Below, piece after piece: positions 1 to 64,000 of a stretch of DNA of 64,000 nt. The notes beneath the pieces were generated by a model. That model worked only from the letters and a program-made list of their open reading frames with translations. It was not told the origin of the DNA and did not search any database. Made by a program: the position numbers and the translations under genes. Source of the DNA: an uncultured Clostridia bacterium (GTDB lineage: Bacteria; Bacillota; Clostridia; Christensenellales; UBA1242); contig CAKVGH010000004.1 in assembly GCA_934747255.1 (NCBI GenBank), positions 11,526 through 75,525 on the forward strand, written 5' to 3'. Within the stretch, counting starts at the first letter, position 1, and each line of letters begins with the position of its first letter.

Positions 1-60
1 TTCACAAATATCGCCTTTTTTTCCTGTTCCCTTTACATCGGTCAATAAAACTACTTTCAT
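1..60 (-). CDS. rplI: 50S ribosomal protein L9, first 20 codons only (gene runs off the left edge)
   Basis: The reverse complement of 1..60 reads MKVVLLTDVKGTGKKGDICE, the canonical L9 N-terminus (MKV.L..DVKG.GKKG). GGAG lies at 69-72 on the minus strand, 8 nt upstream of the ATG. Confidence 0.6.
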   Translation of the reverse strand, partial: MKVVLLTDVKGTGKKGDICE

Positions 61-213
61 AACTTTTTCTCCTTATGTTTGTTATTTCAATTATAATAAT
101 TTTACCAAAAAAAGTCAATATCTGTAGCAACTTATTTAATGTCAAAAACTATTCTTTTTTGATTGTTATATTTTTAATGAAATTAGGCAAAATAAATGTA
201 AGGAGATTGATTT

Positions 214-528
214 ATGGATTTAAGATGTAACAAAACTTGTTGCAAGCACAACAAACAATATGCCTGCAAAGCAAAGGAAATTCATGTGAGCCGTGACACA
301 GATTGCAGAACTTTTGAAAATGATAAACACAAACCAAAACAAGAAAAGCTTTCCAAAACAATGTTTGAACAAGCACCTGAAATTGCTCCATTTAGAGCAA
401 AGGACGATGTAAAAATTAAATGCAACGCAAAATGTTTATTCAACAAGCAAGGCGATTGCATAGCTAATGGAATCACAATTCTTGATGCAAAATATGATGG
501 TAAATGTGGAACTTTTATTGAAAAATAA
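214..528 (+). CDS. DUF1540-type Cys-rich small protein
   Basis: 104 aa with two Cys-rich half repeats (RCNKTCCKHN..YACKAKEIHV..DCRTFE and KCNAKCLFN..GDCIANGITI..GKCGTFIE), the pattern I associate with DUF1540. AGGAG at 201-205. Confidence 0.7.
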   Translation: MDLRCNKTCCKHNKQYACKAKEIHVSRDTDCRTFENDKHKPKQEKLSKTMFEQAPEIAPFRAKDDVKIKCNAKCLFNKQGDCIANGITILDAKYDGKCGTFIEK

Positions 529-732
529 ATTTTTAATTTATAGTAAAAAAAATTACAATTATATAAACAGAATTTCATATTTTTAATAAAAAACTTGAAA
601 AAATCATAAAATTTTCATATTTTTTTCGTATTTTTTAATTATTTTTTCATTTTTTTAGATTTTGCCTATAATATTAACAATATTAAATTTCAAAAAAGAT
701 TTAACTTCTTTAATGCAAAAATTGTTTTAATT

Positions 733-758
733 ATAAAAAAAGTTCACCAAAGTGAACT
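733..758 (-). terminator. Rho-independent terminator after rplA
   Basis: Hairpin agttcac-caaa-gtgaact at 741-758. It is followed on the minus strand by a U-run (A-run 735-740 on plus), 8 nt past the rplA stop. Confidence 0.7.
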
Positions 759-765
759 TTTAATT

Positions 766-1443
766 TTAATACTTAACTCTAATTCCAGGTCCCATTGTTG
801 TAGCAATAGCAACACTCTTTAAGTAAATACCTTTTGCTGCTGATGGTTTAGCCTTAATAATCGCTTCCATAACTGCTGTCATATTTTCTGCAAGTTTTTG
901 TGTTCCAAAACTTACTTTACCGAATATAACATGAACGATATTGTTCTTGTCAAGACGATATTCAACCTTACCTGCTTTAACATCACTAATAGCCTTTGCT
1001 ACATCCATTGTAACAGTACCACTCTTAATGTTTGGCATCAAGCCCTTTGGTCCTAAAATTTTTGCGACTCTACCAACTACACCCATCATATCTGGTGTTG
1101 TAATGCAGACATCAAAATCTGTCCAACCGCCATTGATTTTTGCAATGATATCTTCTGCACCAACATAATCAGCGCCTGCTTTTTCAGCAACTTCTGCTGG
1201 TGTTCCTTTTGCAATAACTAAAACTTTTACAGTCTTACCTGTTCCGTTTGGCAAAACAACTACGCCACGAACTTGTTGGTTAGCATCTCTGCCGTCAACA
1301 CCAAGTTTAACATGAAGTTCTAATGTTTCATCAAACTTTGCTTTTGCTGTTTGAAGTGCCAAATCTATTGCTTCGTTTACTTCGTACAACTTTGACTTAT
1401 CAACAAGATTTGCTACTTCTGTGTATCTTTTTCCTTTTTTCAT
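766..1443 (-). CDS. rplA: 50S ribosomal protein L1
   Basis: 225-aa ORF with recognisable L1 sequence ([45 protein letters not shown]). It lies directly downstream of rplK. Confidence 0.95.
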
Positions 1444-1462
1444 TTTTAATATTTCCTTTTTT

Positions 1463-1503
1463 GTGGTTTTAGCGAGTGCATAACAAATTTACACTCTCCC
1501 ATA
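1463..1503 (-). promoter_or_regulatory. Candidate L1-binding autoregulatory leader element, copy upstream of rplA
   Basis: The minus-strand RNA UAUGGGAGAGUGUAAAUUUGUUAUGCACUCGCUAAAACCAC can fold as GAGUG/CACUC around a 13-nt loop, with GGGAG 5' of the stem. A near-identical copy lies at 1965-2005. Confidence 0.4.
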
Positions 1504-1505
1504 AA

Positions 1506-1931
1506 TTAGTCAACAACTTCTACGCCCATACTTCTTGCTGTGCCAGCTATCATACTCATAGCGGCTTCAACAGAGGCAGCGTTAAGGTCAACCATCTTTG
1601 TTTCTGCAATTTGCTTGATTTGTTCTTTTGTAATCTTTGCAACTTTTGTTTTGTTTGGTGTTGCAGATGCTGTTTCAATTCCGCAAGCCTTTTTAATCAA
1701 AACTGCTGCTGGTGGTGTTTTTGTAACAAAACTAAATGTTCTGTCTTCATACGCCGTAACGATTACAGGAATAATCATTCCAACTTGATTTGCTGTTCTA
1801 TCATTAAATTGTTTTAAGAAATCCATTGTAGGAATTCCGTGAGGTCCAAGAGCAGAACCAACACTTTGTCCTGGTGTTGCTTTACCGCCTGGGAGTTGTA
1901 ATTTAATGACTGCTTTAACTTTCTTTGCCAT
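1506..1931 (-). CDS. rplK: 50S ribosomal protein L11
   Basis: 141-aa ORF with canonical L11 sequence ([33 protein letters not shown]...FLKQFN). Confidence 0.95.
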
Positions 1932-1964
1932 TTTTTCCTCCTACTCTTATCAAAAAGAGTGTTT

Positions 1965-2005
1965 GTGGTTTTAACGAGTGCATAACAAATTTACACTTCT
2001 CCCAC
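1965..2005 (-). promoter_or_regulatory. Candidate L1-binding autoregulatory leader element, copy upstream of rplK
   Basis: Same roughly 41-nt element as 1463-1503, differing by one substitution and one 1-nt insertion (gtggttttaacgagtgcataacaaatttacacttctcccaca). It sits in the nusG-rplK intergenic region. Confidence 0.4.
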
Positions 2006-2036
2006 ATTTATTAAAACAAACTTTCGTTTGGTTTAA

Positions 2037-2591
2037 TTAAAATTGATTGATTTTTCTTATTTGGTCAAGAGCAACATCAACTGGTGTTTCTCTACCAAAC
2101 ATTTCTACCATAACTTTTGCCTTGTTAAGTTCTGGTTCAACACTGATAACAGTGCCTAATTGTCCATTTAGTGGACCGTCTAAAATTTCCACTTTGTCGT
2201 CTAGTTGAATAGATGTATCAACTTTTGTTTTTTCTAGTCGCATATTTTGAATTTCTTGTTCGGTGAGTTCAAGTGGTCTTCCCTTTGGTCCAACAAATCC
2301 TGTTATCCCCCTAGTACCAACAACTCTGTGCCAAATATCATCGCCATAAATCATTTTAACAAGCAAATAAGTTGGCATAACTTTTCGTTCCACCAAAACT
2401 TTTTTGCCGTCTGGCTTTTCTTCAATAACTTCTTCCATAGGAATAACAATATCGAAAATTCTATCTTGAAGATTGTTCTTTTCGGCTACTCTTTGCAAGT
2501 TTTCCTTTGCGACATTCTCATAACCAGAAATTGTATGCAAAACATACCATTTTGCTTTGGTGTCTGGCTTGATAATTTCAAATTCTTCCAT
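2037..2591 (-). CDS. nusG: Transcription termination/antitermination factor NusG
   Basis: NGN domain (KWYVLHTISGYENVAKENL) and KOW motif (KVEILDGPLNGQLGTVISV). I start it at ATG 2591, which has a GGAGG-type ribosome-binding site (GGAGGC, plus-strand 2595-2600), instead of the track start 2618, which overlaps secE. Confidence 0.9.
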   Translation of the reverse strand: MEEFEIIKPDTKAKWYVLHTISGYENVAKENLQRVAEKNNLQDRIFDIVIPMEEVIEEKPDGKKVLVERKVMPTYLLVKMIYGDDIWHRVVGTRGITGFVGPKGRPLELTEQEIQNMRLEKTKVDTSIQLDDKVEILDGPLNGQLGTVISVEPELNKAKVMVEMFGRETPVDVALDQIRKINQF

Positions 2592-2601
2592 TTTGCCTCC
2601 T

Positions 2602-2895
2602 TTAACCGATTGAACCAATAATTAACTGATACAATAGGCTGAGCAATCTGTCAACTCCAAACAAAACGAGTGTTGCGAGCAAAACGAAGCCAACAACAAT
2701 ACCTGTTCGTTTGCAAACTTGTCCAAATGAAAGCCAAGAAACCTTTTTAAGTTCACTTGTTGTTTCCTTAACCTTTCGTGCAACCTTGTGTTCTTTTGGC
2801 TTCTTTTCTTTTTTCTTTTTTGAACCTACTTGTTCTTGTTTGGCTGACTTATTGTCTTCTTCAACCAAAACTTCCTTTTCATTAAGATTTGCCAT
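2602..2895 (-). CDS. secE: Preprotein translocase subunit SecE
   Basis: 97 aa with a Lys-rich N-terminus, an ELKKVSWLS motif and a single C-terminal TM helix (IVVGFVLLATLVLFGV). It holds the conserved position between rpmG and nusG. Confidence 0.85.
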   Translation of the reverse strand: MANLNEKEVLVEEDNKSAKQEQVGSKKKKEKKPKEHKVARKVKETTSELKKVSWLSFGQVCKRTGIVVGFVLLATLVLFGVDRLLSLLYQLIIGSIG

Positions 2896-2912
2896 ACTAA
2901 ACCTCTTTATAA

Positions 2913-3062
2913 TTATTTTGTTTCTTTATGAACTGTATGTTTTTTACAAAATCTGCAATACTTTTTTAGTTCGATACGATCAGGTGTATTTTTTTTGTTT
3001 TTCATATCATCATAATTTCTTTGCTTACATTCTGTGCAAGCGAGTGTGATTTTATCTCTCAT
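2913..3062 (-). CDS. rpmG: 50S ribosomal protein L33 (below the ORF-track length cutoff)
   Basis: The reverse complement translates to [49 protein letters not shown] (49 aa), a clear L33 with CxxC...CxxC. GGGAGG lies upstream of the ATG at 3062. Confidence 0.9.
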
Positions 3063-3111
3063 AGGTATTTTTTCCTCCCTAAAAAATAGCACCTTTCAAA
3101 AGTGCAAGATT

Positions 3112-3140
3112 ATTTTAACATAACAAAAGACGCTTGTCAA
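3112..3140 (-). promoter_or_regulatory. Sigma-A-type promoter of the rpmG-secE-nusG unit
   Basis: Minus strand reads TTGACA (3140-3135), a 17-nt spacer, then TAAAAT (3117-3112) with an extended -10 TGT. Confidence 0.6.
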
Positions 3141-3205
3141 CTAATTATTAGAATTTGTATTTATTTTATTTCTATATTATAATTTAATTTATATATCAAA
3201 ACAGA

Positions 3206-3234
3206 ATAAGAAAAAGCGAAGGAATAATCCTTCG
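3206..3234 (-). terminator. Rho-independent terminator after the 365-aa ORF
   Basis: Hairpin cgaagga-ataa-tccttcg at 3217-3234, followed on the minus strand by CUUUUUCUU. Confidence 0.65.
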
Positions 3235-3238
3235 TTTT

Positions 3239-4336
3239 TTACATCATTTCTTCCATACCTTCTGTTTCTACATTTATTTTAGGCTGTTTTTTAGATTGCT
3301 TATTTTTTTCTTTCACAACTGATGAGTTTGCCTTTTCAACCTTTGGCTCTGTTTTCTTAACTGGAATTTTGTCCTTTGGTTGTTGTTTTTCTGGTTTTTC
3401 TTGTTTTTCTGTATCAACAATGTTTACTTTTGTAATCTTTTGATATTGTTCGTATTCCTTTTTCTGTGAAGCATCTAATTGCGATTGCAATTTCATTGTT
3501 ACCATTGTTTCAATATTATATTGTGCTTCAGCATACTTTGCTTGAATTTTTCTTAAAGCATTTATCAATACCAAATCTTCTAGTTCTAGCGAAATACTTT
3601 CAACTACATTATCAAAAATTTGGTTAATGTAACGATAAAACAACTTGTCTTTTTTGTTCAAGAATGGTTCTTTTGCGTGAAAAACTTGCCTATTAAATTC
3701 CTCTATAAATTTTGGAGCAACTTTTGATTTTAATACGGCCTCCATTCGCTTTTCATAGAGCTCTTTTTCAATGTCCACACAAAGTTCATCACACTCTTTT
3801 TTTACATCTTTTAAGTAATTTAATCTTCTCAAAATAGCAGGAAATTCATAGTCATTTTCAACCTTTGCTCCTGTTTCATCTTGTTTGTGAATGTTATATT
3901 TTTCAAAAATTTCCTGTTCAACACCATTTCTGTCATTGAAAACTCTTGAATCAATAACAACAGAATTTGTATCGGTATAATAACCATTGACTTTTTCCAC
4001 TTCTTCGAGTAGCACTAAACTTGCAGTAACCTTTCCTTTTAGCGGAGAGTCAGGAATAATATTTAGTGAAAATTTAATTTTTTTATCATCAAAAGTTTTT
4101 AGACTTTCGCAAAAAATGGTCTTGTGAAAAGTATCAGTGTAAACTTTATACATTTTGATAAGTTCTTCCACCAAGGCTTTGTTTACAACATAACTGCCAA
4201 CCATATTAAAATCACCAAGCAAACCGTTGCATGAAACATCAACTCGTTGCTTTGTTCTATAATAATCAATGTCCGCTTTATTGTAAATATATCCACCTTC
4301 AATATCGTGTCTGCGGTATTTAAGATTTTCTTCCAT
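3239..4336 (-). CDS. Hypothetical protein with Lys/Glu-rich C-terminal tail
   Basis: 365-aa ORF with GGAGG upstream of the ATG at 4336. I recognise no motif. The C-terminal roughly 70 aa are K/E/Q-rich low complexity. Confidence 0.6.
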   Translation of the reverse strand: MEENLKYRRHDIEGGYIYNKADIDYYRTKQRVDVSCNGLLGDFNMVGSYVVNKALVEELIKMYKVYTDTFHKTIFCESLKTFDDKKIKFSLNIIPDSPLKGKVTASLVLLEEVEKVNGYYTDTNSVVIDSRVFNDRNGVEQEIFEKYNIHKQDETGAKVENDYEFPAILRRLNYLKDVKKECDELCVDIEKELYEKRMEAVLKSKVAPKFIEEFNRQVFHAKEPFLNKKDKLFYRYINQIFDNVVESISLELEDLVLINALRKIQAKYAEAQYNIETMVTMKLQSQLDASQKKEYEQYQKITKVNIVDTEKQEKPEKQQPKDKIPVKKTEPKVEKANSSVVKEKNKQSKKQPKINVETEGMEEMM

Positions 4337-4409
4337 TTTTTGCCTCCATTTGTTATATTATAACAATAAAATTTTTCTTTGTAAAACTAAACGAGTATCA
4401 TTTATCAAA

Positions 4410-5858
4410 TTAGAAAATATCTGTAATGTTGCTATCATCTAGTGGTACGATTTTTGGAAGTGGTTCATTTGGCTGTTTTTTTGTGTCAAAATTTGGCATA
4501 GATTTTTCCAAACTTCCCGCATCGGCATCTTTGCTTAAATTCATAAATGTTGTATGTTCTCTTACAAATTTAAGGTTGATTGTTCCCACTGCACCATTTC
4601 TATGTTTTGCAAGAATGAGTTCAACTATTCCTTGTTTTTTAGATTCATCATTTGTATAATTATCTGGATTGTAAATAAACATTACAATATCTGCGTCCTG
4701 TTCGATTGCGCCCGACTCTCTTAAATCCGAAAGCATTGGTCTATGGTCGGTTCTTTGTTCGGTTGCACGAGATAATTGTGAAAGCAATATGATTGGAACA
4801 TCAAGTTCCTTGGCCGCAATTTTGAGCATTCTTGTCATATCACTGATTTGTTGTTGACGATTGGCATCGCTACCACTTGTTGTACTGCTCATAAGTTGCA
4901 AATAGTCAATCATAATAAGGTCTAGGCCCTTTTCTCTTTTTAACTTACGGCATTTTGATAAAATATCCATTGGGGTATTAAGCGAACTATCATCAACATA
5001 AATTTGTGCCTCGCTAAAGTCTTTGTTAGCTTGCCATAATGCTGCCCATTCTTCGCTGTTTAATTCGCCTTTCAAAGCTTTTTCCATACTAACAAATGCG
5101 TGAGAACACAAACTTCTTTGAGCAAGTTGAACTTTTGGCATTTCTAGTGAAAATAATGCACACTTTGCTTTTGACTGCAAGGCACAGTTGTTAACGATAT
5201 TCATAGCAAGAGATGTTTTACCAACACCTGGACGAGCAGCAAGCAAGATTAAGTCGCCTTTTTGCAAACCATTCGTCATCTTATCAAGGGCATAAAAACC
5301 TGTCTTTAATCCTTTGAGAGCATCTTTATCTTGACTGATAAGTTGGAATTTATCGAGTACTTCTTTAACCGAGCCGGCAATAAGTTCCAAACTAGAAAGT
5401 GATTGCTTGTCGCCAATATCAAAAATTTCTTTTTCGGCAAATTTTAGTGCATCAACCATATCGTCACTTTCGTATGCTTTTTGGACAATCTTTTCGCCAG
5501 CAGTTATAAGTTGTCTTAAAATTAAATCTCGCTTTAATATTTCAGCATAATGACCAATATTAGCAGCGGTTGGGACTATGTTTGTTAGCGTTGTCAAATA
5601 TTCAACACCGCCAACTGCTTCCAAATCGCCAGATTTTTCAAGTTCGCTAACGACAGTCACATAATCAATAGGTCTGTTTTTAGCATAGATTTTTTGCATT
5701 GCTGTAAAAATCTTTTTATGACTTAATGAATAAAATGCTTCTTCCGTAAAGCCACTACATACAAAACTTGATGCGTTTTCACTAATCATCATTGAGCCTA
5801 AAACCGCCTGTTCGGTTTCAATGCTATATGGCATTTTTCTAACAATCTTACTATCCAT
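4410..5858 (-). CDS. dnaB: Replicative DNA helicase DnaB
   Basis: 482 aa with a DnaB N-terminal domain (PYSIETEQAVLGSMM), Walker A AARPGVGKTS, and the LFSLEM, MIDYLQLM and LSQLSR motifs. Confidence 0.95.
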   Translation of the reverse strand: MDSKIVRKMPYSIETEQAVLGSMMISENASSFVCSGFTEEAFYSLSHKKIFTAMQKIYAKNRPIDYVTVVSELEKSGDLEAVGGVEYLTTLTNIVPTAANIGHYAEILKRDLILRQLITAGEKIVQKAYESDDMVDALKFAEKEIFDIGDKQSLSSLELIAGSVKEVLDKFQLISQDKDALKGLKTGFYALDKMTNGLQKGDLILLAARPGVGKTSLAMNIVNNCALQSKAKCALFSLEMPKVQLAQRSLCSHAFVSMEKALKGELNSEEWAALWQANKDFSEAQIYVDDSSLNTPMDILSKCRKLKREKGLDLIMIDYLQLMSSTTSGSDANRQQQISDMTRMLKIAAKELDVPIILLSQLSRATEQRTDHRPMLSDLRESGAIEQDADIVMFIYNPDNYTNDESKKQGIVELILAKHRNGAVGTINLKFVREHTTFMNLSKDADAGSLEKSMPNFDTKKQPNEPLPKIVPLDDSNITDIF

Positions 5859-5929
5859 TGATTTATTTTTTCTCCTTTAATTGTAAACAGAATTGCGTGT
5901 TTAATTTGTATTTTTTACTATACTCGCAA

Positions 5930-6271
5930 TTATTTTTCTTCGTTTTTATCTTTATTAGAACTATCTTTTTTATCGCTTGATTTTGAGCCTTTTTTGTCTT
6001 TTTGTTCCGTTTCGGTAACATTATAAAAGTTTTTGTATTTTCGCTTTAATTTTGCTTCTTCTCGTCTTTGCTCTAATTTTTTTTGATGTTTTGCCCACCA
6101 CAATTCTTCAATTACAAAGGCAACCGCACCTATGACAACATACATTAGTATTATCAAAAAATTACTAATTTTACCTGTCAAAAACACACCAATCAAAACA
6201 AATATTGGTAAACATATCAAAAAGGTAATAAAAAATCTCTTAAAGATTTTTACAAATTCTTTTTTAGTCAT
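5930..6271 (-). CDS. Small membrane protein with charged tail
   Basis: 113 aa with two hydrophobic helices (FFITFLICLPIFVLIGVFL and LIILMYVVIGAVAFVI), then a K/E/D/S-rich tail. Confidence 0.5.
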   Translation of the reverse strand: MTKKEFVKIFKRFFITFLICLPIFVLIGVFLTGKISNFLIILMYVVIGAVAFVIEELWWAKHQKKLEQRREEAKLKRKYKNFYNVTETEQKDKKGSKSSDKKDSSNKDKNEEK

Positions 6272-6362
6272 ATAGTTCTATTGTAAAATAAAATCAGCTA
6301 ATTTGCAAGTATTATTTTAATTAAAAATAAAAACTCACAAAAAATGCGAGTTTTATTTTTCT

Positions 6363-8198
6363 TTATTTTGTGTTAAGACCGAGTTTTTTTGCTCTTTCTC
6401 TCATTCTCATTTGGTGGTCCAAAATGATTTTTCTAATTCTAATGCTTCGTGGAGTAACTTCTAGCAATTCGTCATCGCCGATAAACTCTATTGCCTCTTC
6501 CAAACTCATAACTTTTGGTGGTTCAAGACGCAATGCTTCGTCACTAGAACTAGAACGACAGTTGGACAAATGCTTTGTTTTGCATACATTTACAACCAAG
6601 TCTTCATTTTTTGGATTTTCGCCAACAACCATACCCATATAAACTGGTGTGTTTGGTCCTATAAATAATCTGCCACGGTCTTGCGCATTGTATAATCCAT
6701 AAACAATACTTTCGCCTGTTTCGTAAGAAATCAAACTACCCATATTTCTTCTTTCAATATCGCCTTTGTATGGCTCAAAATCAAAGTGAACAGAACTCAT
6801 AATGCCTTCGCCACGAGTATCTGTTAAAAGTTCACTCTTGTAGCCAAACAAACCCCTGCTTGGAATTTTGAACTCCATTTTAATACGGCTACCGTGACTT
6901 GTCATATTAACAAGTTCGCCTTTTCTAATACCCATTTTGCACATTACTGCATTCATATTCTCTTCTGGCACATCTACAACAAGCAAGTCGATAGGTTCGT
7001 ACTTAACACCATCTCTCATTTGATACAAAACTTTTGGCATTGACACTTGAAATTCATAGCCTTCTCTACGCATATTTTCAATCAAAATTGAAAGGTGCAT
7101 TTCGCCACGGCCACAAACTCTAAATGCTTCGGTAGTTTCGGTATCACTAACCTTCAAACTCAAATCTCTGTCTGCTTCTCGATACAATCTTTCTCTTAAA
7201 TGTCTGCTTGTAACAAATTTACCTTCCTTTCCAGCAAATGGTGAATCATTTACTCTAAAAGTCATTTCTACACTAGGTTCGCTAATTTTTACAAATGGTA
7301 ATGCTTCTACTCTATCAGTAGCACACATAGTATCGCCAATTCTAACATTAGCACAGCCAGCAATGGCAACAATGTCACCAACTTCGGCACTTTCCACTGG
7401 AACTTTTTTCATACCTTCGTATTGGAACACGCTAGATATTTTGCATTTTTCATCTTCTTTTTCGTGATGGTAGTTTGTTAAAACAATTTGTTGACCATTT
7501 TTTACAATACCGCTGGTAATTTTACCGATACCCATTTTGCCTACATAACCATTGTTTTCGGTCGATGATACAAGCATTCTAAATGGCTCATTAATGTTGC
7601 CTTCTGGTGCTGGAATATACTCAACAATTTTATCTAGTAATGGTTTGAAATCTTCGCCCATTTCATCTCGTTTAAGGCTTGATTTTCCGGTTCTAGCAGA
7701 GCAATAAACCACTGGACTATCTAGTTGTTCATCACTAGCATTTAAGTCCATAAAGAGTTCCAAAACTTCGTCTTCAACTTCCTTAATTCTAGCATCTGGT
7801 CTATCAATTTTGTTGATAACAACAATTACTTTTAGGTTTAACGCAAGCGCCTTTTCCAAAACAAATCGTGTTTGTGGCATTGGACCTTCAAAAGCATCAA
7901 CAACAAGCAAAACACCGTCAACCATTTTTAGTGAACGCTCAACTTCGCCTCCAAAATCTGCGTGCCCCGGAGTATCAACAATATTGATTTTTACACCATT
8001 GTGCATACAAGCAGTATTTTTGGCTAGAATTGTAATTCCTCTTTCTCTTTCAAGGTCGCCAGAGTCCATAACCCTATCTTGAACCACTTGGTTTTCTCTA
8101 AAAACTCCGCCTTGCTTTAACATCTCGTTAACTAGACTTGTTTTGCCGTGGTCAACGTGGGCTATAATGGCGATATTTCTTATTCTTTCGTTTTTCAT
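6363..8198 (-). CDS. typA: Translational GTPase TypA/BipA
   Basis: 611 aa with G1 AHVDHGKTS, G3 DTPGHADFGGEVER and G4 NKID. Overall BipA-like layout. Confidence 0.95.
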   Translation of the reverse strand: MKNERIRNIAIIAHVDHGKTSLVNEMLKQGGVFRENQVVQDRVMDSGDLERERGITILAKNTACMHNGVKINIVDTPGHADFGGEVERSLKMVDGVLLVVDAFEGPMPQTRFVLEKALALNLKVIVVINKIDRPDARIKEVEDEVLELFMDLNASDEQLDSPVVYCSARTGKSSLKRDEMGEDFKPLLDKIVEYIPAPEGNINEPFRMLVSSTENNGYVGKMGIGKITSGIVKNGQQIVLTNYHHEKEDEKCKISSVFQYEGMKKVPVESAEVGDIVAIAGCANVRIGDTMCATDRVEALPFVKISEPSVEMTFRVNDSPFAGKEGKFVTSRHLRERLYREADRDLSLKVSDTETTEAFRVCGRGEMHLSILIENMRREGYEFQVSMPKVLYQMRDGVKYEPIDLLVVDVPEENMNAVMCKMGIRKGELVNMTSHGSRIKMEFKIPSRGLFGYKSELLTDTRGEGIMSSVHFDFEPYKGDIERRNMGSLISYETGESIVYGLYNAQDRGRLFIGPNTPVYMGMVVGENPKNEDLVVNVCKTKHLSNCRSSSSDEALRLEPPKVMSLEEAIEFIGDDELLEVTPRSIRIRKIILDHQMRMRERAKKLGLNTK

Positions 8199-8211
8199 AT
8201 AATACCTTCCT

Positions 8212-8246
8212 TAAAAATCAAAAATAGGTTGCTCACCTATTTTTTA
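8212..8246 (-). terminator. Rho-independent terminator after the 8271-9122 gene
   Basis: Hairpin ataggt-tgctc-acctat at 8224-8240, followed on the minus strand by UUUUUGAUUUUU. Confidence 0.6.
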
Positions 8247-8270
8247 TAACTTTGCTTGCAAAGTATAGCA

Positions 8271-9122
8271 CTAATTTTGCTCATTAGCAATAGTATTTTC
8301 AACTTTTTTTGGTTTTTTCTTAAAAATTATTACCACTATTAAAACAAATAATACAAGTAGTGTCAACGCAATGGCAACCAAATACCACGCAACTGGGTTA
8401 ATAACTATTTGGTAAGTTGCTATCTCTTGATTTAGATTGTCAGCATCAAACACCCAATGATGTATTGTAGTGCCGTTTTGAGAATAAGTTTCATTAGCAT
8501 TTGAATACAACTTGTTTGTTGGCACTCCGTAGTAAAAATTGTATTTTACATCACTCAAAGTAAATGCTGTTGTATTTTCTTGCGAGCCATCAAATAATGC
8601 TAGCATATCCTGGGCAAATTCACTATTTTGTAAGTTGTAATACACAGTCTTATTAAATGTGATTATCTTGTTATAAAATAGTCCTTTAACAATTTGAGTT
8701 CTTGTATCATTATCATCATCTTCACTACTGCCACTAGAACCACCGCTTGCATAAGTATTAAAACTTCTAAATACAGCATTATTTTCGTAACTCATATAGG
8801 CATAAAAACTATCTTCATCAACTTCAACAAGTTCACATTTTACACCACAAGTACTAGGAGTTGCATCAATACTTATTGCATAGTACATAATTTTTGTGTT
8901 TTGATTACTAACAACGGTTTGCATTTTGCTTAAAACTTTTTGCTTTGCACTTGCAAAAGTGTAACCTGCATTTTCGATTGCAGTTTTATCCAAATCAACT
9001 TGAAATGCTTGTTCAATCTTTCCGTTTGAGTCAACAATAACGGAATAAGAAATTTCCGCACAACCGCAGAACAAAAAACAACCAACAAGCAATAGACTTA
9101 TACAACAAAAAAATTTCTTCAT
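8271..9122 (-). CDS. Putative lipoprotein with C-terminal TM anchor
   Basis: Signal and lipobox-like N-terminus MKKFFCCISLLLVGCFLFCGC when started at ATG 9122. C-terminal helix VAWYLVAIALTLLVLFVLIVVIIF. The start is uncertain: no clear SD, and the track uses an upstream GTG at 9161. Confidence 0.55.
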   Translation of the reverse strand: MKKFFCCISLLLVGCFLFCGCAEISYSVIVDSNGKIEQAFQVDLDKTAIENAGYTFASAKQKVLSKMQTVVSNQNTKIMYYAISIDATPSTCGVKCELVEVDEDSFYAYMSYENNAVFRSFNTYASGGSSGSSEDDDNDTRTQIVKGLFYNKIITFNKTVYYNLQNSEFAQDMLALFDGSQENTTAFTLSDVKYNFYYGVPTNKLYSNANETYSQNGTTIHHWVFDADNLNQEIATYQIVINPVAWYLVAIALTLLVLFVLIVVIIFKKKPKKVENTIANEQN

Positions 9123-9229
9123 ACAGATAATTATATTATAATTTTTTAATTTATAAAACACATTTTGATTAAATAAAAAAATTTAGGCAAATATAATTCT
9201 ATCAAAAACTAAAATTTAAGGAGATTAAA

Positions 9230-9826
9230 ATGAAAGTAGATTTTGAAAAAAGTAAAACAAAAGTAAATTTGGCCCGCAGTTTTGCAGCCGAATGTATGGA
9301 AGGCGCAAAGTATCAATTTATGGCAAAGCAAGCTGAAACTGAAAATTTAGAGTATGTTAAATCTGTTCTAAAAACCTTGGCAAAACACGAGATGAGTCAC
9401 GCAAAAGTATTTTGGGATTATCTTCAAGAAAACTCAAAGAAAGTGGAAGCAAATATCGATATGACTTTTGGTTATCCATTTGAATGTGGCTCACTTTGTG
9501 AAAACTTTAAGTACCACTCCAAAAACGAGTTGGAACTATATGACCACATTTACCCAGCATTTGCAAAAATTGCAAAAGATGAAGGCTATGAAGACATTGC
9601 TCATACCTTCAAATTAGTTGCAACAGTTGAAAACTGTCATAGCGCATTGCTTCAACAATTACACGAAAAACTAAAAGGCAAAAAACTATACAAATCTGCA
9701 AAGAGCAGAAAATGGAAGTGTAACCAATGTGGGTTTGAACACACCGCAAAACAAGCGTGGGATACTTGTCCACTCTGCAAAATGAATCAAGGGTATGTTG
9801 AAGTACCACTAGATATGGGAGAATAG
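9230..9826 (+). CDS. rbr: Rubrerythrin
   Basis: 198 aa with an N-terminal ferritin-like diiron region (ECMEGAKY, EMSHAKVF, ELELYD, VENCH) and a C-terminal rubredoxin-like CNQCG...CPLC. AAGGAG lies upstream. Confidence 0.9.
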   Translation: MKVDFEKSKTKVNLARSFAAECMEGAKYQFMAKQAETENLEYVKSVLKTLAKHEMSHAKVFWDYLQENSKKVEANIDMTFGYPFECGSLCENFKYHSKNELELYDHIYPAFAKIAKDEGYEDIAHTFKLVATVENCHSALLQQLHEKLKGKKLYKSAKSRKWKCNQCGFEHTAKQAWDTCPLCKMNQGYVEVPLDMGE

Positions 9827-9940
9827 TTTTTTAGAATAAAAACTATCTAAAATATTTGTGTAAAATTCAACACACCATTGACTATCTTTTGATTTGCATA
9901 AAAAACTCTTAATTTGAAATCAAAAACTAAAAAAATTATA

Positions 9941-9969
9941 AAAAAAGTAGTTAAATAAACTACTTTTTT
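9941..9969. terminator. Bidirectional terminator between rbr and the trmH-like gene
   Basis: Hairpin agtagtt-aaata-aactact at 9946-9964, flanked by an A-run on the left and a T-run on the right. Confidence 0.65.
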
Positions 9970-10011
9970 AATTTTCTTTATTATAAACCTAACAATGCTA
10001 TTTAGTAATTT

Positions 10012-10827
10012 TTATTTTCCTTTTCTACACATAAATGCTTCATAAAGGAAAATAGAACCGGCACACGAAGCATTAAATGATGATGCTTCGCCAACCATTG
10101 GAATTTTAACTTGAATGTTTGCGGTTTCAAGTAAAAACTTACTTAAACCCATACTTTCATTTCCAATCATAATAATGGTAGGCAAATTGTAATCTATTTC
10201 CCTAATATTTGAATTACCTAATTCCGTAGTCGCTAATATTTGCAAATTTGGGTATGTTTTTTTAATGCTTTCAAATTTTGCTATTACATCAGCATTTGTA
10301 TCTATTTTTTCAATAGGCATAGTAAAATACGACCCCATTGAAGCACCTATTACTTCTGGGTCATAAATATCAACGCTATGACCTGTAACAATTATTCCGT
10401 CAACACCAAACGCATCAGCACTTCTTATTATAGAGCCCAAATTACCCTTTTTTGATGGTCTATCAAACAAAACAATCAGCGGTGATTTTTTATCGTTTAT
10501 TTCCACTTTCATTTGTTTCATTTCAAAAACAGCCATCAATTCTGATGTATCTGTTTTGCCACTTATTTCAGATAATAGTTCATCACTAAAACTATAATTT
10601 TCAAAGGTTTGATTTTTGTTAATTGTATTTTTTGCCCAGTCAGAAAGTTTTGAATATTTACCATAAATCCAATGTTTTACTTTCCAGTGATATTTTAATG
10701 CTAAATTTATATTTCTAACACCTTCAACAAATATTTCTTTGCTTTCAAAACGCTTTGTTCTATTTGTTTTCAAAACAATTAAATGCTGAAAAGTATTTTC
10801 TCTTTTGCTAATTTTTACTTCTTTCAT
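10012..10827 (-). CDS. SpoU/TrmH family RNA 2'-O-methyltransferase
   Basis: 271 aa with SpoU motifs (GNLGSIIRSADAFG, MIGNESMGLS, IPMVGEASSFNASCAGSIFLYE). Confidence 0.85.
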   Translation of the reverse strand: MKEVKISKRENTFQHLIVLKTNRTKRFESKEIFVEGVRNINLALKYHWKVKHWIYGKYSKLSDWAKNTINKNQTFENYSFSDELLSEISGKTDTSELMAVFEMKQMKVEINDKKSPLIVLFDRPSKKGNLGSIIRSADAFGVDGIIVTGHSVDIYDPEVIGASMGSYFTMPIEKIDTNADVIAKFESIKKTYPNLQILATTELGNSNIREIDYNLPTIIMIGNESMGLSKFLLETANIQVKIPMVGEASSFNASCAGSIFLYEAFMCRKGK

Positions 10828-10862
10828 ATTAACTCCAATATCAATCGATTTTTACAATCAAA

Positions 10863-12422
10863 CTAATTCAAAAGGTCTTCCATAAGTAAAACTTTATCTG
10901 CATTTTGACTAACAAAGTTTTTGTCGTGGCTAACAAACAAAATTGTTCCGCCAAATTTTTTTATTGCGACAGATAGTTGTTCTACTGCATTATGGTCAAG
11001 ATGATTGGTTGGTTCATCAAGAAAAATTATATTGCAAGGGTGAAGCATTAGTTTGCAAATTTTTACTTTACCTTGCTCGCCACCGCTTAAAGATTTTAGT
11101 GGTTCGTTTACTTCTTTTGACTTTAACCCGCAACGAGCCAAATTGCTTCTGGCTTCGGTTTCGGTTAATTTTGGATATTCACTCAAAATATACTGAACAG
11201 GAGTCATACTATCATCTTCAAATATGTTGTCTTGTTCATATATTCCAAGCACAACATTTGTTGCGTACTTAAATTCACCACTAATTGCTGGAATAACGCC
11301 CGCCAAAGTCTTCAAAAATGTACTTTTACCAATTCCGTTAAATCCAGTTATCGCAAGTTTTTCGCCTTTTTCTAGTTCAATATTTATACTCTTTTTAAGA
11401 AGCGGAACGCCATTATAACCTATTTTAAGATTGCTTACTTGCAATAAAATTTTGCTACCAAGTGGCTTATACGAAAACAAAAAGTTTGGTTTGGAATGGC
11501 TACTTGGTGGCTCGATTTTTTCCATTTTGTCAAGCACTTTTATTCTGCTTTGAACCATACTTGCTTTTGTTGCTTTATACCTAAACCTATCAATAAGTTT
11601 AGTCATATCTTCAATCTTTTTTTGCTGACGATTAAAAGCATTTTGCTGTTGCTCTTTTCTTAACTTTTTGTCTAAAACATACTTTTCAAAATTTTCGTTA
11701 TATCGAGTTACTGTTTTATCGTCAATATCACAAATACAAGTTGTTATTTTTGCCAAAAATTTTTCATCGTGGCTGATTACAATAAAAGTACCTTCGGTGT
11801 TTACAATATAATCTTCCAGCCACTGTATATGTTCCACATCTAAAAAGTTTGTAGGTTCATCAAGTAAAATTACATCTGGCTTTTCGAGTAGCAATTTGCA
11901 AAGCCTAACTTTTGCTCTTTGACCGCCCGAAAGTGTTTTAACTAATGTATCAAGCCCAAAATCTGTAACACCGAGTCCGTCTGCAACTCTGCGTATTTTC
12001 CCATCAAGGGCATAAAAGCCATTAACTTCGAGCATTTGCATTATTTTTTCCGTTTGATTTGTAATCAATATAATCTCATCATCGGTTGTTGCAGAGCCCA
12101 TTTTTTCGTATAAACTTATTAGTTTTTTATCTGCTTCGTAAAGGCTAGCAAAACTCTCCTGCAAATATTCCATAACTGTTTTTTCGCTATCAATCAAAGC
12201 GTGTTGGTCAAGATAACCAATTTTTATATTTGGGTTAATCACGAGTGACCCATTATCATACAAAATTTGTCCTGTGAGCATTTTTAGAAGCGTACTTTTA
12301 CCTGCTCCATTTATACCAACAATGCCCATTTTATCAAATTTATTTATAACAAAATTTGCATTTTGAAAAATAACTTTATCGCCAAATGACAGCGAAAAAT
12401 TATTAAAATCTATTAGTCCCAT
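10863..12422 (-). CDS. ABC-F family ATPase (no membrane domain)
   Basis: 519 aa with two ABC cassettes: Walker A GINGAGKST and GFNGIGKST, signatures LSGGQ and LSGGE, Walker B ILLDEPTN and IFLDEPTN. A charged linker joins them. Confidence 0.9.
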   Translation of the reverse strand: MGLIDFNNFSLSFGDKVIFQNANFVINKFDKMGIVGINGAGKSTLLKMLTGQILYDNGSLVINPNIKIGYLDQHALIDSEKTVMEYLQESFASLYEADKKLISLYEKMGSATTDDEIILITNQTEKIMQMLEVNGFYALDGKIRRVADGLGVTDFGLDTLVKTLSGGQRAKVRLCKLLLEKPDVILLDEPTNFLDVEHIQWLEDYIVNTEGTFIVISHDEKFLAKITTCICDIDDKTVTRYNENFEKYVLDKKLRKEQQQNAFNRQQKKIEDMTKLIDRFRYKATKASMVQSRIKVLDKMEKIEPPSSHSKPNFLFSYKPLGSKILLQVSNLKIGYNGVPLLKKSINIELEKGEKLAITGFNGIGKSTFLKTLAGVIPAISGEFKYATNVVLGIYEQDNIFEDDSMTPVQYILSEYPKLTETEARSNLARCGLKSKEVNEPLKSLSGGEQGKVKICKLMLHPCNIIFLDEPTNHLDHNAVEQLSVAIKKFGGTILFVSHDKNFVSQNADKVLLMEDLLN

Positions 12423-12434
12423 ATTATTCCTTTT

Positions 12435-13490
12435 TTAGCAAGCACTATCTATTACTCCACCACCTAAACAGTCGGTTTGTGTATACAAAACTGCATATTG
12501 TCCAGCAGTAACTGCTCTTTGTGGAACTTCAAACGATATGCTTACACTCTCATCATCATTTATTATAATGTGTGCTTTTTGGTCTGATTGACGATACCTA
12601 ACTTTTACAAAACAATCAAATTCCTTTTGATTTGGTTTTTTAGGTATCCAATTAAATGACTTTACTAACACATTTTTTGAAAACAAATATTTTTCTTCAT
12701 TTGTAGAAACATACAAAATATTGTTTTCAATATCTTTGTTTACAACGAACCATCTACCAAGTTCGTCCTTTTGTCCGCCTACTCCAAGTCCCTTTCTTTG
12801 ACCAAAAGTAAATTTGGAAATACCATTATGTTTGCCAACAACTTTGTTGGTTTCTAAATCTACAATTTTGCCAAACTTTTCTGGACAAATTTTATTCATA
12901 TAGTCCTTAAATTTTTGCGAGCCAACAAAACACACATCAAAACTATCTTTTTTGTGAGCAGACATTAAGCTGTTTTCTTCGGCAATTTTTCTAACTTCTG
13001 TTTTTTTGATTTCTCCTAGTGGAAAAAGTGCTTTTTCTAGTTGCGATTGTGAAAGTTGATTCAAAAAATATGTTTGGTCCTTATCGCTATCCAATGCTTT
13101 TTTTAAGGTATGCACGCCGTTTTCGTGAACGATTTTAGCATAATGACCAGTTGCATAAAAATCTGCTCCAACTTGGTTTGCAAAGTCAATAAAAGGCTTA
13201 AACTTAACATTTTTATTACACATTACACAAGGGTTTGGCGTTCTGCCACTCTTGTATTCGGTAATAAAATACGATTTTACCTTTTCCATTTCGTCTTCAA
13301 ACGAAACAATTTTATATTCAATACCAAGTTTTTCACAAAGGTCCTTTACAAACACTTCGTCTTTTGTTTCTTGAGCAGAGTTTTGATTTTTCATGTGCAG
13401 TCCAATAACTCTATAACCCTGCTTTTTTAAGAGCAATGCGGTAACTGAACTATCAACACCGCCACTCATACCTACTACTACTGTTTTCAT
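12435..13490 (-). CDS. mnmA: tRNA 2-thiouridine(34) synthase MnmA
   Basis: 351 aa with PP-loop GMSGGVDSS and NPCVMCN. MnmA-like throughout. Confidence 0.9.
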   Translation of the reverse strand: MKTVVVGMSGGVDSSVTALLLKKQGYRVIGLHMKNQNSAQETKDEVFVKDLCEKLGIEYKIVSFEDEMEKVKSYFITEYKSGRTPNPCVMCNKNVKFKPFIDFANQVGADFYATGHYAKIVHENGVHTLKKALDSDKDQTYFLNQLSQSQLEKALFPLGEIKKTEVRKIAEENSLMSAHKKDSFDVCFVGSQKFKDYMNKICPEKFGKIVDLETNKVVGKHNGISKFTFGQRKGLGVGGQKDELGRWFVVNKDIENNILYVSTNEEKYLFSKNVLVKSFNWIPKKPNQKEFDCFVKVRYRQSDQKAHIIINDDESVSISFEVPQRAVTAGQYAVLYTQTDCLGGGVIDSAC

Positions 13491-13498
13491 ATTATCTC

Positions 13499-13972
13499 CT
13501 AAATCGAAAAACTGTCCTTATAGACAGATACTTTATATTTTTTTGTTATAATCTTTACCAAATCGAAAATAAACATTATAAGATTTATGCCCATTAAAAG
13601 ATAGGACACTGACGAGCACCATACTCCCACAATTCCCATTTGTGAATATGTTTCCAAAAAGAAAATAGAAATTATTGCAAAAGTTAACGCAAACACAAAT
13701 GATATTGTCGAATAAATGGCTTTTATGAATTTTCCAGCATAATAACTATGCCCGCCAACAAGTCCCAAAAAAATGCACAAATACAAAAGTTTTTTTCGTG
13801 ATATATCCGCAGGCAAAATATTGGTGTACACAACATCTGCACCAAAGCCTTCCCTTCTTGCTCTTTTTACATCTTTATGAAGTGCTCCTTCCACCGAGTT
13901 TAGATTAAACCCGCACGACTTACAACGCTTCGTTCTTTTATCAATCGAGCCATAACATTTTGGACATACCAT
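13499..13972 (-). CDS. Zinc-ribbon / TM2-like membrane protein
   Basis: N-terminal CPKC...CKSC ribbon followed by a TM2-like hydrophobic domain (LGLVGGHSYYAGKF). I start it at ATG 13972, which has GGGAG 8 nt upstream, rather than the track start 13993. Confidence 0.6.
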   Translation of the reverse strand: MVCPKCYGSIDKRTKRCKSCGFNLNSVEGALHKDVKRARREGFGADVVYTNILPADISRKKLLYLCIFLGLVGGHSYYAGKFIKAIYSTISFVFALTFAIISIFFLETYSQMGIVGVWCSSVSYLLMGINLIMFIFDLVKIITKKYKVSVYKDSFSI

Positions 13973-14059
13973 AAAAAAATCTCCCATTTGCATTTTAGCA
14001 TAAAGGAGATTGTTTTTGCTAGTATTTTAATATTTTTTAACCAGATTTTAGTCATTTTA

Positions 14060-15085
<1,026 letters not shown>

Positions 15086-15157
15086 TCATAATCAAATTGT
15101 AAAACAAATATGCTTAAATTAACAATAAATTTTTAGCCAAAAATCAAATTTGTTAAA

Positions 15158-16285
15158 TTATATCAAATTTTCAGGGTTCAAACATTCAAGTTCTGGCAAA
15201 ACGAAAAGTCCATTTTTTCTAATTAAAACATCGTCAAACCAAATTTCGCCACCGCCATAGTCATCTCGTTGAATTTGAACCATATCCCAATGCACAGCAC
15301 TATCATTGCCGTTGTAGGCGTCATTATAGCAACTACCTGGTGTAAAATGAAAACTACCCGCTATTTTTTCATCAAACAAAATATCCATCATAGGCTCTAA
15401 AATATATGGATTAAGTCCAAATGAAAACTCGCCGATATATCTTGCTCCCTCGTCCGTGTCTAAAATGTGATTTAGCATATCGCTGTTATTTAGACTTGTG
15501 GCTTCAATAATTTTGCCGTCCTTAAATTTTAATTTAACATTATCAAATCTTATTCCATTATACATTGTTGGCACATTGTAAGACAAAACTCCATTTACGC
15601 TAGTCTTTACAGGTGCGGTGTAAACTTCGCCGTCTGGAATGTTCATTTCGCCCGCACATTTTACCGCTTTAATACCTTTGATTGAAAAACTCAAATCGGT
15701 GTTATTGGAAATAATTCTCACTTTGTCAGTTCGTTCCATAAGATTTTTTAGATTATCCATAGCGTCATTCATTTTGGCGTAATCTAAATTACAAACTTTA
15801 TAGTAGAAATCCCTAAATTCATCGGTGCTTTTGCCTGCTTGTTGAGAAAAACTATCAGTAGGATATTGAAGTATTACCCACTTTGTTTTTGTCACTCTAA
15901 TATCGTGATGAATAGGCTTTTGATAGTACACATTATATACTTGTTTTTTCTGCTTATCCACCGCAGACAATTCGTACAAATTATTACTTGCCGATATGCC
16001 GATATATGCGTCCATATCTTCCATAATAGGCTTCATATAATCTGTCATCAGTTTGGAATGTTTTTCGGTTGTTCCCAAAATAAGTTCTTTTAACACCAAC
16101 TGACTTTTTAGTTTAACAAAAGGGAAGCCCCCTTTATCAAAGACTTCCTTTACAATTTCCAAAACGAGTGGTTCTGCTAAAACACTCGCTTCAATTAAAA
16201 CTTTTTCTCCCTTTTGAACATTGCAGGAGTAATTTACTAAATTTTTTGCTAAAATTTTATTATTATTTTCCATATACTTCTCCAA
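15158..16285 (-). CDS. Aminopeptidase, M29 (AmpS/PepS-like) family
   Basis: 375 aa. Its length and sequence resemble thermophilic metalloprotease M29 members as I remember them (LVNYSCNVQKGEKVLIEA, GEFSFGLNP, VHWDMV). No HMM check was possible. Confidence 0.7.
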   Translation of the reverse strand: MEKYMENNNKILAKNLVNYSCNVQKGEKVLIEASVLAEPLVLEIVKEVFDKGGFPFVKLKSQLVLKELILGTTEKHSKLMTDYMKPIMEDMDAYIGISASNNLYELSAVDKQKKQVYNVYYQKPIHHDIRVTKTKWVILQYPTDSFSQQAGKSTDEFRDFYYKVCNLDYAKMNDAMDNLKNLMERTDKVRIISNNTDLSFSIKGIKAVKCAGEMNIPDGEVYTAPVKTSVNGVLSYNVPTMYNGIRFDNVKLKFKDGKIIEATSLNNSDMLNHILDTDEGARYIGEFSFGLNPYILEPMMDILFDEKIAGSFHFTPGSCYNDAYNGNDSAVHWDMVQIQRDDYGGGEIWFDDVLIRKNGLFVLPELECLNPENLI

Positions 16286-16325
16286 TAATTATTATTGGCA
16301 AAATATATATTATATATTCGCAAAT

Positions 16326-17237
16326 TTAATTTTTGCCCAACTTAAAATCAAGTAAAGCCGAATACAAAAAGCACAAACCTATACTTAATGACCCAAATAA
16401 TACAAAAATCATAATGGCTGTATAAGACAAAGCGAAATTATTTTGCTTTGCTACTGGCATTAAAACTATCGTTAGCAAAATTGACATTAAGAATAACGAA
16501 AGCAAAATTGTTGCTGTTAAAAATTTTTTGTTCCATTTTGGCTTGTCATTTTCAACTACCACTTTTTCTGTCGTAGTCGTTACTGATGATGGGAAATATC
16601 GCAACTCATCAAAATTTCTTAAATAAGCATTTTTTTCTGGAATAGCAACCATTAGTCTGTAAACTGTTTTGTCATATAGTTGAAAAGCATTAGAACAGTC
16701 AAGTTGTTTGTTTAGTCCACCAAACGATATTAAAAAATTGAGTACCTTTTGGTGCAATCTTTGAAAGAATTTGCCAATCTTTTGCCAAAAGTTTAGATTA
16801 TTTGGCTTGTATTGTAATCTAACAATTTTTGAGCCTTTTTCCCAAGCGGAAACCATATCTTGAAGATATTTTTCGCAGTCAGCGTTTGTCATATCACAAA
16901 TAATAACAGAGTCGCCAGTTAAAAAGTTAAAGGCTTCGACTACTCGTTTGTTAAAGGACAAATCTTCTTTAACCTTTACAATCTTAACATTATTAAGGCT
17001 CTGTAAAGCACTTTTTTCACTTGTAACAAAAACAAAATCAAACTGATAATGCGTAAACAAACTTGTGACTTTTTGAGCAAAATCATCTACCATTTCATCA
17101 ACAGCATTAGGAACAACTACCGTAATTTTTTTTATAGAACTTTTGCCTTCTTGCAAAACTTCGGCATTGTTATTTCGTTTTTTTAAGTTTTTTTCGGTAT
17201 TAAGTTTTTTATCTTTTACTGACTTTTTACTTTTCAT
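16326..17237 (-). CDS. Hypothetical membrane protein, possibly a degenerate GT2 (GtrB/DPM1-like) fold
   Basis: 303 aa with a Lys-rich N-terminus and two C-terminal TM helices. ITVVVPNAVDE and GDSVIICDMTNADCEKY loosely parallel the GT2 N-terminal strand and DxD region, but the acidic motifs are not conserved. Confidence 0.3.
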   Translation of the reverse strand: MKSKKSVKDKKLNTEKNLKKRNNNAEVLQEGKSSIKKITVVVPNAVDEMVDDFAQKVTSLFTHYQFDFVFVTSEKSALQSLNNVKIVKVKEDLSFNKRVVEAFNFLTGDSVIICDMTNADCEKYLQDMVSAWEKGSKIVRLQYKPNNLNFWQKIGKFFQRLHQKVLNFLISFGGLNKQLDCSNAFQLYDKTVYRLMVAIPEKNAYLRNFDELRYFPSSVTTTTEKVVVENDKPKWNKKFLTATILLSLFLMSILLTIVLMPVAKQNNFALSYTAIMIFVLFGSLSIGLCFLYSALLDFKLGKN

Positions 17238-17387
17238 ACTACCACCTATTACTTTTATTATAAATTAAATCATAATAAATTGAAAACAATTTTCAATCTA
17301 TTTTTATTTTTGCTTATTTATTTTTTTATATTAAAAAAATTTTGCGGGAACAAAATAAAATAATATAATGTTTTTAAGGAGATAGTT

Positions 17388-18296
17388 ATGGCACTTGTAA
17401 ATAATATTGAAATGTTAAAAAACGCACAGAAATCAAAAAAGGCAGTTGGCGGATTTAACTTTACCACTTTGGAACAACTGAAAACTATACTAAAAGTTGC
17501 CAACGAACAAAATTACCCTGTTATAATTCAAGCAAGCGAAAGTGCAATAAATTTTATTGGTATTGAAACTTTGGTTGCAATGGTAAAAGCGGAAGCAAAA
17601 AATGTTGATATTGATGTTTGTCTTAACCTTGACCACGGCAAAAATTTTGAAATTTGTAAAAAAGCAATAGATGCTGGATTTACAAATGTAATGATTGATT
17701 GTTCCAGCAAGCCTATGGATGAAAACATTGAAATTACCAAAAAGGTTGTAGAATATGCCCACCCACGAAATGTTAGTGTCGAAGCCGAACTTGGAGCATT
17801 AAAAGGAGTTGAAGACGAAGTTTGTTCTAGGTCAAGCGTCTTTACAAAACCCGAAGAAGCCTTGCTATTTGTAAATCAAACTAATGTTGATAGTCTTGCG
17901 GTAAGCATTGGAACAAGTCACGGGACTTATAAATTTACTGGCGAAAGTTTTTTAGATATTGACAGATTAAAACAAATAAAAATGGCTGTAAATGTTCCCC
18001 TAGTCTTGCACGGAGCAAGTATGGTTGATGAAAACTTACTTTGTGATTTTGAAAAGTCTGGCGGAAATATCGGCAACGCAAAAGGCGTATCAAAAGTAAA
18101 CTTGCAAAATGCTATTGAAAACGGAATTTGCAAAGTTAATATGGACACAGATTTTAGACTCGCTTTCACAACCGGTGTTAGAAACTCTCTAAAAGACCCT
18201 AAAATTTTCAATCTTCGTGATTACTTAAAATGCGGTCAAACAGAAATGGAAAAACGAGTATTAGAGAGAATTTTAATTCTTTCTAGAAAAGTATAA
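17388..18296 (+). CDS. fba: Class II fructose-bisphosphate aldolase
   Basis: 302 aa with NLDHG, SIGTSHGTYKF and LVLHGAS, as in class II FBA/tagatose-bisphosphate aldolases. Confidence 0.85.
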   Translation: MALVNNIEMLKNAQKSKKAVGGFNFTTLEQLKTILKVANEQNYPVIIQASESAINFIGIETLVAMVKAEAKNVDIDVCLNLDHGKNFEICKKAIDAGFTNVMIDCSSKPMDENIEITKKVVEYAHPRNVSVEAELGALKGVEDEVCSRSSVFTKPEEALLFVNQTNVDSLAVSIGTSHGTYKFTGESFLDIDRLKQIKMAVNVPLVLHGASMVDENLLCDFEKSGGNIGNAKGVSKVNLQNAIENGICKVNMDTDFRLAFTTGVRNSLKDPKIFNLRDYLKCGQTEMEKRVLERILILSRKV

Positions 18297-18574
18297 TCAT
18301 TCTTAAAATAAAATCATACTCAATACTTTAATTATTCTTGATGTTTATTAAAAACATAATAATTTATATCTGTTAATCAATAAAAAATAAATTTTGTTTT
18401 ATATAATTAAGACTCTACAAAAACTCAAAGAAAAAATTTTTAACAAAGACGAATATTAAATTTAATAGTTATAAAACAAGCATTAAAAATTTTCAAGTTA
18501 AGTTAAAAATATTAAAAAATGTTAAAAAAATGCATTAAAAATGCAAAAAAACATTAAAATTTTATTAAAATTAT

Positions 18575-18606
18575 AAAAAAAAGTGGAAATTACTTTCCAC
18601 TTTTTT
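18575..18606. terminator. Bidirectional terminator at the left edge of the T4SS-like island
   Basis: Hairpin gtggaaa-ttac-tttccac at 18583-18600, flanked by an A-run and a T-run. It overlaps the stop of the 84-aa ORF. Confidence 0.65.
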
Positions 18607-18844
18607 GTTTTAATAAAACTGCTTTAATCTCTTTCATTTCATTAAAAGTTATACCGCGAAGCATTATATAAAGTTCTTCGTATGCTCTAACAATAATTTT
18701 TGGAGCATTTTGTTGTGCTTGTTTTTCCTTTTGACTAACAACTACATTAACAAAATCTTCCTTACTGTTCCATTCCTTTGCAAGCAACATTTTTTCAAAA
18801 ATATCAAGAGAAAGTTGTTTTGCCTTCAAAAATTCATTATCCAT
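18590..18844 (-). CDS. Hypothetical 84-aa protein, translationally coupled to the 987-aa ORF
   Basis: An AAGGAG ribosome-binding site overlaps the stop codon of the upstream ORF (18855-18857). I recognise no motif. Confidence 0.5.
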   Translation of the reverse strand: MDNEFLKAKQLSLDIFEKMLLAKEWNSKEDFVNVVVSQKEKQAQQNAPKIIVRAYEELYIMLRGITFNEMKEIKAVLLKQKSGK

Positions 18845-18854
18845 TTTTTACTCC

Positions 18855-21818
18855 TTAAAACATCATTGAATCAGTTTCTTCTTCCTTGTTTTCCAAGAAA
18901 ATTTCGTCAACAATTCGTTGTGCTTTTGCTTCATTAAAACTATATTTTTCGCCAGATTTTTCACAATTAGCAATTTCATTAAGTTCAGTTATGATAACAT
19001 CTTTAAGCATAAGTTCAGGTAAAACATTATTTAATTGTTTGAATAAGCCATCTTTTGAGTTATTTCCGTAATACTTTTCTTTTAACTCCATCATTTCTAA
19101 CTGACATTCAAATGAATCTTCATCTCCAAATGTTTCAATAAGTCTATTGTATTCATTGTTATACTTATTTATAAACATTTTTGAGTATTTATTTGAAGAT
19201 GAACAAATAATCTTTTTAACCAATTCTACATTATTCATTTTCAAAGTATCATAATCCACTACTGAATTGCTTAATTTTCTTGATAAATATGGAATAAATA
19301 TTTTTTCAAGACTTGATTTCAAAAGCATTAAATTTTTTACTGTTTGTTTATCTGTCAATTCAATCAATGTTACTAAATTCTCGTCTGTGCTTTTTTCCAT
19401 ATTGTATAATTTATACATTAGAATGATAAGTTTTTTAACTGAATCGTATCTTTTATTAGATAAAAGTAATTTATCACTTAATTTTTCTGGATTTGGAGAT
19501 AACATAGAGACAATAACTGGTTTTACCGAAGTAGTAAGCGTATTGCTGATTTTTTCTTGCATTATTGTGTTGAAATTTCTTTTAGCAGGTGCTGGTTCTA
19601 CTGGTTGTGAGTTTGACTGCTTTTGAGCAAGTTGTGCTTTTAATTGGTCAATTTGGTGTTGTAATTCGAGCATATCTTTTTCTTTTTGAGAAAGTTCCGC
19701 ATCTTTTTGATTTAATAAAGTATCTTTTTGTGTAATTTCGGCAGTTGCTTGATTGAGTAAAGAATCTTTTTGAGTTAACTCTTTGTCTTTTTGGCTTAAC
19801 AATGAGTCCTTTTGTGTCAACTCTTCTTCCTTTTGTGTTAATTCAGTGTTTTGTTTGCTAATTACATTATTTTGATTATCAATTTGTGCTTGCTTTTGAG
19901 AAAGTTCTGCTTCCAAATTGTTTTTTTCTTCGTTTTTAACAGTATTATCTGCAACTTGTAATTTTTCTTCATTTTCAAGAGTAGTCTCATCAATTTTTTC
20001 ATCAATAGTATTTTGTTGTGAAACTTCGTTTGAATTTGAAGAGTTATTTTCTTCACTTACAACTTCTGCTATTGTATCTGTTTTTTCATCAACTATTGCA
20101 TTGCTATCGCTTTCGCTAACATTTGATTGAGTATTTTCTTCGTCATCTACAATATCAATTACTCGATTATCTTCACTGATAGTCTTATTGGATACATTAT
20201 TTTCAATATTATCAAGGGTGCTTTCACTTGTTGCTATATTGTTTGAAGCAATATTCATTTTATCTTCGTAATCAACAACTATTTTTTCGTCTAAATGTTC
20301 ATCAGCATTAACTATTTCTTCTCTTGCAGAAACGCTAATATTAAGTTCTTTTTCAATTTTTTCAACTGTTTCTCTTGCTGCGTTAACAAAACCAAAACAA
20401 TCAACACAAGCAATAAGTTCTTCCTTTGAAATATGGTTATGATTTGTTACTAAATTGTTTGATTTGTTAAGACCTGTCTTTGCTGATACCATATCGTTTT
20501 TAACTACTTCAATGTCAACATTGTCATCTACATCACTTTCAAGCAATTTGTTCATTTTACTAATATAACCGCCATAGTAATAATGATAAAAATCTTTTTC
20601 TTTTAAGTTATTGTAATTTATTAAAACTCTATTTGCTAAATCAACATTTTGGAAGTCGAGCAAATATTCTTGTTCAGCCAAAACCAAACTCTCTAATGAA
20701 GTAATTTCGTCTTGATTGGTTGTTCTTAATCCCAATTTATTGTTGAGTGTTTTAACTTCGTCCAAAGTCATTCCAAAACAAGTAAATACTTTTGTAACAT
20801 CATCAATAATGGCAGTAGACATTGCATAAATTACGCCTTGTTTGTTAAGTTTTGATGCAATAAATGAAAGTTTTTTGCAAATTGAATAGTTCAATAGTTT
20901 TAACACTTGTGCATATTCTTCTTTGTCATAAACAAGTTTTACAAAGTTTTCTGTTGCAATTAAATTTGAAAGTATCTTAAAATCTGCTTCTACTGATTGT
21001 TTGTCATTTAATTCGTTATATGCTTCAAGTGCCTTTGCAACAGGTGTATTATAAACATATAGTTTTAAGTAACTTTCTAATGAATTACAACTGCAAACAT
21101 ATTTTTCACAAACAGCCATAACAGCGTGCAAAGTTTGAAGTACAACTCCGTAAGTTTCCTTGCCCAAAGATTTTGAAACATAAAGTTTACCATCTTCAAT
21201 TTTGGCAGTATCGCCATTATACTCATCAACATACAAATTAAATTTTTCAAATATTAAAGTTTTTACTTTTTCGTATGCTTGTGCGATTTTTTCTTCGTTG
21301 AATGAAGGAATGACATTTTTATTATCTATGTAACAATTATTCAAAATGTCGTCATCGCTTTCGAGTACTCTTGAAAGTCCTGCTTCAAATCTAATTTGAT
21401 TTAAGTCTGTTAATAATTCGAAAGGCGTACTTTTAATAGTATCTTCGTTATTCAAAATAGAACTAATTTGTATTGCCAAGTCGTTGATAAAATCATTGTA
21501 AAAAATGTGTTTACCACCAAGACAAGAAGCAATTTTTTCTTTTAATTCTGCAACACTCTTTACCTTGACTTTTTTGCCTTGCAATTCTTTAATGTTGTCG
21601 TCTGTAATATTTTTTTCTGTTATTGTAGCATTAAAAACATCATCAAAGTTTTTTGACTTAACATTGTTATAATACGCACCAAGTAGTGAACAAAAAGTTT
21701 CTTCGTAATCATTTTCGTTAATGTAACTATGACTACAAAGTTTTTCAAAAGTTTTAATTTTTTCATCCATTGTTTGATTGATATATCGTAATGCATTGTG
21801 TGCTTGACTATTATTCAT
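18855..21818 (-). CDS. Large hypothetical protein (987 aa) with central acidic/Asn-Ser-rich region and heptad QKD coiled-coil repeats
   Basis: I start it at ATG 21818 (GAGG 8 nt upstream and its own promoter), not the track GTG at 21857. It has no TM helices and no motif I recognise. Confidence 0.6.
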   Translation of the reverse strand: MNNSQAHNALRYINQTMDEKIKTFEKLCSHSYINENDYEETFCSLLGAYYNNVKSKNFDDVFNATITEKNITDDNIKELQGKKVKVKSVAELKEKIASCLGGKHIFYNDFINDLAIQISSILNNEDTIKSTPFELLTDLNQIRFEAGLSRVLESDDDILNNCYIDNKNVIPSFNEEKIAQAYEKVKTLIFEKFNLYVDEYNGDTAKIEDGKLYVSKSLGKETYGVVLQTLHAVMAVCEKYVCSCNSLESYLKLYVYNTPVAKALEAYNELNDKQSVEADFKILSNLIATENFVKLVYDKEEYAQVLKLLNYSICKKLSFIASKLNKQGVIYAMSTAIIDDVTKVFTCFGMTLDEVKTLNNKLGLRTTNQDEITSLESLVLAEQEYLLDFQNVDLANRVLINYNNLKEKDFYHYYYGGYISKMNKLLESDVDDNVDIEVVKNDMVSAKTGLNKSNNLVTNHNHISKEELIACVDCFGFVNAARETVEKIEKELNISVSAREEIVNADEHLDEKIVVDYEDKMNIASNNIATSESTLDNIENNVSNKTISEDNRVIDIVDDEENTQSNVSESDSNAIVDEKTDTIAEVVSEENNSSNSNEVSQQNTIDEKIDETTLENEEKLQVADNTVKNEEKNNLEAELSQKQAQIDNQNNVISKQNTELTQKEEELTQKDSLLSQKDKELTQKDSLLNQATAEITQKDTLLNQKDAELSQKEKDMLELQHQIDQLKAQLAQKQSNSQPVEPAPAKRNFNTIMQEKISNTLTTSVKPVIVSMLSPNPEKLSDKLLLSNKRYDSVKKLIILMYKLYNMEKSTDENLVTLIELTDKQTVKNLMLLKSSLEKIFIPYLSRKLSNSVVDYDTLKMNNVELVKKIICSSSNKYSKMFINKYNNEYNRLIETFGDEDSFECQLEMMELKEKYYGNNSKDGLFKQLNNVLPELMLKDVIITELNEIANCEKSGEKYSFNEAKAQRIVDEIFLENKEEETDSMMF
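19672..19845 (-). repeat. In-frame heptad repeat block encoding (T/S)QKD(S/T)LL(N/S)-type units
   Basis: Protein reads LTQKEEELTQKDSLLSQKDKELTQKDSLLNQATAEITQKDTLLNQKDAELSQKEKDM. The DNA shows repeated tctttttg(a/t)g units. Confidence 0.7.
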
Positions 21819-21847
21819 ATATAATACCTCACAATAATTTCGTATAT

Positions 21848-21876
21848 ATAATACCACAATATTTTATAAATAGCAA
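21848..21876 (-). promoter_or_regulatory. Sigma-A-type promoter of the 987-aa gene
   Basis: Minus strand reads TTGCTA (21876-21871), a 17-nt spacer, then TATTAT (21853-21848) with an extended -10 TGG. Confidence 0.45.
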
Positions 21877-21901
21877 TACCCAAATAAAACTTTTTTGCAT
21901 T

Positions 21902-21927
21902 AAAAAAGCGTAAAATTTTACGCTTTT
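21902..21927 (-). terminator. Terminator after the VirB4 gene
   Basis: Perfect palindrome aaaagcgtaaaattttacgctttt at 21903-21926, overlapping the VirB4 stop. A U-run follows on the minus strand. Confidence 0.55.
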
Positions 21928-24644
21928 CCTAACTGTTTGTCCAGTTTTTCCATTTCTAATTTATCTTGGTGCATTTTTTCTATCATAGGTCTTGTGTAAC
22001 CTTCGATTTCAAACATATCTCTTACTTGGTCGTAAGCGTGAATCTTTAAGAAAGTTCTTGCTAGTGGCGATGTGATAAGGAATGCTTCACCACGATTTGC
22101 TTGAACGATTGTTTGTTGTTCGTCTTCGTTAATACCACCCGCATTTCGATAAAGTTCGACAAGGTCGGTCATATCATTTGGAGCAAGAGATAGAACCATA
22201 GTAAATTGCGATGCGTTAATAATCGCTGTTGATTGCTTTGCAATTTCTGCAGAACCTACGAAGTCCTTAATGTTCTGTGTGATGATAATTTGCATACCAT
22301 CATATTTTCTAATACGCTTTGCAAGTGTTTGCATAAAGTCAAGCGCAATAGGGTATTTTGCATCAATAAAGACGTGGGCTTCATCGACTGTTACAATAAT
22401 TTTACGCCTATCGGAATCGCTTTCCTTAAAGCCCATCATTGCATTAAACTCTTTGTTTTTAATAATTTCGTTGTTCAAATATCTCAATACAAGGAGCATC
22501 TGTGCATTTGCTAATACTTTGTTTTGGTTAGCAAGTAGCGAACGGAAACTAAAAACAACGAAGTTTTCCTTTGTTTCCAAAGTTGTTGGACCATTCCATA
22601 AGTTTGCATTTCGTCCACCTGTTGCAAATTTTTGAATATATGTTTGAATAATTTGGTACATACGCCTTAAATACTCATCTTTTTCGTTTGCTACTTTTTC
22701 AAGTACGATTTTGTATAAGTCGTCAAATATTGGGAAATCTTCTGGTGTCAATTTAGTCAAATCGGTTGCTGAATCAATGCCTTTTTGTTTGTACATATCA
22801 ATAACCAAACTATTGACTTTTTCAAATGCGTCCGAGTTCATTCCGTCCAGAATAACACGGAAATATTGTTCAAGGAACTGCAAGTGTCCAGCATAGTCTT
22901 CCTGTTCTGCCATACCTTCTTCGGCTTGAAGCGAAGGTGTGATATGGAATGGGTTAATTCTTCCCTGCAAACCAGAACCTACATCAATAACTTTTCCGCA
23001 AAGGTTGTTAGAAAGTGTAGCATATTCGTATTCAGGGTCGAGAACGAAAATTTTACTGTTATCACCTGCCATATTTGCAAGCAAGTTTTTGGTTGCGAAT
23101 GATTTACCACCACCACTCTTACCAATAATCATCATATTTGAGTTAACTCTTTCACTGTCTCGTCTAAAAAAGTTAATAAATACATTGCCGTGATTGTTAT
23201 AGCCAATATAGAAACCACCCGGGTCGCTCATTGCACTAGATATGAATGGGAAGCAAGCAGATAGTGCTGTTGTGTTGATACCACGCTTGTTTTCCTTAAT
23301 TGTGTCGAGCCTAGAAATGTTTTGACTGACGAAAGCGTCCACTTGACGACCAAACATTTCGGTAAACTTAAAGCCATTTTCTTTTAATAATGACCTAATT
23401 TCCTTTTTCATATATTCTTCACAAGTAATGTGAATATTTACATTAAACAGACCTTCGTTACTATTTTTAATATCTGTCAAAACTTGTCTTAATGTTTGCA
23501 AGTGAGTTTCGTTTTCAATACGCTTACTGGTCTTGTTGGAATAGCCGACTTTTGCTTCCATTTCGACAATCGCCTTATCGAGCATTTTTTCGGCATCTAC
23601 TCTTGATATAGGATTAAAATTCATTACAACTTTTGTGTTTGGCATACTTGTAATTGGAAATAGCCAGCCGTTGTAAACTGTCAATGGATAGTCAGTGATA
23701 CAAAAGGTTCGGTATTCAGCACCATCAATTTTGGTGTAACCTGTTTTGAATTCAACTTTTTCTGGTGTTGCCCAGTCAATCAAACTAATACTGCTCTTAT
23801 TTTCAGCTTCTCTTTCATCAAACATTTTGGTATAGTTTGCTTTTAAGAATACGCCAAGTTCTTTTCCACGACAGATTTTTGCTCTAATTGGAGTTTGACC
23901 ACTGCCAAGCGAAGATATAATTCCTTCGACAGTATCAACAAGCGAACTTTTGTTTTTATCATAAATTGTCAAATAGTAACAATCTGCATATTGCTTGTTT
24001 ACATCATTTGCTTCAAGCATTTTTGCAACTCTGGTTTGGAAAATAACCGTTCTTGCTTCTACTTCGTCTTCCGAAACTTCGCCTTTTTGTTGCATTCGAA
24101 GCATAGAATCATATTTTTTTTCATCATCATTGATATATTCGTCCATTAAAATTGCCTTATTTATTTTAACTAGACTAGCGTCTTGGTCGGTGTTAATACG
24201 CATAAGTGCACTTCTAAACGAACGAATATAAGCATTTTGTTTTTCTTCGTTAAGGAGCAAAAATTCTACTGGCTTAACTTCCAAAACCATACCATAGTAC
24301 GAACCATAATCAATGATTTTTTCGTCAATTATTGATTCGTAAGGGACAAGCTTTTTAATGTCTTCATAGTGTTTTAATTTGTTTTTGGAATACTTTTTGG
24401 TGTAAGCCATAAATCTAAACATCAACAAAACTGTGATATACATTTTTTGTCCGTCAGCAAGTGGCAAAAATAGTAGCACGCCAAATGCTAAAAATGCTAT
24501 TGCTGCCACAATATGATAGGCAAAATTACTTGTTAAAAGCAAAACAAAAAGACCGATGACGCAAAGACCAATAATTACATCTGGCCAAGTTACACCCGGT
24601 AAAAATTCTGTTCTAACTTTGGTTTTTCTTGGTATGTAGTACAT
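21918..24644 (-). CDS. virB4: VirB3-like::VirB4 fusion, type IV secretion ATPase (TraE/TrsE/PrgJ family)
   Basis: 908 aa. Residues 1 to about 85 start YIPRKTKVRTEF and carry two hydrophobic helices (VIIGLCVIGLFVLLLT, IVAAIAFLAFGVLLFLPL), like PrgI/VirB3 proteins. The rest has Walker A IIGKSGGGKSF, Walker B IIVTVDEAHVF and IIITQN. Confidence 0.85.
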   Translation of the reverse strand: MYYIPRKTKVRTEFLPGVTWPDVIIGLCVIGLFVLLLTSNFAYHIVAAIAFLAFGVLLFLPLADGQKMYITVLLMFRFMAYTKKYSKNKLKHYEDIKKLVPYESIIDEKIIDYGSYYGMVLEVKPVEFLLLNEEKQNAYIRSFRSALMRINTDQDASLVKINKAILMDEYINDDEKKYDSMLRMQQKGEVSEDEVEARTVIFQTRVAKMLEANDVNKQYADCYYLTIYDKNKSSLVDTVEGIISSLGSGQTPIRAKICRGKELGVFLKANYTKMFDEREAENKSSISLIDWATPEKVEFKTGYTKIDGAEYRTFCITDYPLTVYNGWLFPITSMPNTKVVMNFNPISRVDAEKMLDKAIVEMEAKVGYSNKTSKRIENETHLQTLRQVLTDIKNSNEGLFNVNIHITCEEYMKKEIRSLLKENGFKFTEMFGRQVDAFVSQNISRLDTIKENKRGINTTALSACFPFISSAMSDPGGFYIGYNNHGNVFINFFRRDSERVNSNMMIIGKSGGGKSFATKNLLANMAGDNSKIFVLDPEYEYATLSNNLCGKVIDVGSGLQGRINPFHITPSLQAEEGMAEQEDYAGHLQFLEQYFRVILDGMNSDAFEKVNSLVIDMYKQKGIDSATDLTKLTPEDFPIFDDLYKIVLEKVANEKDEYLRRMYQIIQTYIQKFATGGRNANLWNGPTTLETKENFVVFSFRSLLANQNKVLANAQMLLVLRYLNNEIIKNKEFNAMMGFKESDSDRRKIIVTVDEAHVFIDAKYPIALDFMQTLAKRIRKYDGMQIIITQNIKDFVGSAEIAKQSTAIINASQFTMVLSLAPNDMTDLVELYRNAGGINEDEQQTIVQANRGEAFLITSPLARTFLKIHAYDQVRDMFEIEGYTRPMIEKMHQDKLEMEKLDKQLGKA

Positions 24645-24704
24645 AATTACTCCTAAAAATAGTTTGTTTCAAAATTTGAAATGTATTAACTTTTTTGTAA
24701 TTTT

Positions 24705-24732
24705 ATTATATCTCAATTTATAATTTTTTCAA
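24705..24732 (-). promoter_or_regulatory. Candidate promoter of the VirB4 gene
   Basis: Minus strand reads TTGAAA (24732-24727), a 16-nt spacer, then TATAAT (24710-24705). Confidence 0.4.
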
Positions 24733-24750
24733 ACAATTTTTGCTATTAAA

Positions 24751-24778
24751 CAAAAAAGCCAACATATAAATGTTGACC
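24751..24778 (-). terminator. Terminator after the VirB6-like gene
   Basis: Hairpin caacat-ataa-atgttg at 24760-24775, extendable on the minus-strand RNA with a G.U pair. It is followed by UUUUUUG. Confidence 0.55.
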
Positions 24779-24814
24779 TTTTGTTAATTTAACCTTATTG
24801 ATACAAAGTTTTAA

Positions 24815-26941
24815 TTATTTTTTATTTTGAGTTGAACCTTTAATGTAGGTAATTCCCTCCTTACTTTTTAAGGCTTTTTCAATTGGTTTTGTGTTTTTTT
24901 CAATCGCTCTCATATATGTATTTTTTGACCTTGTATATCTTACCCCTGGTTGTCTTGTTGGCTTAAATGTGCTAGACTTTTCAACATTTTCTTCTGGTTG
25001 AGTATAACTAGGTGCAATAACTGTTTTGTTAGAATGTGGGTTCATCTTTTTTGTTGATGATTCCGTACTACTCAAATCAGCTTGATTATTGAGAGTGTTT
25101 TTTGCCGAAAGTTCTGCAATTTTTTTATTTGTTTTTTCCAGTTTTCTTTCAGCCTTTTTGTTTATTGCATTATTCACTCTATTTGAACGCATATGATAGA
25201 TACCACTAAATGCATTTCCTGTCGTTTTGGCAATATTTGTTACACCAGTTTTTATGGCCTTTGGTGAAACATCAATACCTTTTCCGCCAAGTCCATCTTT
25301 AAATGGTTTTGCCAATCCATTCGATGCAAAGCCAACTATGTTTGATTTTGCTTGTTTTAATCTAACTTTTGCTTGTTCGTCATATTTTGATACTTTTTCC
25401 GTTTTTACATCTTCAAATTTTTTAGTAGCATTGGCAAGATTTTGTTTTTTAATCTCATTGTTTGGGTCTGCTTTTAATTCTTTTTGAGCTTGCTTCATTT
25501 CATCTTTGGCTTCAATATATTTTGGATTCAACTTTTGAGTCATACCCATAGCCTTGTTTGCTGCTCCACCAATCAAACCAGCCGCAATACCAACACCTGT
25601 ACCAATTCCTTTGGTAACTCTTTGCATTTGGTCTTTTGTTTGATTAAATAAATCTTCTTTAATACCTATTAGTGCCGCCAAATCTTTTGAGAAATTCTTA
25701 AAGAACATAAAGCCAGCGCAAGTGATTAAAAGTTGTAAGAAACTATTTAATCCCAAGCCACCAATTGTGCTTAACACAGAGCCATCGTTTGCTCCAAATA
25801 ATGTTATTGTTTTTAATGGTCCAAACAACATCATCATCAAGTTAAGAGATACTACCACTGAATAAGCAAGGAGAACATTTTGAATAAACATTTTTTTCCA
25901 TTCTTTTATTGGATTTTCATCTAAAGGCATAACTGAACATACAACTGGTGAAATACATAATAAAATTACGATTTCAAACATACGCTTAATTAAACCAATC
26001 GCTGCTTCTAATAAAATCCAAACGATAATAATTAGTGCAATCAATGCAAGAATATAGTTGAAATGCGATAAATCATAGTAGTAAAACACTTGGTCTGGGT
26101 TATAAATACTAAATGAACTTAAATCATTATCATTACTGATTGATAAAACATATTTATAGTAACATTCATCACTGGTTGAGAAAATATTTCCTAACCCGTC
26201 TAAATTGTCAAAATCGAATTTTTTTGGAGTAAATGAAGCTGATTGCTCAAATGCCATATCAATTGCATTTGCAATACCTTCCTTTGTACTTGCAGAGATA
26301 ACTCCCATATTGTTGATACCATCTTTACCATTTGTACCGTACAAGTCATCTCTAAATGTCTCACTCAATCTTGCTCTATTTGCATCTTGTGAACAAGCCC
26401 TAAATATCATTACACTTGCACGAGTAATTTCGCCTTGGTTTGTTGCACCGTCTAGCGATTTCAGTAAGGCATTTCCCATAAATATACCTAAAATCGCTAC
26501 AACAGGAACCATAAAGAAGTTTAACAATGCTCTTAATGCACTAGAAAAGATTTTTGACTTAGATTTTCTGTTGCTATCACCATTGGCCAATGTTTCTTGT
26601 TTTATCAATGAAACGATAGTTACTATAATTAGTAAAACAACAGCCAAAATCACCAATGACCAAAACACATTTTGTACGGTTTGGTTATTAAATAAAGATA
26701 AAACAATATCTCCATTGGTTGCTTCTCCATTTACATAATATGTATCAAGTCCTGCTAGTTTTCTAAACAATAATTGAACCGCATCTAATATTGCAAATAA
26801 TGAACAAATTATTAGTCTATAAAATAGTTGAAGCAAACTATATCCAATAACACTAAAAGAGTTTTGAAAAAAGTTGCCCACCCAATTTAAGATGTCACTA
26901 ACAAAACTATTTAATTGTGAAAAGTGTAAAGTTAAATTCAT
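24815..26941 (-). CDS. Polytopic membrane protein, VirB6-like channel candidate
   Basis: 708 aa with at least 7 hydrophobic helices by eye (for example VFWSLVILAVVLLIIVTIVSLI, FFMVPVVAILGIFMG, ILALIALIIIVWILLEAAIGLI, VLLAYSVVVSLNLMMMLFGPL, GIGTGVGIAAGLIGGAA), then a Lys-rich hydrophilic C-terminal third. It sits just upstream of VirB4. Confidence 0.6.
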   Translation of the reverse strand: MNLTLHFSQLNSFVSDILNWVGNFFQNSFSVIGYSLLQLFYRLIICSLFAILDAVQLLFRKLAGLDTYYVNGEATNGDIVLSLFNNQTVQNVFWSLVILAVVLLIIVTIVSLIKQETLANGDSNRKSKSKIFSSALRALLNFFMVPVVAILGIFMGNALLKSLDGATNQGEITRASVMIFRACSQDANRARLSETFRDDLYGTNGKDGINNMGVISASTKEGIANAIDMAFEQSASFTPKKFDFDNLDGLGNIFSTSDECYYKYVLSISNDNDLSSFSIYNPDQVFYYYDLSHFNYILALIALIIIVWILLEAAIGLIKRMFEIVILLCISPVVCSVMPLDENPIKEWKKMFIQNVLLAYSVVVSLNLMMMLFGPLKTITLFGANDGSVLSTIGGLGLNSFLQLLITCAGFMFFKNFSKDLAALIGIKEDLFNQTKDQMQRVTKGIGTGVGIAAGLIGGAANKAMGMTQKLNPKYIEAKDEMKQAQKELKADPNNEIKKQNLANATKKFEDVKTEKVSKYDEQAKVRLKQAKSNIVGFASNGLAKPFKDGLGGKGIDVSPKAIKTGVTNIAKTTGNAFSGIYHMRSNRVNNAINKKAERKLEKTNKKIAELSAKNTLNNQADLSSTESSTKKMNPHSNKTVIAPSYTQPEENVEKSSTFKPTRQPGVRYTRSKNTYMRAIEKNTKPIEKALKSKEGITYIKGSTQNKK

Positions 26942-27028
26942 AAATTTTCTCCACAGTTTATTTATTTTTTTTATTATAGCAAATAAAATTCAAAAAGTAC
27001 ATAGTTTTTTAATTTTTTGTTTGGTTTT

Positions 27029-29197
27029 TTATGACAAACCTTCTGTCGCTGGCAAAAAGCCCGTGAATCCAAAAGTAAATGGATTGTCGTTTGAAGCGGC
27101 AAAGATAATTTCAATATACTCGCAAGATTTTGTTACAGCACTCAAATTGCTATCGCTATACGAATACAATTTTTCGCCCTTTGGACCAATCATCGAAGTA
27201 TATTCTGGGTTAGTTTTTGGTGATGGAGCAAAAATTGATGCGTGCCCTGTTGGTCTATTTGCTAATTTTTTGCTTACATCATAGTAACCAGTAGCAAAAG
27301 GCTCTATATAATAAAGTTCTTTTTGCTTTTTATCGCCGTTAATGTCTTCATATTCATAGTTGAAAGTATGGTCATTTGCTATTCCGTTGAATTTTGCTTT
27401 TTTGAACATTTCATCAAATTCCACTGAGAACATACAACCTTCTTCCCACTTTCCGCCAACATTCTTTACAGAATATGGACCATTGACATTTTGATTGCTT
27501 GCAATCAAGAATAAAGATTTGTCATCGCCTTTGCCGTTATCAAATTGTGCAAAGCCACTGCCATTGCGGTAATATCTTGCATAAACATTAAGATTAACTT
27601 GGACGCCTTCCGTACTTTCCAAAATCATATAAATTGAACCGATAGAGTTTTTGTCTAGTCCCCTATCTTTTGTACATAAAAGCAAACTTTTGTATGCTCT
27701 TTTTTCCATCTTGCAACTGCTTGAACTGGTTGTAGAAGATGAAACTTCCATTTCGCTATAAGTAAAGTCCTTTGAAAATACATTTGAAATTGTTGGATAA
27801 TTGTTATTGCCTAAATATTTTTCAAAAACTCCGTCCCTTTTTATCTCCAATTTTTCGTTATCATTATGCTCACCTTTCAAAACATTGTCTACAATGTAAG
27901 AAGTTGTGTTTTCATAATTTCTAAAATACGAAAGTGGTCTATATTTTGCAATAGATTTTCCGTTTACGCTAGTCAAAGCAATATCAACTTTGTTGTCGTT
28001 ATTAAAATCTTGCCAAACCTTGACTGTTAGTTGTTCGTTTGCAACTGATTGTGCATAAACCTGCTCAATGGCTTGCTTAACTGACAGCAACTCATTTTGA
28101 TTGATAAAAGATGACAAGCCATCATATTTTGAATTGGAATTATTAGATGTATCGTAACTTAAACCTGCTTTTTCATCAGCATAATAGTAACTTTCGCCTT
28201 CAAATTTATCTCTACTATTTGGAGCAATATAATCGCCTGTTGAGTTATCGTATACCAAGAATTTTCGGTCATTAGCCATAGCATTAGAGCCAATCACTCT
28301 ATCTAAAATAAATCTAACAAATGCTTGTTCTTCCGTTGATACTGCATCAACTGTTGATGGCATAATACCACTATGCTTAACTATGAATGACAAATCTGTT
28401 GCTGCCGATTTATAATCTTTGCTTGAAGTATTTGCAATAGCATCGTAATCTCTCAAAAATTCCGCATAAACAATATCAAATGTGTTTGTATTTTGATAGA
28501 ACTTGTCCACAATCGATAGTATTGCGTAAGTCATTTTCCATAAGTTGCTAGATTTATCTGCCGAACTAATATCTGTTATGTCGCAACCTATAAACAAACT
28601 AAATGTAGAAGTTGTTGCACCGGTTGGCATAAACACCCACTGTTGACTTGCCATAGCATTTTTATAACTAATTTTGTTGGCGTCCAAATCTGGATTATAT
28701 GTATATTTTACCTGCGTGCTAACATTGTTAATAGTTTCGTTTTCAATGTATTCAATTTTATTTGATAAGGAAATGGTATATGAGCCAAAACCTTTTTTTA
28801 AGTTTTCAAGTTCAATGGAAGAATATTCTTCTTGCCCACCACCATAGTTTTGAAGCAAACCAACCATAGTATCAAGGGCTAACATTTGAGTAGTTTCCAA
28901 AGTTTCGCTAGCAAATTTTTTGAATTCTTCGTTTTGTGTTGCAGAACTTGTACTAACCGTATACGAAACCTTGCCTGCTGTTAAGTAATCAGTAACTTTG
29001 TAAGTTGGAGTTATTGGACTTGGTGGGTTTGGTGTTTCTGAACCGCCACCACTTCCGCCCGAGCCACCGCCAGTTTCGCCCGAACCACCACCACTGTCAC
29101 TTGGAAAATCTTCGAACGAACAGCCCACAAAAACAAGTGGAGAAAATGCAAAAATAACACTTAACATAATCAAAAGTAATCGTTTAAGTTTTTTCAT
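27029..29197 (-). CDS. Large surface lipoprotein (722 aa) of the T4SS-like island
   Basis: Signal peptide and lipobox MKKLKRLLLIMLSVIFAFSPLVFVGCSF, then a Gly/Ser/Pro linker (SGGGSGETGGGSGGSGGGSETPNPPSP). I use ATG 29197 (GGGAG 9 nt upstream) instead of the track GTG at 29203. Confidence 0.7.
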   Translation of the reverse strand: MKKLKRLLLIMLSVIFAFSPLVFVGCSFEDFPSDSGGGSGETGGGSGGSGGGSETPNPPSPITPTYKVTDYLTAGKVSYTVSTSSATQNEEFKKFASETLETTQMLALDTMVGLLQNYGGGQEEYSSIELENLKKGFGSYTISLSNKIEYIENETINNVSTQVKYTYNPDLDANKISYKNAMASQQWVFMPTGATTSTFSLFIGCDITDISSADKSSNLWKMTYAILSIVDKFYQNTNTFDIVYAEFLRDYDAIANTSSKDYKSAATDLSFIVKHSGIMPSTVDAVSTEEQAFVRFILDRVIGSNAMANDRKFLVYDNSTGDYIAPNSRDKFEGESYYYADEKAGLSYDTSNNSNSKYDGLSSFINQNELLSVKQAIEQVYAQSVANEQLTVKVWQDFNNDNKVDIALTSVNGKSIAKYRPLSYFRNYENTTSYIVDNVLKGEHNDNEKLEIKRDGVFEKYLGNNNYPTISNVFSKDFTYSEMEVSSSTTSSSSCKMEKRAYKSLLLCTKDRGLDKNSIGSIYMILESTEGVQVNLNVYARYYRNGSGFAQFDNGKGDDKSLFLIASNQNVNGPYSVKNVGGKWEEGCMFSVEFDEMFKKAKFNGIANDHTFNYEYEDINGDKKQKELYYIEPFATGYYDVSKKLANRPTGHASIFAPSPKTNPEYTSMIGPKGEKLYSYSDSNLSAVTKSCEYIEIIFAASNDNPFTFGFTGFLPATEGLS

Positions 29198-29230
29198 TGT
29201 CACTATCTCCCTTATATATTATTTACATAT

Positions 29231-29258
29231 AGTATATCACAAAAAATATAAAATTCAA
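29231..29258 (-). promoter_or_regulatory. Candidate promoter of the lipoprotein/VirB6-like unit
   Basis: Minus strand reads TTGAAT (29258-29253), a 16-nt spacer, then TATACT (29236-29231) with an extended -10 TGA. Confidence 0.4.
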
Positions 29259-29435
29259 TAGTTTATCATTTTTTTTTGACATATTTTTTCATTTTTTTTA
29301 GATTTATTTTTATTGCCAATTTTTTCATTTGACAGAAAAAATAAAAATTGTTTTTATAAAAAAATACTGCAAAAAAACAAAAAATAATAAATAATTTTCA
29401 CTAAAAAGCAAAGTAAGAATAATTATCATTTAGCA

Positions 29436-29461
29436 TTAAAAAACAGCGAGTAATCGCTGTT
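29436..29461 (-). terminator. Terminator immediately after the pilin-like gene
   Basis: Hairpin acagcga-gtaa-tcgctgt at 29443-29460, followed on the minus strand by UUUUUU. Confidence 0.7.
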
Positions 29462-29465
29462 TTTG

Positions 29466-29786
29466 TTAAATCAAACCAATCATTGTTTTAGTGGCATCTG
29501 AATCACCTACCCAGTTTGGTAAGTTTTCCAGTAACAATTTAAGACCAAATATCAATATGATTAAAGTTGCCATAGTAATTAACACGCCAATAATTCTTTT
29601 TTTTGCCGTTTCTCTTTTTTCAGCACTATCAGATTTTGCCATATTAACAGCCAAAATAATAGCATAAATGCTACCACCTGTTGCGAGCAACGAAACCACT
29701 GGAATTGTAATAACATTCAAGACATCTACTATTGGTTGTAAAAATTCAACATTTAATAGCAATAAATTCATTATAAATGCGTCCAT
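29466..29786 (-). CDS. VirB2/TrbC-like two-helix small membrane protein (pilin candidate)
   Basis: 106 aa. Two hydrophobic helices (ITIPVVSLLATGGSIYAIILAVNM and IIGVLITMATLIILIFGLKLL) are separated by the charged loop AKSDSAEKRETAKKR. AGGAGA ribosome-binding site. The gene has its own strong promoter and terminator. Confidence 0.55.
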   Translation of the reverse strand: MDAFIMNLLLLNVEFLQPIVDVLNVITIPVVSLLATGGSIYAIILAVNMAKSDSAEKRETAKKRIIGVLITMATLIILIFGLKLLLENLPNWVGDSDATKTMIGLI

Positions 29787-29804
29787 AATCTTTCTCCTGC
29801 TTGC

Positions 29805-29833
29805 ATTTTAACACATATTTAATTTTTTTTCAA
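29805..29833 (-). promoter_or_regulatory. Strong sigma-A-type promoter of the pilin-like gene
   Basis: Minus strand reads TTGAAA (29833-29828), a 17-nt spacer, then TAAAAT (29810-29805) with an extended -10 TGT. Confidence 0.55.
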
Positions 29834-30089
29834 TAATATTTTGTAAATTTTAGAAAAATATTTTATCACTTTAATTATTTATTCATTGTCATTACGAATA
29901 TTTTGACTTTCCAAATATATCAAATTGAAACAAATTATCATTTCTCATTGTTTTTAAGGACTTATCAACAAACCATTTATAAAATTATTGTGGAAATCTA
30001 GTGAAAAACTATTTTGACATAAATTTGCTCTAAATTTTTAGCAAAATGATAAAATATATATAAGATAGTATATTTTCATTATTTATCAT

Positions 30090-30119
30090 TTGCATTTTGC
30101 AAAAATTTTATGATAAAAT
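30090..30119 (+). promoter_or_regulatory. Candidate promoter of the VirD4 gene
   Basis: TTGCAT (30090-30095), an 18-nt spacer, then TAAAAT (30114-30119) with an extended -10 TGA. A second TGATAAAAT lies at about 30047. Confidence 0.4.
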
Positions 30120-30168
30120 TTATCTGCAATATCACAAAAAATTATTAAAAAAATTTTAGAGGTTATAA

Positions 30169-32199
30169 ATGAAAAAAGTAGGAAAATTTTTATTAAAAGC
30201 CGTTTTAACTTTAATTGGAAGTTTAATTATCGGCTACTTAATAACGAGTTTTATCAAAGCAAAAACAATTGTTTGGAATGTTGATTATTTGTTTGACACA
30301 ACTACTCTTGCCATTGCAGGTGGAGTTGTACTTGTAGTTTTGATAATGATGTTCAACAAATTTGATGCCGACAAGCCTACTAGCTCAAAAGGTAACAAGG
30401 TTGTTGATGACAAGGGTAATAAAGTTCAACAATATTACAGCACAAAATGGGTTTCTCTTGAAGATTTAAGAACCAACCCAAAATTTATGTTTAACACCTA
30501 CTCCAATCTAAAAAATCAAAATAAAGATGGTATTCCTATTAGAGCAGAATATATCAAGGGCAAAACAGAAATCAATATGCACAAGCCTATCCACACCATT
30601 GTAATTGGTACAACTGGTTCTGGTAAAACAACAATGCTTGTTGACCCAACTATTCAAATTTTAAGTGAAACAAAAAGCAAGCCTAGTATGGTAATTTCCG
30701 ACCCAAAAGGCGAATTATATGCTCATAACGCAGTAAAACTTAAAGAAAGTGGCTACGATGTTCAAGTAGTTGACCTTCGTGAGCCAGATAAAAGTGCAAG
30801 GTGGAATCCTATTGAAAGAGCCTATGATTCTTACCAAAGAGCACACAATCTTGTAAACGAAGTAAAAAAACACGAAGGCGACCCAAAAGTACTAAAACTA
30901 TTAACTATTCCTGATGCAGACTATTCAAAAGCGTGGTACGAATTTGACGGAGTTGCTTACGACAAACTTGATACTCTAAAAAAAGACATTGCAGCAATGA
31001 AAGACAAGTTAATCAACATTGCTATGGAAGATATTCAGGATATTGCCGAAACTCTCTGCCCTGTTCAAGGACAAGACCCAAGTTGGTCACGAGGTGCACA
31101 AGGCTTCATTAGAGCAATTATGATTGCGATGCTAGAAGATAGTTTGAACCCAGAACTTGGAATGACAAAAGAAAAATTTAACTTTTATAATTTATACAAA
31201 ATTTCTGGTATTAGAGATGAAGGAAACGACAACTTTGTAACTTTAAGAAAATATTTTAATGGCAGACCAAAAACCAGCCCTTCTTATGACCTAGCAGGAA
31301 CTGTTGTAAACAACGCAGGTGCAACAAGTAAAGGTTATATGGGACATGTAACAGGTTCATTAAATACATTTGCTGATACTGGCGTGTGTTACCTAACTAG
31401 CGGAACTGACATTGATTTTAGTCAATTTGCCGACAAGCCAACTGCCCTATTCATTATTATCCCAGACGAAAAAAACACAAGACACGCAATTGCAAATATT
31501 TATATCTCACAACTATACAAAATGCTTATCGAAAGAGCAAACCAACGAGCAAAACAAACTGGTGGCGAGCCAGAACTCCCACGAAATGTTTACTTCCTAC
31601 TTGATGAGTTCGGTAACTTGCCAAAATTTGAAAAAATGAAAAGTTTTATTACCGCTGGTAGAAGCCGAAGAATTTACCTTATGCTCGTACTTCAAGACTA
31701 CACCCAACTTGCTTCTATTTACGGAGAGCAAGACGCAGCGACTATTAGAAACAATTGTAATATTCACATATTTATTGGAACAAAAGATGCCAAGACTCGT
31801 GAAGAATTTAGTAAAAATTGTGGTAATATTCAAATTAACATTATCAGCCAAAACAAAAGCACAAGCACAGACAAGAATACTGGTTCATCAAACGGTTCAA
31901 GTACAAGCGAAAGTAGTCAGTACCAACAAAGGCCACTCATTAGCCCTGACGAACTTGACCATTTGCCAGCAGAAACCGTAGTTGTAAGTATGTTTGGTGA
32001 CTTTGCTGCAAAAACAAAGTTTACGCCATCATATAAAAACCCACAATACAACTTTACTCGTCAACCAATAATGTACAAACCTAGCAAATACCTTGACCAA
32101 GAAGCAGTTTATTACGATATTAAGGAACGCAATGCCAAAGTATTAAAAGAAGAAGATGATGACGATGACGACTTTGACTTTTCAAAGTTTAGAAAATAA
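30169..32199 (+). CDS. virD4: Type IV secretion coupling protein (VirD4/TraG/TraD family)
   Basis: 676 aa with two N-terminal TM helices, Walker A VIGTTGSGKTT, Walker B VYFLLDEFGNLP and SRRIYLMLVLQDYTQL. The C-terminal tail is acidic (EEDDDDDDFDF). Confidence 0.85.
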   Translation: MKKVGKFLLKAVLTLIGSLIIGYLITSFIKAKTIVWNVDYLFDTTTLAIAGGVVLVVLIMMFNKFDADKPTSSKGNKVVDDKGNKVQQYYSTKWVSLEDLRTNPKFMFNTYSNLKNQNKDGIPIRAEYIKGKTEINMHKPIHTIVIGTTGSGKTTMLVDPTIQILSETKSKPSMVISDPKGELYAHNAVKLKESGYDVQVVDLREPDKSARWNPIERAYDSYQRAHNLVNEVKKHEGDPKVLKLLTIPDADYSKAWYEFDGVAYDKLDTLKKDIAAMKDKLINIAMEDIQDIAETLCPVQGQDPSWSRGAQGFIRAIMIAMLEDSLNPELGMTKEKFNFYNLYKISGIRDEGNDNFVTLRKYFNGRPKTSPSYDLAGTVVNNAGATSKGYMGHVTGSLNTFADTGVCYLTSGTDIDFSQFADKPTALFIIIPDEKNTRHAIANIYISQLYKMLIERANQRAKQTGGEPELPRNVYFLLDEFGNLPKFEKMKSFITAGRSRRIYLMLVLQDYTQLASIYGEQDAATIRNNCNIHIFIGTKDAKTREEFSKNCGNIQINIISQNKSTSTDKNTGSSNGSSTSESSQYQQRPLISPDELDHLPAETVVVSMFGDFAAKTKFTPSYKNPQYNFTRQPIMYKPSKYLDQEAVYYDIKERNAKVLKEEDDDDDDFDFSKFRK

Positions 32200-32202
32200 A
32201 TT

Positions 32203-32229
32203 AAAACCACTGTTTACAGTGGTTTTTTT
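32203..32229 (+). terminator. Terminator after VirD4
   Basis: Hairpin aaaaccactg-ttta-cagtggtttt at 32203-32226, followed by a T-run. Confidence 0.75.
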
Positions 32230-32397
32230 ATTGATATTTGTTATCATTAAAACGCAAATTTCTCTTAAAATTGAATAAAATTTTTAATAAAATAATATGT
32301 GATATTAAGTATCAATAACAGGGTTTTGTATAATTTTCAAATTGCTACTTAAAATAAGTATATAATATTATTTATATAATAAATTATATTATTTTAT

Positions 32398-32427
32398 TTG
32401 AAAATAAATTTGTTTGTGTGTTAAAAT
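32398..32427 (+). promoter_or_regulatory. Sigma-A-type promoter of the giant surface-protein gene
   Basis: TTGAAA (32398-32403), an 18-nt spacer, then TAAAAT (32422-32427) with an extended -10 TGT. The TGTGTTAAAAT core is the same as in the pilin-like gene promoter. Confidence 0.5.
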
Positions 32428-32462
32428 ATATTCGTAATTTTATTACGATAGGAGAAATCTAT

Positions 32463-35400
32463 ATGAGAAGTAATACAAAGTCTAAAATTTTATTTCCAAT
32501 AATAGCAATTTTCAGTTTGCTACTTTCCAGTTTTGGTGGAATTTTTTTGGCATTAAGATTAAGACAAAAAGATGAAGTTTTTGCTGTTGATACACCTATT
32601 GAAAGTCCAATAGGAGTTAAAAAAATATCGGCATCAAAAGACAATGCAACTGAAAGTTATCTTTTTGATACCGAAACCAGTGTAGTAGTACAGTCAAGCG
32701 AAAATCAAACAATCAAAAATAACGAACTAGTTATATTAAACAACACTTCCACAGGTAAGGAAGTTGTTTTAGTTTCGTTTAATATTGAAAATTTAAGCGT
32801 AAGTCTTGATGATGACAAAAACGAAGTTTATAAGCATCAAACTATTTCGACAGACACGAGTAATACAATTTACTATACATTGCAAGTTAATGCTTATCTA
32901 AACGGCAAGCCATTGCTTACTAACGAAAGCATTAAGGACCAAACTGCAACCGCTACAAAATATTACTATCAAGTGTTAAATCTAGATAGTTCAGCAAGCA
33001 ACCCTAACCCACTTAAATATAGTGACGGAACAATTGTTGACGACCCACAAGGCAAATTTACCTTTGTTTTTGAATATTCTCCAAAGGTTGGAACTGTTGT
33101 AGAACCAGCTAAAAAGCAAACTATTGACTTTTATGTTTACAATGAAAGTTACTTTGAAAATGTAACCAACTCTAATGGCACACTTGTAAACGAAAGTGAA
33201 AAAATTGAGCCAAGACTTTATAACACAGAAAAAATTAACAAATCATATTTCAATTCTTCTAACGATATTATTGATGGCACAGAATACAACTACTTTAATT
33301 ACACTATAAAGACAACTGACTACGAAAACAAGGCTAATAGTCAAGACTCACTAAAATATCCAACTATTTCGTATGACGCAAAAAAATATGCCGTAAAATA
33401 TACTCACACACTTTATGGTGTTAAAAACGAATATAAATTCATTTTCAGTGGCAAATATGACGAAAATAATAATGCAGTAATAAGTGTTTACAAAAATGAT
33501 AATTTAATGACAAATGATGAACTAAAAAGTATAAATTTAGTTATCAACACAAACGGAACATTTACCGATATTATATTAAACAACATTGGCGAATACGATA
33601 TTTACTATAATTTTGTTATTGAAAACAAAGAGTATAGCGAAACTACTCAACAATTTGTTGTAACTGATTACATAATCAACTCCAACTCATCTACTGGATA
33701 TAGTGATGAAAACATATCTTTTGTTAAAAAGGAAAATTGGCAAAGAGTTGGCGATGTAAAATTGTACCTTTATGGCTATCAACTATATTACAGCGACTAT
33801 ACAAATTCAAGCATTAGTAACAAAGAATTCAAAAACATTAGTGAAAACTTGCTAACAGATGTTACTTATAAAAACAATGCTGACAACTTTACTGACAGAA
33901 GCAAAGACCTAGACATTTTAACAACAATTTGCTCAACAAACCAAGCACCAGTGTTTATGGACTATTATGCTAGAATGACAACTAATAGCAACAAGACAGT
34001 AAGTTATTACAAATACTGGGCTTCCAAAGAAGCATACTTATCTAACCCATATACTCCACAAAGTATTAAAGAAAACATTACAAACAACGAACGCTTTACT
34101 CAAAATGGCTATTACCAAGTATTTATTCAATATCAATTTGATAACTACAAGTATTTGGCAAATGATGCTTTGAATGACGGAAGCAACACAGACCACTATC
34201 AATTCTTCTCGTTTGAAATTAAAAACAGCGAGCCTACAATTAGTGTTAAAACTTCTAACACAGAGGAAACGACTCTAAACGGAGTGGACATTCCTACAAA
34301 CTCATTTACAAACCAAAATGTTTCAATTAGTTGGAGCACAAACAATACAAGTTTTGATATTGCACCAAGAGTTACAATCAACAAACACATTTTTGGAGCA
34401 GAAAATGGAACTTGGCAAACAGTTTACAGCGATACAAATTCTACTATCAACTCTGCTCTTTATGGAATAAGCAAACAATCTTCGGCAAATGAAATTTTAA
34501 TTGAAAAGACCGCCGAGATTGATACAAATGGACTTTACGAAGTTATTGTCAACTATGGCCCAGGTATCCATACAGTTGTAAAATATCGTTTCTCTATCGA
34601 CTACACAGATATTCAAGGCATAAAAACCTATGCTATTACAAATCAAAACGGAAACACAGTGAATTTATCACAAACACAAGAAAGTTTAATCAATAGTGCA
34701 TTTGCTCTTGACTGGAACGACAAGCAAAGTGGTGCTATCATAACTACTACATACGACTTTATTCCACTCGAAAAAATCGAAGGCTTTGATGCTATAAATC
34801 AAAATAAATTGCCTGACCTAACAAAATATAGTACTGCAGAAGCATTGCAGGAAGAAATTGCAAAAGGATTAAACTTAAAAAATGGTTATATATTTAATTC
34901 CGTTACACAAAATATTCCTTACATAAAGCTTTCTTACACAATTACAAACGAAGTCATTACTCTAAATGATATTAACTCAATGCGTACAAGTGCGGGACTA
35001 TACATATTTACAATAAAAGATAGTGCTGGCAATGTTAGTTACAAAACAATGATTGTTGACAACTCTTCTCCACTCGTATTAAGTTTCACAGACGAAGACA
35101 AAAATAGTGATGGAGATAGAATCTACTTTGTAGCTAACGACAGCAAAAAGATAGCATCAAGAAACACAATAGTATTCTGGGGCGATAACAAAGTTATTCA
35201 AATTAACACTGCTCTTTCTACCTACATTGGTGGACTAAACGCAGATATTAAAAAGATAATCACTCAAAACTATACTTTTGATGACAGTAATTTATTAGTT
35301 GCTCTAAAAAATGCAACATCTGTTGAAAAAAATATCATTGCAGATAAATCTTATACTCAAACAGCAGAAATTTCTAATTCTAGTCAAGTGTTCTATATCA

Positions 35401-38400
35401 AATATACAGACGCACAACTAACCGAACTAAATTCTAGCAAACAAAAACAAGAAGTTATAAACAAATACTGGAATTACAGTGACCACATTCACTCAATCAC
35501 AGTAAATGATAACTCAAACCAATTTGCACAAACAAATAACAACAAAGTTTACTCAACTAGTGCATTATTTGGTTTGGAAATGAACAGCGATAACTCATTG
35601 CTTATGGCGTATGTTAGTGGCGACTATCCAACAAATGATAGCCAAAGACTATATCAAGCCGAAATTGCTACTGGCGACAAACTTTACCTTGAATGGATTG
35701 AAAACGAAGGCAACGATTTTGAAGTTAAGTCAATAAAATACTACTATTATCCACTTGACTTTGATACAACAAGTGCCAACTATCCATATTCAAGCACTCC
35801 ACAACTAGAAAAGGAACTTGATTTAACACAAAGCATCAGTTCTACTGTTAGCGGAAACCAATCTATAAAAGTTATGTCTAGTGCAATCAACACAGAAGGC
35901 ACAACAAAATCATTACAAGGACTTTACATTGTAAGGCGTGAATACACTTCTTCTCTTCACTCTAATGACGCAGACAATACTTCTGGTGATTACAGTCCAA
36001 GATATTACATCTTTATTATTGACCGAAACAAAGTAATCAGTTATTCAAGCACAAACTCCCTTATTGGTGAAAAAATTGGTTTACAATTAAGCAACAACTA
36101 TTATGGTTATGAAAACTATCAAAAGTTGTTTGCAGGAAGTGACTTCTTACTAGACACTGACGAAAACGCATCAAAATTTATTACAAGTAAACTTGCAGTA
36201 ACATTCATTAACGAAATTGCAAAACTTAACAAATATGATACTTACTCAAAAACAATCAGTGATAATAATCAACCGCTAGAAATTAACAACGAAAACACTG
36301 GCTTTAACATTGCTAAACAAGTTAAAACAACATTTAATCTTAAAGAGTCGGTTATTTACTTTAACAGCACAAAGAATTTTAACTCTATACCCCCTACTAC
36401 TGACCCAGAAGCATTAGCATTTAGAAAAAACGGCTTCTACAAAGTTGTTTTGCAAGATAAATCAGCAAACAAAGAGCAAGACAGCAACGAATACTCATTT
36501 ATCTTCCAAATAAATGTTGAAGAACCGCAAGCAAATATCATTAAGTACACTCAAAATCAAATTACTGGCAAAACAGAATATTTGTACTACACCGAAGGTC
36601 AAGAAAATATTTCCACCAACAAACGCAATATGTTAGTTGTTTGGAACAAGCCAGCAAGCACATTAGGTTTTGATGCCGAAATCGACCGCTATAACTTTGA
36701 TATTTCTATCAAATTTGATAGTGGAAAAGAAATTGAATTAACTGTTAAAAACGGTGTTCTCTCCGCTAGCGGTATCGCAATTAGCGGAAATGCTAGTTTA
36801 GATATAACCGACATTAGCACAGACGAGTTAAAACAAAATTCTAGTTTTGAAAACCCAACTTGGGACTATCACCTAGACTTTGCAAAAATATTTGAAATTC
36901 TTGGCGAAGATTACTCAAAACAAAGTGCAAAATATGATATTACATTAAGATATGTTGGTAACGAAGACGACTATTCTGGTCTATCTAACGAACAATCTTC
37001 TGTAAACAAATATTTCTACACAATAAAATCAGTTGTATTTGACTTTAACAAGCCATCATACAACTTTGAAAGATTATTCAATAGCGATGCATTCCTATCT
37101 TCAAACAACATTACATTGCAAGACTTTATAAAGGAAGATAGTGATATTAACATTGAAAACTATGCCTTTACAGTTACTCCAAACTTTACTATCAACCAAA
37201 TGGTAACAACTGGTGATAGCATTTGGACAACAAATATGGACACATATCAAATGTTCATTAGAAAATACGACAAGTATGCAAGTGAGTCTATGGCAAGTCA
37301 ACAAAGTTTGACACCTGATGACCCAAGATACGAAAATCGTGATGACTATCCAAATAGATACAGATTTGAAGAAAACTTGAAAGTAAATAATCAAAATGTT
37401 TACACAAACATTACTGATTACTACTGGAATGGTGACGAAAAACACAGTTACACACTTCAAGACATTTTGGCAAACTTTAACCTTGAAACAAACAATTACT
37501 ACGAAATTATTGAGCGTGACTTTGCTGGAAATTACAGAGTTTATACAATTTATGTTAAGCAAGACAGTGATACAATTTCGAGTGCAAACTTTGTTTTAAG
37601 CAACTATGATTCTACCCCTACTCCAAGCGAAAAACTATTTACTAAAATTGATAGATATTCGGTTAACGACACAACAACTGAAATTACATTAAAAACAAAA
37701 GAAGAACTTTCTGGATTTATTGACAGTCTTGACTTTGAAGCATTATTTAGTCAAAACCTAACATTAAAGACATTGATTGACTTTAATGACGAAAACAGTT
37801 ATGTTCAAAAATACCTATCTGTTTTCATTCAAGATGCAACAAACAGTAAAGACTACCTATTCACTTTAAGTCCAAACGATAATATTGACGAATTTATATC
37901 TCAAATTAACGATTGCATTAAGGTATACAATCAAGACACAGGAAACATTTACTATCTCACATTTATTTCTTCTCTTGGCGAAGTATTAAAAGTGGAACAC
38001 AGAAAACCTAACAAAGACTACCCACAATACACAATTTCTGTTGGCGACACTGGATTTGACATTGAATTTGTAGTAACACTTGACGACAAAAATTCTAGTG
38101 CTTATATCACCGAATTTGAAGCCTACAAGGCAGAAAATGGCGTTATTGACCAAAATAAATTGGAAAATGATAGCAACGGAAAACTTATCATTCAAGATAT
38201 AAAACAATACTTAATTGACAGCAACCTTTCTACCAGCACATTTAGATATTCCTTCCGTATGCAAGGCAATTCGGGAAGCGAATTCTGGATTATATTAAAA
38301 GATAATTTTGGTAGAGAAAAGAAAATTAGACAAATTATTGGTCTAACTGACAATCAAGACAAAATTGTATTTAACGCAGACAGCCAAAATATTCAAACAA

Positions 38401-45528: not shown

Positions 45529-46074
45529 TTACGGTTCTATAATAACAATATCTATCTTTTGTTTTTTTGCGTAGTTAATTGTATTTTTTGTTCCACCATC
45601 TTGTCCATTAAATAAAGCAATTACAAGTGAAGAATTGTTAATCATATACTTATTTCGTTCCAAGTAACACGCATTACCAATAAAATGATTATAGATACAT
45701 CTAATACTATCAAGTTTTGCAAGCACTGATTTATATCTTAATTTATCTTTTTTACTCCAAAATTTTGCTTGCGTTTTGCAAGGTAAAGCACCAATAATTT
45801 TTATTTGTGTGTATTGTTTTTTTAATTCCAAAACTTGCTCCGCACAAATAATATCAAAACCTAATGCCATACCACAAATAAAAGTAGTATACCCTTTATT
45901 TATGGCATTTATTATTTGAGTTCTTAACTTTTCTTTCATTTTTAAGCAACGGTCATCTTGTTCATTAAAACCCCACGGTAAACTCTGTGGACGATGCCCA
46001 GTAAAACAACAAGTTTTTGCATTTAATTTTTTAATATAATATGATATTTCCTGTTTAATAATTTCACATTTCAT
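45529..46074 (-). CDS. DUF1273 / YpsA-like SLOG family protein, copy A
   Basis: 181 aa with CCFTGHRPQSLPWGF, FICGMALGFDIICAE and NGQDGGTKNTINYA. It is a clear paralogue of 62794-63294. Confidence 0.7.
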   Translation of the reverse strand: MKCEIIKQEISYYIKKLNAKTCCFTGHRPQSLPWGFNEQDDRCLKMKEKLRTQIINAINKGYTTFICGMALGFDIICAEQVLELKKQYTQIKIIGALPCKTQAKFWSKKDKLRYKSVLAKLDSIRCIYNHFIGNACYLERNKYMINNSSLVIALFNGQDGGTKNTINYAKKQKIDIVIIEP

Positions 46075-46224
46075 TATAAAATATATCCTTTGACTAATCT
46101 ATACTACATATAATATCAAATTTATTTTTAATTACAAAGCATTTTGGCTATTTTACACTACATAGTTTGAAATAGTCAAGATGGTAAAATATAAATAATA
46201 GAAAAAAGTAAAGGAGCAAAAATA

Positions 46225-46473
46225 ATGATTTCATTAAATTACGCTTTTTCTACTCGTGTGAGAGAAATCTTAAAAGAGAAAAAGATGACACAATATAAGT
46301 TAGAACAACTTACTGGAATATATCATAGTACTATGAATGCTATTATGAATGATAGATGTAAATCTTCAAACTTCAAAACAATGGCATTGATTATTAGGGA
46401 ACTTGGAATGAGTATTCCTGAATTTTTCAACAGTCCTATTTTTGCCGATTTTAATAATCTAGAAATTGACTAA
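46225..46473 (+). CDS. XRE-family helix-turn-helix regulator (tandem copy 1)
   Basis: 82 aa with HTH segment MTQYKLEQLTGIYHSTMNAIMN. AAGGAG upstream. Divergent from SLOG copy A. Confidence 0.75.
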   Translation: MISLNYAFSTRVREILKEKKMTQYKLEQLTGIYHSTMNAIMNDRCKSSNFKTMALIIRELGMSIPEFFNSPIFADFNNLEID

Positions 46474-46507
46474 AATTAAAAAATTATAAAACTTTTAGAA
46501 GGTTAAA

Positions 46508-46750
46508 ATGAAATTAAATAAAGCATTCGCATTAAGAGTTAAAGAAGTTTTGAAACAAAAGAAAATGACACAATACAAACTTGGTCAGTTAACTGGTTTG
46601 TACCACAGCACTATTACTGATATTTTGAATTGCAAATATAAAACTCCAAATTTTAAGAATATGGCTTTAATAATTCGTGAACTTGGTATGAGTATGCAGG
46701 AGTTTTTTGATAGTAGTGTTTTTGATTTTAATAAATTAGAAATAGAATAA
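46508..46750 (+). CDS. XRE-family helix-turn-helix regulator (tandem copy 2)
   Basis: 80 aa, roughly two thirds identical by eye to the preceding ORF (MTQYKLGQLTGLYHSTITDILN, NMALIIRELGMS). Confidence 0.75.
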   Translation: MKLNKAFALRVKEVLKQKKMTQYKLGQLTGLYHSTITDILNCKYKTPNFKNMALIIRELGMSMQEFFDSSVFDFNKLEIE

Positions 46751-46797
46751 AACCTTAATTTGAAAAACACCAAAAATGATTTTCAATCAAAGAATAA

Positions 46798-46832
46798 TAA
46801 AAAAAGCAGTATTTTATGTACTGCTATTTTTT
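46798..46832. terminator. Bidirectional terminator between XRE copy 2 and the SipL-like gene
   Basis: Hairpin agcagta-ttttatg-tactgct at 46805-46825, flanked by an A-run and a T-run. Confidence 0.7.
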
Positions 46833-46833
46833 A

Positions 46834-48348
46834 TTACTTATGTGCGAAGTAAACTATGCTTTGTGGAGCATCTAGTGGGAATACTGCTTCTGGGTTTTGA
46901 GCCACAATCATATCTTCCCTAACATTCAAGTGCTTTGCAATATCCCACAAACTAGCGCCTGCTGGTGCAAGGTAAATTTCGAGTGGATATGGATTTTGAG
47001 CAAGTTCTTCGGTCAAGACAATTTCCTTTACAAATGTCTGCGCTGTTTTTGAGTAGTTATTAACTCTAAACGAAATTTCGGCTTCAATTTCAATATCCTT
47101 GCCTTTCTTTGCCTTGGCAGTTATATCTACAACATCACCACCGACAAACAAGTCATCGCCTTCCTTAACGCCATCAACATCAAGGTTAATTGCAAATGGA
47201 ATTTCCACTGTAACACTATTTGTGGTTTCATCTTCGTCATCGGCTAAATAAACTACATTTGCTGTCAATATGCCTTCTACACTAACAGAGTTTTCTCCAC
47301 AAACTGCATTTGTAATGTTAAGATTAACTCCGCTAATCATTAAAATTTTGCCTATTCTAGCCATATTTTCGTTGATTTCCAAGTTGCCTTCAATGTGCTT
47401 ATTTGCAAGTGCAGAATTTTCGGCATTAACAAAATATGTGTCTGTAACAAGGTTTAATTTGTGAGTTAATGAATAGCAATCGCAAGGCAGAGTACATTCC
47501 ATTTTGTTTAGAACCACATATTTTACGCATACTGGAAATGTGGCTTTAAGGAAGTAGTTTTCATTCTCTTGATTTACCTGCAACGCTACTTCGTCATATT
47601 TAAGAGCAATGTTAGTTTCCAAAACGCTATCTTTGTTTACATTTTCAGCATCAATTTCTTCCTTAAATGGAATAGTCTCGCAGAAAGGTTTATACATTGT
47701 ATTTTCGCCGTCATTATAGCATAGATATGCTTTAACGTAAACTTCGCCATCTACGGTAAAATATCCTGTTCCACTTGTTACTTGCTTTACGCATATATTT
47801 GTTGATGTTAAAAGGACTTTATTTACTGGCTGTTTTAGTTCAAACTCATCTTCAACATTAAAAACTGCTTTACCCACATCTGTTTTTGTTGTTAAAAATT
47901 GTGTATCGCTTTTTACTAGCACATTGTCGTCTGTTGGAGCAAAGGCGTCAATAACAAAATTATCTAAAACATCAAGTGTGATTTCTAGTGTTGCTTGCAC
48001 TTTTACTTCCATAGAGTTTGCAGATAAAATTTGAACATCAACAACTTCTACCTTATATAAAGGTTCCATTGTGCTAGACAATGTGTTGTCTTCAAACTTT
48101 CCATTTACAGTCACTTTTTCATCAGCCGTGCAAATTTCCTTGCTTTGATTTAAGTAGCACAAAGTAAACTTGCTATTAACCTGATAGTTTGCTTCTCCAT
48201 TCAAAATTTCCATACTAGAAACATAGGCTTTGCCATCAACTCCCAAAACCTTTGCTATTTCTTCGTCATTTGTAGCCCTAATTGATAGTTCCACTGTGGT
48301 TTGAACATTGCCAACTTTTTTTCTGTAATTCGATGTAACTGTTTCCAT
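46834..48348 (-). CDS. DUF3794 + C-terminal LysM spore-coat assembly protein (SipL-like)
   Basis: 504 aa. The C-terminal LysM-like segment is LEIYLAPAGASLWDIAKHLNVREDMIVAQNP. The long beta-rich body resembles DUF3794 proteins such as clostridial SipL, as far as I remember them. Confidence 0.55.
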   Translation of the reverse strand: METVTSNYRKKVGNVQTTVELSIRATNDEEIAKVLGVDGKAYVSSMEILNGEANYQVNSKFTLCYLNQSKEICTADEKVTVNGKFEDNTLSSTMEPLYKVEVVDVQILSANSMEVKVQATLEITLDVLDNFVIDAFAPTDDNVLVKSDTQFLTTKTDVGKAVFNVEDEFELKQPVNKVLLTSTNICVKQVTSGTGYFTVDGEVYVKAYLCYNDGENTMYKPFCETIPFKEEIDAENVNKDSVLETNIALKYDEVALQVNQENENYFLKATFPVCVKYVVLNKMECTLPCDCYSLTHKLNLVTDTYFVNAENSALANKHIEGNLEINENMARIGKILMISGVNLNITNAVCGENSVSVEGILTANVVYLADDEDETTNSVTVEIPFAINLDVDGVKEGDDLFVGGDVVDITAKAKKGKDIEIEAEISFRVNNYSKTAQTFVKEIVLTEELAQNPYPLEIYLAPAGASLWDIAKHLNVREDMIVAQNPEAVFPLDAPQSIVYFAHK

Positions 48349-48420
48349 TAAAATCCTCCTAATACATAGTTACTAATATTTTATAAGCGTGAAAACAAAA
48401 ATATTACTAGAATTTTAAGA

Positions 48421-48450
48421 AAAACAAAAAAGGGACTAAATTTGTCCCCT
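48421..48450 (-). terminator. Terminator after veg
   Basis: Minus-strand RNA GGGGAC-AAAUUUA-GUCCCU followed by UUUUUUGUUUU, directly after the veg stop at 48451. Confidence 0.6.
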
Positions 48451-48690
48451 TTATTCTCTTGGATAGATTTTAACATTACCGCAAAGCACTTCGCTGTAAG
48501 CATAACTCAAAGTTTTAAGCGGATTTGGTTCGATCGCTTCTACCGTAAAAACGCTTGGATACGCAGCCACCACTTCGGCACTAAATTTTATAATATGTTT
48601 TCTGCCTTTATTGACCGCCATATCGACAGTTTTGCCTTTTAGTTTTGCAATTTCTTCTTTTAATTTTATTACTGATTTAATATTATTCAT
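48451..48690 (-). CDS. veg: Veg protein (DUF1021)
   Basis: 79 aa. IKLKEEIAKLKGKTVDMAVNKGRKHIIKFSAEVVAAYPSVFTVE parallels B. subtilis Veg (L..NLGKRLTLKANGGRRK..ERSGIL.ETYPSVF). Confidence 0.8.
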   Translation of the reverse strand: MNNIKSVIKLKEEIAKLKGKTVDMAVNKGRKHIIKFSAEVVAAYPSVFTVEAIEPNPLKTLSYAYSEVLCGNVKIYPRE

Positions 48691-48723
48691 ATAAAGATTA
48701 TAAACATTTATTTTTTAATTAAA

Positions 48724-48750
48724 CAAAAAAAATCAGCACTGGGCTGATTT
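48724..48750 (-). terminator. Terminator after the acidic zinc-ribbon gene
   Basis: Hairpin aatcagc-actgg-gctgatt at 48731-48749, followed on the minus strand by U8. Confidence 0.7.
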
Positions 48751-48820
48751 TTAATTTTATTTTCTATTGTTAATAATAAATACACATAAGCAATAATATT
48801 AAACTAAATAATTGAATGAA

Positions 48821-49399
48821 TTACTTTTTCTTTTTTGGCATTAAATTATCAAGATATTCATCATCGTCATCGGCTAAATCATCATCAAGGTCGTCATCAT
48901 CTTCGTCTTCATCGTAATCATCATCAAGGTCGTCATCGTTTAGGTCATCATCGTCAGCCGAAAAATCTTCGTCATCGTCAAAAGACTCATCATCGTCATC
49001 ATCGCCAAAGTCACTATCGTCCAAATCTTCGTCATCAAGTGGAATGTCGTCTAAAAGTTCGTCTTCGTCTTGAATTGAACTCATGTCGCCGATTTCGTCA
49101 GTTTCAGTTTCAGTATCGTCATTTTCAACATAACTTCTCCAAGTATCGTCTGCGTCACTTTCTGTATGACTTTGACCGCCTTGTTGAACTTCCATTTCCT
49201 TTGCACACATTGGGCACATTTCTTCGTCTTCGTTTATAACATTGATTTTACAAATTGGACAAATTCCTTGTTCAACTTCTTCTTCCTCGTGATTATGAGA
49301 AGCACTTAATTCCATTTTACAAACTTTGCAAAGTTTTTCTTTTTTATCAATATAATTTAGTTCACAACGTGGACATCTAATATACTCTATTTTTGCCAT
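48821..49399 (-). CDS. Double zinc-ribbon protein with extreme poly-acidic C-terminal half
   Basis: 192 aa with CPRC...CKVC and CPIC...CPMC. About 100 residues follow that are almost entirely D/E (DDDDDESFDDDEDFSADDDDLNDDDLDDDYDEDEDDDDLDDD), ending in KKKK. Confidence 0.65.
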   Translation of the reverse strand: MAKIEYIRCPRCELNYIDKKEKLCKVCKMELSASHNHEEEEVEQGICPICKINVINEDEEMCPMCAKEMEVQQGGQSHTESDADDTWRSYVENDDTETETDEIGDMSSIQDEDELLDDIPLDDEDLDDSDFGDDDDDESFDDDEDFSADDDDLNDDDLDDDYDEDEDDDDLDDDLADDDDEYLDNLMPKKKK

Positions 49400-49487
49400 T
49401 TAATTACTCCTAAAAACTATAATCGCTATAAGTATATTAGTTAATTTGCATCTTGTCTACTATTTTTATGCAATTTTTTTGAAAATT

Positions 49488-50258
49488 TTATACACCTTCA
49501 AGTAACATTTTGTCAGCAACCAAAGCGATAAATTCTCCATTGGTTGGTTTTTCATTATTTGAGTAAACTTTTATTCCAAAAAGGGTATTTATATTTTCAA
49601 TTTTTCCCCTATTCCACGCAACTTCAATAGCGTGACGAATGGCTCTTTCCACCTTGCTTGGAGTGGTTTCAAACTTTTCAGCAATTGATGGATATAATTT
49701 TTTGGTTATGGAGTTTATAATTTCTGGATTATCAATCGCCATTTTAATGGCTTCTCTTAAAAACTGATATCCTTTGATATGGGCAGGAATACCAACCGTT
49801 ATAAAGATGTTGGTAATTTTTTCTTCTAGGGCTTTTAATTGGCTTTTATCGGCTTTAACAGTCAAAACTGATGCATTATCATCTAGCATTGAACCAGAAA
49901 CAATTTCTTCCACCCTCTTTGAAAGTATATCTATGTTGTATGGTTTAATCATATAATAACTAGCGCCCATATTCATACTTTTTTGAATGAATCCATCTTG
50001 GCTTAATGCGGATAACACAATTACTTTTACACTACTATAATTATCTTTCAATTTTTGCAAAAATTCAAAGCCATCAACTCCTTTTAGAATAAGGTCTGTT
50101 ATTACACAATCTGGCTTTTGATTTTTAATTATTTCAAAGGCTTCATCTGCTGTTTGACAAATTCCCAAAACTTCAACATTAGATTTCTTTTGTAAATCGC
50201 TACTTAAACATTTGCTCGCTTCTAGATTATCATCAACAATTATTATTTTTGTGCTCAC
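49488..50258 (-). CDS. spo0A: Stage 0 sporulation protein A
   Basis: Receiver domain ([23 protein letters not shown]) plus the Spo0A C-terminal DNA-binding domain ([20 protein letters not shown]). GTG start at 50258 with GGAG 9 nt upstream. Confidence 0.9.
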
Positions 50259-50354
50259 GATATATTTCTCCTTTTGTCATTTAATTATCTTGACAAGAAA
50301 ATGTTAGCACAATTTGGCGCATTATTCAAAGTTTTGAAAAAATAAAAAGTATTG

Positions 50355-50396
50355 TGCCGACACTATTTTTGGTTGAAATTGTATAATATTGTCGAA
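50355..50396. promoter_or_regulatory. Candidate Spo0A boxes upstream of spo0A
   Basis: Perfect TGTCGAA at 50390-50396 and near-consensus TGCCGAC at 50355-50361, both written on the plus strand. They lie about 100-140 nt upstream of the spo0A start. Confidence 0.35.
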
Positions 50397-50434
50397 TATA
50401 GTCTAAATAATATACTTTTGCCTTTTTTGAACAT

Positions 50435-50466
50435 AAAAAAACATATCAATTTGATATGTTTTTTTA
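50435..50466. terminator. Bidirectional terminator after the 464-aa lipoprotein gene
   Basis: 9-bp hairpin aacatatca-att-tgatatgtt at 50440-50460, flanked by an A-run and a T-run. Confidence 0.7.
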
Positions 50467-50505
50467 GATTTTTTATTAGTGTTTTAACTGAATTTTTATA
50501 CTAAA

Positions 50506-51900
50506 TTATTTTTCTTCTTCCACTTTAATATGGTCTTTAATTACCTTTCCAACTAACTTACATTCAAAATCTTCGCTTAAAGTTGTATCAATTCTAACAA
50601 GGTAGTAACCAACATTCTTGTCGTCTTTTTTGTATTCTTTGAATACATAAACATACTTACCATCAAAGTCGATATTGTTTGTCATTGTGAAAGATAATGT
50701 GTCTGTTTCCTTATATGTTAATTTTACAAGTACTTTTGTTTTATAGTTAATCTTGTAAAGTTCGTTGTCAGCATTGTAAGCATAGATATCATCGCCATAT
50801 ACAGCAAGTGGAGTAAGTTTAACTTCTTCTGTCAAAACTTCAAATTCTGGCAATCCACCAGCAACTGGTTTGATATATGTTAAATATCCACTAGCATTTT
50901 GTGTAAGCATACCGCGGTAATTTCCGCCTTCAAAATTCAATACAAATACTGCGTTATCAAATGCTTGATATGAAATTTGCTTTTCGTTTGCAACATCGAT
51001 ATTTGCCTTGTTTTCACCTTCTGCTGACTTGTAATCAGCCATATAAAAGTATGCACCTTTATCGTTTGTAAGTTTTTTTGTATAGAATAACTTGTCTTGT
51101 TTGATTGTCTTAACAACATAAGTTGCATTTTTGCTAATTACAACTTCTTCCATAGACTTAATGCCGATGTAAGCCATAATATTGCCTTGTGAAACTTCTC
51201 CGTCATCGTCATTAGCACTTCTTGTATAGTAAACATTATTTTCTGCTTCGTTTACCGATATAGAATCAATGACTGGCATTGCTACGCTTGAAACCTTTTC
51301 AATTATCTTTTGGTCGTTTGTGTTTGTGTTTACAATAACCAAGTTTGCAGTATCGTATACTACCAAATAAACTACTTCGTCAATTTCGTAAAAAGCGAAA
51401 GAAAACTTATCAGAAGATACAGTTGTTGTGTAAATTCTGTTTACATTTGTTCCATCAAGATTTGAATAGAAGAATGCTGTCTTTTTGAAATCAAGATTTC
51501 CTTGTGTGTCTTTTTCTGCATTAGGTGTCGCATAATAAATCTTATCGCCGAAAATATAGAAACCACCATTGTCGATACCAACAACTTTTGGAGCAAGAAT
51601 TTCTGCTTGCAAAATTCCACCTTCGTCATAAATTAGTTCGCCATTTTCGTCTAACTTTGTTCTGTATAAAGCAGAGTAATCAGCCACGCCAAATGCGTTG
51701 TCGTTGTTAGTTAAATCGCCGGCTTTTTTATATCCATTTGTAAAATACAAGTAACTGCCTTTTATAACAATTCTGTTTCCGTTGCTAGTAACTGGATCTG
51801 ATTTGCTTGGTCCACCTATTAGAGCCTGAAAGCCACAACCTGTAAACATAAGTATTCCAACAAGAAAAACAACGGCTATACTCAATAATTTCTTTTTCAT
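50506..51900 (-). CDS. Putative lipoprotein with repeated Tyr-rich beta-propeller-like motifs
   Basis: Signal and lipobox MKKKLLSIAVVFLVGILMFTGC. Motifs of the type G.YLYFTNG, GDKIYYATP, NNVYYTRS and DKLFYTKK recur. A DUF5050-like fold is suspected only. Confidence 0.5.
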   Translation of the reverse strand: MKKKLLSIAVVFLVGILMFTGCGFQALIGGPSKSDPVTSNGNRIVIKGSYLYFTNGYKKAGDLTNNDNAFGVADYSALYRTKLDENGELIYDEGGILQAEILAPKVVGIDNGGFYIFGDKIYYATPNAEKDTQGNLDFKKTAFFYSNLDGTNVNRIYTTTVSSDKFSFAFYEIDEVVYLVVYDTANLVIVNTNTNDQKIIEKVSSVAMPVIDSISVNEAENNVYYTRSANDDDGEVSQGNIMAYIGIKSMEEVVISKNATYVVKTIKQDKLFYTKKLTNDKGAYFYMADYKSAEGENKANIDVANEKQISYQAFDNAVFVLNFEGGNYRGMLTQNASGYLTYIKPVAGGLPEFEVLTEEVKLTPLAVYGDDIYAYNADNELYKINYKTKVLVKLTYKETDTLSFTMTNNIDFDGKYVYVFKEYKKDDKNVGYYLVRIDTTLSEDFECKLVGKVIKDHIKVEEEK

Positions 51901-52043
51901 TTTTTTCTCCCATAAAAATAAATTCTAGATAGAGTTTATCATTTTGTATAATTATAGTCAAATCAATCACAAAAAAAACTTAAAATCTTGAAAGAAAAAT
52001 ATTGTCTTAATGGCAATATTTCTCATTTACATATTATTTTTAA

Positions 52044-53234
52044 TTAAATTATTTCAACCATAATATTTTCGCCCGTTTTGGCGTCTTGATAAGTTAGCCA
52101 ATAACCTTTGGAAAGATAGTTTTCAGGGTCAACAGGAAGCCACTGACAGTAGCCTTCGAGTTCCTTTGGCGGAACATCTTTATACTCGCTTGGAACACCA
52201 TAACACAAGCATTTTTCCACCCCGCCTTCATAAATCACGCCAAACACATAATAGTCATCTCCGTTTTCCACTCTACAAAATTTGCTGTCAGGAATAATGT
52301 TTTCGAGAACTTTCTCAGGTTCTTTGTCTTGAAACATCTTTTCTACTTGCCCACTAACTTTACTAAAAAAACTTTCTCGTTTTGGCTTAATGTAATCGTT
52401 AGATTTTTTATCGTCTTCTGTTTCTGCGTAAACCTTGTCGATATAACTTTCCAGCATTTCATCTTCAAAAACTTCTTCTTGTTTTGAAGCAATTTGACTA
52501 TTATATTCTTGACTATTTTTTGATAGTTCAATATTTTCATTTTGATTTAAGACAGAATTTGTGTTTTTTATGTTTTGATTATCAAAAAGGTTTTTAATTT
52601 TTTGAAAATTAAAGTTATTACCTATATTATCGTCAAAAGGACTATCATTTTGTTTGCTAAATACTTTTTCGTTATCCGCAAAATTTACATCTTGATTATT
52701 CATTTGAGAATGTATTGATGCACTCAATCCACTGCTACTCATTTTATCGCTATTTGTTTGCAAAAACTTTTCCTTAACCGAACCAATAATATCACTTGCC
52801 TGTTTCATAAAGGTTTTTTCCTGACTGTCCATAATATTTGCTTTTTCGATTAACGATTGGATTTCAAAAGAATTTTCACTTGCTTTTGTAATTTTTGTTG
52901 AACCCCAAAGCAAAGTGCTATATGACTTGTTTTGCAAACTAACAATCACGCAACTAACCTTGTTTGAAACTTCACACTCGCCATTTATTTGAATTTTTAA
53001 GTTAGACAACTCGCCAACTGATGCTTTTGTTTTGAAAATATTATCGCCCACAGCAATGCCAACTTCGTATACTTCGTTTGTTTTTTTAAGATTAAAACAT
53101 CTTAAACTGCCAACAACTTTATTGTCATAGTATTCTAGCGACAAAATACCTTTTTGATTGCTGTTGCCGTCATATTCGGCTGGAATTAAAATAATGTTTT
53201 TCTTTATGATATTGTTTCTTGAATAATTTTCCAT
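52044..53234 (-). CDS. Hypothetical protein (396 aa)
   Basis: GGTGA ribosome-binding site. The central region is Asn/Gln/Ser-rich. The C-terminal segment is DDYYVFGVIYEGGVEKCLCYGVPSEY...GYWLTYQDAKTGE. I recognise no motif. Confidence 0.5.
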   Translation of the reverse strand: MENYSRNNIIKKNIILIPAEYDGNSNQKGILSLEYYDNKVVGSLRCFNLKKTNEVYEVGIAVGDNIFKTKASVGELSNLKIQINGECEVSNKVSCVIVSLQNKSYSTLLWGSTKITKASENSFEIQSLIEKANIMDSQEKTFMKQASDIIGSVKEKFLQTNSDKMSSSGLSASIHSQMNNQDVNFADNEKVFSKQNDSPFDDNIGNNFNFQKIKNLFDNQNIKNTNSVLNQNENIELSKNSQEYNSQIASKQEEVFEDEMLESYIDKVYAETEDDKKSNDYIKPKRESFFSKVSGQVEKMFQDKEPEKVLENIIPDSKFCRVENGDDYYVFGVIYEGGVEKCLCYGVPSEYKDVPPKELEGYCQWLPVDPENYLSKGYWLTYQDAKTGENIMVEII

Positions 53235-53440
53235 ACTTCACCTATAACTATATTTTATATGCAAAAAACAAAAATTGTTAGCACAAAATTTGAACAAAAA
53301 AAACAACAAATGCACTAATTTGTCGTTTTTTATTAAAATTGATAGGTTTTTTTAGATTTATTTTAATTTTCTTACTCTTAATAGTTGATTTTTCCACAAT
53401 AAACAATGATTTCCGTTATTAAGAATTAGTATCAATAATT

Positions 53441-54274
53441 TTAGTATAAATCGCAAATGGCATTTGATAGCGCCACAAATTGCTCGGTTGACAAAACTTC
53501 ACCTCGAACACCAATATGCAAGCCTATTTGGTCAAAGACTTTTTCTATTTGTTCTTGCGATAAAGATAGTTTCGCTTTTAAGCAATTAACCAGAGTTTTT
53601 CTACGCATTGAAAAAGCGCTTTCAATGACCTTTTCGTGCAAAGGATAATTTTTAATATTGTACTTTTTGCGATTTAATGAAATGCTAACTATTGCACTAT
53701 CAACCTTTGGCATTGGTGTAAACATTTTTTTATTTACTATTCGTTTTAATTTAACATCTGCAATGCTATCTAGCCATACTGTTATTGCGCCGTAATCTTT
53801 TGTACCGCTTTCGCTAACCAATCTGTCTGCAACTTCTTTTTGCACCATTATAGTTATGCTTTTTACATTATACTTTTCCTTAATTAGTCTTGTTATAATA
53901 GGCGTTGTAATATAGTAAGGCAAATTTGCCACAACCTTAAATGCTCCGTCAAATTGTTTATTTACTTCCTGTGGAGAAACCTTCATAAAATCAGCAAAGA
54001 ACAAATTTATGTTGCTATAATCATTAAAAGCCGAGTAAAGATACTCTCTCAAACTATTATCAATTTCTAGGCTAACAACTTTTTTGCATTTTTTTGCTAT
54101 TGCTTTTGTTAAAGTTCCTGCTCCTGTTCCTATCTCCAAAACTTCGTCTTGACTATCAATTTCGGCATCTAAAACTATTGCGTCTAGCAAGTTTGTGTCC
54201 GTAATAAAATTCTGTCCAAACTTTTTTTTGAAATCAAAGCCAGTTTGTTTTAATGTATCTAATATTTTTTCCAT
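53441..54274 (-). CDS. rsmA: 16S rRNA (adenine1518/1519-N6)-dimethyltransferase RsmA/KsgA
   Basis: 277 aa with FGQNFITD, the SAM site EIGTGAGTLT, and NLPYYITTPI. Confidence 0.9.
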   Translation of the reverse strand: MEKILDTLKQTGFDFKKKFGQNFITDTNLLDAIVLDAEIDSQDEVLEIGTGAGTLTKAIAKKCKKVVSLEIDNSLREYLYSAFNDYSNINLFFADFMKVSPQEVNKQFDGAFKVVANLPYYITTPIITRLIKEKYNVKSITIMVQKEVADRLVSESGTKDYGAITVWLDSIADVKLKRIVNKKMFTPMPKVDSAIVSISLNRKKYNIKNYPLHEKVIESAFSMRRKTLVNCLKAKLSLSQEQIEKVFDQIGLHIGVRGEVLSTEQFVALSNAICDLY

Positions 54275-55047
54275 TATCTTTCCATTTTTCCAAATACTTT
54301 ATATGTGTTATCAAGTAAGATTTTTTCTAGCGACTTTCTATCCATTTGTCTAATATCTGCAAGTTTTTGAACAACATAGTTTACATATTTAGGCTCGTTT
54401 CTTTCGCCCCTATGTGGTTCTGGACAAAGCCAAGGTGCATCGGTTTCGACAACAATTTTATCAAGCGGAAGTTTACCTGCAACTTCTACACTTTTTCGTG
54501 CGTTCTTAAAGGTCAAAACACCACCAAAAGCAACTACAAAGCCAAGTTTAATTACTTCACAAGCAAACTCATAACTACCGCTAAAACAATGAATAATACC
54601 ACCGTCTGTTAATATACTTTTATTTGCTTTTAGTATATTGAGCAAATCTTCGTAAGCGTCCCTAACATGAATAACAACAGGCAAATGCTTTTCGTGAGCA
54701 ATTTGAAGTTGCCTTACAAAAACTTGCTTTTGTTTTTCCTTGTCTATATTGTCATAATGATAATCAAGTCCAATTTCGCCAATAGCAACAACTTTTGGGT
54801 TATCACAAGCGTTAGTGAGAAATTGTATCACTTCGTCATTAAAGGAATCAATATCTTCTGGGTGAATACCAACCATTGCATAAATATCTTTATATTTATT
54901 TGCAAGTTCCACTGCTCTTTTTGAGCCAATATAGTCGGCACTTGCACACACTATTTTTTCAAGATTATCTTGCTTCATTTCAGTGATAATTCTATTCAAA
55001 TCTGTGTATATTTCGTCATTTATATGAGAATGCGTATCAATTACCAT
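54274..55047 (-). CDS. TatD family metal-dependent hydrolase
   Basis: MVIDTHSHIN, GEIGLDYHY, VIHVRDA, IHCFSG and ETDAPWL. I start it at ATG 55047, which overlaps the metG stop by 1 nt, rather than the track start 55098. Confidence 0.85.
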   Translation of the reverse strand: MVIDTHSHINDEIYTDLNRIITEMKQDNLEKIVCASADYIGSKRAVELANKYKDIYAMVGIHPEDIDSFNDEVIQFLTNACDNPKVVAIGEIGLDYHYDNIDKEKQKQVFVRQLQIAHEKHLPVVIHVRDAYEDLLNILKANKSILTDGGIIHCFSGSYEFACEVIKLGFVVAFGGVLTFKNARKSVEVAGKLPLDKIVVETDAPWLCPEPHRGERNEPKYVNYVVQKLADIRQMDRKSLEKILLDNTYKVFGKMER

Positions 55048-56957
55048 TATCCAACATCTGCTCCGTTTGATATTTCTTTTTCTGGTGTAATAAAGCAAAA
55101 TTCTTTATCATCATTAGCATAGGAATATAAAATCATACCTTGACTTTCTATTCCCTTAATTTTTCTTGGCTTTAAGTTGAGAACAGCCACAATTTGTTTA
55201 CCAAGCATTTGCTCGGGTGTATAATGTTTTGCTACCCCACTAACAATAGTTCGTTTCTCTGTTCCAAAGTCTACTAAAAACTTTAATAGTTTATCGGCAT
55301 TTTCCACCTTTTCCGCTTCAACTATCTTGCCTACTTTAAGTTCTAACTTTTCAAAATCTTCAAACTCAATGTATGGTTTGTGGCTTACAACTTTTTCTTC
55401 TTTTTTTGGTGTGCTTTCAGTCATCAAAAATGCTAGTTCTTTGTTAATATCAAGTCTTTGATAGAGAGCAGTTTTTTCAACTTTTTGTCCGCACAATGCC
55501 TTGTTATAACTAACCGAAAGTGTATCAAAATCTTTATCGTCATTTTTTAATGCTAACAAAATTTGATTTGCTGTTTGTGGTATAAATGCTTGCAAAATAA
55601 CCGCTACCGAGTGCAACACAAAATACAAGTTGTGCAATACATCGCCAAGTCTAACTTTATCTTCTTTGAGTGTCCAAGGTGCTGTGTCTTCAATATACTT
55701 ATTTGCGTGTCTAATAACCTTCCAAACTTCATTAAGTGCATTATGAACTTCAAACTTATCCATAAATGTTTTTACATTGGCTAGCAAGTTTATAGTATCG
55801 GTTATCAAACTTGTGTCAAGTTCGTTTTCGTTCCCAGACAATTTTGGTAAAACGCCATCAAAATTTTGAACTAACATAGCACTTGTTCTTGAAAGTAAAT
55901 TTGCTAGGTCATTTACAAGGTCTGTGTTAATAAGTTTCAAAAATGTTTCGTTATCGTAAGGACTATCACCCATAATTGGACCATTTTTTAGTAGGTAGTA
56001 TCTTACAGCGTCCACACCATATCTTTCGCACAAAACATAAGGATTAAAGCCATTTCCTAAACTTTTTCCCATTTTTGCACCCGCTTTTGTTAGCCAGCCG
56101 TGGGCGTGAATATGCTTTGGAAGTGGTAAATCAAGAGCCATTAAAATTGCTGGCCAAATGATAATATGAAATCTTGCAATTTCCTTTGCCATTAAGTGTA
56201 AATCCGCTGGCCAATATTTTTTGAAAAGGCTGTCATCTTCTTGCATATAGCCAAGTGCTGTCAAGTAGTTTGGCAACGCATCAATCCAAACATAAATAGT
56301 ATGTTTTGTGTCAAAAGGCACAGGAATACCCCATTTTACCGATGTTCTCGAAACACAAAGGTCATTAAGTCCTTGCTTAATAAAGCCAATCATTTCACTC
56401 TTTGTGCTGTCAAGTTTAATAAAATCTGGGTGCGAATTATAGTATTCTAGCAATCTGTCAGCATACTTTGATAGTCTAAAAAAGTATGCTTCTTCCTTTG
56501 ATTTTACAACTTCTCGTCCGCAATCTGGACATTTTCCATCAACAAGTTGGCTTTCTGTGAAAAATGACTCACAAGGAGTGCAGTAAAGACCTTCGTAAGT
56601 AGATTTGTATATTTCGCCTTTATCATATAACTTTTGGAATATCTTTTGAACTGCCTCAACATGATAAACATCTGTTGTACGGATAAATTTATCATAAGAA
56701 ATATCAAGTTTTTCCCACAAATCTTTATACTTTTTTACGAGCATATCACAAAATTCTTTTGGCGACAAGCCTGCTTTTTCGGCTCTTTCGGCAACCTTTT
56801 GACCATGTTCATCACTGCCGGTTAAAAAAAATACATCTTTTTTTAGTAGTCTATTAAATCTGGCTAACGCGTCAGCATAAACACTTGTACAGCAATGTCC
56901 CAAGTGCAAATCGCCACTGGCATAATAAATTGGTGTAGTAATATAAAATTTATCCAT
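55047..56957 (-). CDS. metG: Methionine--tRNA ligase with C-terminal tRNA-binding domain
   Basis: HIGH motif DLHLGH and KMSKS motif KMGKS, a Zn knuckle region CPDCG, and a C-terminal EMAP/Trbp111-like domain (LELKVGKIVEAEKVENADKLLKF). I start it at ATG 56957 (AGGAG upstream), not the track start 57050. Confidence 0.95.
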   Translation of the reverse strand: MDKFYITTPIYYASGDLHLGHCCTSVYADALARFNRLLKKDVFFLTGSDEHGQKVAERAEKAGLSPKEFCDMLVKKYKDLWEKLDISYDKFIRTTDVYHVEAVQKIFQKLYDKGEIYKSTYEGLYCTPCESFFTESQLVDGKCPDCGREVVKSKEEAYFFRLSKYADRLLEYYNSHPDFIKLDSTKSEMIGFIKQGLNDLCVSRTSVKWGIPVPFDTKHTIYVWIDALPNYLTALGYMQEDDSLFKKYWPADLHLMAKEIARFHIIIWPAILMALDLPLPKHIHAHGWLTKAGAKMGKSLGNGFNPYVLCERYGVDAVRYYLLKNGPIMGDSPYDNETFLKLINTDLVNDLANLLSRTSAMLVQNFDGVLPKLSGNENELDTSLITDTINLLANVKTFMDKFEVHNALNEVWKVIRHANKYIEDTAPWTLKEDKVRLGDVLHNLYFVLHSVAVILQAFIPQTANQILLALKNDDKDFDTLSVSYNKALCGQKVEKTALYQRLDINKELAFLMTESTPKKEEKVVSHKPYIEFEDFEKLELKVGKIVEAEKVENADKLLKFLVDFGTEKRTIVSGVAKHYTPEQMLGKQIVAVLNLKPRKIKGIESQGMILYSYANDDKEFCFITPEKEISNGADVG

Positions 56958-56988
56958 AAAAAATCTCCTAGAAAAATCTATTAGTTTT

Positions 56989-57017
56989 ATTATATCAAAC
57001 AAGAAAAAAATTGTAAA
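56989..57017 (-). promoter_or_regulatory. Sigma-A-type promoter of metG-tatD-rsmA
   Basis: Minus strand reads TTTACA (57017-57012), a 17-nt spacer, then TATAAT (56994-56989) with an extended -10 TGA. Confidence 0.55.
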
Positions 57018-57085
57018 TAATTTCGTGAGCAATAACACCAATCTATGCAATTGTGCTAGTTTTTTAATTTAAGTCATATAAATAA

Positions 57086-57652
57086 ATGATGAATTGTGTT
57101 TTTAATTTAGTGTTTATGCTGTCAATTTCGGTTATGCTGTTTATTGACCCTTCTCTTTGTTTAGATACGATGATTGGCGCTGGCGAAAAAGCAGTAAATC
57201 TTTGTATCAGCCTAATTGCAATCTACTCCATTTGGCTTGCTATACTCGAGGTTGTTGACAAATCGGGGTTAAGCAATATAATTGCAAAAATGCTTAAACC
57301 ACTCATAAAGTTTTTATTTGGCAATCAAGATGAAGAAACAAACAAACTTCTTGCAATTAACCTTTCTGCAAATATTTTGGGAATGGGCAATGCAAGCACG
57401 CCAAGTGGCATTGACGCTATGCAACGACTAGATAATAAAAAAGGAATAGCAAGCAAAGAGATGATTATGTTAATGCTTATTAACAGTATGAGTCTGCAAG
57501 TTATTCCCACAACTCTAATTGGAATGAGAGTGGCATTCGGTAGCACTAATGCTACTAATATTATTTTACCTATAATTATTACAAGTTTTGTATGCACTTT
57601 TTTTGGTGTAATGCTTGTGAAAATAGTGTATAAAAAGAAGGCAAAAATATGA
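57086..57652 (+). CDS. spmA: Spore maturation protein A (nucleoside-recognition domain membrane protein)
   Basis: 188-aa polytopic protein. Its size, pairing and 4-nt overlap with the following gene match the spmA-spmB arrangement. Confidence 0.65.
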   Translation: MMNCVFNLVFMLSISVMLFIDPSLCLDTMIGAGEKAVNLCISLIAIYSIWLAILEVVDKSGLSNIIAKMLKPLIKFLFGNQDEETNKLLAINLSANILGMGNASTPSGIDAMQRLDNKKGIASKEMIMLMLINSMSLQVIPTTLIGMRVAFGSTNATNIILPIIITSFVCTFFGVMLVKIVYKKKAKI

Positions 57653-58155
57653 GCAAATATATAATTCCCGTATTATTCTTGGCATTATTTGCTTTTGCAA
57701 ACATAAAAAAAGTAAACACCTATCAAACCTTTGTTGACGGTGCAAAAAAATCTTTACCACTAATATTTGATATTTTTGCCTATATTGTAGCAATTTTTGT
57801 GATAATTGAATTGCTTTCGGTTAGCGGAATATCTCAAAAACTTGCCGAAGTACTCGCTCCTATGATGAACTTTTTGGGCATTCCTGTGGAACTAACCGAA
57901 CTAATAATTGTAAAACCTTTTTCAGGTTCTGGCGGGCTTGCATTATTAACCGATATTTTTAACAAATATGGTGTCGATAGTTATATTGCAAGATGTGCTT
58001 GTGTTATTTTGGGCAGTAGCGAAACAGTTTTTTATGTTTCCACTGTGTATTTTTCCAAAACAAGCGTAAAAAAACTCGGCTTTGCAATACCAATAGCACT
58101 TTTCTGCACTTTTATTAGTGTAATACTTGGTTGTGCATTGTGTAGAATTTTTTGA
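57649..58155 (+). CDS. spmB: Spore maturation protein B
   Basis: 168-aa polytopic protein overlapping spmA by ATGA. It contains VKPFSGSGGLALL as in SpmB-type proteins. Confidence 0.65.
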   Translation: MSKYIIPVLFLALFAFANIKKVNTYQTFVDGAKKSLPLIFDIFAYIVAIFVIIELLSVSGISQKLAEVLAPMMNFLGIPVELTELIIVKPFSGSGGLALLTDIFNKYGVDSYIARCACVILGSSETVFYVSTVYFSKTSVKKLGFAIPIALFCTFISVILGCALCRIF

Positions 58156-58383
58156 TAAATCTATTATAAAAGCAAAAAATAGTTTGTGAAATTTTTTGTT
58201 AAAACAAAATAAATACAAAGAAATGAATTTCATTTTCTTTTATGTTTGAGAATTATAGATTAAAAATTTACTCATTGCAATATGACAACCCAAATAATTA
58301 AAAATTATACAAAAAAATCTAGCAACTTTAATGAATTTTGATGTCATTTGAGATTTGCTAGATTTTTTATTGTTAATTAAAAA

Positions 58384-59064
58384 TTACTTATTATCGCCTG
58401 AATTATTATCATTCACCTTTTGGTCGTCAACCATATTTGTTTGATTTGCATGACCATTTTGACCATAATTATTGTTTTGATTATATGGTCCAAATTGTTG
58501 GTTGTATGGTCCATTTTGTTGTGTATAATTGTAATTTTCTGGCTGACCATATTGGTTATTCATACCATTATGATAGTTTTGATAATTGTTTGGCATTTGA
58601 CCATTTTGATTTGGAATATAGTTATTTGGATATACATTTTGATGCAAAACTTCTTCTTTAGCAGTAAACGCACAAATCATAGCAATTACATTCATTGCAA
58701 ACGGAATTAAGTAAATTAAAATACTCGTTGTCATCATTGCTTCTGTACTTGATAACATAGTTACAAACATATAAATCAAAAGTGAGCCTGTCATTCCGCA
58801 CGCAACAGCGAGCAAAATGCCACCTATTTTTGCCTTTTTGAAACATTGTGCGCAACCAACAATGCCAATGATTGCACCTATCATACATACCCAACCGAGT
58901 ACGACTACAATCCACGCTTCGCCCAATCCTCCTTCGCCAGAAATTGCTCCGCCAATTGAACCGAAAAGGTCACCAATCAATGCAACAAAAAAACCAAAAA
59001 CTAGGCAAAATAGATTAGATAATAGCCCCAAAACAAACGCTGGAATACTTTTTCTAACTTTCAT
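58384..59064 (-). CDS. Membrane protein with Asn/Gln/Tyr-rich C-terminal tail
   Basis: 226 aa with about 4 hydrophobic helices. The tail reads QNVYPNNYIPNQNGQMPNNYQNYHNGMNNQYGQPENYNYTQQNGPYNQQFGPYNQNNNYGQNGH. GGGGG ribosome-binding site. Confidence 0.6.
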   Translation of the reverse strand: MKVRKSIPAFVLGLLSNLFCLVFGFFVALIGDLFGSIGGAISGEGGLGEAWIVVVLGWVCMIGAIIGIVGCAQCFKKAKIGGILLAVACGMTGSLLIYMFVTMLSSTEAMMTTSILIYLIPFAMNVIAMICAFTAKEEVLHQNVYPNNYIPNQNGQMPNNYQNYHNGMNNQYGQPENYNYTQQNGPYNQQFGPYNQNNNYGQNGHANQTNMVDDQKVNDNNSGDNK

Positions 59065-59123
59065 TTTTATTCCCCCTGTAAAAACATATTACCATAATAT
59101 TAAAGATTATCAAACTTTTTGCA

Positions 59124-59153
59124 TAAAAAAAGTGTGAATGGTAGTTCACACTT
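59124..59153 (-). terminator. Terminator after the 1138-aa surface-protein gene
   Basis: Hairpin agtgtgaa-tggtag-ttcacact at 59131-59152, followed on the minus strand by a U-run. Confidence 0.7.
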
Positions 59154-59161
59154 TTTATTAA

Positions 59162-62100
59162 CTATTTTTGAACTCTTGTTGGAGTGTCTTTTTTTACTGT
59201 TTTTGCTTTTTTGTTAGCAACGATAAAGTAAATTACAATTCCTGCACAAAGAGCAACGAATAGACCAATTAAAACACCTGTGATAATGCTTGTTACAACT
59301 GTTTCTGTTACACCCTCTGCTGAAACTTCAATTTCTTGAACTTTTGTTGTTACATTGCCTGCTTTATCAGTCAATTTGTAAGTTAATTTGTAAGTTCCTG
59401 CTTCTGTGAAAGTATAGTTGTAGTAGCCATCTGTTCTTGTCAATGTTTCTGTTGTTCCGTTTGCTTTTGTAATTGTTACAACAAATGTCATATCACTTTT
59501 ATCACTTACTTCATCACTGAAATCAAAGTCACTGTAAGCAATAGTTAATTTGCCATTTAATTTTGCTGATGATGGAAGATTTACTTCTTGATTAGCAATT
59601 TTAAGTTCTGGTGGAGTTACATCACCTACATTTAATTTCTTTTCAAGAGTATATTCGTTACCAGCCAAATCCATAATCGAATAAGTTACTGTATAAACGC
59701 CATCTTTTGCTGTTGGTTCAAATGTTCCATAAACTCTAACATCAGCTGGAGTTTCTGTAACATTTATGTCATTACCATCTTGGCTCTTTACTGTTACTTT
59801 ATAAGATTTAATACCTTTTTCAACATTTTTTGGTTGAAGGTATGGAAGGTTGATAAGGTTGTATCTACCTGTTTCGTTGTTATCACTATCTAGTACTGGA
59901 ACAAGTGCTGCTGTTGGAGCCCAATCTGTTTCGTCAAGAGTTAGTGATTCTTCACTTGATTGTGATTTTGCTACTGCTGTAATAGTTTTGATTGCTTCAA
60001 CTGGTTCGTTTACGCCATCACTAACTACATACTTGAATGTGAATGTTCCTGCTTCTAATGCAGTAAATTTATTGCTTGCACTAATGAATGAATATTTAGG
60101 ATTGTCAAATCCTTTGAAATCAATAGAAACATCTGCTTGATTTTCTTTAACTTCGCCGTTGTCAATCATAATGCAGTCTGTAAGATAAATTGCTTCGCCA
60201 ACTGTTACTGTTGACTTAAAGTCGTCTACTTCGATAACTGGTGGAATTGTGTCATTTACAGTCAAAGTATAAGCAATAATAACAATGTTATTTGCAATAT
60301 CTTTTGCTGTGAATGTAACAATATATTGACCGTCTTTTGTTGTTCTAAAATATCCTGCATTTAAGCTAATTTGGTCTGTGTTAACTGTAAGAACTGTTGT
60401 TGATGTTCCTCTAACAGTAACATCTTTACCACTTGGGTCATAAACATTTACTGTAATTTCTGTAAAGTCAGAATCTACTCCTCTAAAGATGAAATCTTTA
60501 CTTACAAGGTTAGATTCGATATAAACTGTTTCGTTTTGTCCAATAGCATCAATATTTGATTTGATTTGACTGATATCAAATGTTGGTGGAACAACTGTTG
60601 CAGTATCTACATTTACAAGTCTTATGCTTGCATCTTTTACTGCTACATTGTTCTTGCTTGGTTCGCCTTCGCCACCGTTTGGAGAACCAAATTTAGCATT
60701 ATCTGTTGCACGAACAACGATTCTTAATTCGTATCCTGCTTGATATGCTGGTGCTTCAAAGGTATAAAGTGTTTTGTCATCACTTGATACATGCAAGATT
60801 GTAAAGTTTGAACCGTCAGTACATTCGCTTAATGCTTTGCCTGCTTTGAAGTCATTTACAAAACTATTGTAATTGTTACCATAGTAGTAACCAACTTCTA
60901 CTTTGCAATTTTTTGTATCAACATTTGCTTCTTGTAAACTTGTGCTTGCATAGTCAGTAACAGTTGGAAGTTTGAATGAAATTGTTTCGCCAGTTTTTGC
61001 TGTTTTTGTGATAGTTGGCATTGTAATTCTTGGTGCTGTGCTATCAACAAAGTTTGCGTCAACAACTACTACTTCAAATTCTACTGACCTATTTGTGTTA
61101 ACACCATCGTATGCTTGGTATCTAATTTTGTATGTGCCTGCTGTTTGCAAACTCTTTTTGATATTTGCATTAAGGTCACTGTTTGATAGACTCAAAGTAA
61201 CTGCTTTGTTAACTGTTTCATCTGTGTCAATTCTTGTTTGAGTTGTACCATCAATCCAAATTCTTTGCAATGTCATATCGCCGTATGATGCAAAGTTGTC
61301 TGTTGCATAGATTGCTGGAAGAACTAAATCTTGGTTTGTAGAAATAACGATTTTGCTTGGAATCATATATGTTAAATCATTAACAAGGTCAACATCGCCA
61401 TCAATTGTTTTGACGCCGTCTTCTGTTTTTACATTGTAATCGTTAACAAGGTAAATTACTGGTTTAACTGTATCTGTTACATTTCTAATTTCATAAACCA
61501 AAGATTCAATCTTGTGTCCAAAGTAATCTGTGATTGTATACTCTACTCTGTAATATCCATTGTTTGATGTTTTGTGCATTGGAATAAACGAGAAAGTATT
61601 GTTGTTAAAATCTCTTGAAAGTGAACCGTTGTAAGAAATCTTTTCGTTGCTCAAATTTCCTTCTGGAATAAAGTCAACTTTAACTTCTACATACGCTTTA
61701 ATTTCTGCATTTGATTGATTTTTGTCTTGCGCAACTGGTCTTGGCAATACAAGTTCTTGTCCCAAAGTACCACTTGTTGGGAAACTCTTTCCGCTTTCAA
61801 AAACAAAAGTCATATCAATTTTGTCTACAACATTTTCCTTGTAGTCTCTTTCAACTTCTACTGTAACATATTTTGTTGCAGATAGACCTGTTGAAGATTG
61901 ATAGTAATAAGTAATTGTATATTTACCATATATATATTTGTTTTCGCTGTTTTTTACTGCGTTAAAGTAGATTTTGCCATCTTTAACAGTTAATTCAACA
62001 TTTGCACCGTTTGGGTCTTTAACTGATACAGTAACATAGTTACCTGTTCCTGAATCTGTATTTCTAATTAAAGAAATATTTTCTACCACTGTGCCATTTG

Positions 62101-62578
62101 CTTCTGTAACAGTAGGAACTGGAAGTTCTACTTCTTTTGCGTCATAAATTTTATCTGGTAAGAAAACTTTTGAGTTGTTTTCAAATTCGATAACTGGTTT
62201 TGTTCCAGTAACCAAAATTGAGTATGTTTGTGATTTTGTAATATTGTCACTAGCAATATACTTAACTGTATAGTAACCGATAGAAGTTGGTCTAATTACA
62301 ACACTGCTTGCGTTTTCGCTAACGAAATCTGTAATCAAATTACCTCTTGGGTCTCTAATTTCCATAGTAACTGAACCACTTGCGGTTGTTGCCTTTGGAA
62401 TTGTTAAAACTTCACCCATTTTGCCAGTTGAATTAAAGCCTTTAATAGTCATAACTGTTCCAATGCTTGGTGAGAAAGCATAAACGCTACTATATGCAGA
62501 CAATGGCGCTACAACGGCAATTCCAGCACACAATGTAAGCATAATAACAAAGGCTATTAGTCTCTTAAATTTTTTCAT
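59162..62578 (-). CDS. Large (1138 aa) membrane-anchored surface protein with Ig-like repeats
   Basis: I start it at ATG 62578, giving MKKFKRLIAFVIMLTLCAGIAVVAPLSAYSSVYA. Repeats end in motifs like DLAGNEYTLEKKLNVGDVTPPEL, DKAGNVTTKVQEIEV and NDTIPPVIEV. C-terminal TM IITGVLIGLFVALCAGIVIYFIV followed by a basic tail. No LPxTG. Confidence 0.75.
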   Translation of the reverse strand: MKKFKRLIAFVIMLTLCAGIAVVAPLSAYSSVYAFSPSIGTVMTIKGFNSTGKMGEVLTIPKATTASGSVTMEIRDPRGNLITDFVSENASSVVIRPTSIGYYTVKYIASDNITKSQTYSILVTGTKPVIEFENNSKVFLPDKIYDAKEVELPVPTVTEANGTVVENISLIRNTDSGTGNYVTVSVKDPNGANVELTVKDGKIYFNAVKNSENKYIYGKYTITYYYQSSTGLSATKYVTVEVERDYKENVVDKIDMTFVFESGKSFPTSGTLGQELVLPRPVAQDKNQSNAEIKAYVEVKVDFIPEGNLSNEKISYNGSLSRDFNNNTFSFIPMHKTSNNGYYRVEYTITDYFGHKIESLVYEIRNVTDTVKPVIYLVNDYNVKTEDGVKTIDGDVDLVNDLTYMIPSKIVISTNQDLVLPAIYATDNFASYGDMTLQRIWIDGTTQTRIDTDETVNKAVTLSLSNSDLNANIKKSLQTAGTYKIRYQAYDGVNTNRSVEFEVVVVDANFVDSTAPRITMPTITKTAKTGETISFKLPTVTDYASTSLQEANVDTKNCKVEVGYYYGNNYNSFVNDFKAGKALSECTDGSNFTILHVSSDDKTLYTFEAPAYQAGYELRIVVRATDNAKFGSPNGGEGEPSKNNVAVKDASIRLVNVDTATVVPPTFDISQIKSNIDAIGQNETVYIESNLVSKDFIFRGVDSDFTEITVNVYDPSGKDVTVRGTSTTVLTVNTDQISLNAGYFRTTKDGQYIVTFTAKDIANNIVIIAYTLTVNDTIPPVIEVDDFKSTVTVGEAIYLTDCIMIDNGEVKENQADVSIDFKGFDNPKYSFISASNKFTALEAGTFTFKYVVSDGVNEPVEAIKTITAVAKSQSSEESLTLDETDWAPTAALVPVLDSDNNETGRYNLINLPYLQPKNVEKGIKSYKVTVKSQDGNDINVTETPADVRVYGTFEPTAKDGVYTVTYSIMDLAGNEYTLEKKLNVGDVTPPELKIANQEVNLPSSAKLNGKLTIAYSDFDFSDEVSDKSDMTFVVTITKANGTTETLTRTDGYYNYTFTEAGTYKLTYKLTDKAGNVTTKVQEIEVSAEGVTETVVTSIITGVLIGLFVALCAGIVIYFIVANKKAKTVKKDTPTRVQK

Positions 62579-62617
62579 TGATTTTCTCCTTAATAAATTT
62601 GTAATTTCAACTTGATA

Positions 62618-62647
62618 ATTATATAATACATACACTCAAAAAGTCAA
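62618..62647 (-). promoter_or_regulatory. Sigma-A-type promoter of the 1138-aa surface-protein gene
   Basis: Minus strand reads TTGACT (62647-62642), an 18-nt spacer, then TATAAT (62623-62618). Confidence 0.5.
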
Positions 62648-62793
62648 ACGAATAAAGACAAGTAAAATATAATTTTTACAATTTTAGTTTTATTAAAAAA
62701 TGGAAAAATATACCAAAAATATGGAAAAATTTTACAATAGTTTATTGATAAAGAGTTTCAATAAAAAATTAAGCCATTTTATGTTAATAATCT

Positions 62794-63294
62794 TTAAGAT
62801 TGATTATTTTTTACATTCTTATTTTGGCTTAATGCATATTTTATCGTGTTTGCCGTTCCACCCGCTTTTCCACTCCATATAGCAATTATTTCATTGCTCT
62901 TATCTACCATATAAATATTTCTTTTTAACATACAGTGTGGCGAATAATCTTTTTTAGAAACATAAACTATTTTATCAGCATTATCTAAAATAGTTTTATA
63001 TCTATGTAACTGCTCTCCATTCCAATATTTTTGTTGATTAAAACAAGGCAAAGCACATTCTAGTTTTATAAATGGGTATTTAGTTTTAAGTATTAAAATC
63101 GCTTCTGCACAAATCATATCACTACCAAGTGCCATTCCACTGATAAAATTTACAAAGCCCATTTCAATAAATTTTTCCAATAACTCAATTAAATCTGTTT
63201 TGAATTTTTTGCAATTTTCCGTTTCTTCATCATACCCCCAAGGGAGTTTACTAGGTCTATGCCCCGTAAAGCATAAGGTGAGATTTTTTTCCAT
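62794..63294 (-). CDS. DUF1273 / YpsA-like SLOG family protein, copy B
   Basis: LCFTGHRPSKLPWGY, FISGMALGSDMICAE and SGKAGGTANTIKYA; a paralogue of 45529-46074. I start it at ATG 63294 (AAAGGAG upstream), not the track start 63357. Confidence 0.7.
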   Translation of the reverse strand: MEKNLTLCFTGHRPSKLPWGYDEETENCKKFKTDLIELLEKFIEMGFVNFISGMALGSDMICAEAILILKTKYPFIKLECALPCFNQQKYWNGEQLHRYKTILDNADKIVYVSKKDYSPHCMLKRNIYMVDKSNEIIAIWSGKAGGTANTIKYALSQNKNVKNNQS

Positions 63295-63467
63295 AAAAAA
63301 CTCCTTTTTGTTAAGTTTTATGTCATTTTTAGACATATTATACTTATTGTATATCATAAATAGACATATTTTACCAAATATTATGGCATTTTAATAATTT
63401 TAACGGCAATTACAGACCAAGATTAAAAATTTTACTATTGTAAAATATATTTATAGGAGATATTTGT

Positions 63468-63773
63468 ATGGACTATAAAGATGTTTTATATAGATTAGGT
63501 TATTTTAGAAATAAAAAGAATTTGTCAGCAAGAGAAACTAGTTTAAGAATTGGTGCAAGCGAAGGTCATTTTAATCGTATCGAAAGGGGTGTCGTTGAGT
63601 TAAAAGTAGAAACTTTGTTAAAGTTTTTGGAAGTTGTTGAAACTTCGCCAATAGAATTTTTCTACCCAAAACCAGAAAATTATGCCAACGATAAAGAACT
63701 GCTTGATATAATTCAAACTCTATCCACTGATAACAAAAACACACTAGTTGAACTTGCTAAAAAATTAAAATAG
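63468..63773 (+). CDS. XRE-family helix-turn-helix regulator
   Basis: 101 aa with HTH segment LSARETSLRIGASEGHFNRIERG. Divergent from SLOG copy B. AGGAG upstream. Confidence 0.7.
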   Translation: MDYKDVLYRLGYFRNKKNLSARETSLRIGASEGHFNRIERGVVELKVETLLKFLEVVETSPIEFFYPKPENYANDKELLDIIQTLSTDNKNTLVELAKKLK

Positions 63774-63788
63774 TTAATATAAAAACAA

Positions 63789-63820
63789 ATACTGCTACAA
63801 AGTTTTAGCAGTATTTTTTA
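63789..63820 (+). terminator. Terminator after the XRE gene
   Basis: 9-bp hairpin atactgcta-(8 nt)-tagcagtat at 63789-63814, followed by T6. Confidence 0.7.
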
Positions 63821-63851
63821 TAAAAAACTACTCCCGTTTTGAGAGTAGTTT
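63821..63851 (-). terminator. Terminator after the Cys-rich partial ORF
   Basis: Hairpin aactactc-(9 nt)-gagtagtt at 63826-63850, followed on the minus strand by a U-run. Confidence 0.55.
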
Positions 63852-63874
63852 TGGTTAAAATGTTTAGTTATGTA

Positions 63875-64000
63875 CTAATGACAAGTTGGTGTGTTACCGC
63901 CATTGCAACCGCAAAGTAACAAGATTAAAATTAACCAAGTCATATCGTTGCAACCGCATTGATTAAGCAAGAACAAAAGTAAAAGTATTGTGCAGCAATC
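63875..64000 (-). CDS. C-terminal 41 codons of a Cys-rich hydrophobic repeat peptide (gene runs off the right edge)
   Basis: The reverse complement reads DCCTILLLLFLLNQCGCNDMTWLILILLLCGCNGGNTPTCH, then a stop at 63875-63877. It contains two units of a Leu/Ile run followed by CGCN. Confidence 0.4.
   Translation of the reverse strand, partial: DCCTILLLLFLLNQCGCNDMTWLILILLLCGCNGGNTPTCH

Follow-up and report, generated by a model that had tools for sequence, protein, structure and literature searches.

The locus analysed here raises the question why a bacterium of the uncultured family UBA1242 (Christensenellales), with a genome of 1.04 Mb, encodes a giant surface protein directly behind virD4, the coupling-protein gene of a type IV secretion system (T4SS). 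In the window, i.e., the whole stretch of 64,000 nucleotides that was analysed, the ORF at 32463..40607 on the plus strand is intact, contains no stops, translates to 2714 aa, and is, as the initial annotation had stated, the largest gene, the runner-up coding for 1157 aa. Intact orthologues are present in 247 of 301 UBA1242 genomes. The giant gene starts 263 bp past virD4 (30169..32199, +), and a ribosome-binding site, AGGAG (32450..32454, +), can be read directly 8 nt before its ATG. A promoter-like site, TTGAAA-18-TGnTAAAAT with a TG-extended TAAAAT (32398..32427, +), matches the consensus about 35 nt 5′ of the start codon, a terminator-like hairpin lies 3′ of virD4 (32203..32226, +), and a bidirectional terminator-like hairpin (40714..40743) is common to the giant gene and a convergent Rho-like gene. 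Sites for the promoter and terminator ascribed earlier to this gene were therefore found, but all three are pattern-level matches in an AT-rich region where promoter-like matches are commonplace (83 found versus 56 expected). The minus strand carries 36 of the 45 non-overlapping ORFs of at least 100 aa in the window, in agreement with the four fifths first estimated. The GC skew of the plus strand is negative over the whole 77-kb contig, which fits a leading minus strand and agrees with the head-on orientation to replication proposed for the giant gene, yet this orientation is something that we infer rather than observe.

The deduced protein has the layout of a Sec-dependent type-I membrane protein, with a signal peptide, a single C-terminal transmembrane (TM) helix, and a positive-inside tail, as judged from hydropathy, AF2 models, and conserved patterns. 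Residues 1-41 (32463..32585, +) form the expected N-terminal Sec signal peptide, in which a basic n-region precedes a hydrophobic core of 23 aa and a putative V-F-A cleavage site; this pattern is kept in 37 orthologues, and the V-x-A site is near-invariant among them. The ectodomain of ~2640 aa (32586..40511, +) is predicted by AF2, Foldseek, and hhalign to consist of tandem Ig/FN3-like β-sandwiches. It is followed by the TM helix at residues 2684-2706 (40512..40580, +), recognised by hydropathy and as an AF2 helix, and by an 8-residue basic, presumably cytoplasmic tail, L-R-K-N-M-K-V-K (40581..40604, +), which conforms to the family pattern R-x-[KR]-x-[KR]-[VIFY]-[KR]-COOH. The Asn/Thr/Ser/Tyr-rich composition noted before holds (N 10.4, S 9.7, T 9.4, and Y 6.9%), as does the replacement of an LPxTG signal by a TM helix and a short basic tail, since no LPxTG-like motif occurs in the giant. 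A sortase gene is absent from all of 16 UBA1242 genomes, which explains the use of a TM anchor. The best-conserved portion, residues 2350-2714 (39510..40604, +) in the conservation profile, covers the membrane-proximal domains, the TM helix, and the tail, and this C-terminal module pattern is present in ~75 distinct orthologue C-termini.

Recurring D-x-AGN strand motifs had also been proposed. The strict form occurs in three copies only, but each of them is invariant in the family according to sequence and orthologue comparison, namely D-S-A-G-N at residues 853-857 (35019..35033, +), D-F-A-G-N at residues 1686-1690 (37518..37532, +) inside the conserved block YYEIIERDFAGNYRVYTI, and D-F-A-G-N at residues 2386-2390 (39618..39632, +). 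A looser strand motif, G-x-[YFW]-x-phi-x-phi, is found 12 times, compared with 1.8 +/- 1.3 times in shuffled sequences.

AF2 models covered residues 36-1235 (pLDDT 73.5) and 1515-2714 (pLDDT 80.4), leaving out residues 1236-1514, and consist nearly entirely of strands. For both segments, Foldseek returned only tandem Ig/FN3 arrays with a probability of 1.0; matches include titin/MyBP-C, the neck of the grappling hook GhpA, DSCAM, α-2-macroglobulins, Sap/EA1, and a mastigoneme. Modules within the giant are homologous to each other (hhalign, E 5e-6). These predictions support the view that the giant is a Sec-exported, membrane-anchored, all-β Ig-like surface protein, as had been suggested. The assignment of its modules to the DUF5011/HYR type, however, did not hold. 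Sequence-profile searches of Pfam, NCBIfam, and PDB gave no match, and neither DUF5011, HYR, nor other Ig-like Pfam models matched at E <= 1, the sole Pfam match within this limit being DUF5594 at E 0.15. Instead, L117, a distant virD4-linked relative that is joined to the giant by profile (E 1.4e-64), matches the Pfam models Big_13 (206 bits) and BiPBP_C (138 bits). With the single giant protein as query, a family search was of low sensitivity and recovered 7 of 11 family genomes, and a C-terminal profile was then used.

Sequence comparison places the T4SS next to the giant in the mycoplasma-ICE type, with VirD4, VirB4, VirB6-like, and pilin-like proteins. VirD4 belongs to the CD1115 family (T4SS-DNA_transf, 2e-54) and carries two TM helices in its N-terminal part and an acidic-aromatic stretch at its C-terminus. 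On the minus strand are encoded a pilin-like protein of the Mbov_0395 family (29466..29786; 38.4 bits, marginally below the cut-off of 40), a fast-evolving 724-aa lipoprotein with the lipobox FVGC and a Gly/Ser linker, which has no family match (27029..29203), a VirB6-like polytopic membrane protein (24815..26941), and a VirB4 ATPase with an N-terminal TM hairpin (21918..24644). The VirB6-like protein passes the cut-offs of both the Mbov_0396 (103 bits, cut-off 70) and MMCAP2_0566 (118.9 bits, cut-off 90) models. VirB4 scores 586.4 bits with NF045975 (VirB4_plasma), whose cut-off of 590 bits is reached by 57 of 301 members of the UBA1242 family. The closest curated relatives of this T4SS are found in the mycoplasma ICEs (MICE; ICEA/ICEB), i.e., the VirB4 Mbov_0397 (586 bits), Mbov_0396/MMCAP2_0566, Mbov_0395, and VirD4. 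MICE are mobile; in contrast, the UBA1242 locus is not, and a DDE transposase is absent from the cluster. Mating contact in MICE requires the surface lipoprotein CDS14, and the listed MICE components include a surface lipoprotein but not a giant type-I Ig protein (PMC6030558). The 724-aa lipoprotein of the cluster may be an analogue of CDS14.

VirB4 is encoded, usually as a single copy, in 287 of 301 UBA1242 genomes, in 224 of 230 high-quality genomes, and in all 58 of 58 genera. In the window the cluster is flanked by fbaA and sporulation genes, and Rho-like, YpeB, SleB, SpoIIR, and Spo0A genes are conserved as flanks across genera. No protein of the cluster contains a relaxase, integrase, or transposase domain, and VirD4 distances follow those of housekeeping genes (Mantel r = 0.78-0.79, 0 of 5000 permutations). 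Judged from these comparisons, the T4SS of UBA1242 is a core, vertically inherited chromosomal locus, and its earlier description as an island has to be abandoned. As the giant gene and virD4 are both near-universal in the family, their co-occurrence says little. In ~38 UBA1242 loci, at identities down to 24-27%, the giant gene directly follows virD4 in the same orientation. The initial annotation had seen in orthologues apart from T4SS genes a sign of a generic adhesin. By this criterion the outcome is mixed: adjacency to virD4 is missing in ~22 of ~60 informative loci (about a third), but all of the 23 genomes with a non-adjacent giant retain the T4SS elsewhere. Where no giant is detectable in a genus, the place after virD4 is taken by a gene for 560-1033 aa whose product agrees with the giant in signal peptide, last domain, TM helix, and tail.

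Compared with a relative of the same genus, the giant is 45%, the VirB6-like protein 42%, and the lipoprotein 34% identical, versus 86% for VirB4 and 84% for VirD4. Such quick divergence of the giant, the VirB6-like protein, and the lipoprotein is, at the sequence level, typical of exposed proteins. The closest homologue of the giant that was found shows 70% identity, genomes of the same genus showing 45-47%, and synonymous sites would therefore be saturated for dN/dS estimates. In the conservation profile the N-terminal tip is no more variable than the remainder, an uncommon profile for an adhesin subject to diversifying selection.

At least eight further families of the Christensenellales carry the same T4SS within true conjugative elements. 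There MobL relaxase is followed by VirD4, whose gene precedes, often in translational coupling, that of a large Ig-repeat protein. This protein is of type I, shares the C-terminal anchor module of the giant, and in ICE-type loci is encoded between virD4 and the pilin/VirB6/VirB4 genes. In seven families (f8, f11, f16, f34, f36, f38, and f42) the ORF after virD4 codes for 1443-5071 aa with the same architecture as the giant, and at five of these loci it overlaps virD4 or follows within ~20 bp. In family f23, an 850-aa ORF with DxxGN motifs lies ~1 kb downstream of virD4 and does not end in a TM helix. MobL is encoded directly upstream of virD4 in both loci examined for it (f8 and f11). ArdC-polyvalent and SNF2 proteins are also encoded near virD4 in sister-family elements. 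The arrangement in real conjugative elements shows that the pairing with virD4, which the initial annotation had pointed out, is no accident, and makes the large Ig-repeat protein the positional counterpart of Gram-positive mating adhesins. As to the kind of protein, this equation, made before for the giant, finds support, but in UBA1242 the context is not a mobile one. MobL relaxases themselves occur in 30 of 151 UBA1242 genomes. The single copy of the host genome lies on a contig other than that of the T4SS, in an island of its own bordered by integrases, and shares 37% identity with the MobL encoded next to virD4 in an ICE of a sister family. The idea that UBA1242 is relaxase-less, suggested by the absence of PF03432 and PF02486, was dropped once MobL had been found in the sister families and in these genomes.

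With moderate confidence we favour the explanation that the giant gene codes for the cell-contact fibre of this conjugation-type (monoderm, mycoplasma-ICE-like) T4SS. The protein would be exported by Sec, its signal peptide cut, and a single C-terminal TM helix would anchor it with the short basic tail in the cytoplasm. From typical Ig-domain dimensions, the extended Ig-like chain might be of the order of 100 nm long and reach past the wall. The analyses establish the anatomy, fold class, linkage, distribution, and vertical inheritance; surface exposure and adhesion of such a fibre, as well as the nature of the transferred cargo, are what we infer here. The fibre would find and hold a target cell, letting the VirD4/VirB4/VirB6 channel engage, and a need for it in target capture would follow from the fact that monoderm T4SSs have no long pilus and depend on surface adhesins (PMC12102498). 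Its ancestor may have been an ICE mating adhesin encoded in the order MobL relaxase, VirD4, adhesin, pilin, VirB6, VirB4, and machine and fibre would later have been fixed as chromosomal genes in UBA1242. Being permanent there, the fibre is probably used to grip other cells. The system probably still moves DNA: integrative mobilisable elements that bring MobL but no T4SS of their own occur here and there in UBA1242, one of them in the host genome.

Among known systems, PrgB and other adhesins of enterococcal and streptococcal conjugative plasmids and ICEs resemble the giant in being large surface proteins encoded together with a monoderm T4SS, with a presumed role in holding donor and target. 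Adhesins of the PrgB type are, however, LPXTG/sortase-anchored and plasmid- or ICE-borne, whereas the giant is TM-anchored in a sortase-free family and encoded by a chromosomal core gene. No homology to PrgB-type polymer-adhesin or antigen I/II domains was detected in Pfam, NCBIfam, or PDB sequence searches, and Foldseek gave generic Ig/FN3 matches only. PrgB has a length of roughly 1300 aa, so that the giant is about twice as long and not several times larger than mating adhesins, as had been stated. SiiE and Ebh are giant adhesins, i.e., tandem-Ig fibres that catch or hold cells. These fibres and GhpA, the grappling hook of Aureispira, differ from the giant in their routes of secretion and anchoring and are not known to be linked to a T4SS. 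GhpA (PDB 9flp), the second Foldseek hit (E 3e-14), shares with the giant a long chain of Ig-like β-sandwiches, a likeness of fold class only (TM-score about 0.1, 8% identity).

It seems unlikely that the giant is instead a general envelope or surface coat, such as an S-layer-like spacer or a protective or antigenic layer, that functions independently of the T4SS and has kept its place after virD4 as inherited order in slowly rearranging small genomes. Its own promoter-like site and the terminator-like hairpins on either side, one of which separates it from virD4, would suit a coat, as would the ~22 loci at which adjacency was lost without a replacement beside virD4; in two such genomes nothing comparable lies 3′ of virD4. 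Foldseek also matches the S-layer proteins Sap/EA1, and a ligand-binding, lectin, or enzyme head is not recognisable by Foldseek in either modelled segment. Several other giant surface proteins are encoded in the host genome, where ORFs of at least 1500 aa fill at least 5% of the sequence, making a general envelope role possible. Against a coat, the pairing recurs on mobile conjugative elements of at least eight other families, between relaxase and channel genes and at five loci with overlap or a gap of no more than ~20 bp. Genes of 5-15 kb are seldom retained on mobile elements unless they play a part in transfer, and even shortened orthologues still sit after virD4.

Quite unlikely, in our judgement, is a structural part of the apparatus, i.e., an extracellular stalk or conduit through the wall. 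Its docking would involve the basic tail, the TM helix, and the domains next to the membrane, and VirD4 with its acidic-aromatic C-terminus may be the docking site. Strong conservation of the C-terminal 365 residues, the presence of the acidic-aromatic VirD4 tail in most orthologues, and the lack of a recognisable VirB8-like protein or wall hydrolase in the cluster would agree with a conduit. Length and pattern of the tail are constant while orthologues range from 560 to ~4000 aa, but a conduit of set dimensions is hard to square with this seven-fold range of the ectodomain, and chains of Ig domains are what one usually meets in tethers and adhesins. Neither of the two segments modelled revealed a domain for oligomerisation or one resembling a pore, and the tail could be no more than a positive-inside stop-transfer signal. 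Charged C-terminal signals mark some T4SS substrates, and the giant combines a conserved basic tail with a gene adjoining that of the coupling protein, but a substrate or effector recognised by this C-terminus is highly improbable, given the lack of an effector-like domain, and was rejected on account of the canonical Sec signal peptide and stop-transfer TM helix, with which the protein should be inserted co-translationally by Sec.

Returning to the contact fibre, UBA1242 is a widespread family of uncultured gut Clostridia with ~1-Mb genomes. It has been proposed to depend on other cells (PMC12306168), and a secretion or conjugation system is mentioned neither there nor in a 2026 chicken metatranscriptome study (PMC13155120). 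Fibre and T4SS may serve partner contact in such metabolically dependent cells, and, being kept intact family-wide, they are prime candidates for the contact machinery of this lifestyle. A more far-reaching version, which we regard as rather doubtful, would see in the ICE-derived machine and its adhesin an obligate contact organelle: the fibre would grip a partner, its invariant basic tail would dock on VirD4 at the acidic-aromatic end, outside contact thereby gating transfer inside, and chromosomal DNA exchange or macromolecule uptake would sustain a biosynthetically poor, spore-forming genome of ~1 Mb. If true, the organelle would be a Firmicute parallel of the Saccharibacteria T4SS. In Patescibacteria (Saccharimonadia) a chromosomal, mostly relaxase-less T4SS is essential for epibiotic growth, relaxases being rare and T4SS-unlinked; PrgB-type adhesins were not found, and type IV pili are indicated for attachment (PMC12102498). 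It shares with that of UBA1242 the monoderm conjugation type, the fixation in very small genomes whose bearers probably depend on partners, and the scarcity of relaxases, which are unlinked to the T4SS. In contrast, UBA1242 are spore-forming Clostridia and pair their T4SS with a giant Ig-like fibre.

The giant gene occupies 0.8% of the host genome and the T4SS another ~1.3%. Comparison with the sister families offers a rare view of a conjugative transfer module and its adhesin before and after domestication. With the giant, a new and so far unannotated protein family comes to light that numbers ~560 representative clusters, exclusively metagenomic, and the conserved C-terminal anchor module could serve as a marker for it.

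The gene at 32463-40607 on the plus strand is intact and, as the initial annotation had described it, an 8.1-kb ORF following virD4 and the largest in the window, the second longest encoding 1157 aa. Its uninterrupted translation comprises 2714 residues, AGGAG lies 8 nt 5' of its ATG, and 263 bp separate it from virD4. As to its suggested own promoter and terminator, a terminator-like hairpin 3' of virD4 (32203-32226), a TG-extended promoter-like site 5' of the giant gene (32398-32427) and a bidirectional hairpin 3' of it (40714-40743) are present, but these are pattern-level matches in AT-rich DNA and not proof. The minus strand holds 36 of the 45 window ORFs, in agreement with the earlier estimate of about four fifths, and the GC skew of the plus strand is negative over the entire 77-kb contig, so that a head-on orientation to replication is a reasonable reading of strand bias and skew.

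The encoded giant protein abounds in Asn, Ser, Thr, and Tyr, as stated earlier, and contains only five Cys. The proposed N-terminal signal is borne out, with a basic n-region and hydrophobic core plus a V-F-A site. At least 90% of the 21 orthologues in the alignment keep the alanine of this site, and the pattern recurs in 37 loci. The C-terminal anchor is equally confirmed, consisting of a single hydrophobic helix (2684-2706) followed by KLRKNMKVK, and a scan of the protein sequence found no LPxTG-like motif. No other part of the giant is as conserved as this C-terminal module, and a pattern of approximately G-x-Y-x-[IV]...SGN...K-x-EPLN-(TM)-R-x-[KR]-x-[KR]-[VIFY]-[KR]-COOH is valid in about 75 distinct orthologue C-termini, with stop-to-stop ORFs of 924-4032 aa. 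Sortase (PF04203) was found in none of 16 UBA1242 genomes (G000, G209, G274-G284, G316, G358, and G389) and is present in 7 of 10 sampled genomes of other families of the order. Surface proteins of UBA1242 are thus left with TM or lipid anchors, which accounts for the TM anchor of the giant.

No match to the giant was obtained in Pfam, NCBIfam or a profile search of PDB sequences, and the assignment to DUF5011/HYR-type modules is not sustained; a distant virD4-linked relative scores instead on Big_13 (206 bits) and BiPBP_C (138 bits). Structures were predicted for two segments of 1200 residues (36-1235 and 1515-2714) from alignments of 35-38 orthologues, with mean pLDDT values of 73.5 and 80.4, respectively, and both models are nearly all β-strand, with the TM helix at the end. 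Foldseek searches against the PDB matched only Ig/FN3-like sandwich chains, including titin/MyBP-C, the neck of the Aureispira grappling hook GhpA, DSCAM, α2-macroglobulins, Sap/EA1 S-layer proteins, mastigoneme, SpyCEP, and gp130, at TM-scores of about 0.1 as expected of flexible multidomain chains, and no enzyme, lectin or toxin fold was among the matches of the two segments. The Ig-like fold proposed initially thus holds for these models, but the strict D-x-AGN motif said to recur is present in three copies only, each invariant in the family; it is a looser strand motif, G-x-[YFW]-x-phi-x-phi, that occurs 12 times versus 1.8 expected. A module of about 110 residues is common to the N- and C-terminal halves (hhalign E 5e-6). 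Taken together, sandwich models, Foldseek chains, repeated motifs and shared module point to a giant composed of diverged Ig-like modules in series.

The gene 5' of the giant is clearly virD4 (T4SS-DNA_transf, 2e-54; TraG-D_C, 3.5e-34; NCBIfam CD1115 family, 287 bits). Both genes are on the plus strand, and the minus strand encodes a pilin-like protein of the Mbov_0395 family, a lipoprotein of 724 aa that matches no family, a VirB6-like protein with six TM segments (MMCAP2_0566/Mbov_0396), and VirB4 (NF045975 'VirB4_plasma', 586.4 bits versus a cut-off of 590), matches which point to mycoplasma ICE proteins as the closest curated relatives. The cluster is flanked by fbaA on one side and by a Rho-like gene, ypeB, sleB, spoIIR, sipL, and spo0A on the other, and order and flanks are repeated in relatives that share no more than 27-45% identity in the giant. 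VirB4 of the same type is encoded, mostly in one copy, in 287 of 301 family genomes (224/230 of high quality) and in all 58 genera. Pairwise VirD4 distances follow housekeeping distances (Mantel r = 0.78-0.79, 0/5000 permutations), a fit tighter than that between two housekeeping genes. Contrary to the island proposed initially, no protein of the cluster contains a relaxase, integrase or transposase domain, and the T4SS is a vertically inherited core locus. Compared with a relative of the same genus, the presumably exposed parts have diverged most, with identities of 45% for the giant, 42% for the VirB6-like protein and 34% for the lipoprotein, in contrast to VirB4 (86%) and VirD4 (84%).

Some UBA1242 genera have a rearranged T4SS: in L130 (G004:C5:60000-79999), no virD4 lies within 20 kb of virB4, and L129 and L131 lack, between the VirB6-like gene and virD4, the ORF for the lipoprotein of about 700 aa. 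Directly after virB4, the window encodes a 1000-aa cytoplasmic coiled-coil protein (18855-21857, minus strand) with Q-K-D/E-x-L-T/S-Q-K repeats, for which no family match was obtained and tblastn finds no counterpart in related loci.

The interest of the giant stems mainly from its host lineage. The window belongs to a 1.04-Mb genome that is 98% complete, and a pattern scan of species genomes identified 109 giant loci, all in MAGs of uncultured Clostridia labelled Christensenellales, Christensenella sp., Ca. Onthoplasma, or Ca. Caccovivens. One carrier, HGM11372, is of the same GTDB family as the window, and it is placed together with Onthoplasma under UBA1242 in PMC12306168. UBA1242 genomes are described there as about 1 Mb or less, with unexpected sporulation genes and without biosynthesis and transporters, and a partner-dependent lifestyle is proposed, with secretion or conjugation nowhere mentioned (PMC12306168). 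With a C-terminal profile, 247 of the 301 genomes of the family, from 50 of its 58 genera, are found to carry the giant, almost always as a single copy; among 1.84 billion proteins, 561 representative clusters match at E <= 1e-10. Among the 150 matches listed, nearly all are proteins of 2300-3900 aa aligned at their C-terminal end, and the few shorter ones appear truncated. The giants constitute a new protein family. A full UBA1242-type locus (VirB4, VirB6-like, pilin-like, VirD4, giant, Rho-like) also occurs in a MAG labelled 'Spirochaetales bacterium' (L014, JBFXFT010000009.1), which is probably mis-binned or mislabelled.

We favour, with moderate confidence, the reading that the giant is a Sec-exported, TM-anchored Ig-like fibre through which a monoderm conjugation-type T4SS would make contact with its target cells; the fibre would derive from an ICE mating adhesin and now be chromosomally fixed. 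That it is instead an envelope protein independent of the T4SS seems unlikely to us. Orthologues without adjacent T4SS genes, which the initial annotation had regarded as the mark of a generic adhesin, do exist: virD4 is directly upstream on the same strand in about 38 UBA1242 loci and not beside the giant in about 22 with sufficient upstream DNA. All 23 tested genomes with an unlinked giant keep the T4SS elsewhere, which says little because both genes are near-universal, and in two unlinked genomes unrelated convergent genes lie 3' of virD4. Linkage evidence inside UBA1242 is thus mixed. Three further findings speak more strongly for a meaningful pairing, one of them being the C-terminal pattern given above, which holds across orthologues of very different length. 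Another comes from genera without a profile-detected giant, in which the gene directly after virD4 encodes a protein of 560-1033 aa with signal peptide and the last domain, TM and tail of the giant; stalk length changes, with position after virD4 and anchor module kept. A structural stalk or dock of the secretion apparatus is a slightly less probable role still, and that the TM-anchored giant is a T4SS substrate is hardly credible.

The third finding comes from the sister families. VirB4 of the same type occurs in nine other Christensenellales families, from which loci were retrieved; one contig (f40) ended too early, leaving eight informative loci. All eight have the order VirD4, large ORF, VirB6-like, VirB4 on a single strand, a pilin-like gene being detected in one, and in five the gap between virD4 and the large ORF is at most about 20 bp or the two overlap. 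The protein encoded is 1443-5071 aa long in seven families and has a signal peptide, DxxGN modules, the same last domain as the giant, a TM and a basic tail; in the eighth (f23), an 850-aa ORF with DxxGN motifs and no TM at its end lies about 1 kb downstream of virD4. Nearby are ArdC-N/MPTase polyvalent proteins and a SNF2 helicase, and in the two loci examined (f8 and f11) a MobL relaxase is directly upstream of virD4. These loci are real conjugative elements, so the virD4-giant pairing predates UBA1242 and had its origin in a transfer operon. An inversion in UBA1242 put virD4 and the giant in divergent orientation to the channel genes, and the giant acquired a promoter region of its own.

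The suggested counterpart of mating adhesins is thus retained as regards the partner following virD4 in conjugative elements, but not as part of an island, and a domesticated, TM-anchored, very large T4SS-linked adhesin is partly supported. In its proposed working, the giant resembles CDS14, the MICE surface lipoprotein needed for mating contact, and PrgB-type adhesins, although it shares no domains with the latter and is anchored differently. The fixed T4SS of UBA1242 resembles that of Patescibacteria, a group in which no PrgB-type adhesins were found (PMC12102498). The last 20 or so codons of virD4 (30169-32199) encode an acidic-aromatic end, EEDDDDDDFDFSKFRK in the window, which is found in most orthologues from L001-L083, with FDDFDF or IDMDDF elsewhere and the character kept family-wide; speculatively, it could be a partner of the giant's basic tail.

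MOBP/Q (PF03432) and MOBT (PF02486) relaxases were not found in the window genome or in 15 of 16 relatives. A relaxase-less UBA1242, as this absence had suggested, was overturned by MobL, present in 30 of 151 genomes and 22 of 58 genera, sometimes in several copies. The window genome has one MobL (C1:182920-184116), 37% identical to an ICE-borne MobL of a sister family and located beside a tyrosine integrase and an integrase fragment. The same island (C1:170000-190000, locus L128, outside the window) encodes GmrSD, a WYL/WCX regulator, an AAA-M41 protein, KilA-N, and a split serine recombinase, contains no T4SS genes, and looks like an integrative mobilisable element without its own T4SS. Since the sole VirD4 of the genome is the window copy, the core T4SS may still transfer DNA, with mobilisable elements riding on it.

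Many relatives possess a second, unrelated giant ORF (2700-4877 aa) downstream of the virD4-linked giant and convergent on the opposite strand (L003:20338-28358, L039, L040, L042, L059, L066, and L078); in the three whose C-terminus is complete (L041, L066, and L078), a TM precedes the terminal tail ...ERRKRITDERQKLIR. The window is without it, and the Rho-like gene directly follows the virD4-linked giant. ORFs of at least 1500 aa take at least 5% of the 1.04-Mb genome, and others encode at least 5300 aa (C7:42181-58080) and at least 3007 aa (C12:13994-23014), both running to the contig end, 2442 aa (C1:149371-156696), 2184 aa, lipoprotein-like (C1:108217-114768), and 1950 aa (C10:1-5850); among them all, only the virD4-linked giant has the C-terminal TM and basic tail. 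The 1157-aa surface protein at 59162-62635 (minus strand), with Big_13 / Bact_surface_Ig-like matches near its C-terminus followed by a TM and a lysine-rich tail, is another TM-anchored Ig protein of this sortase-less genome.
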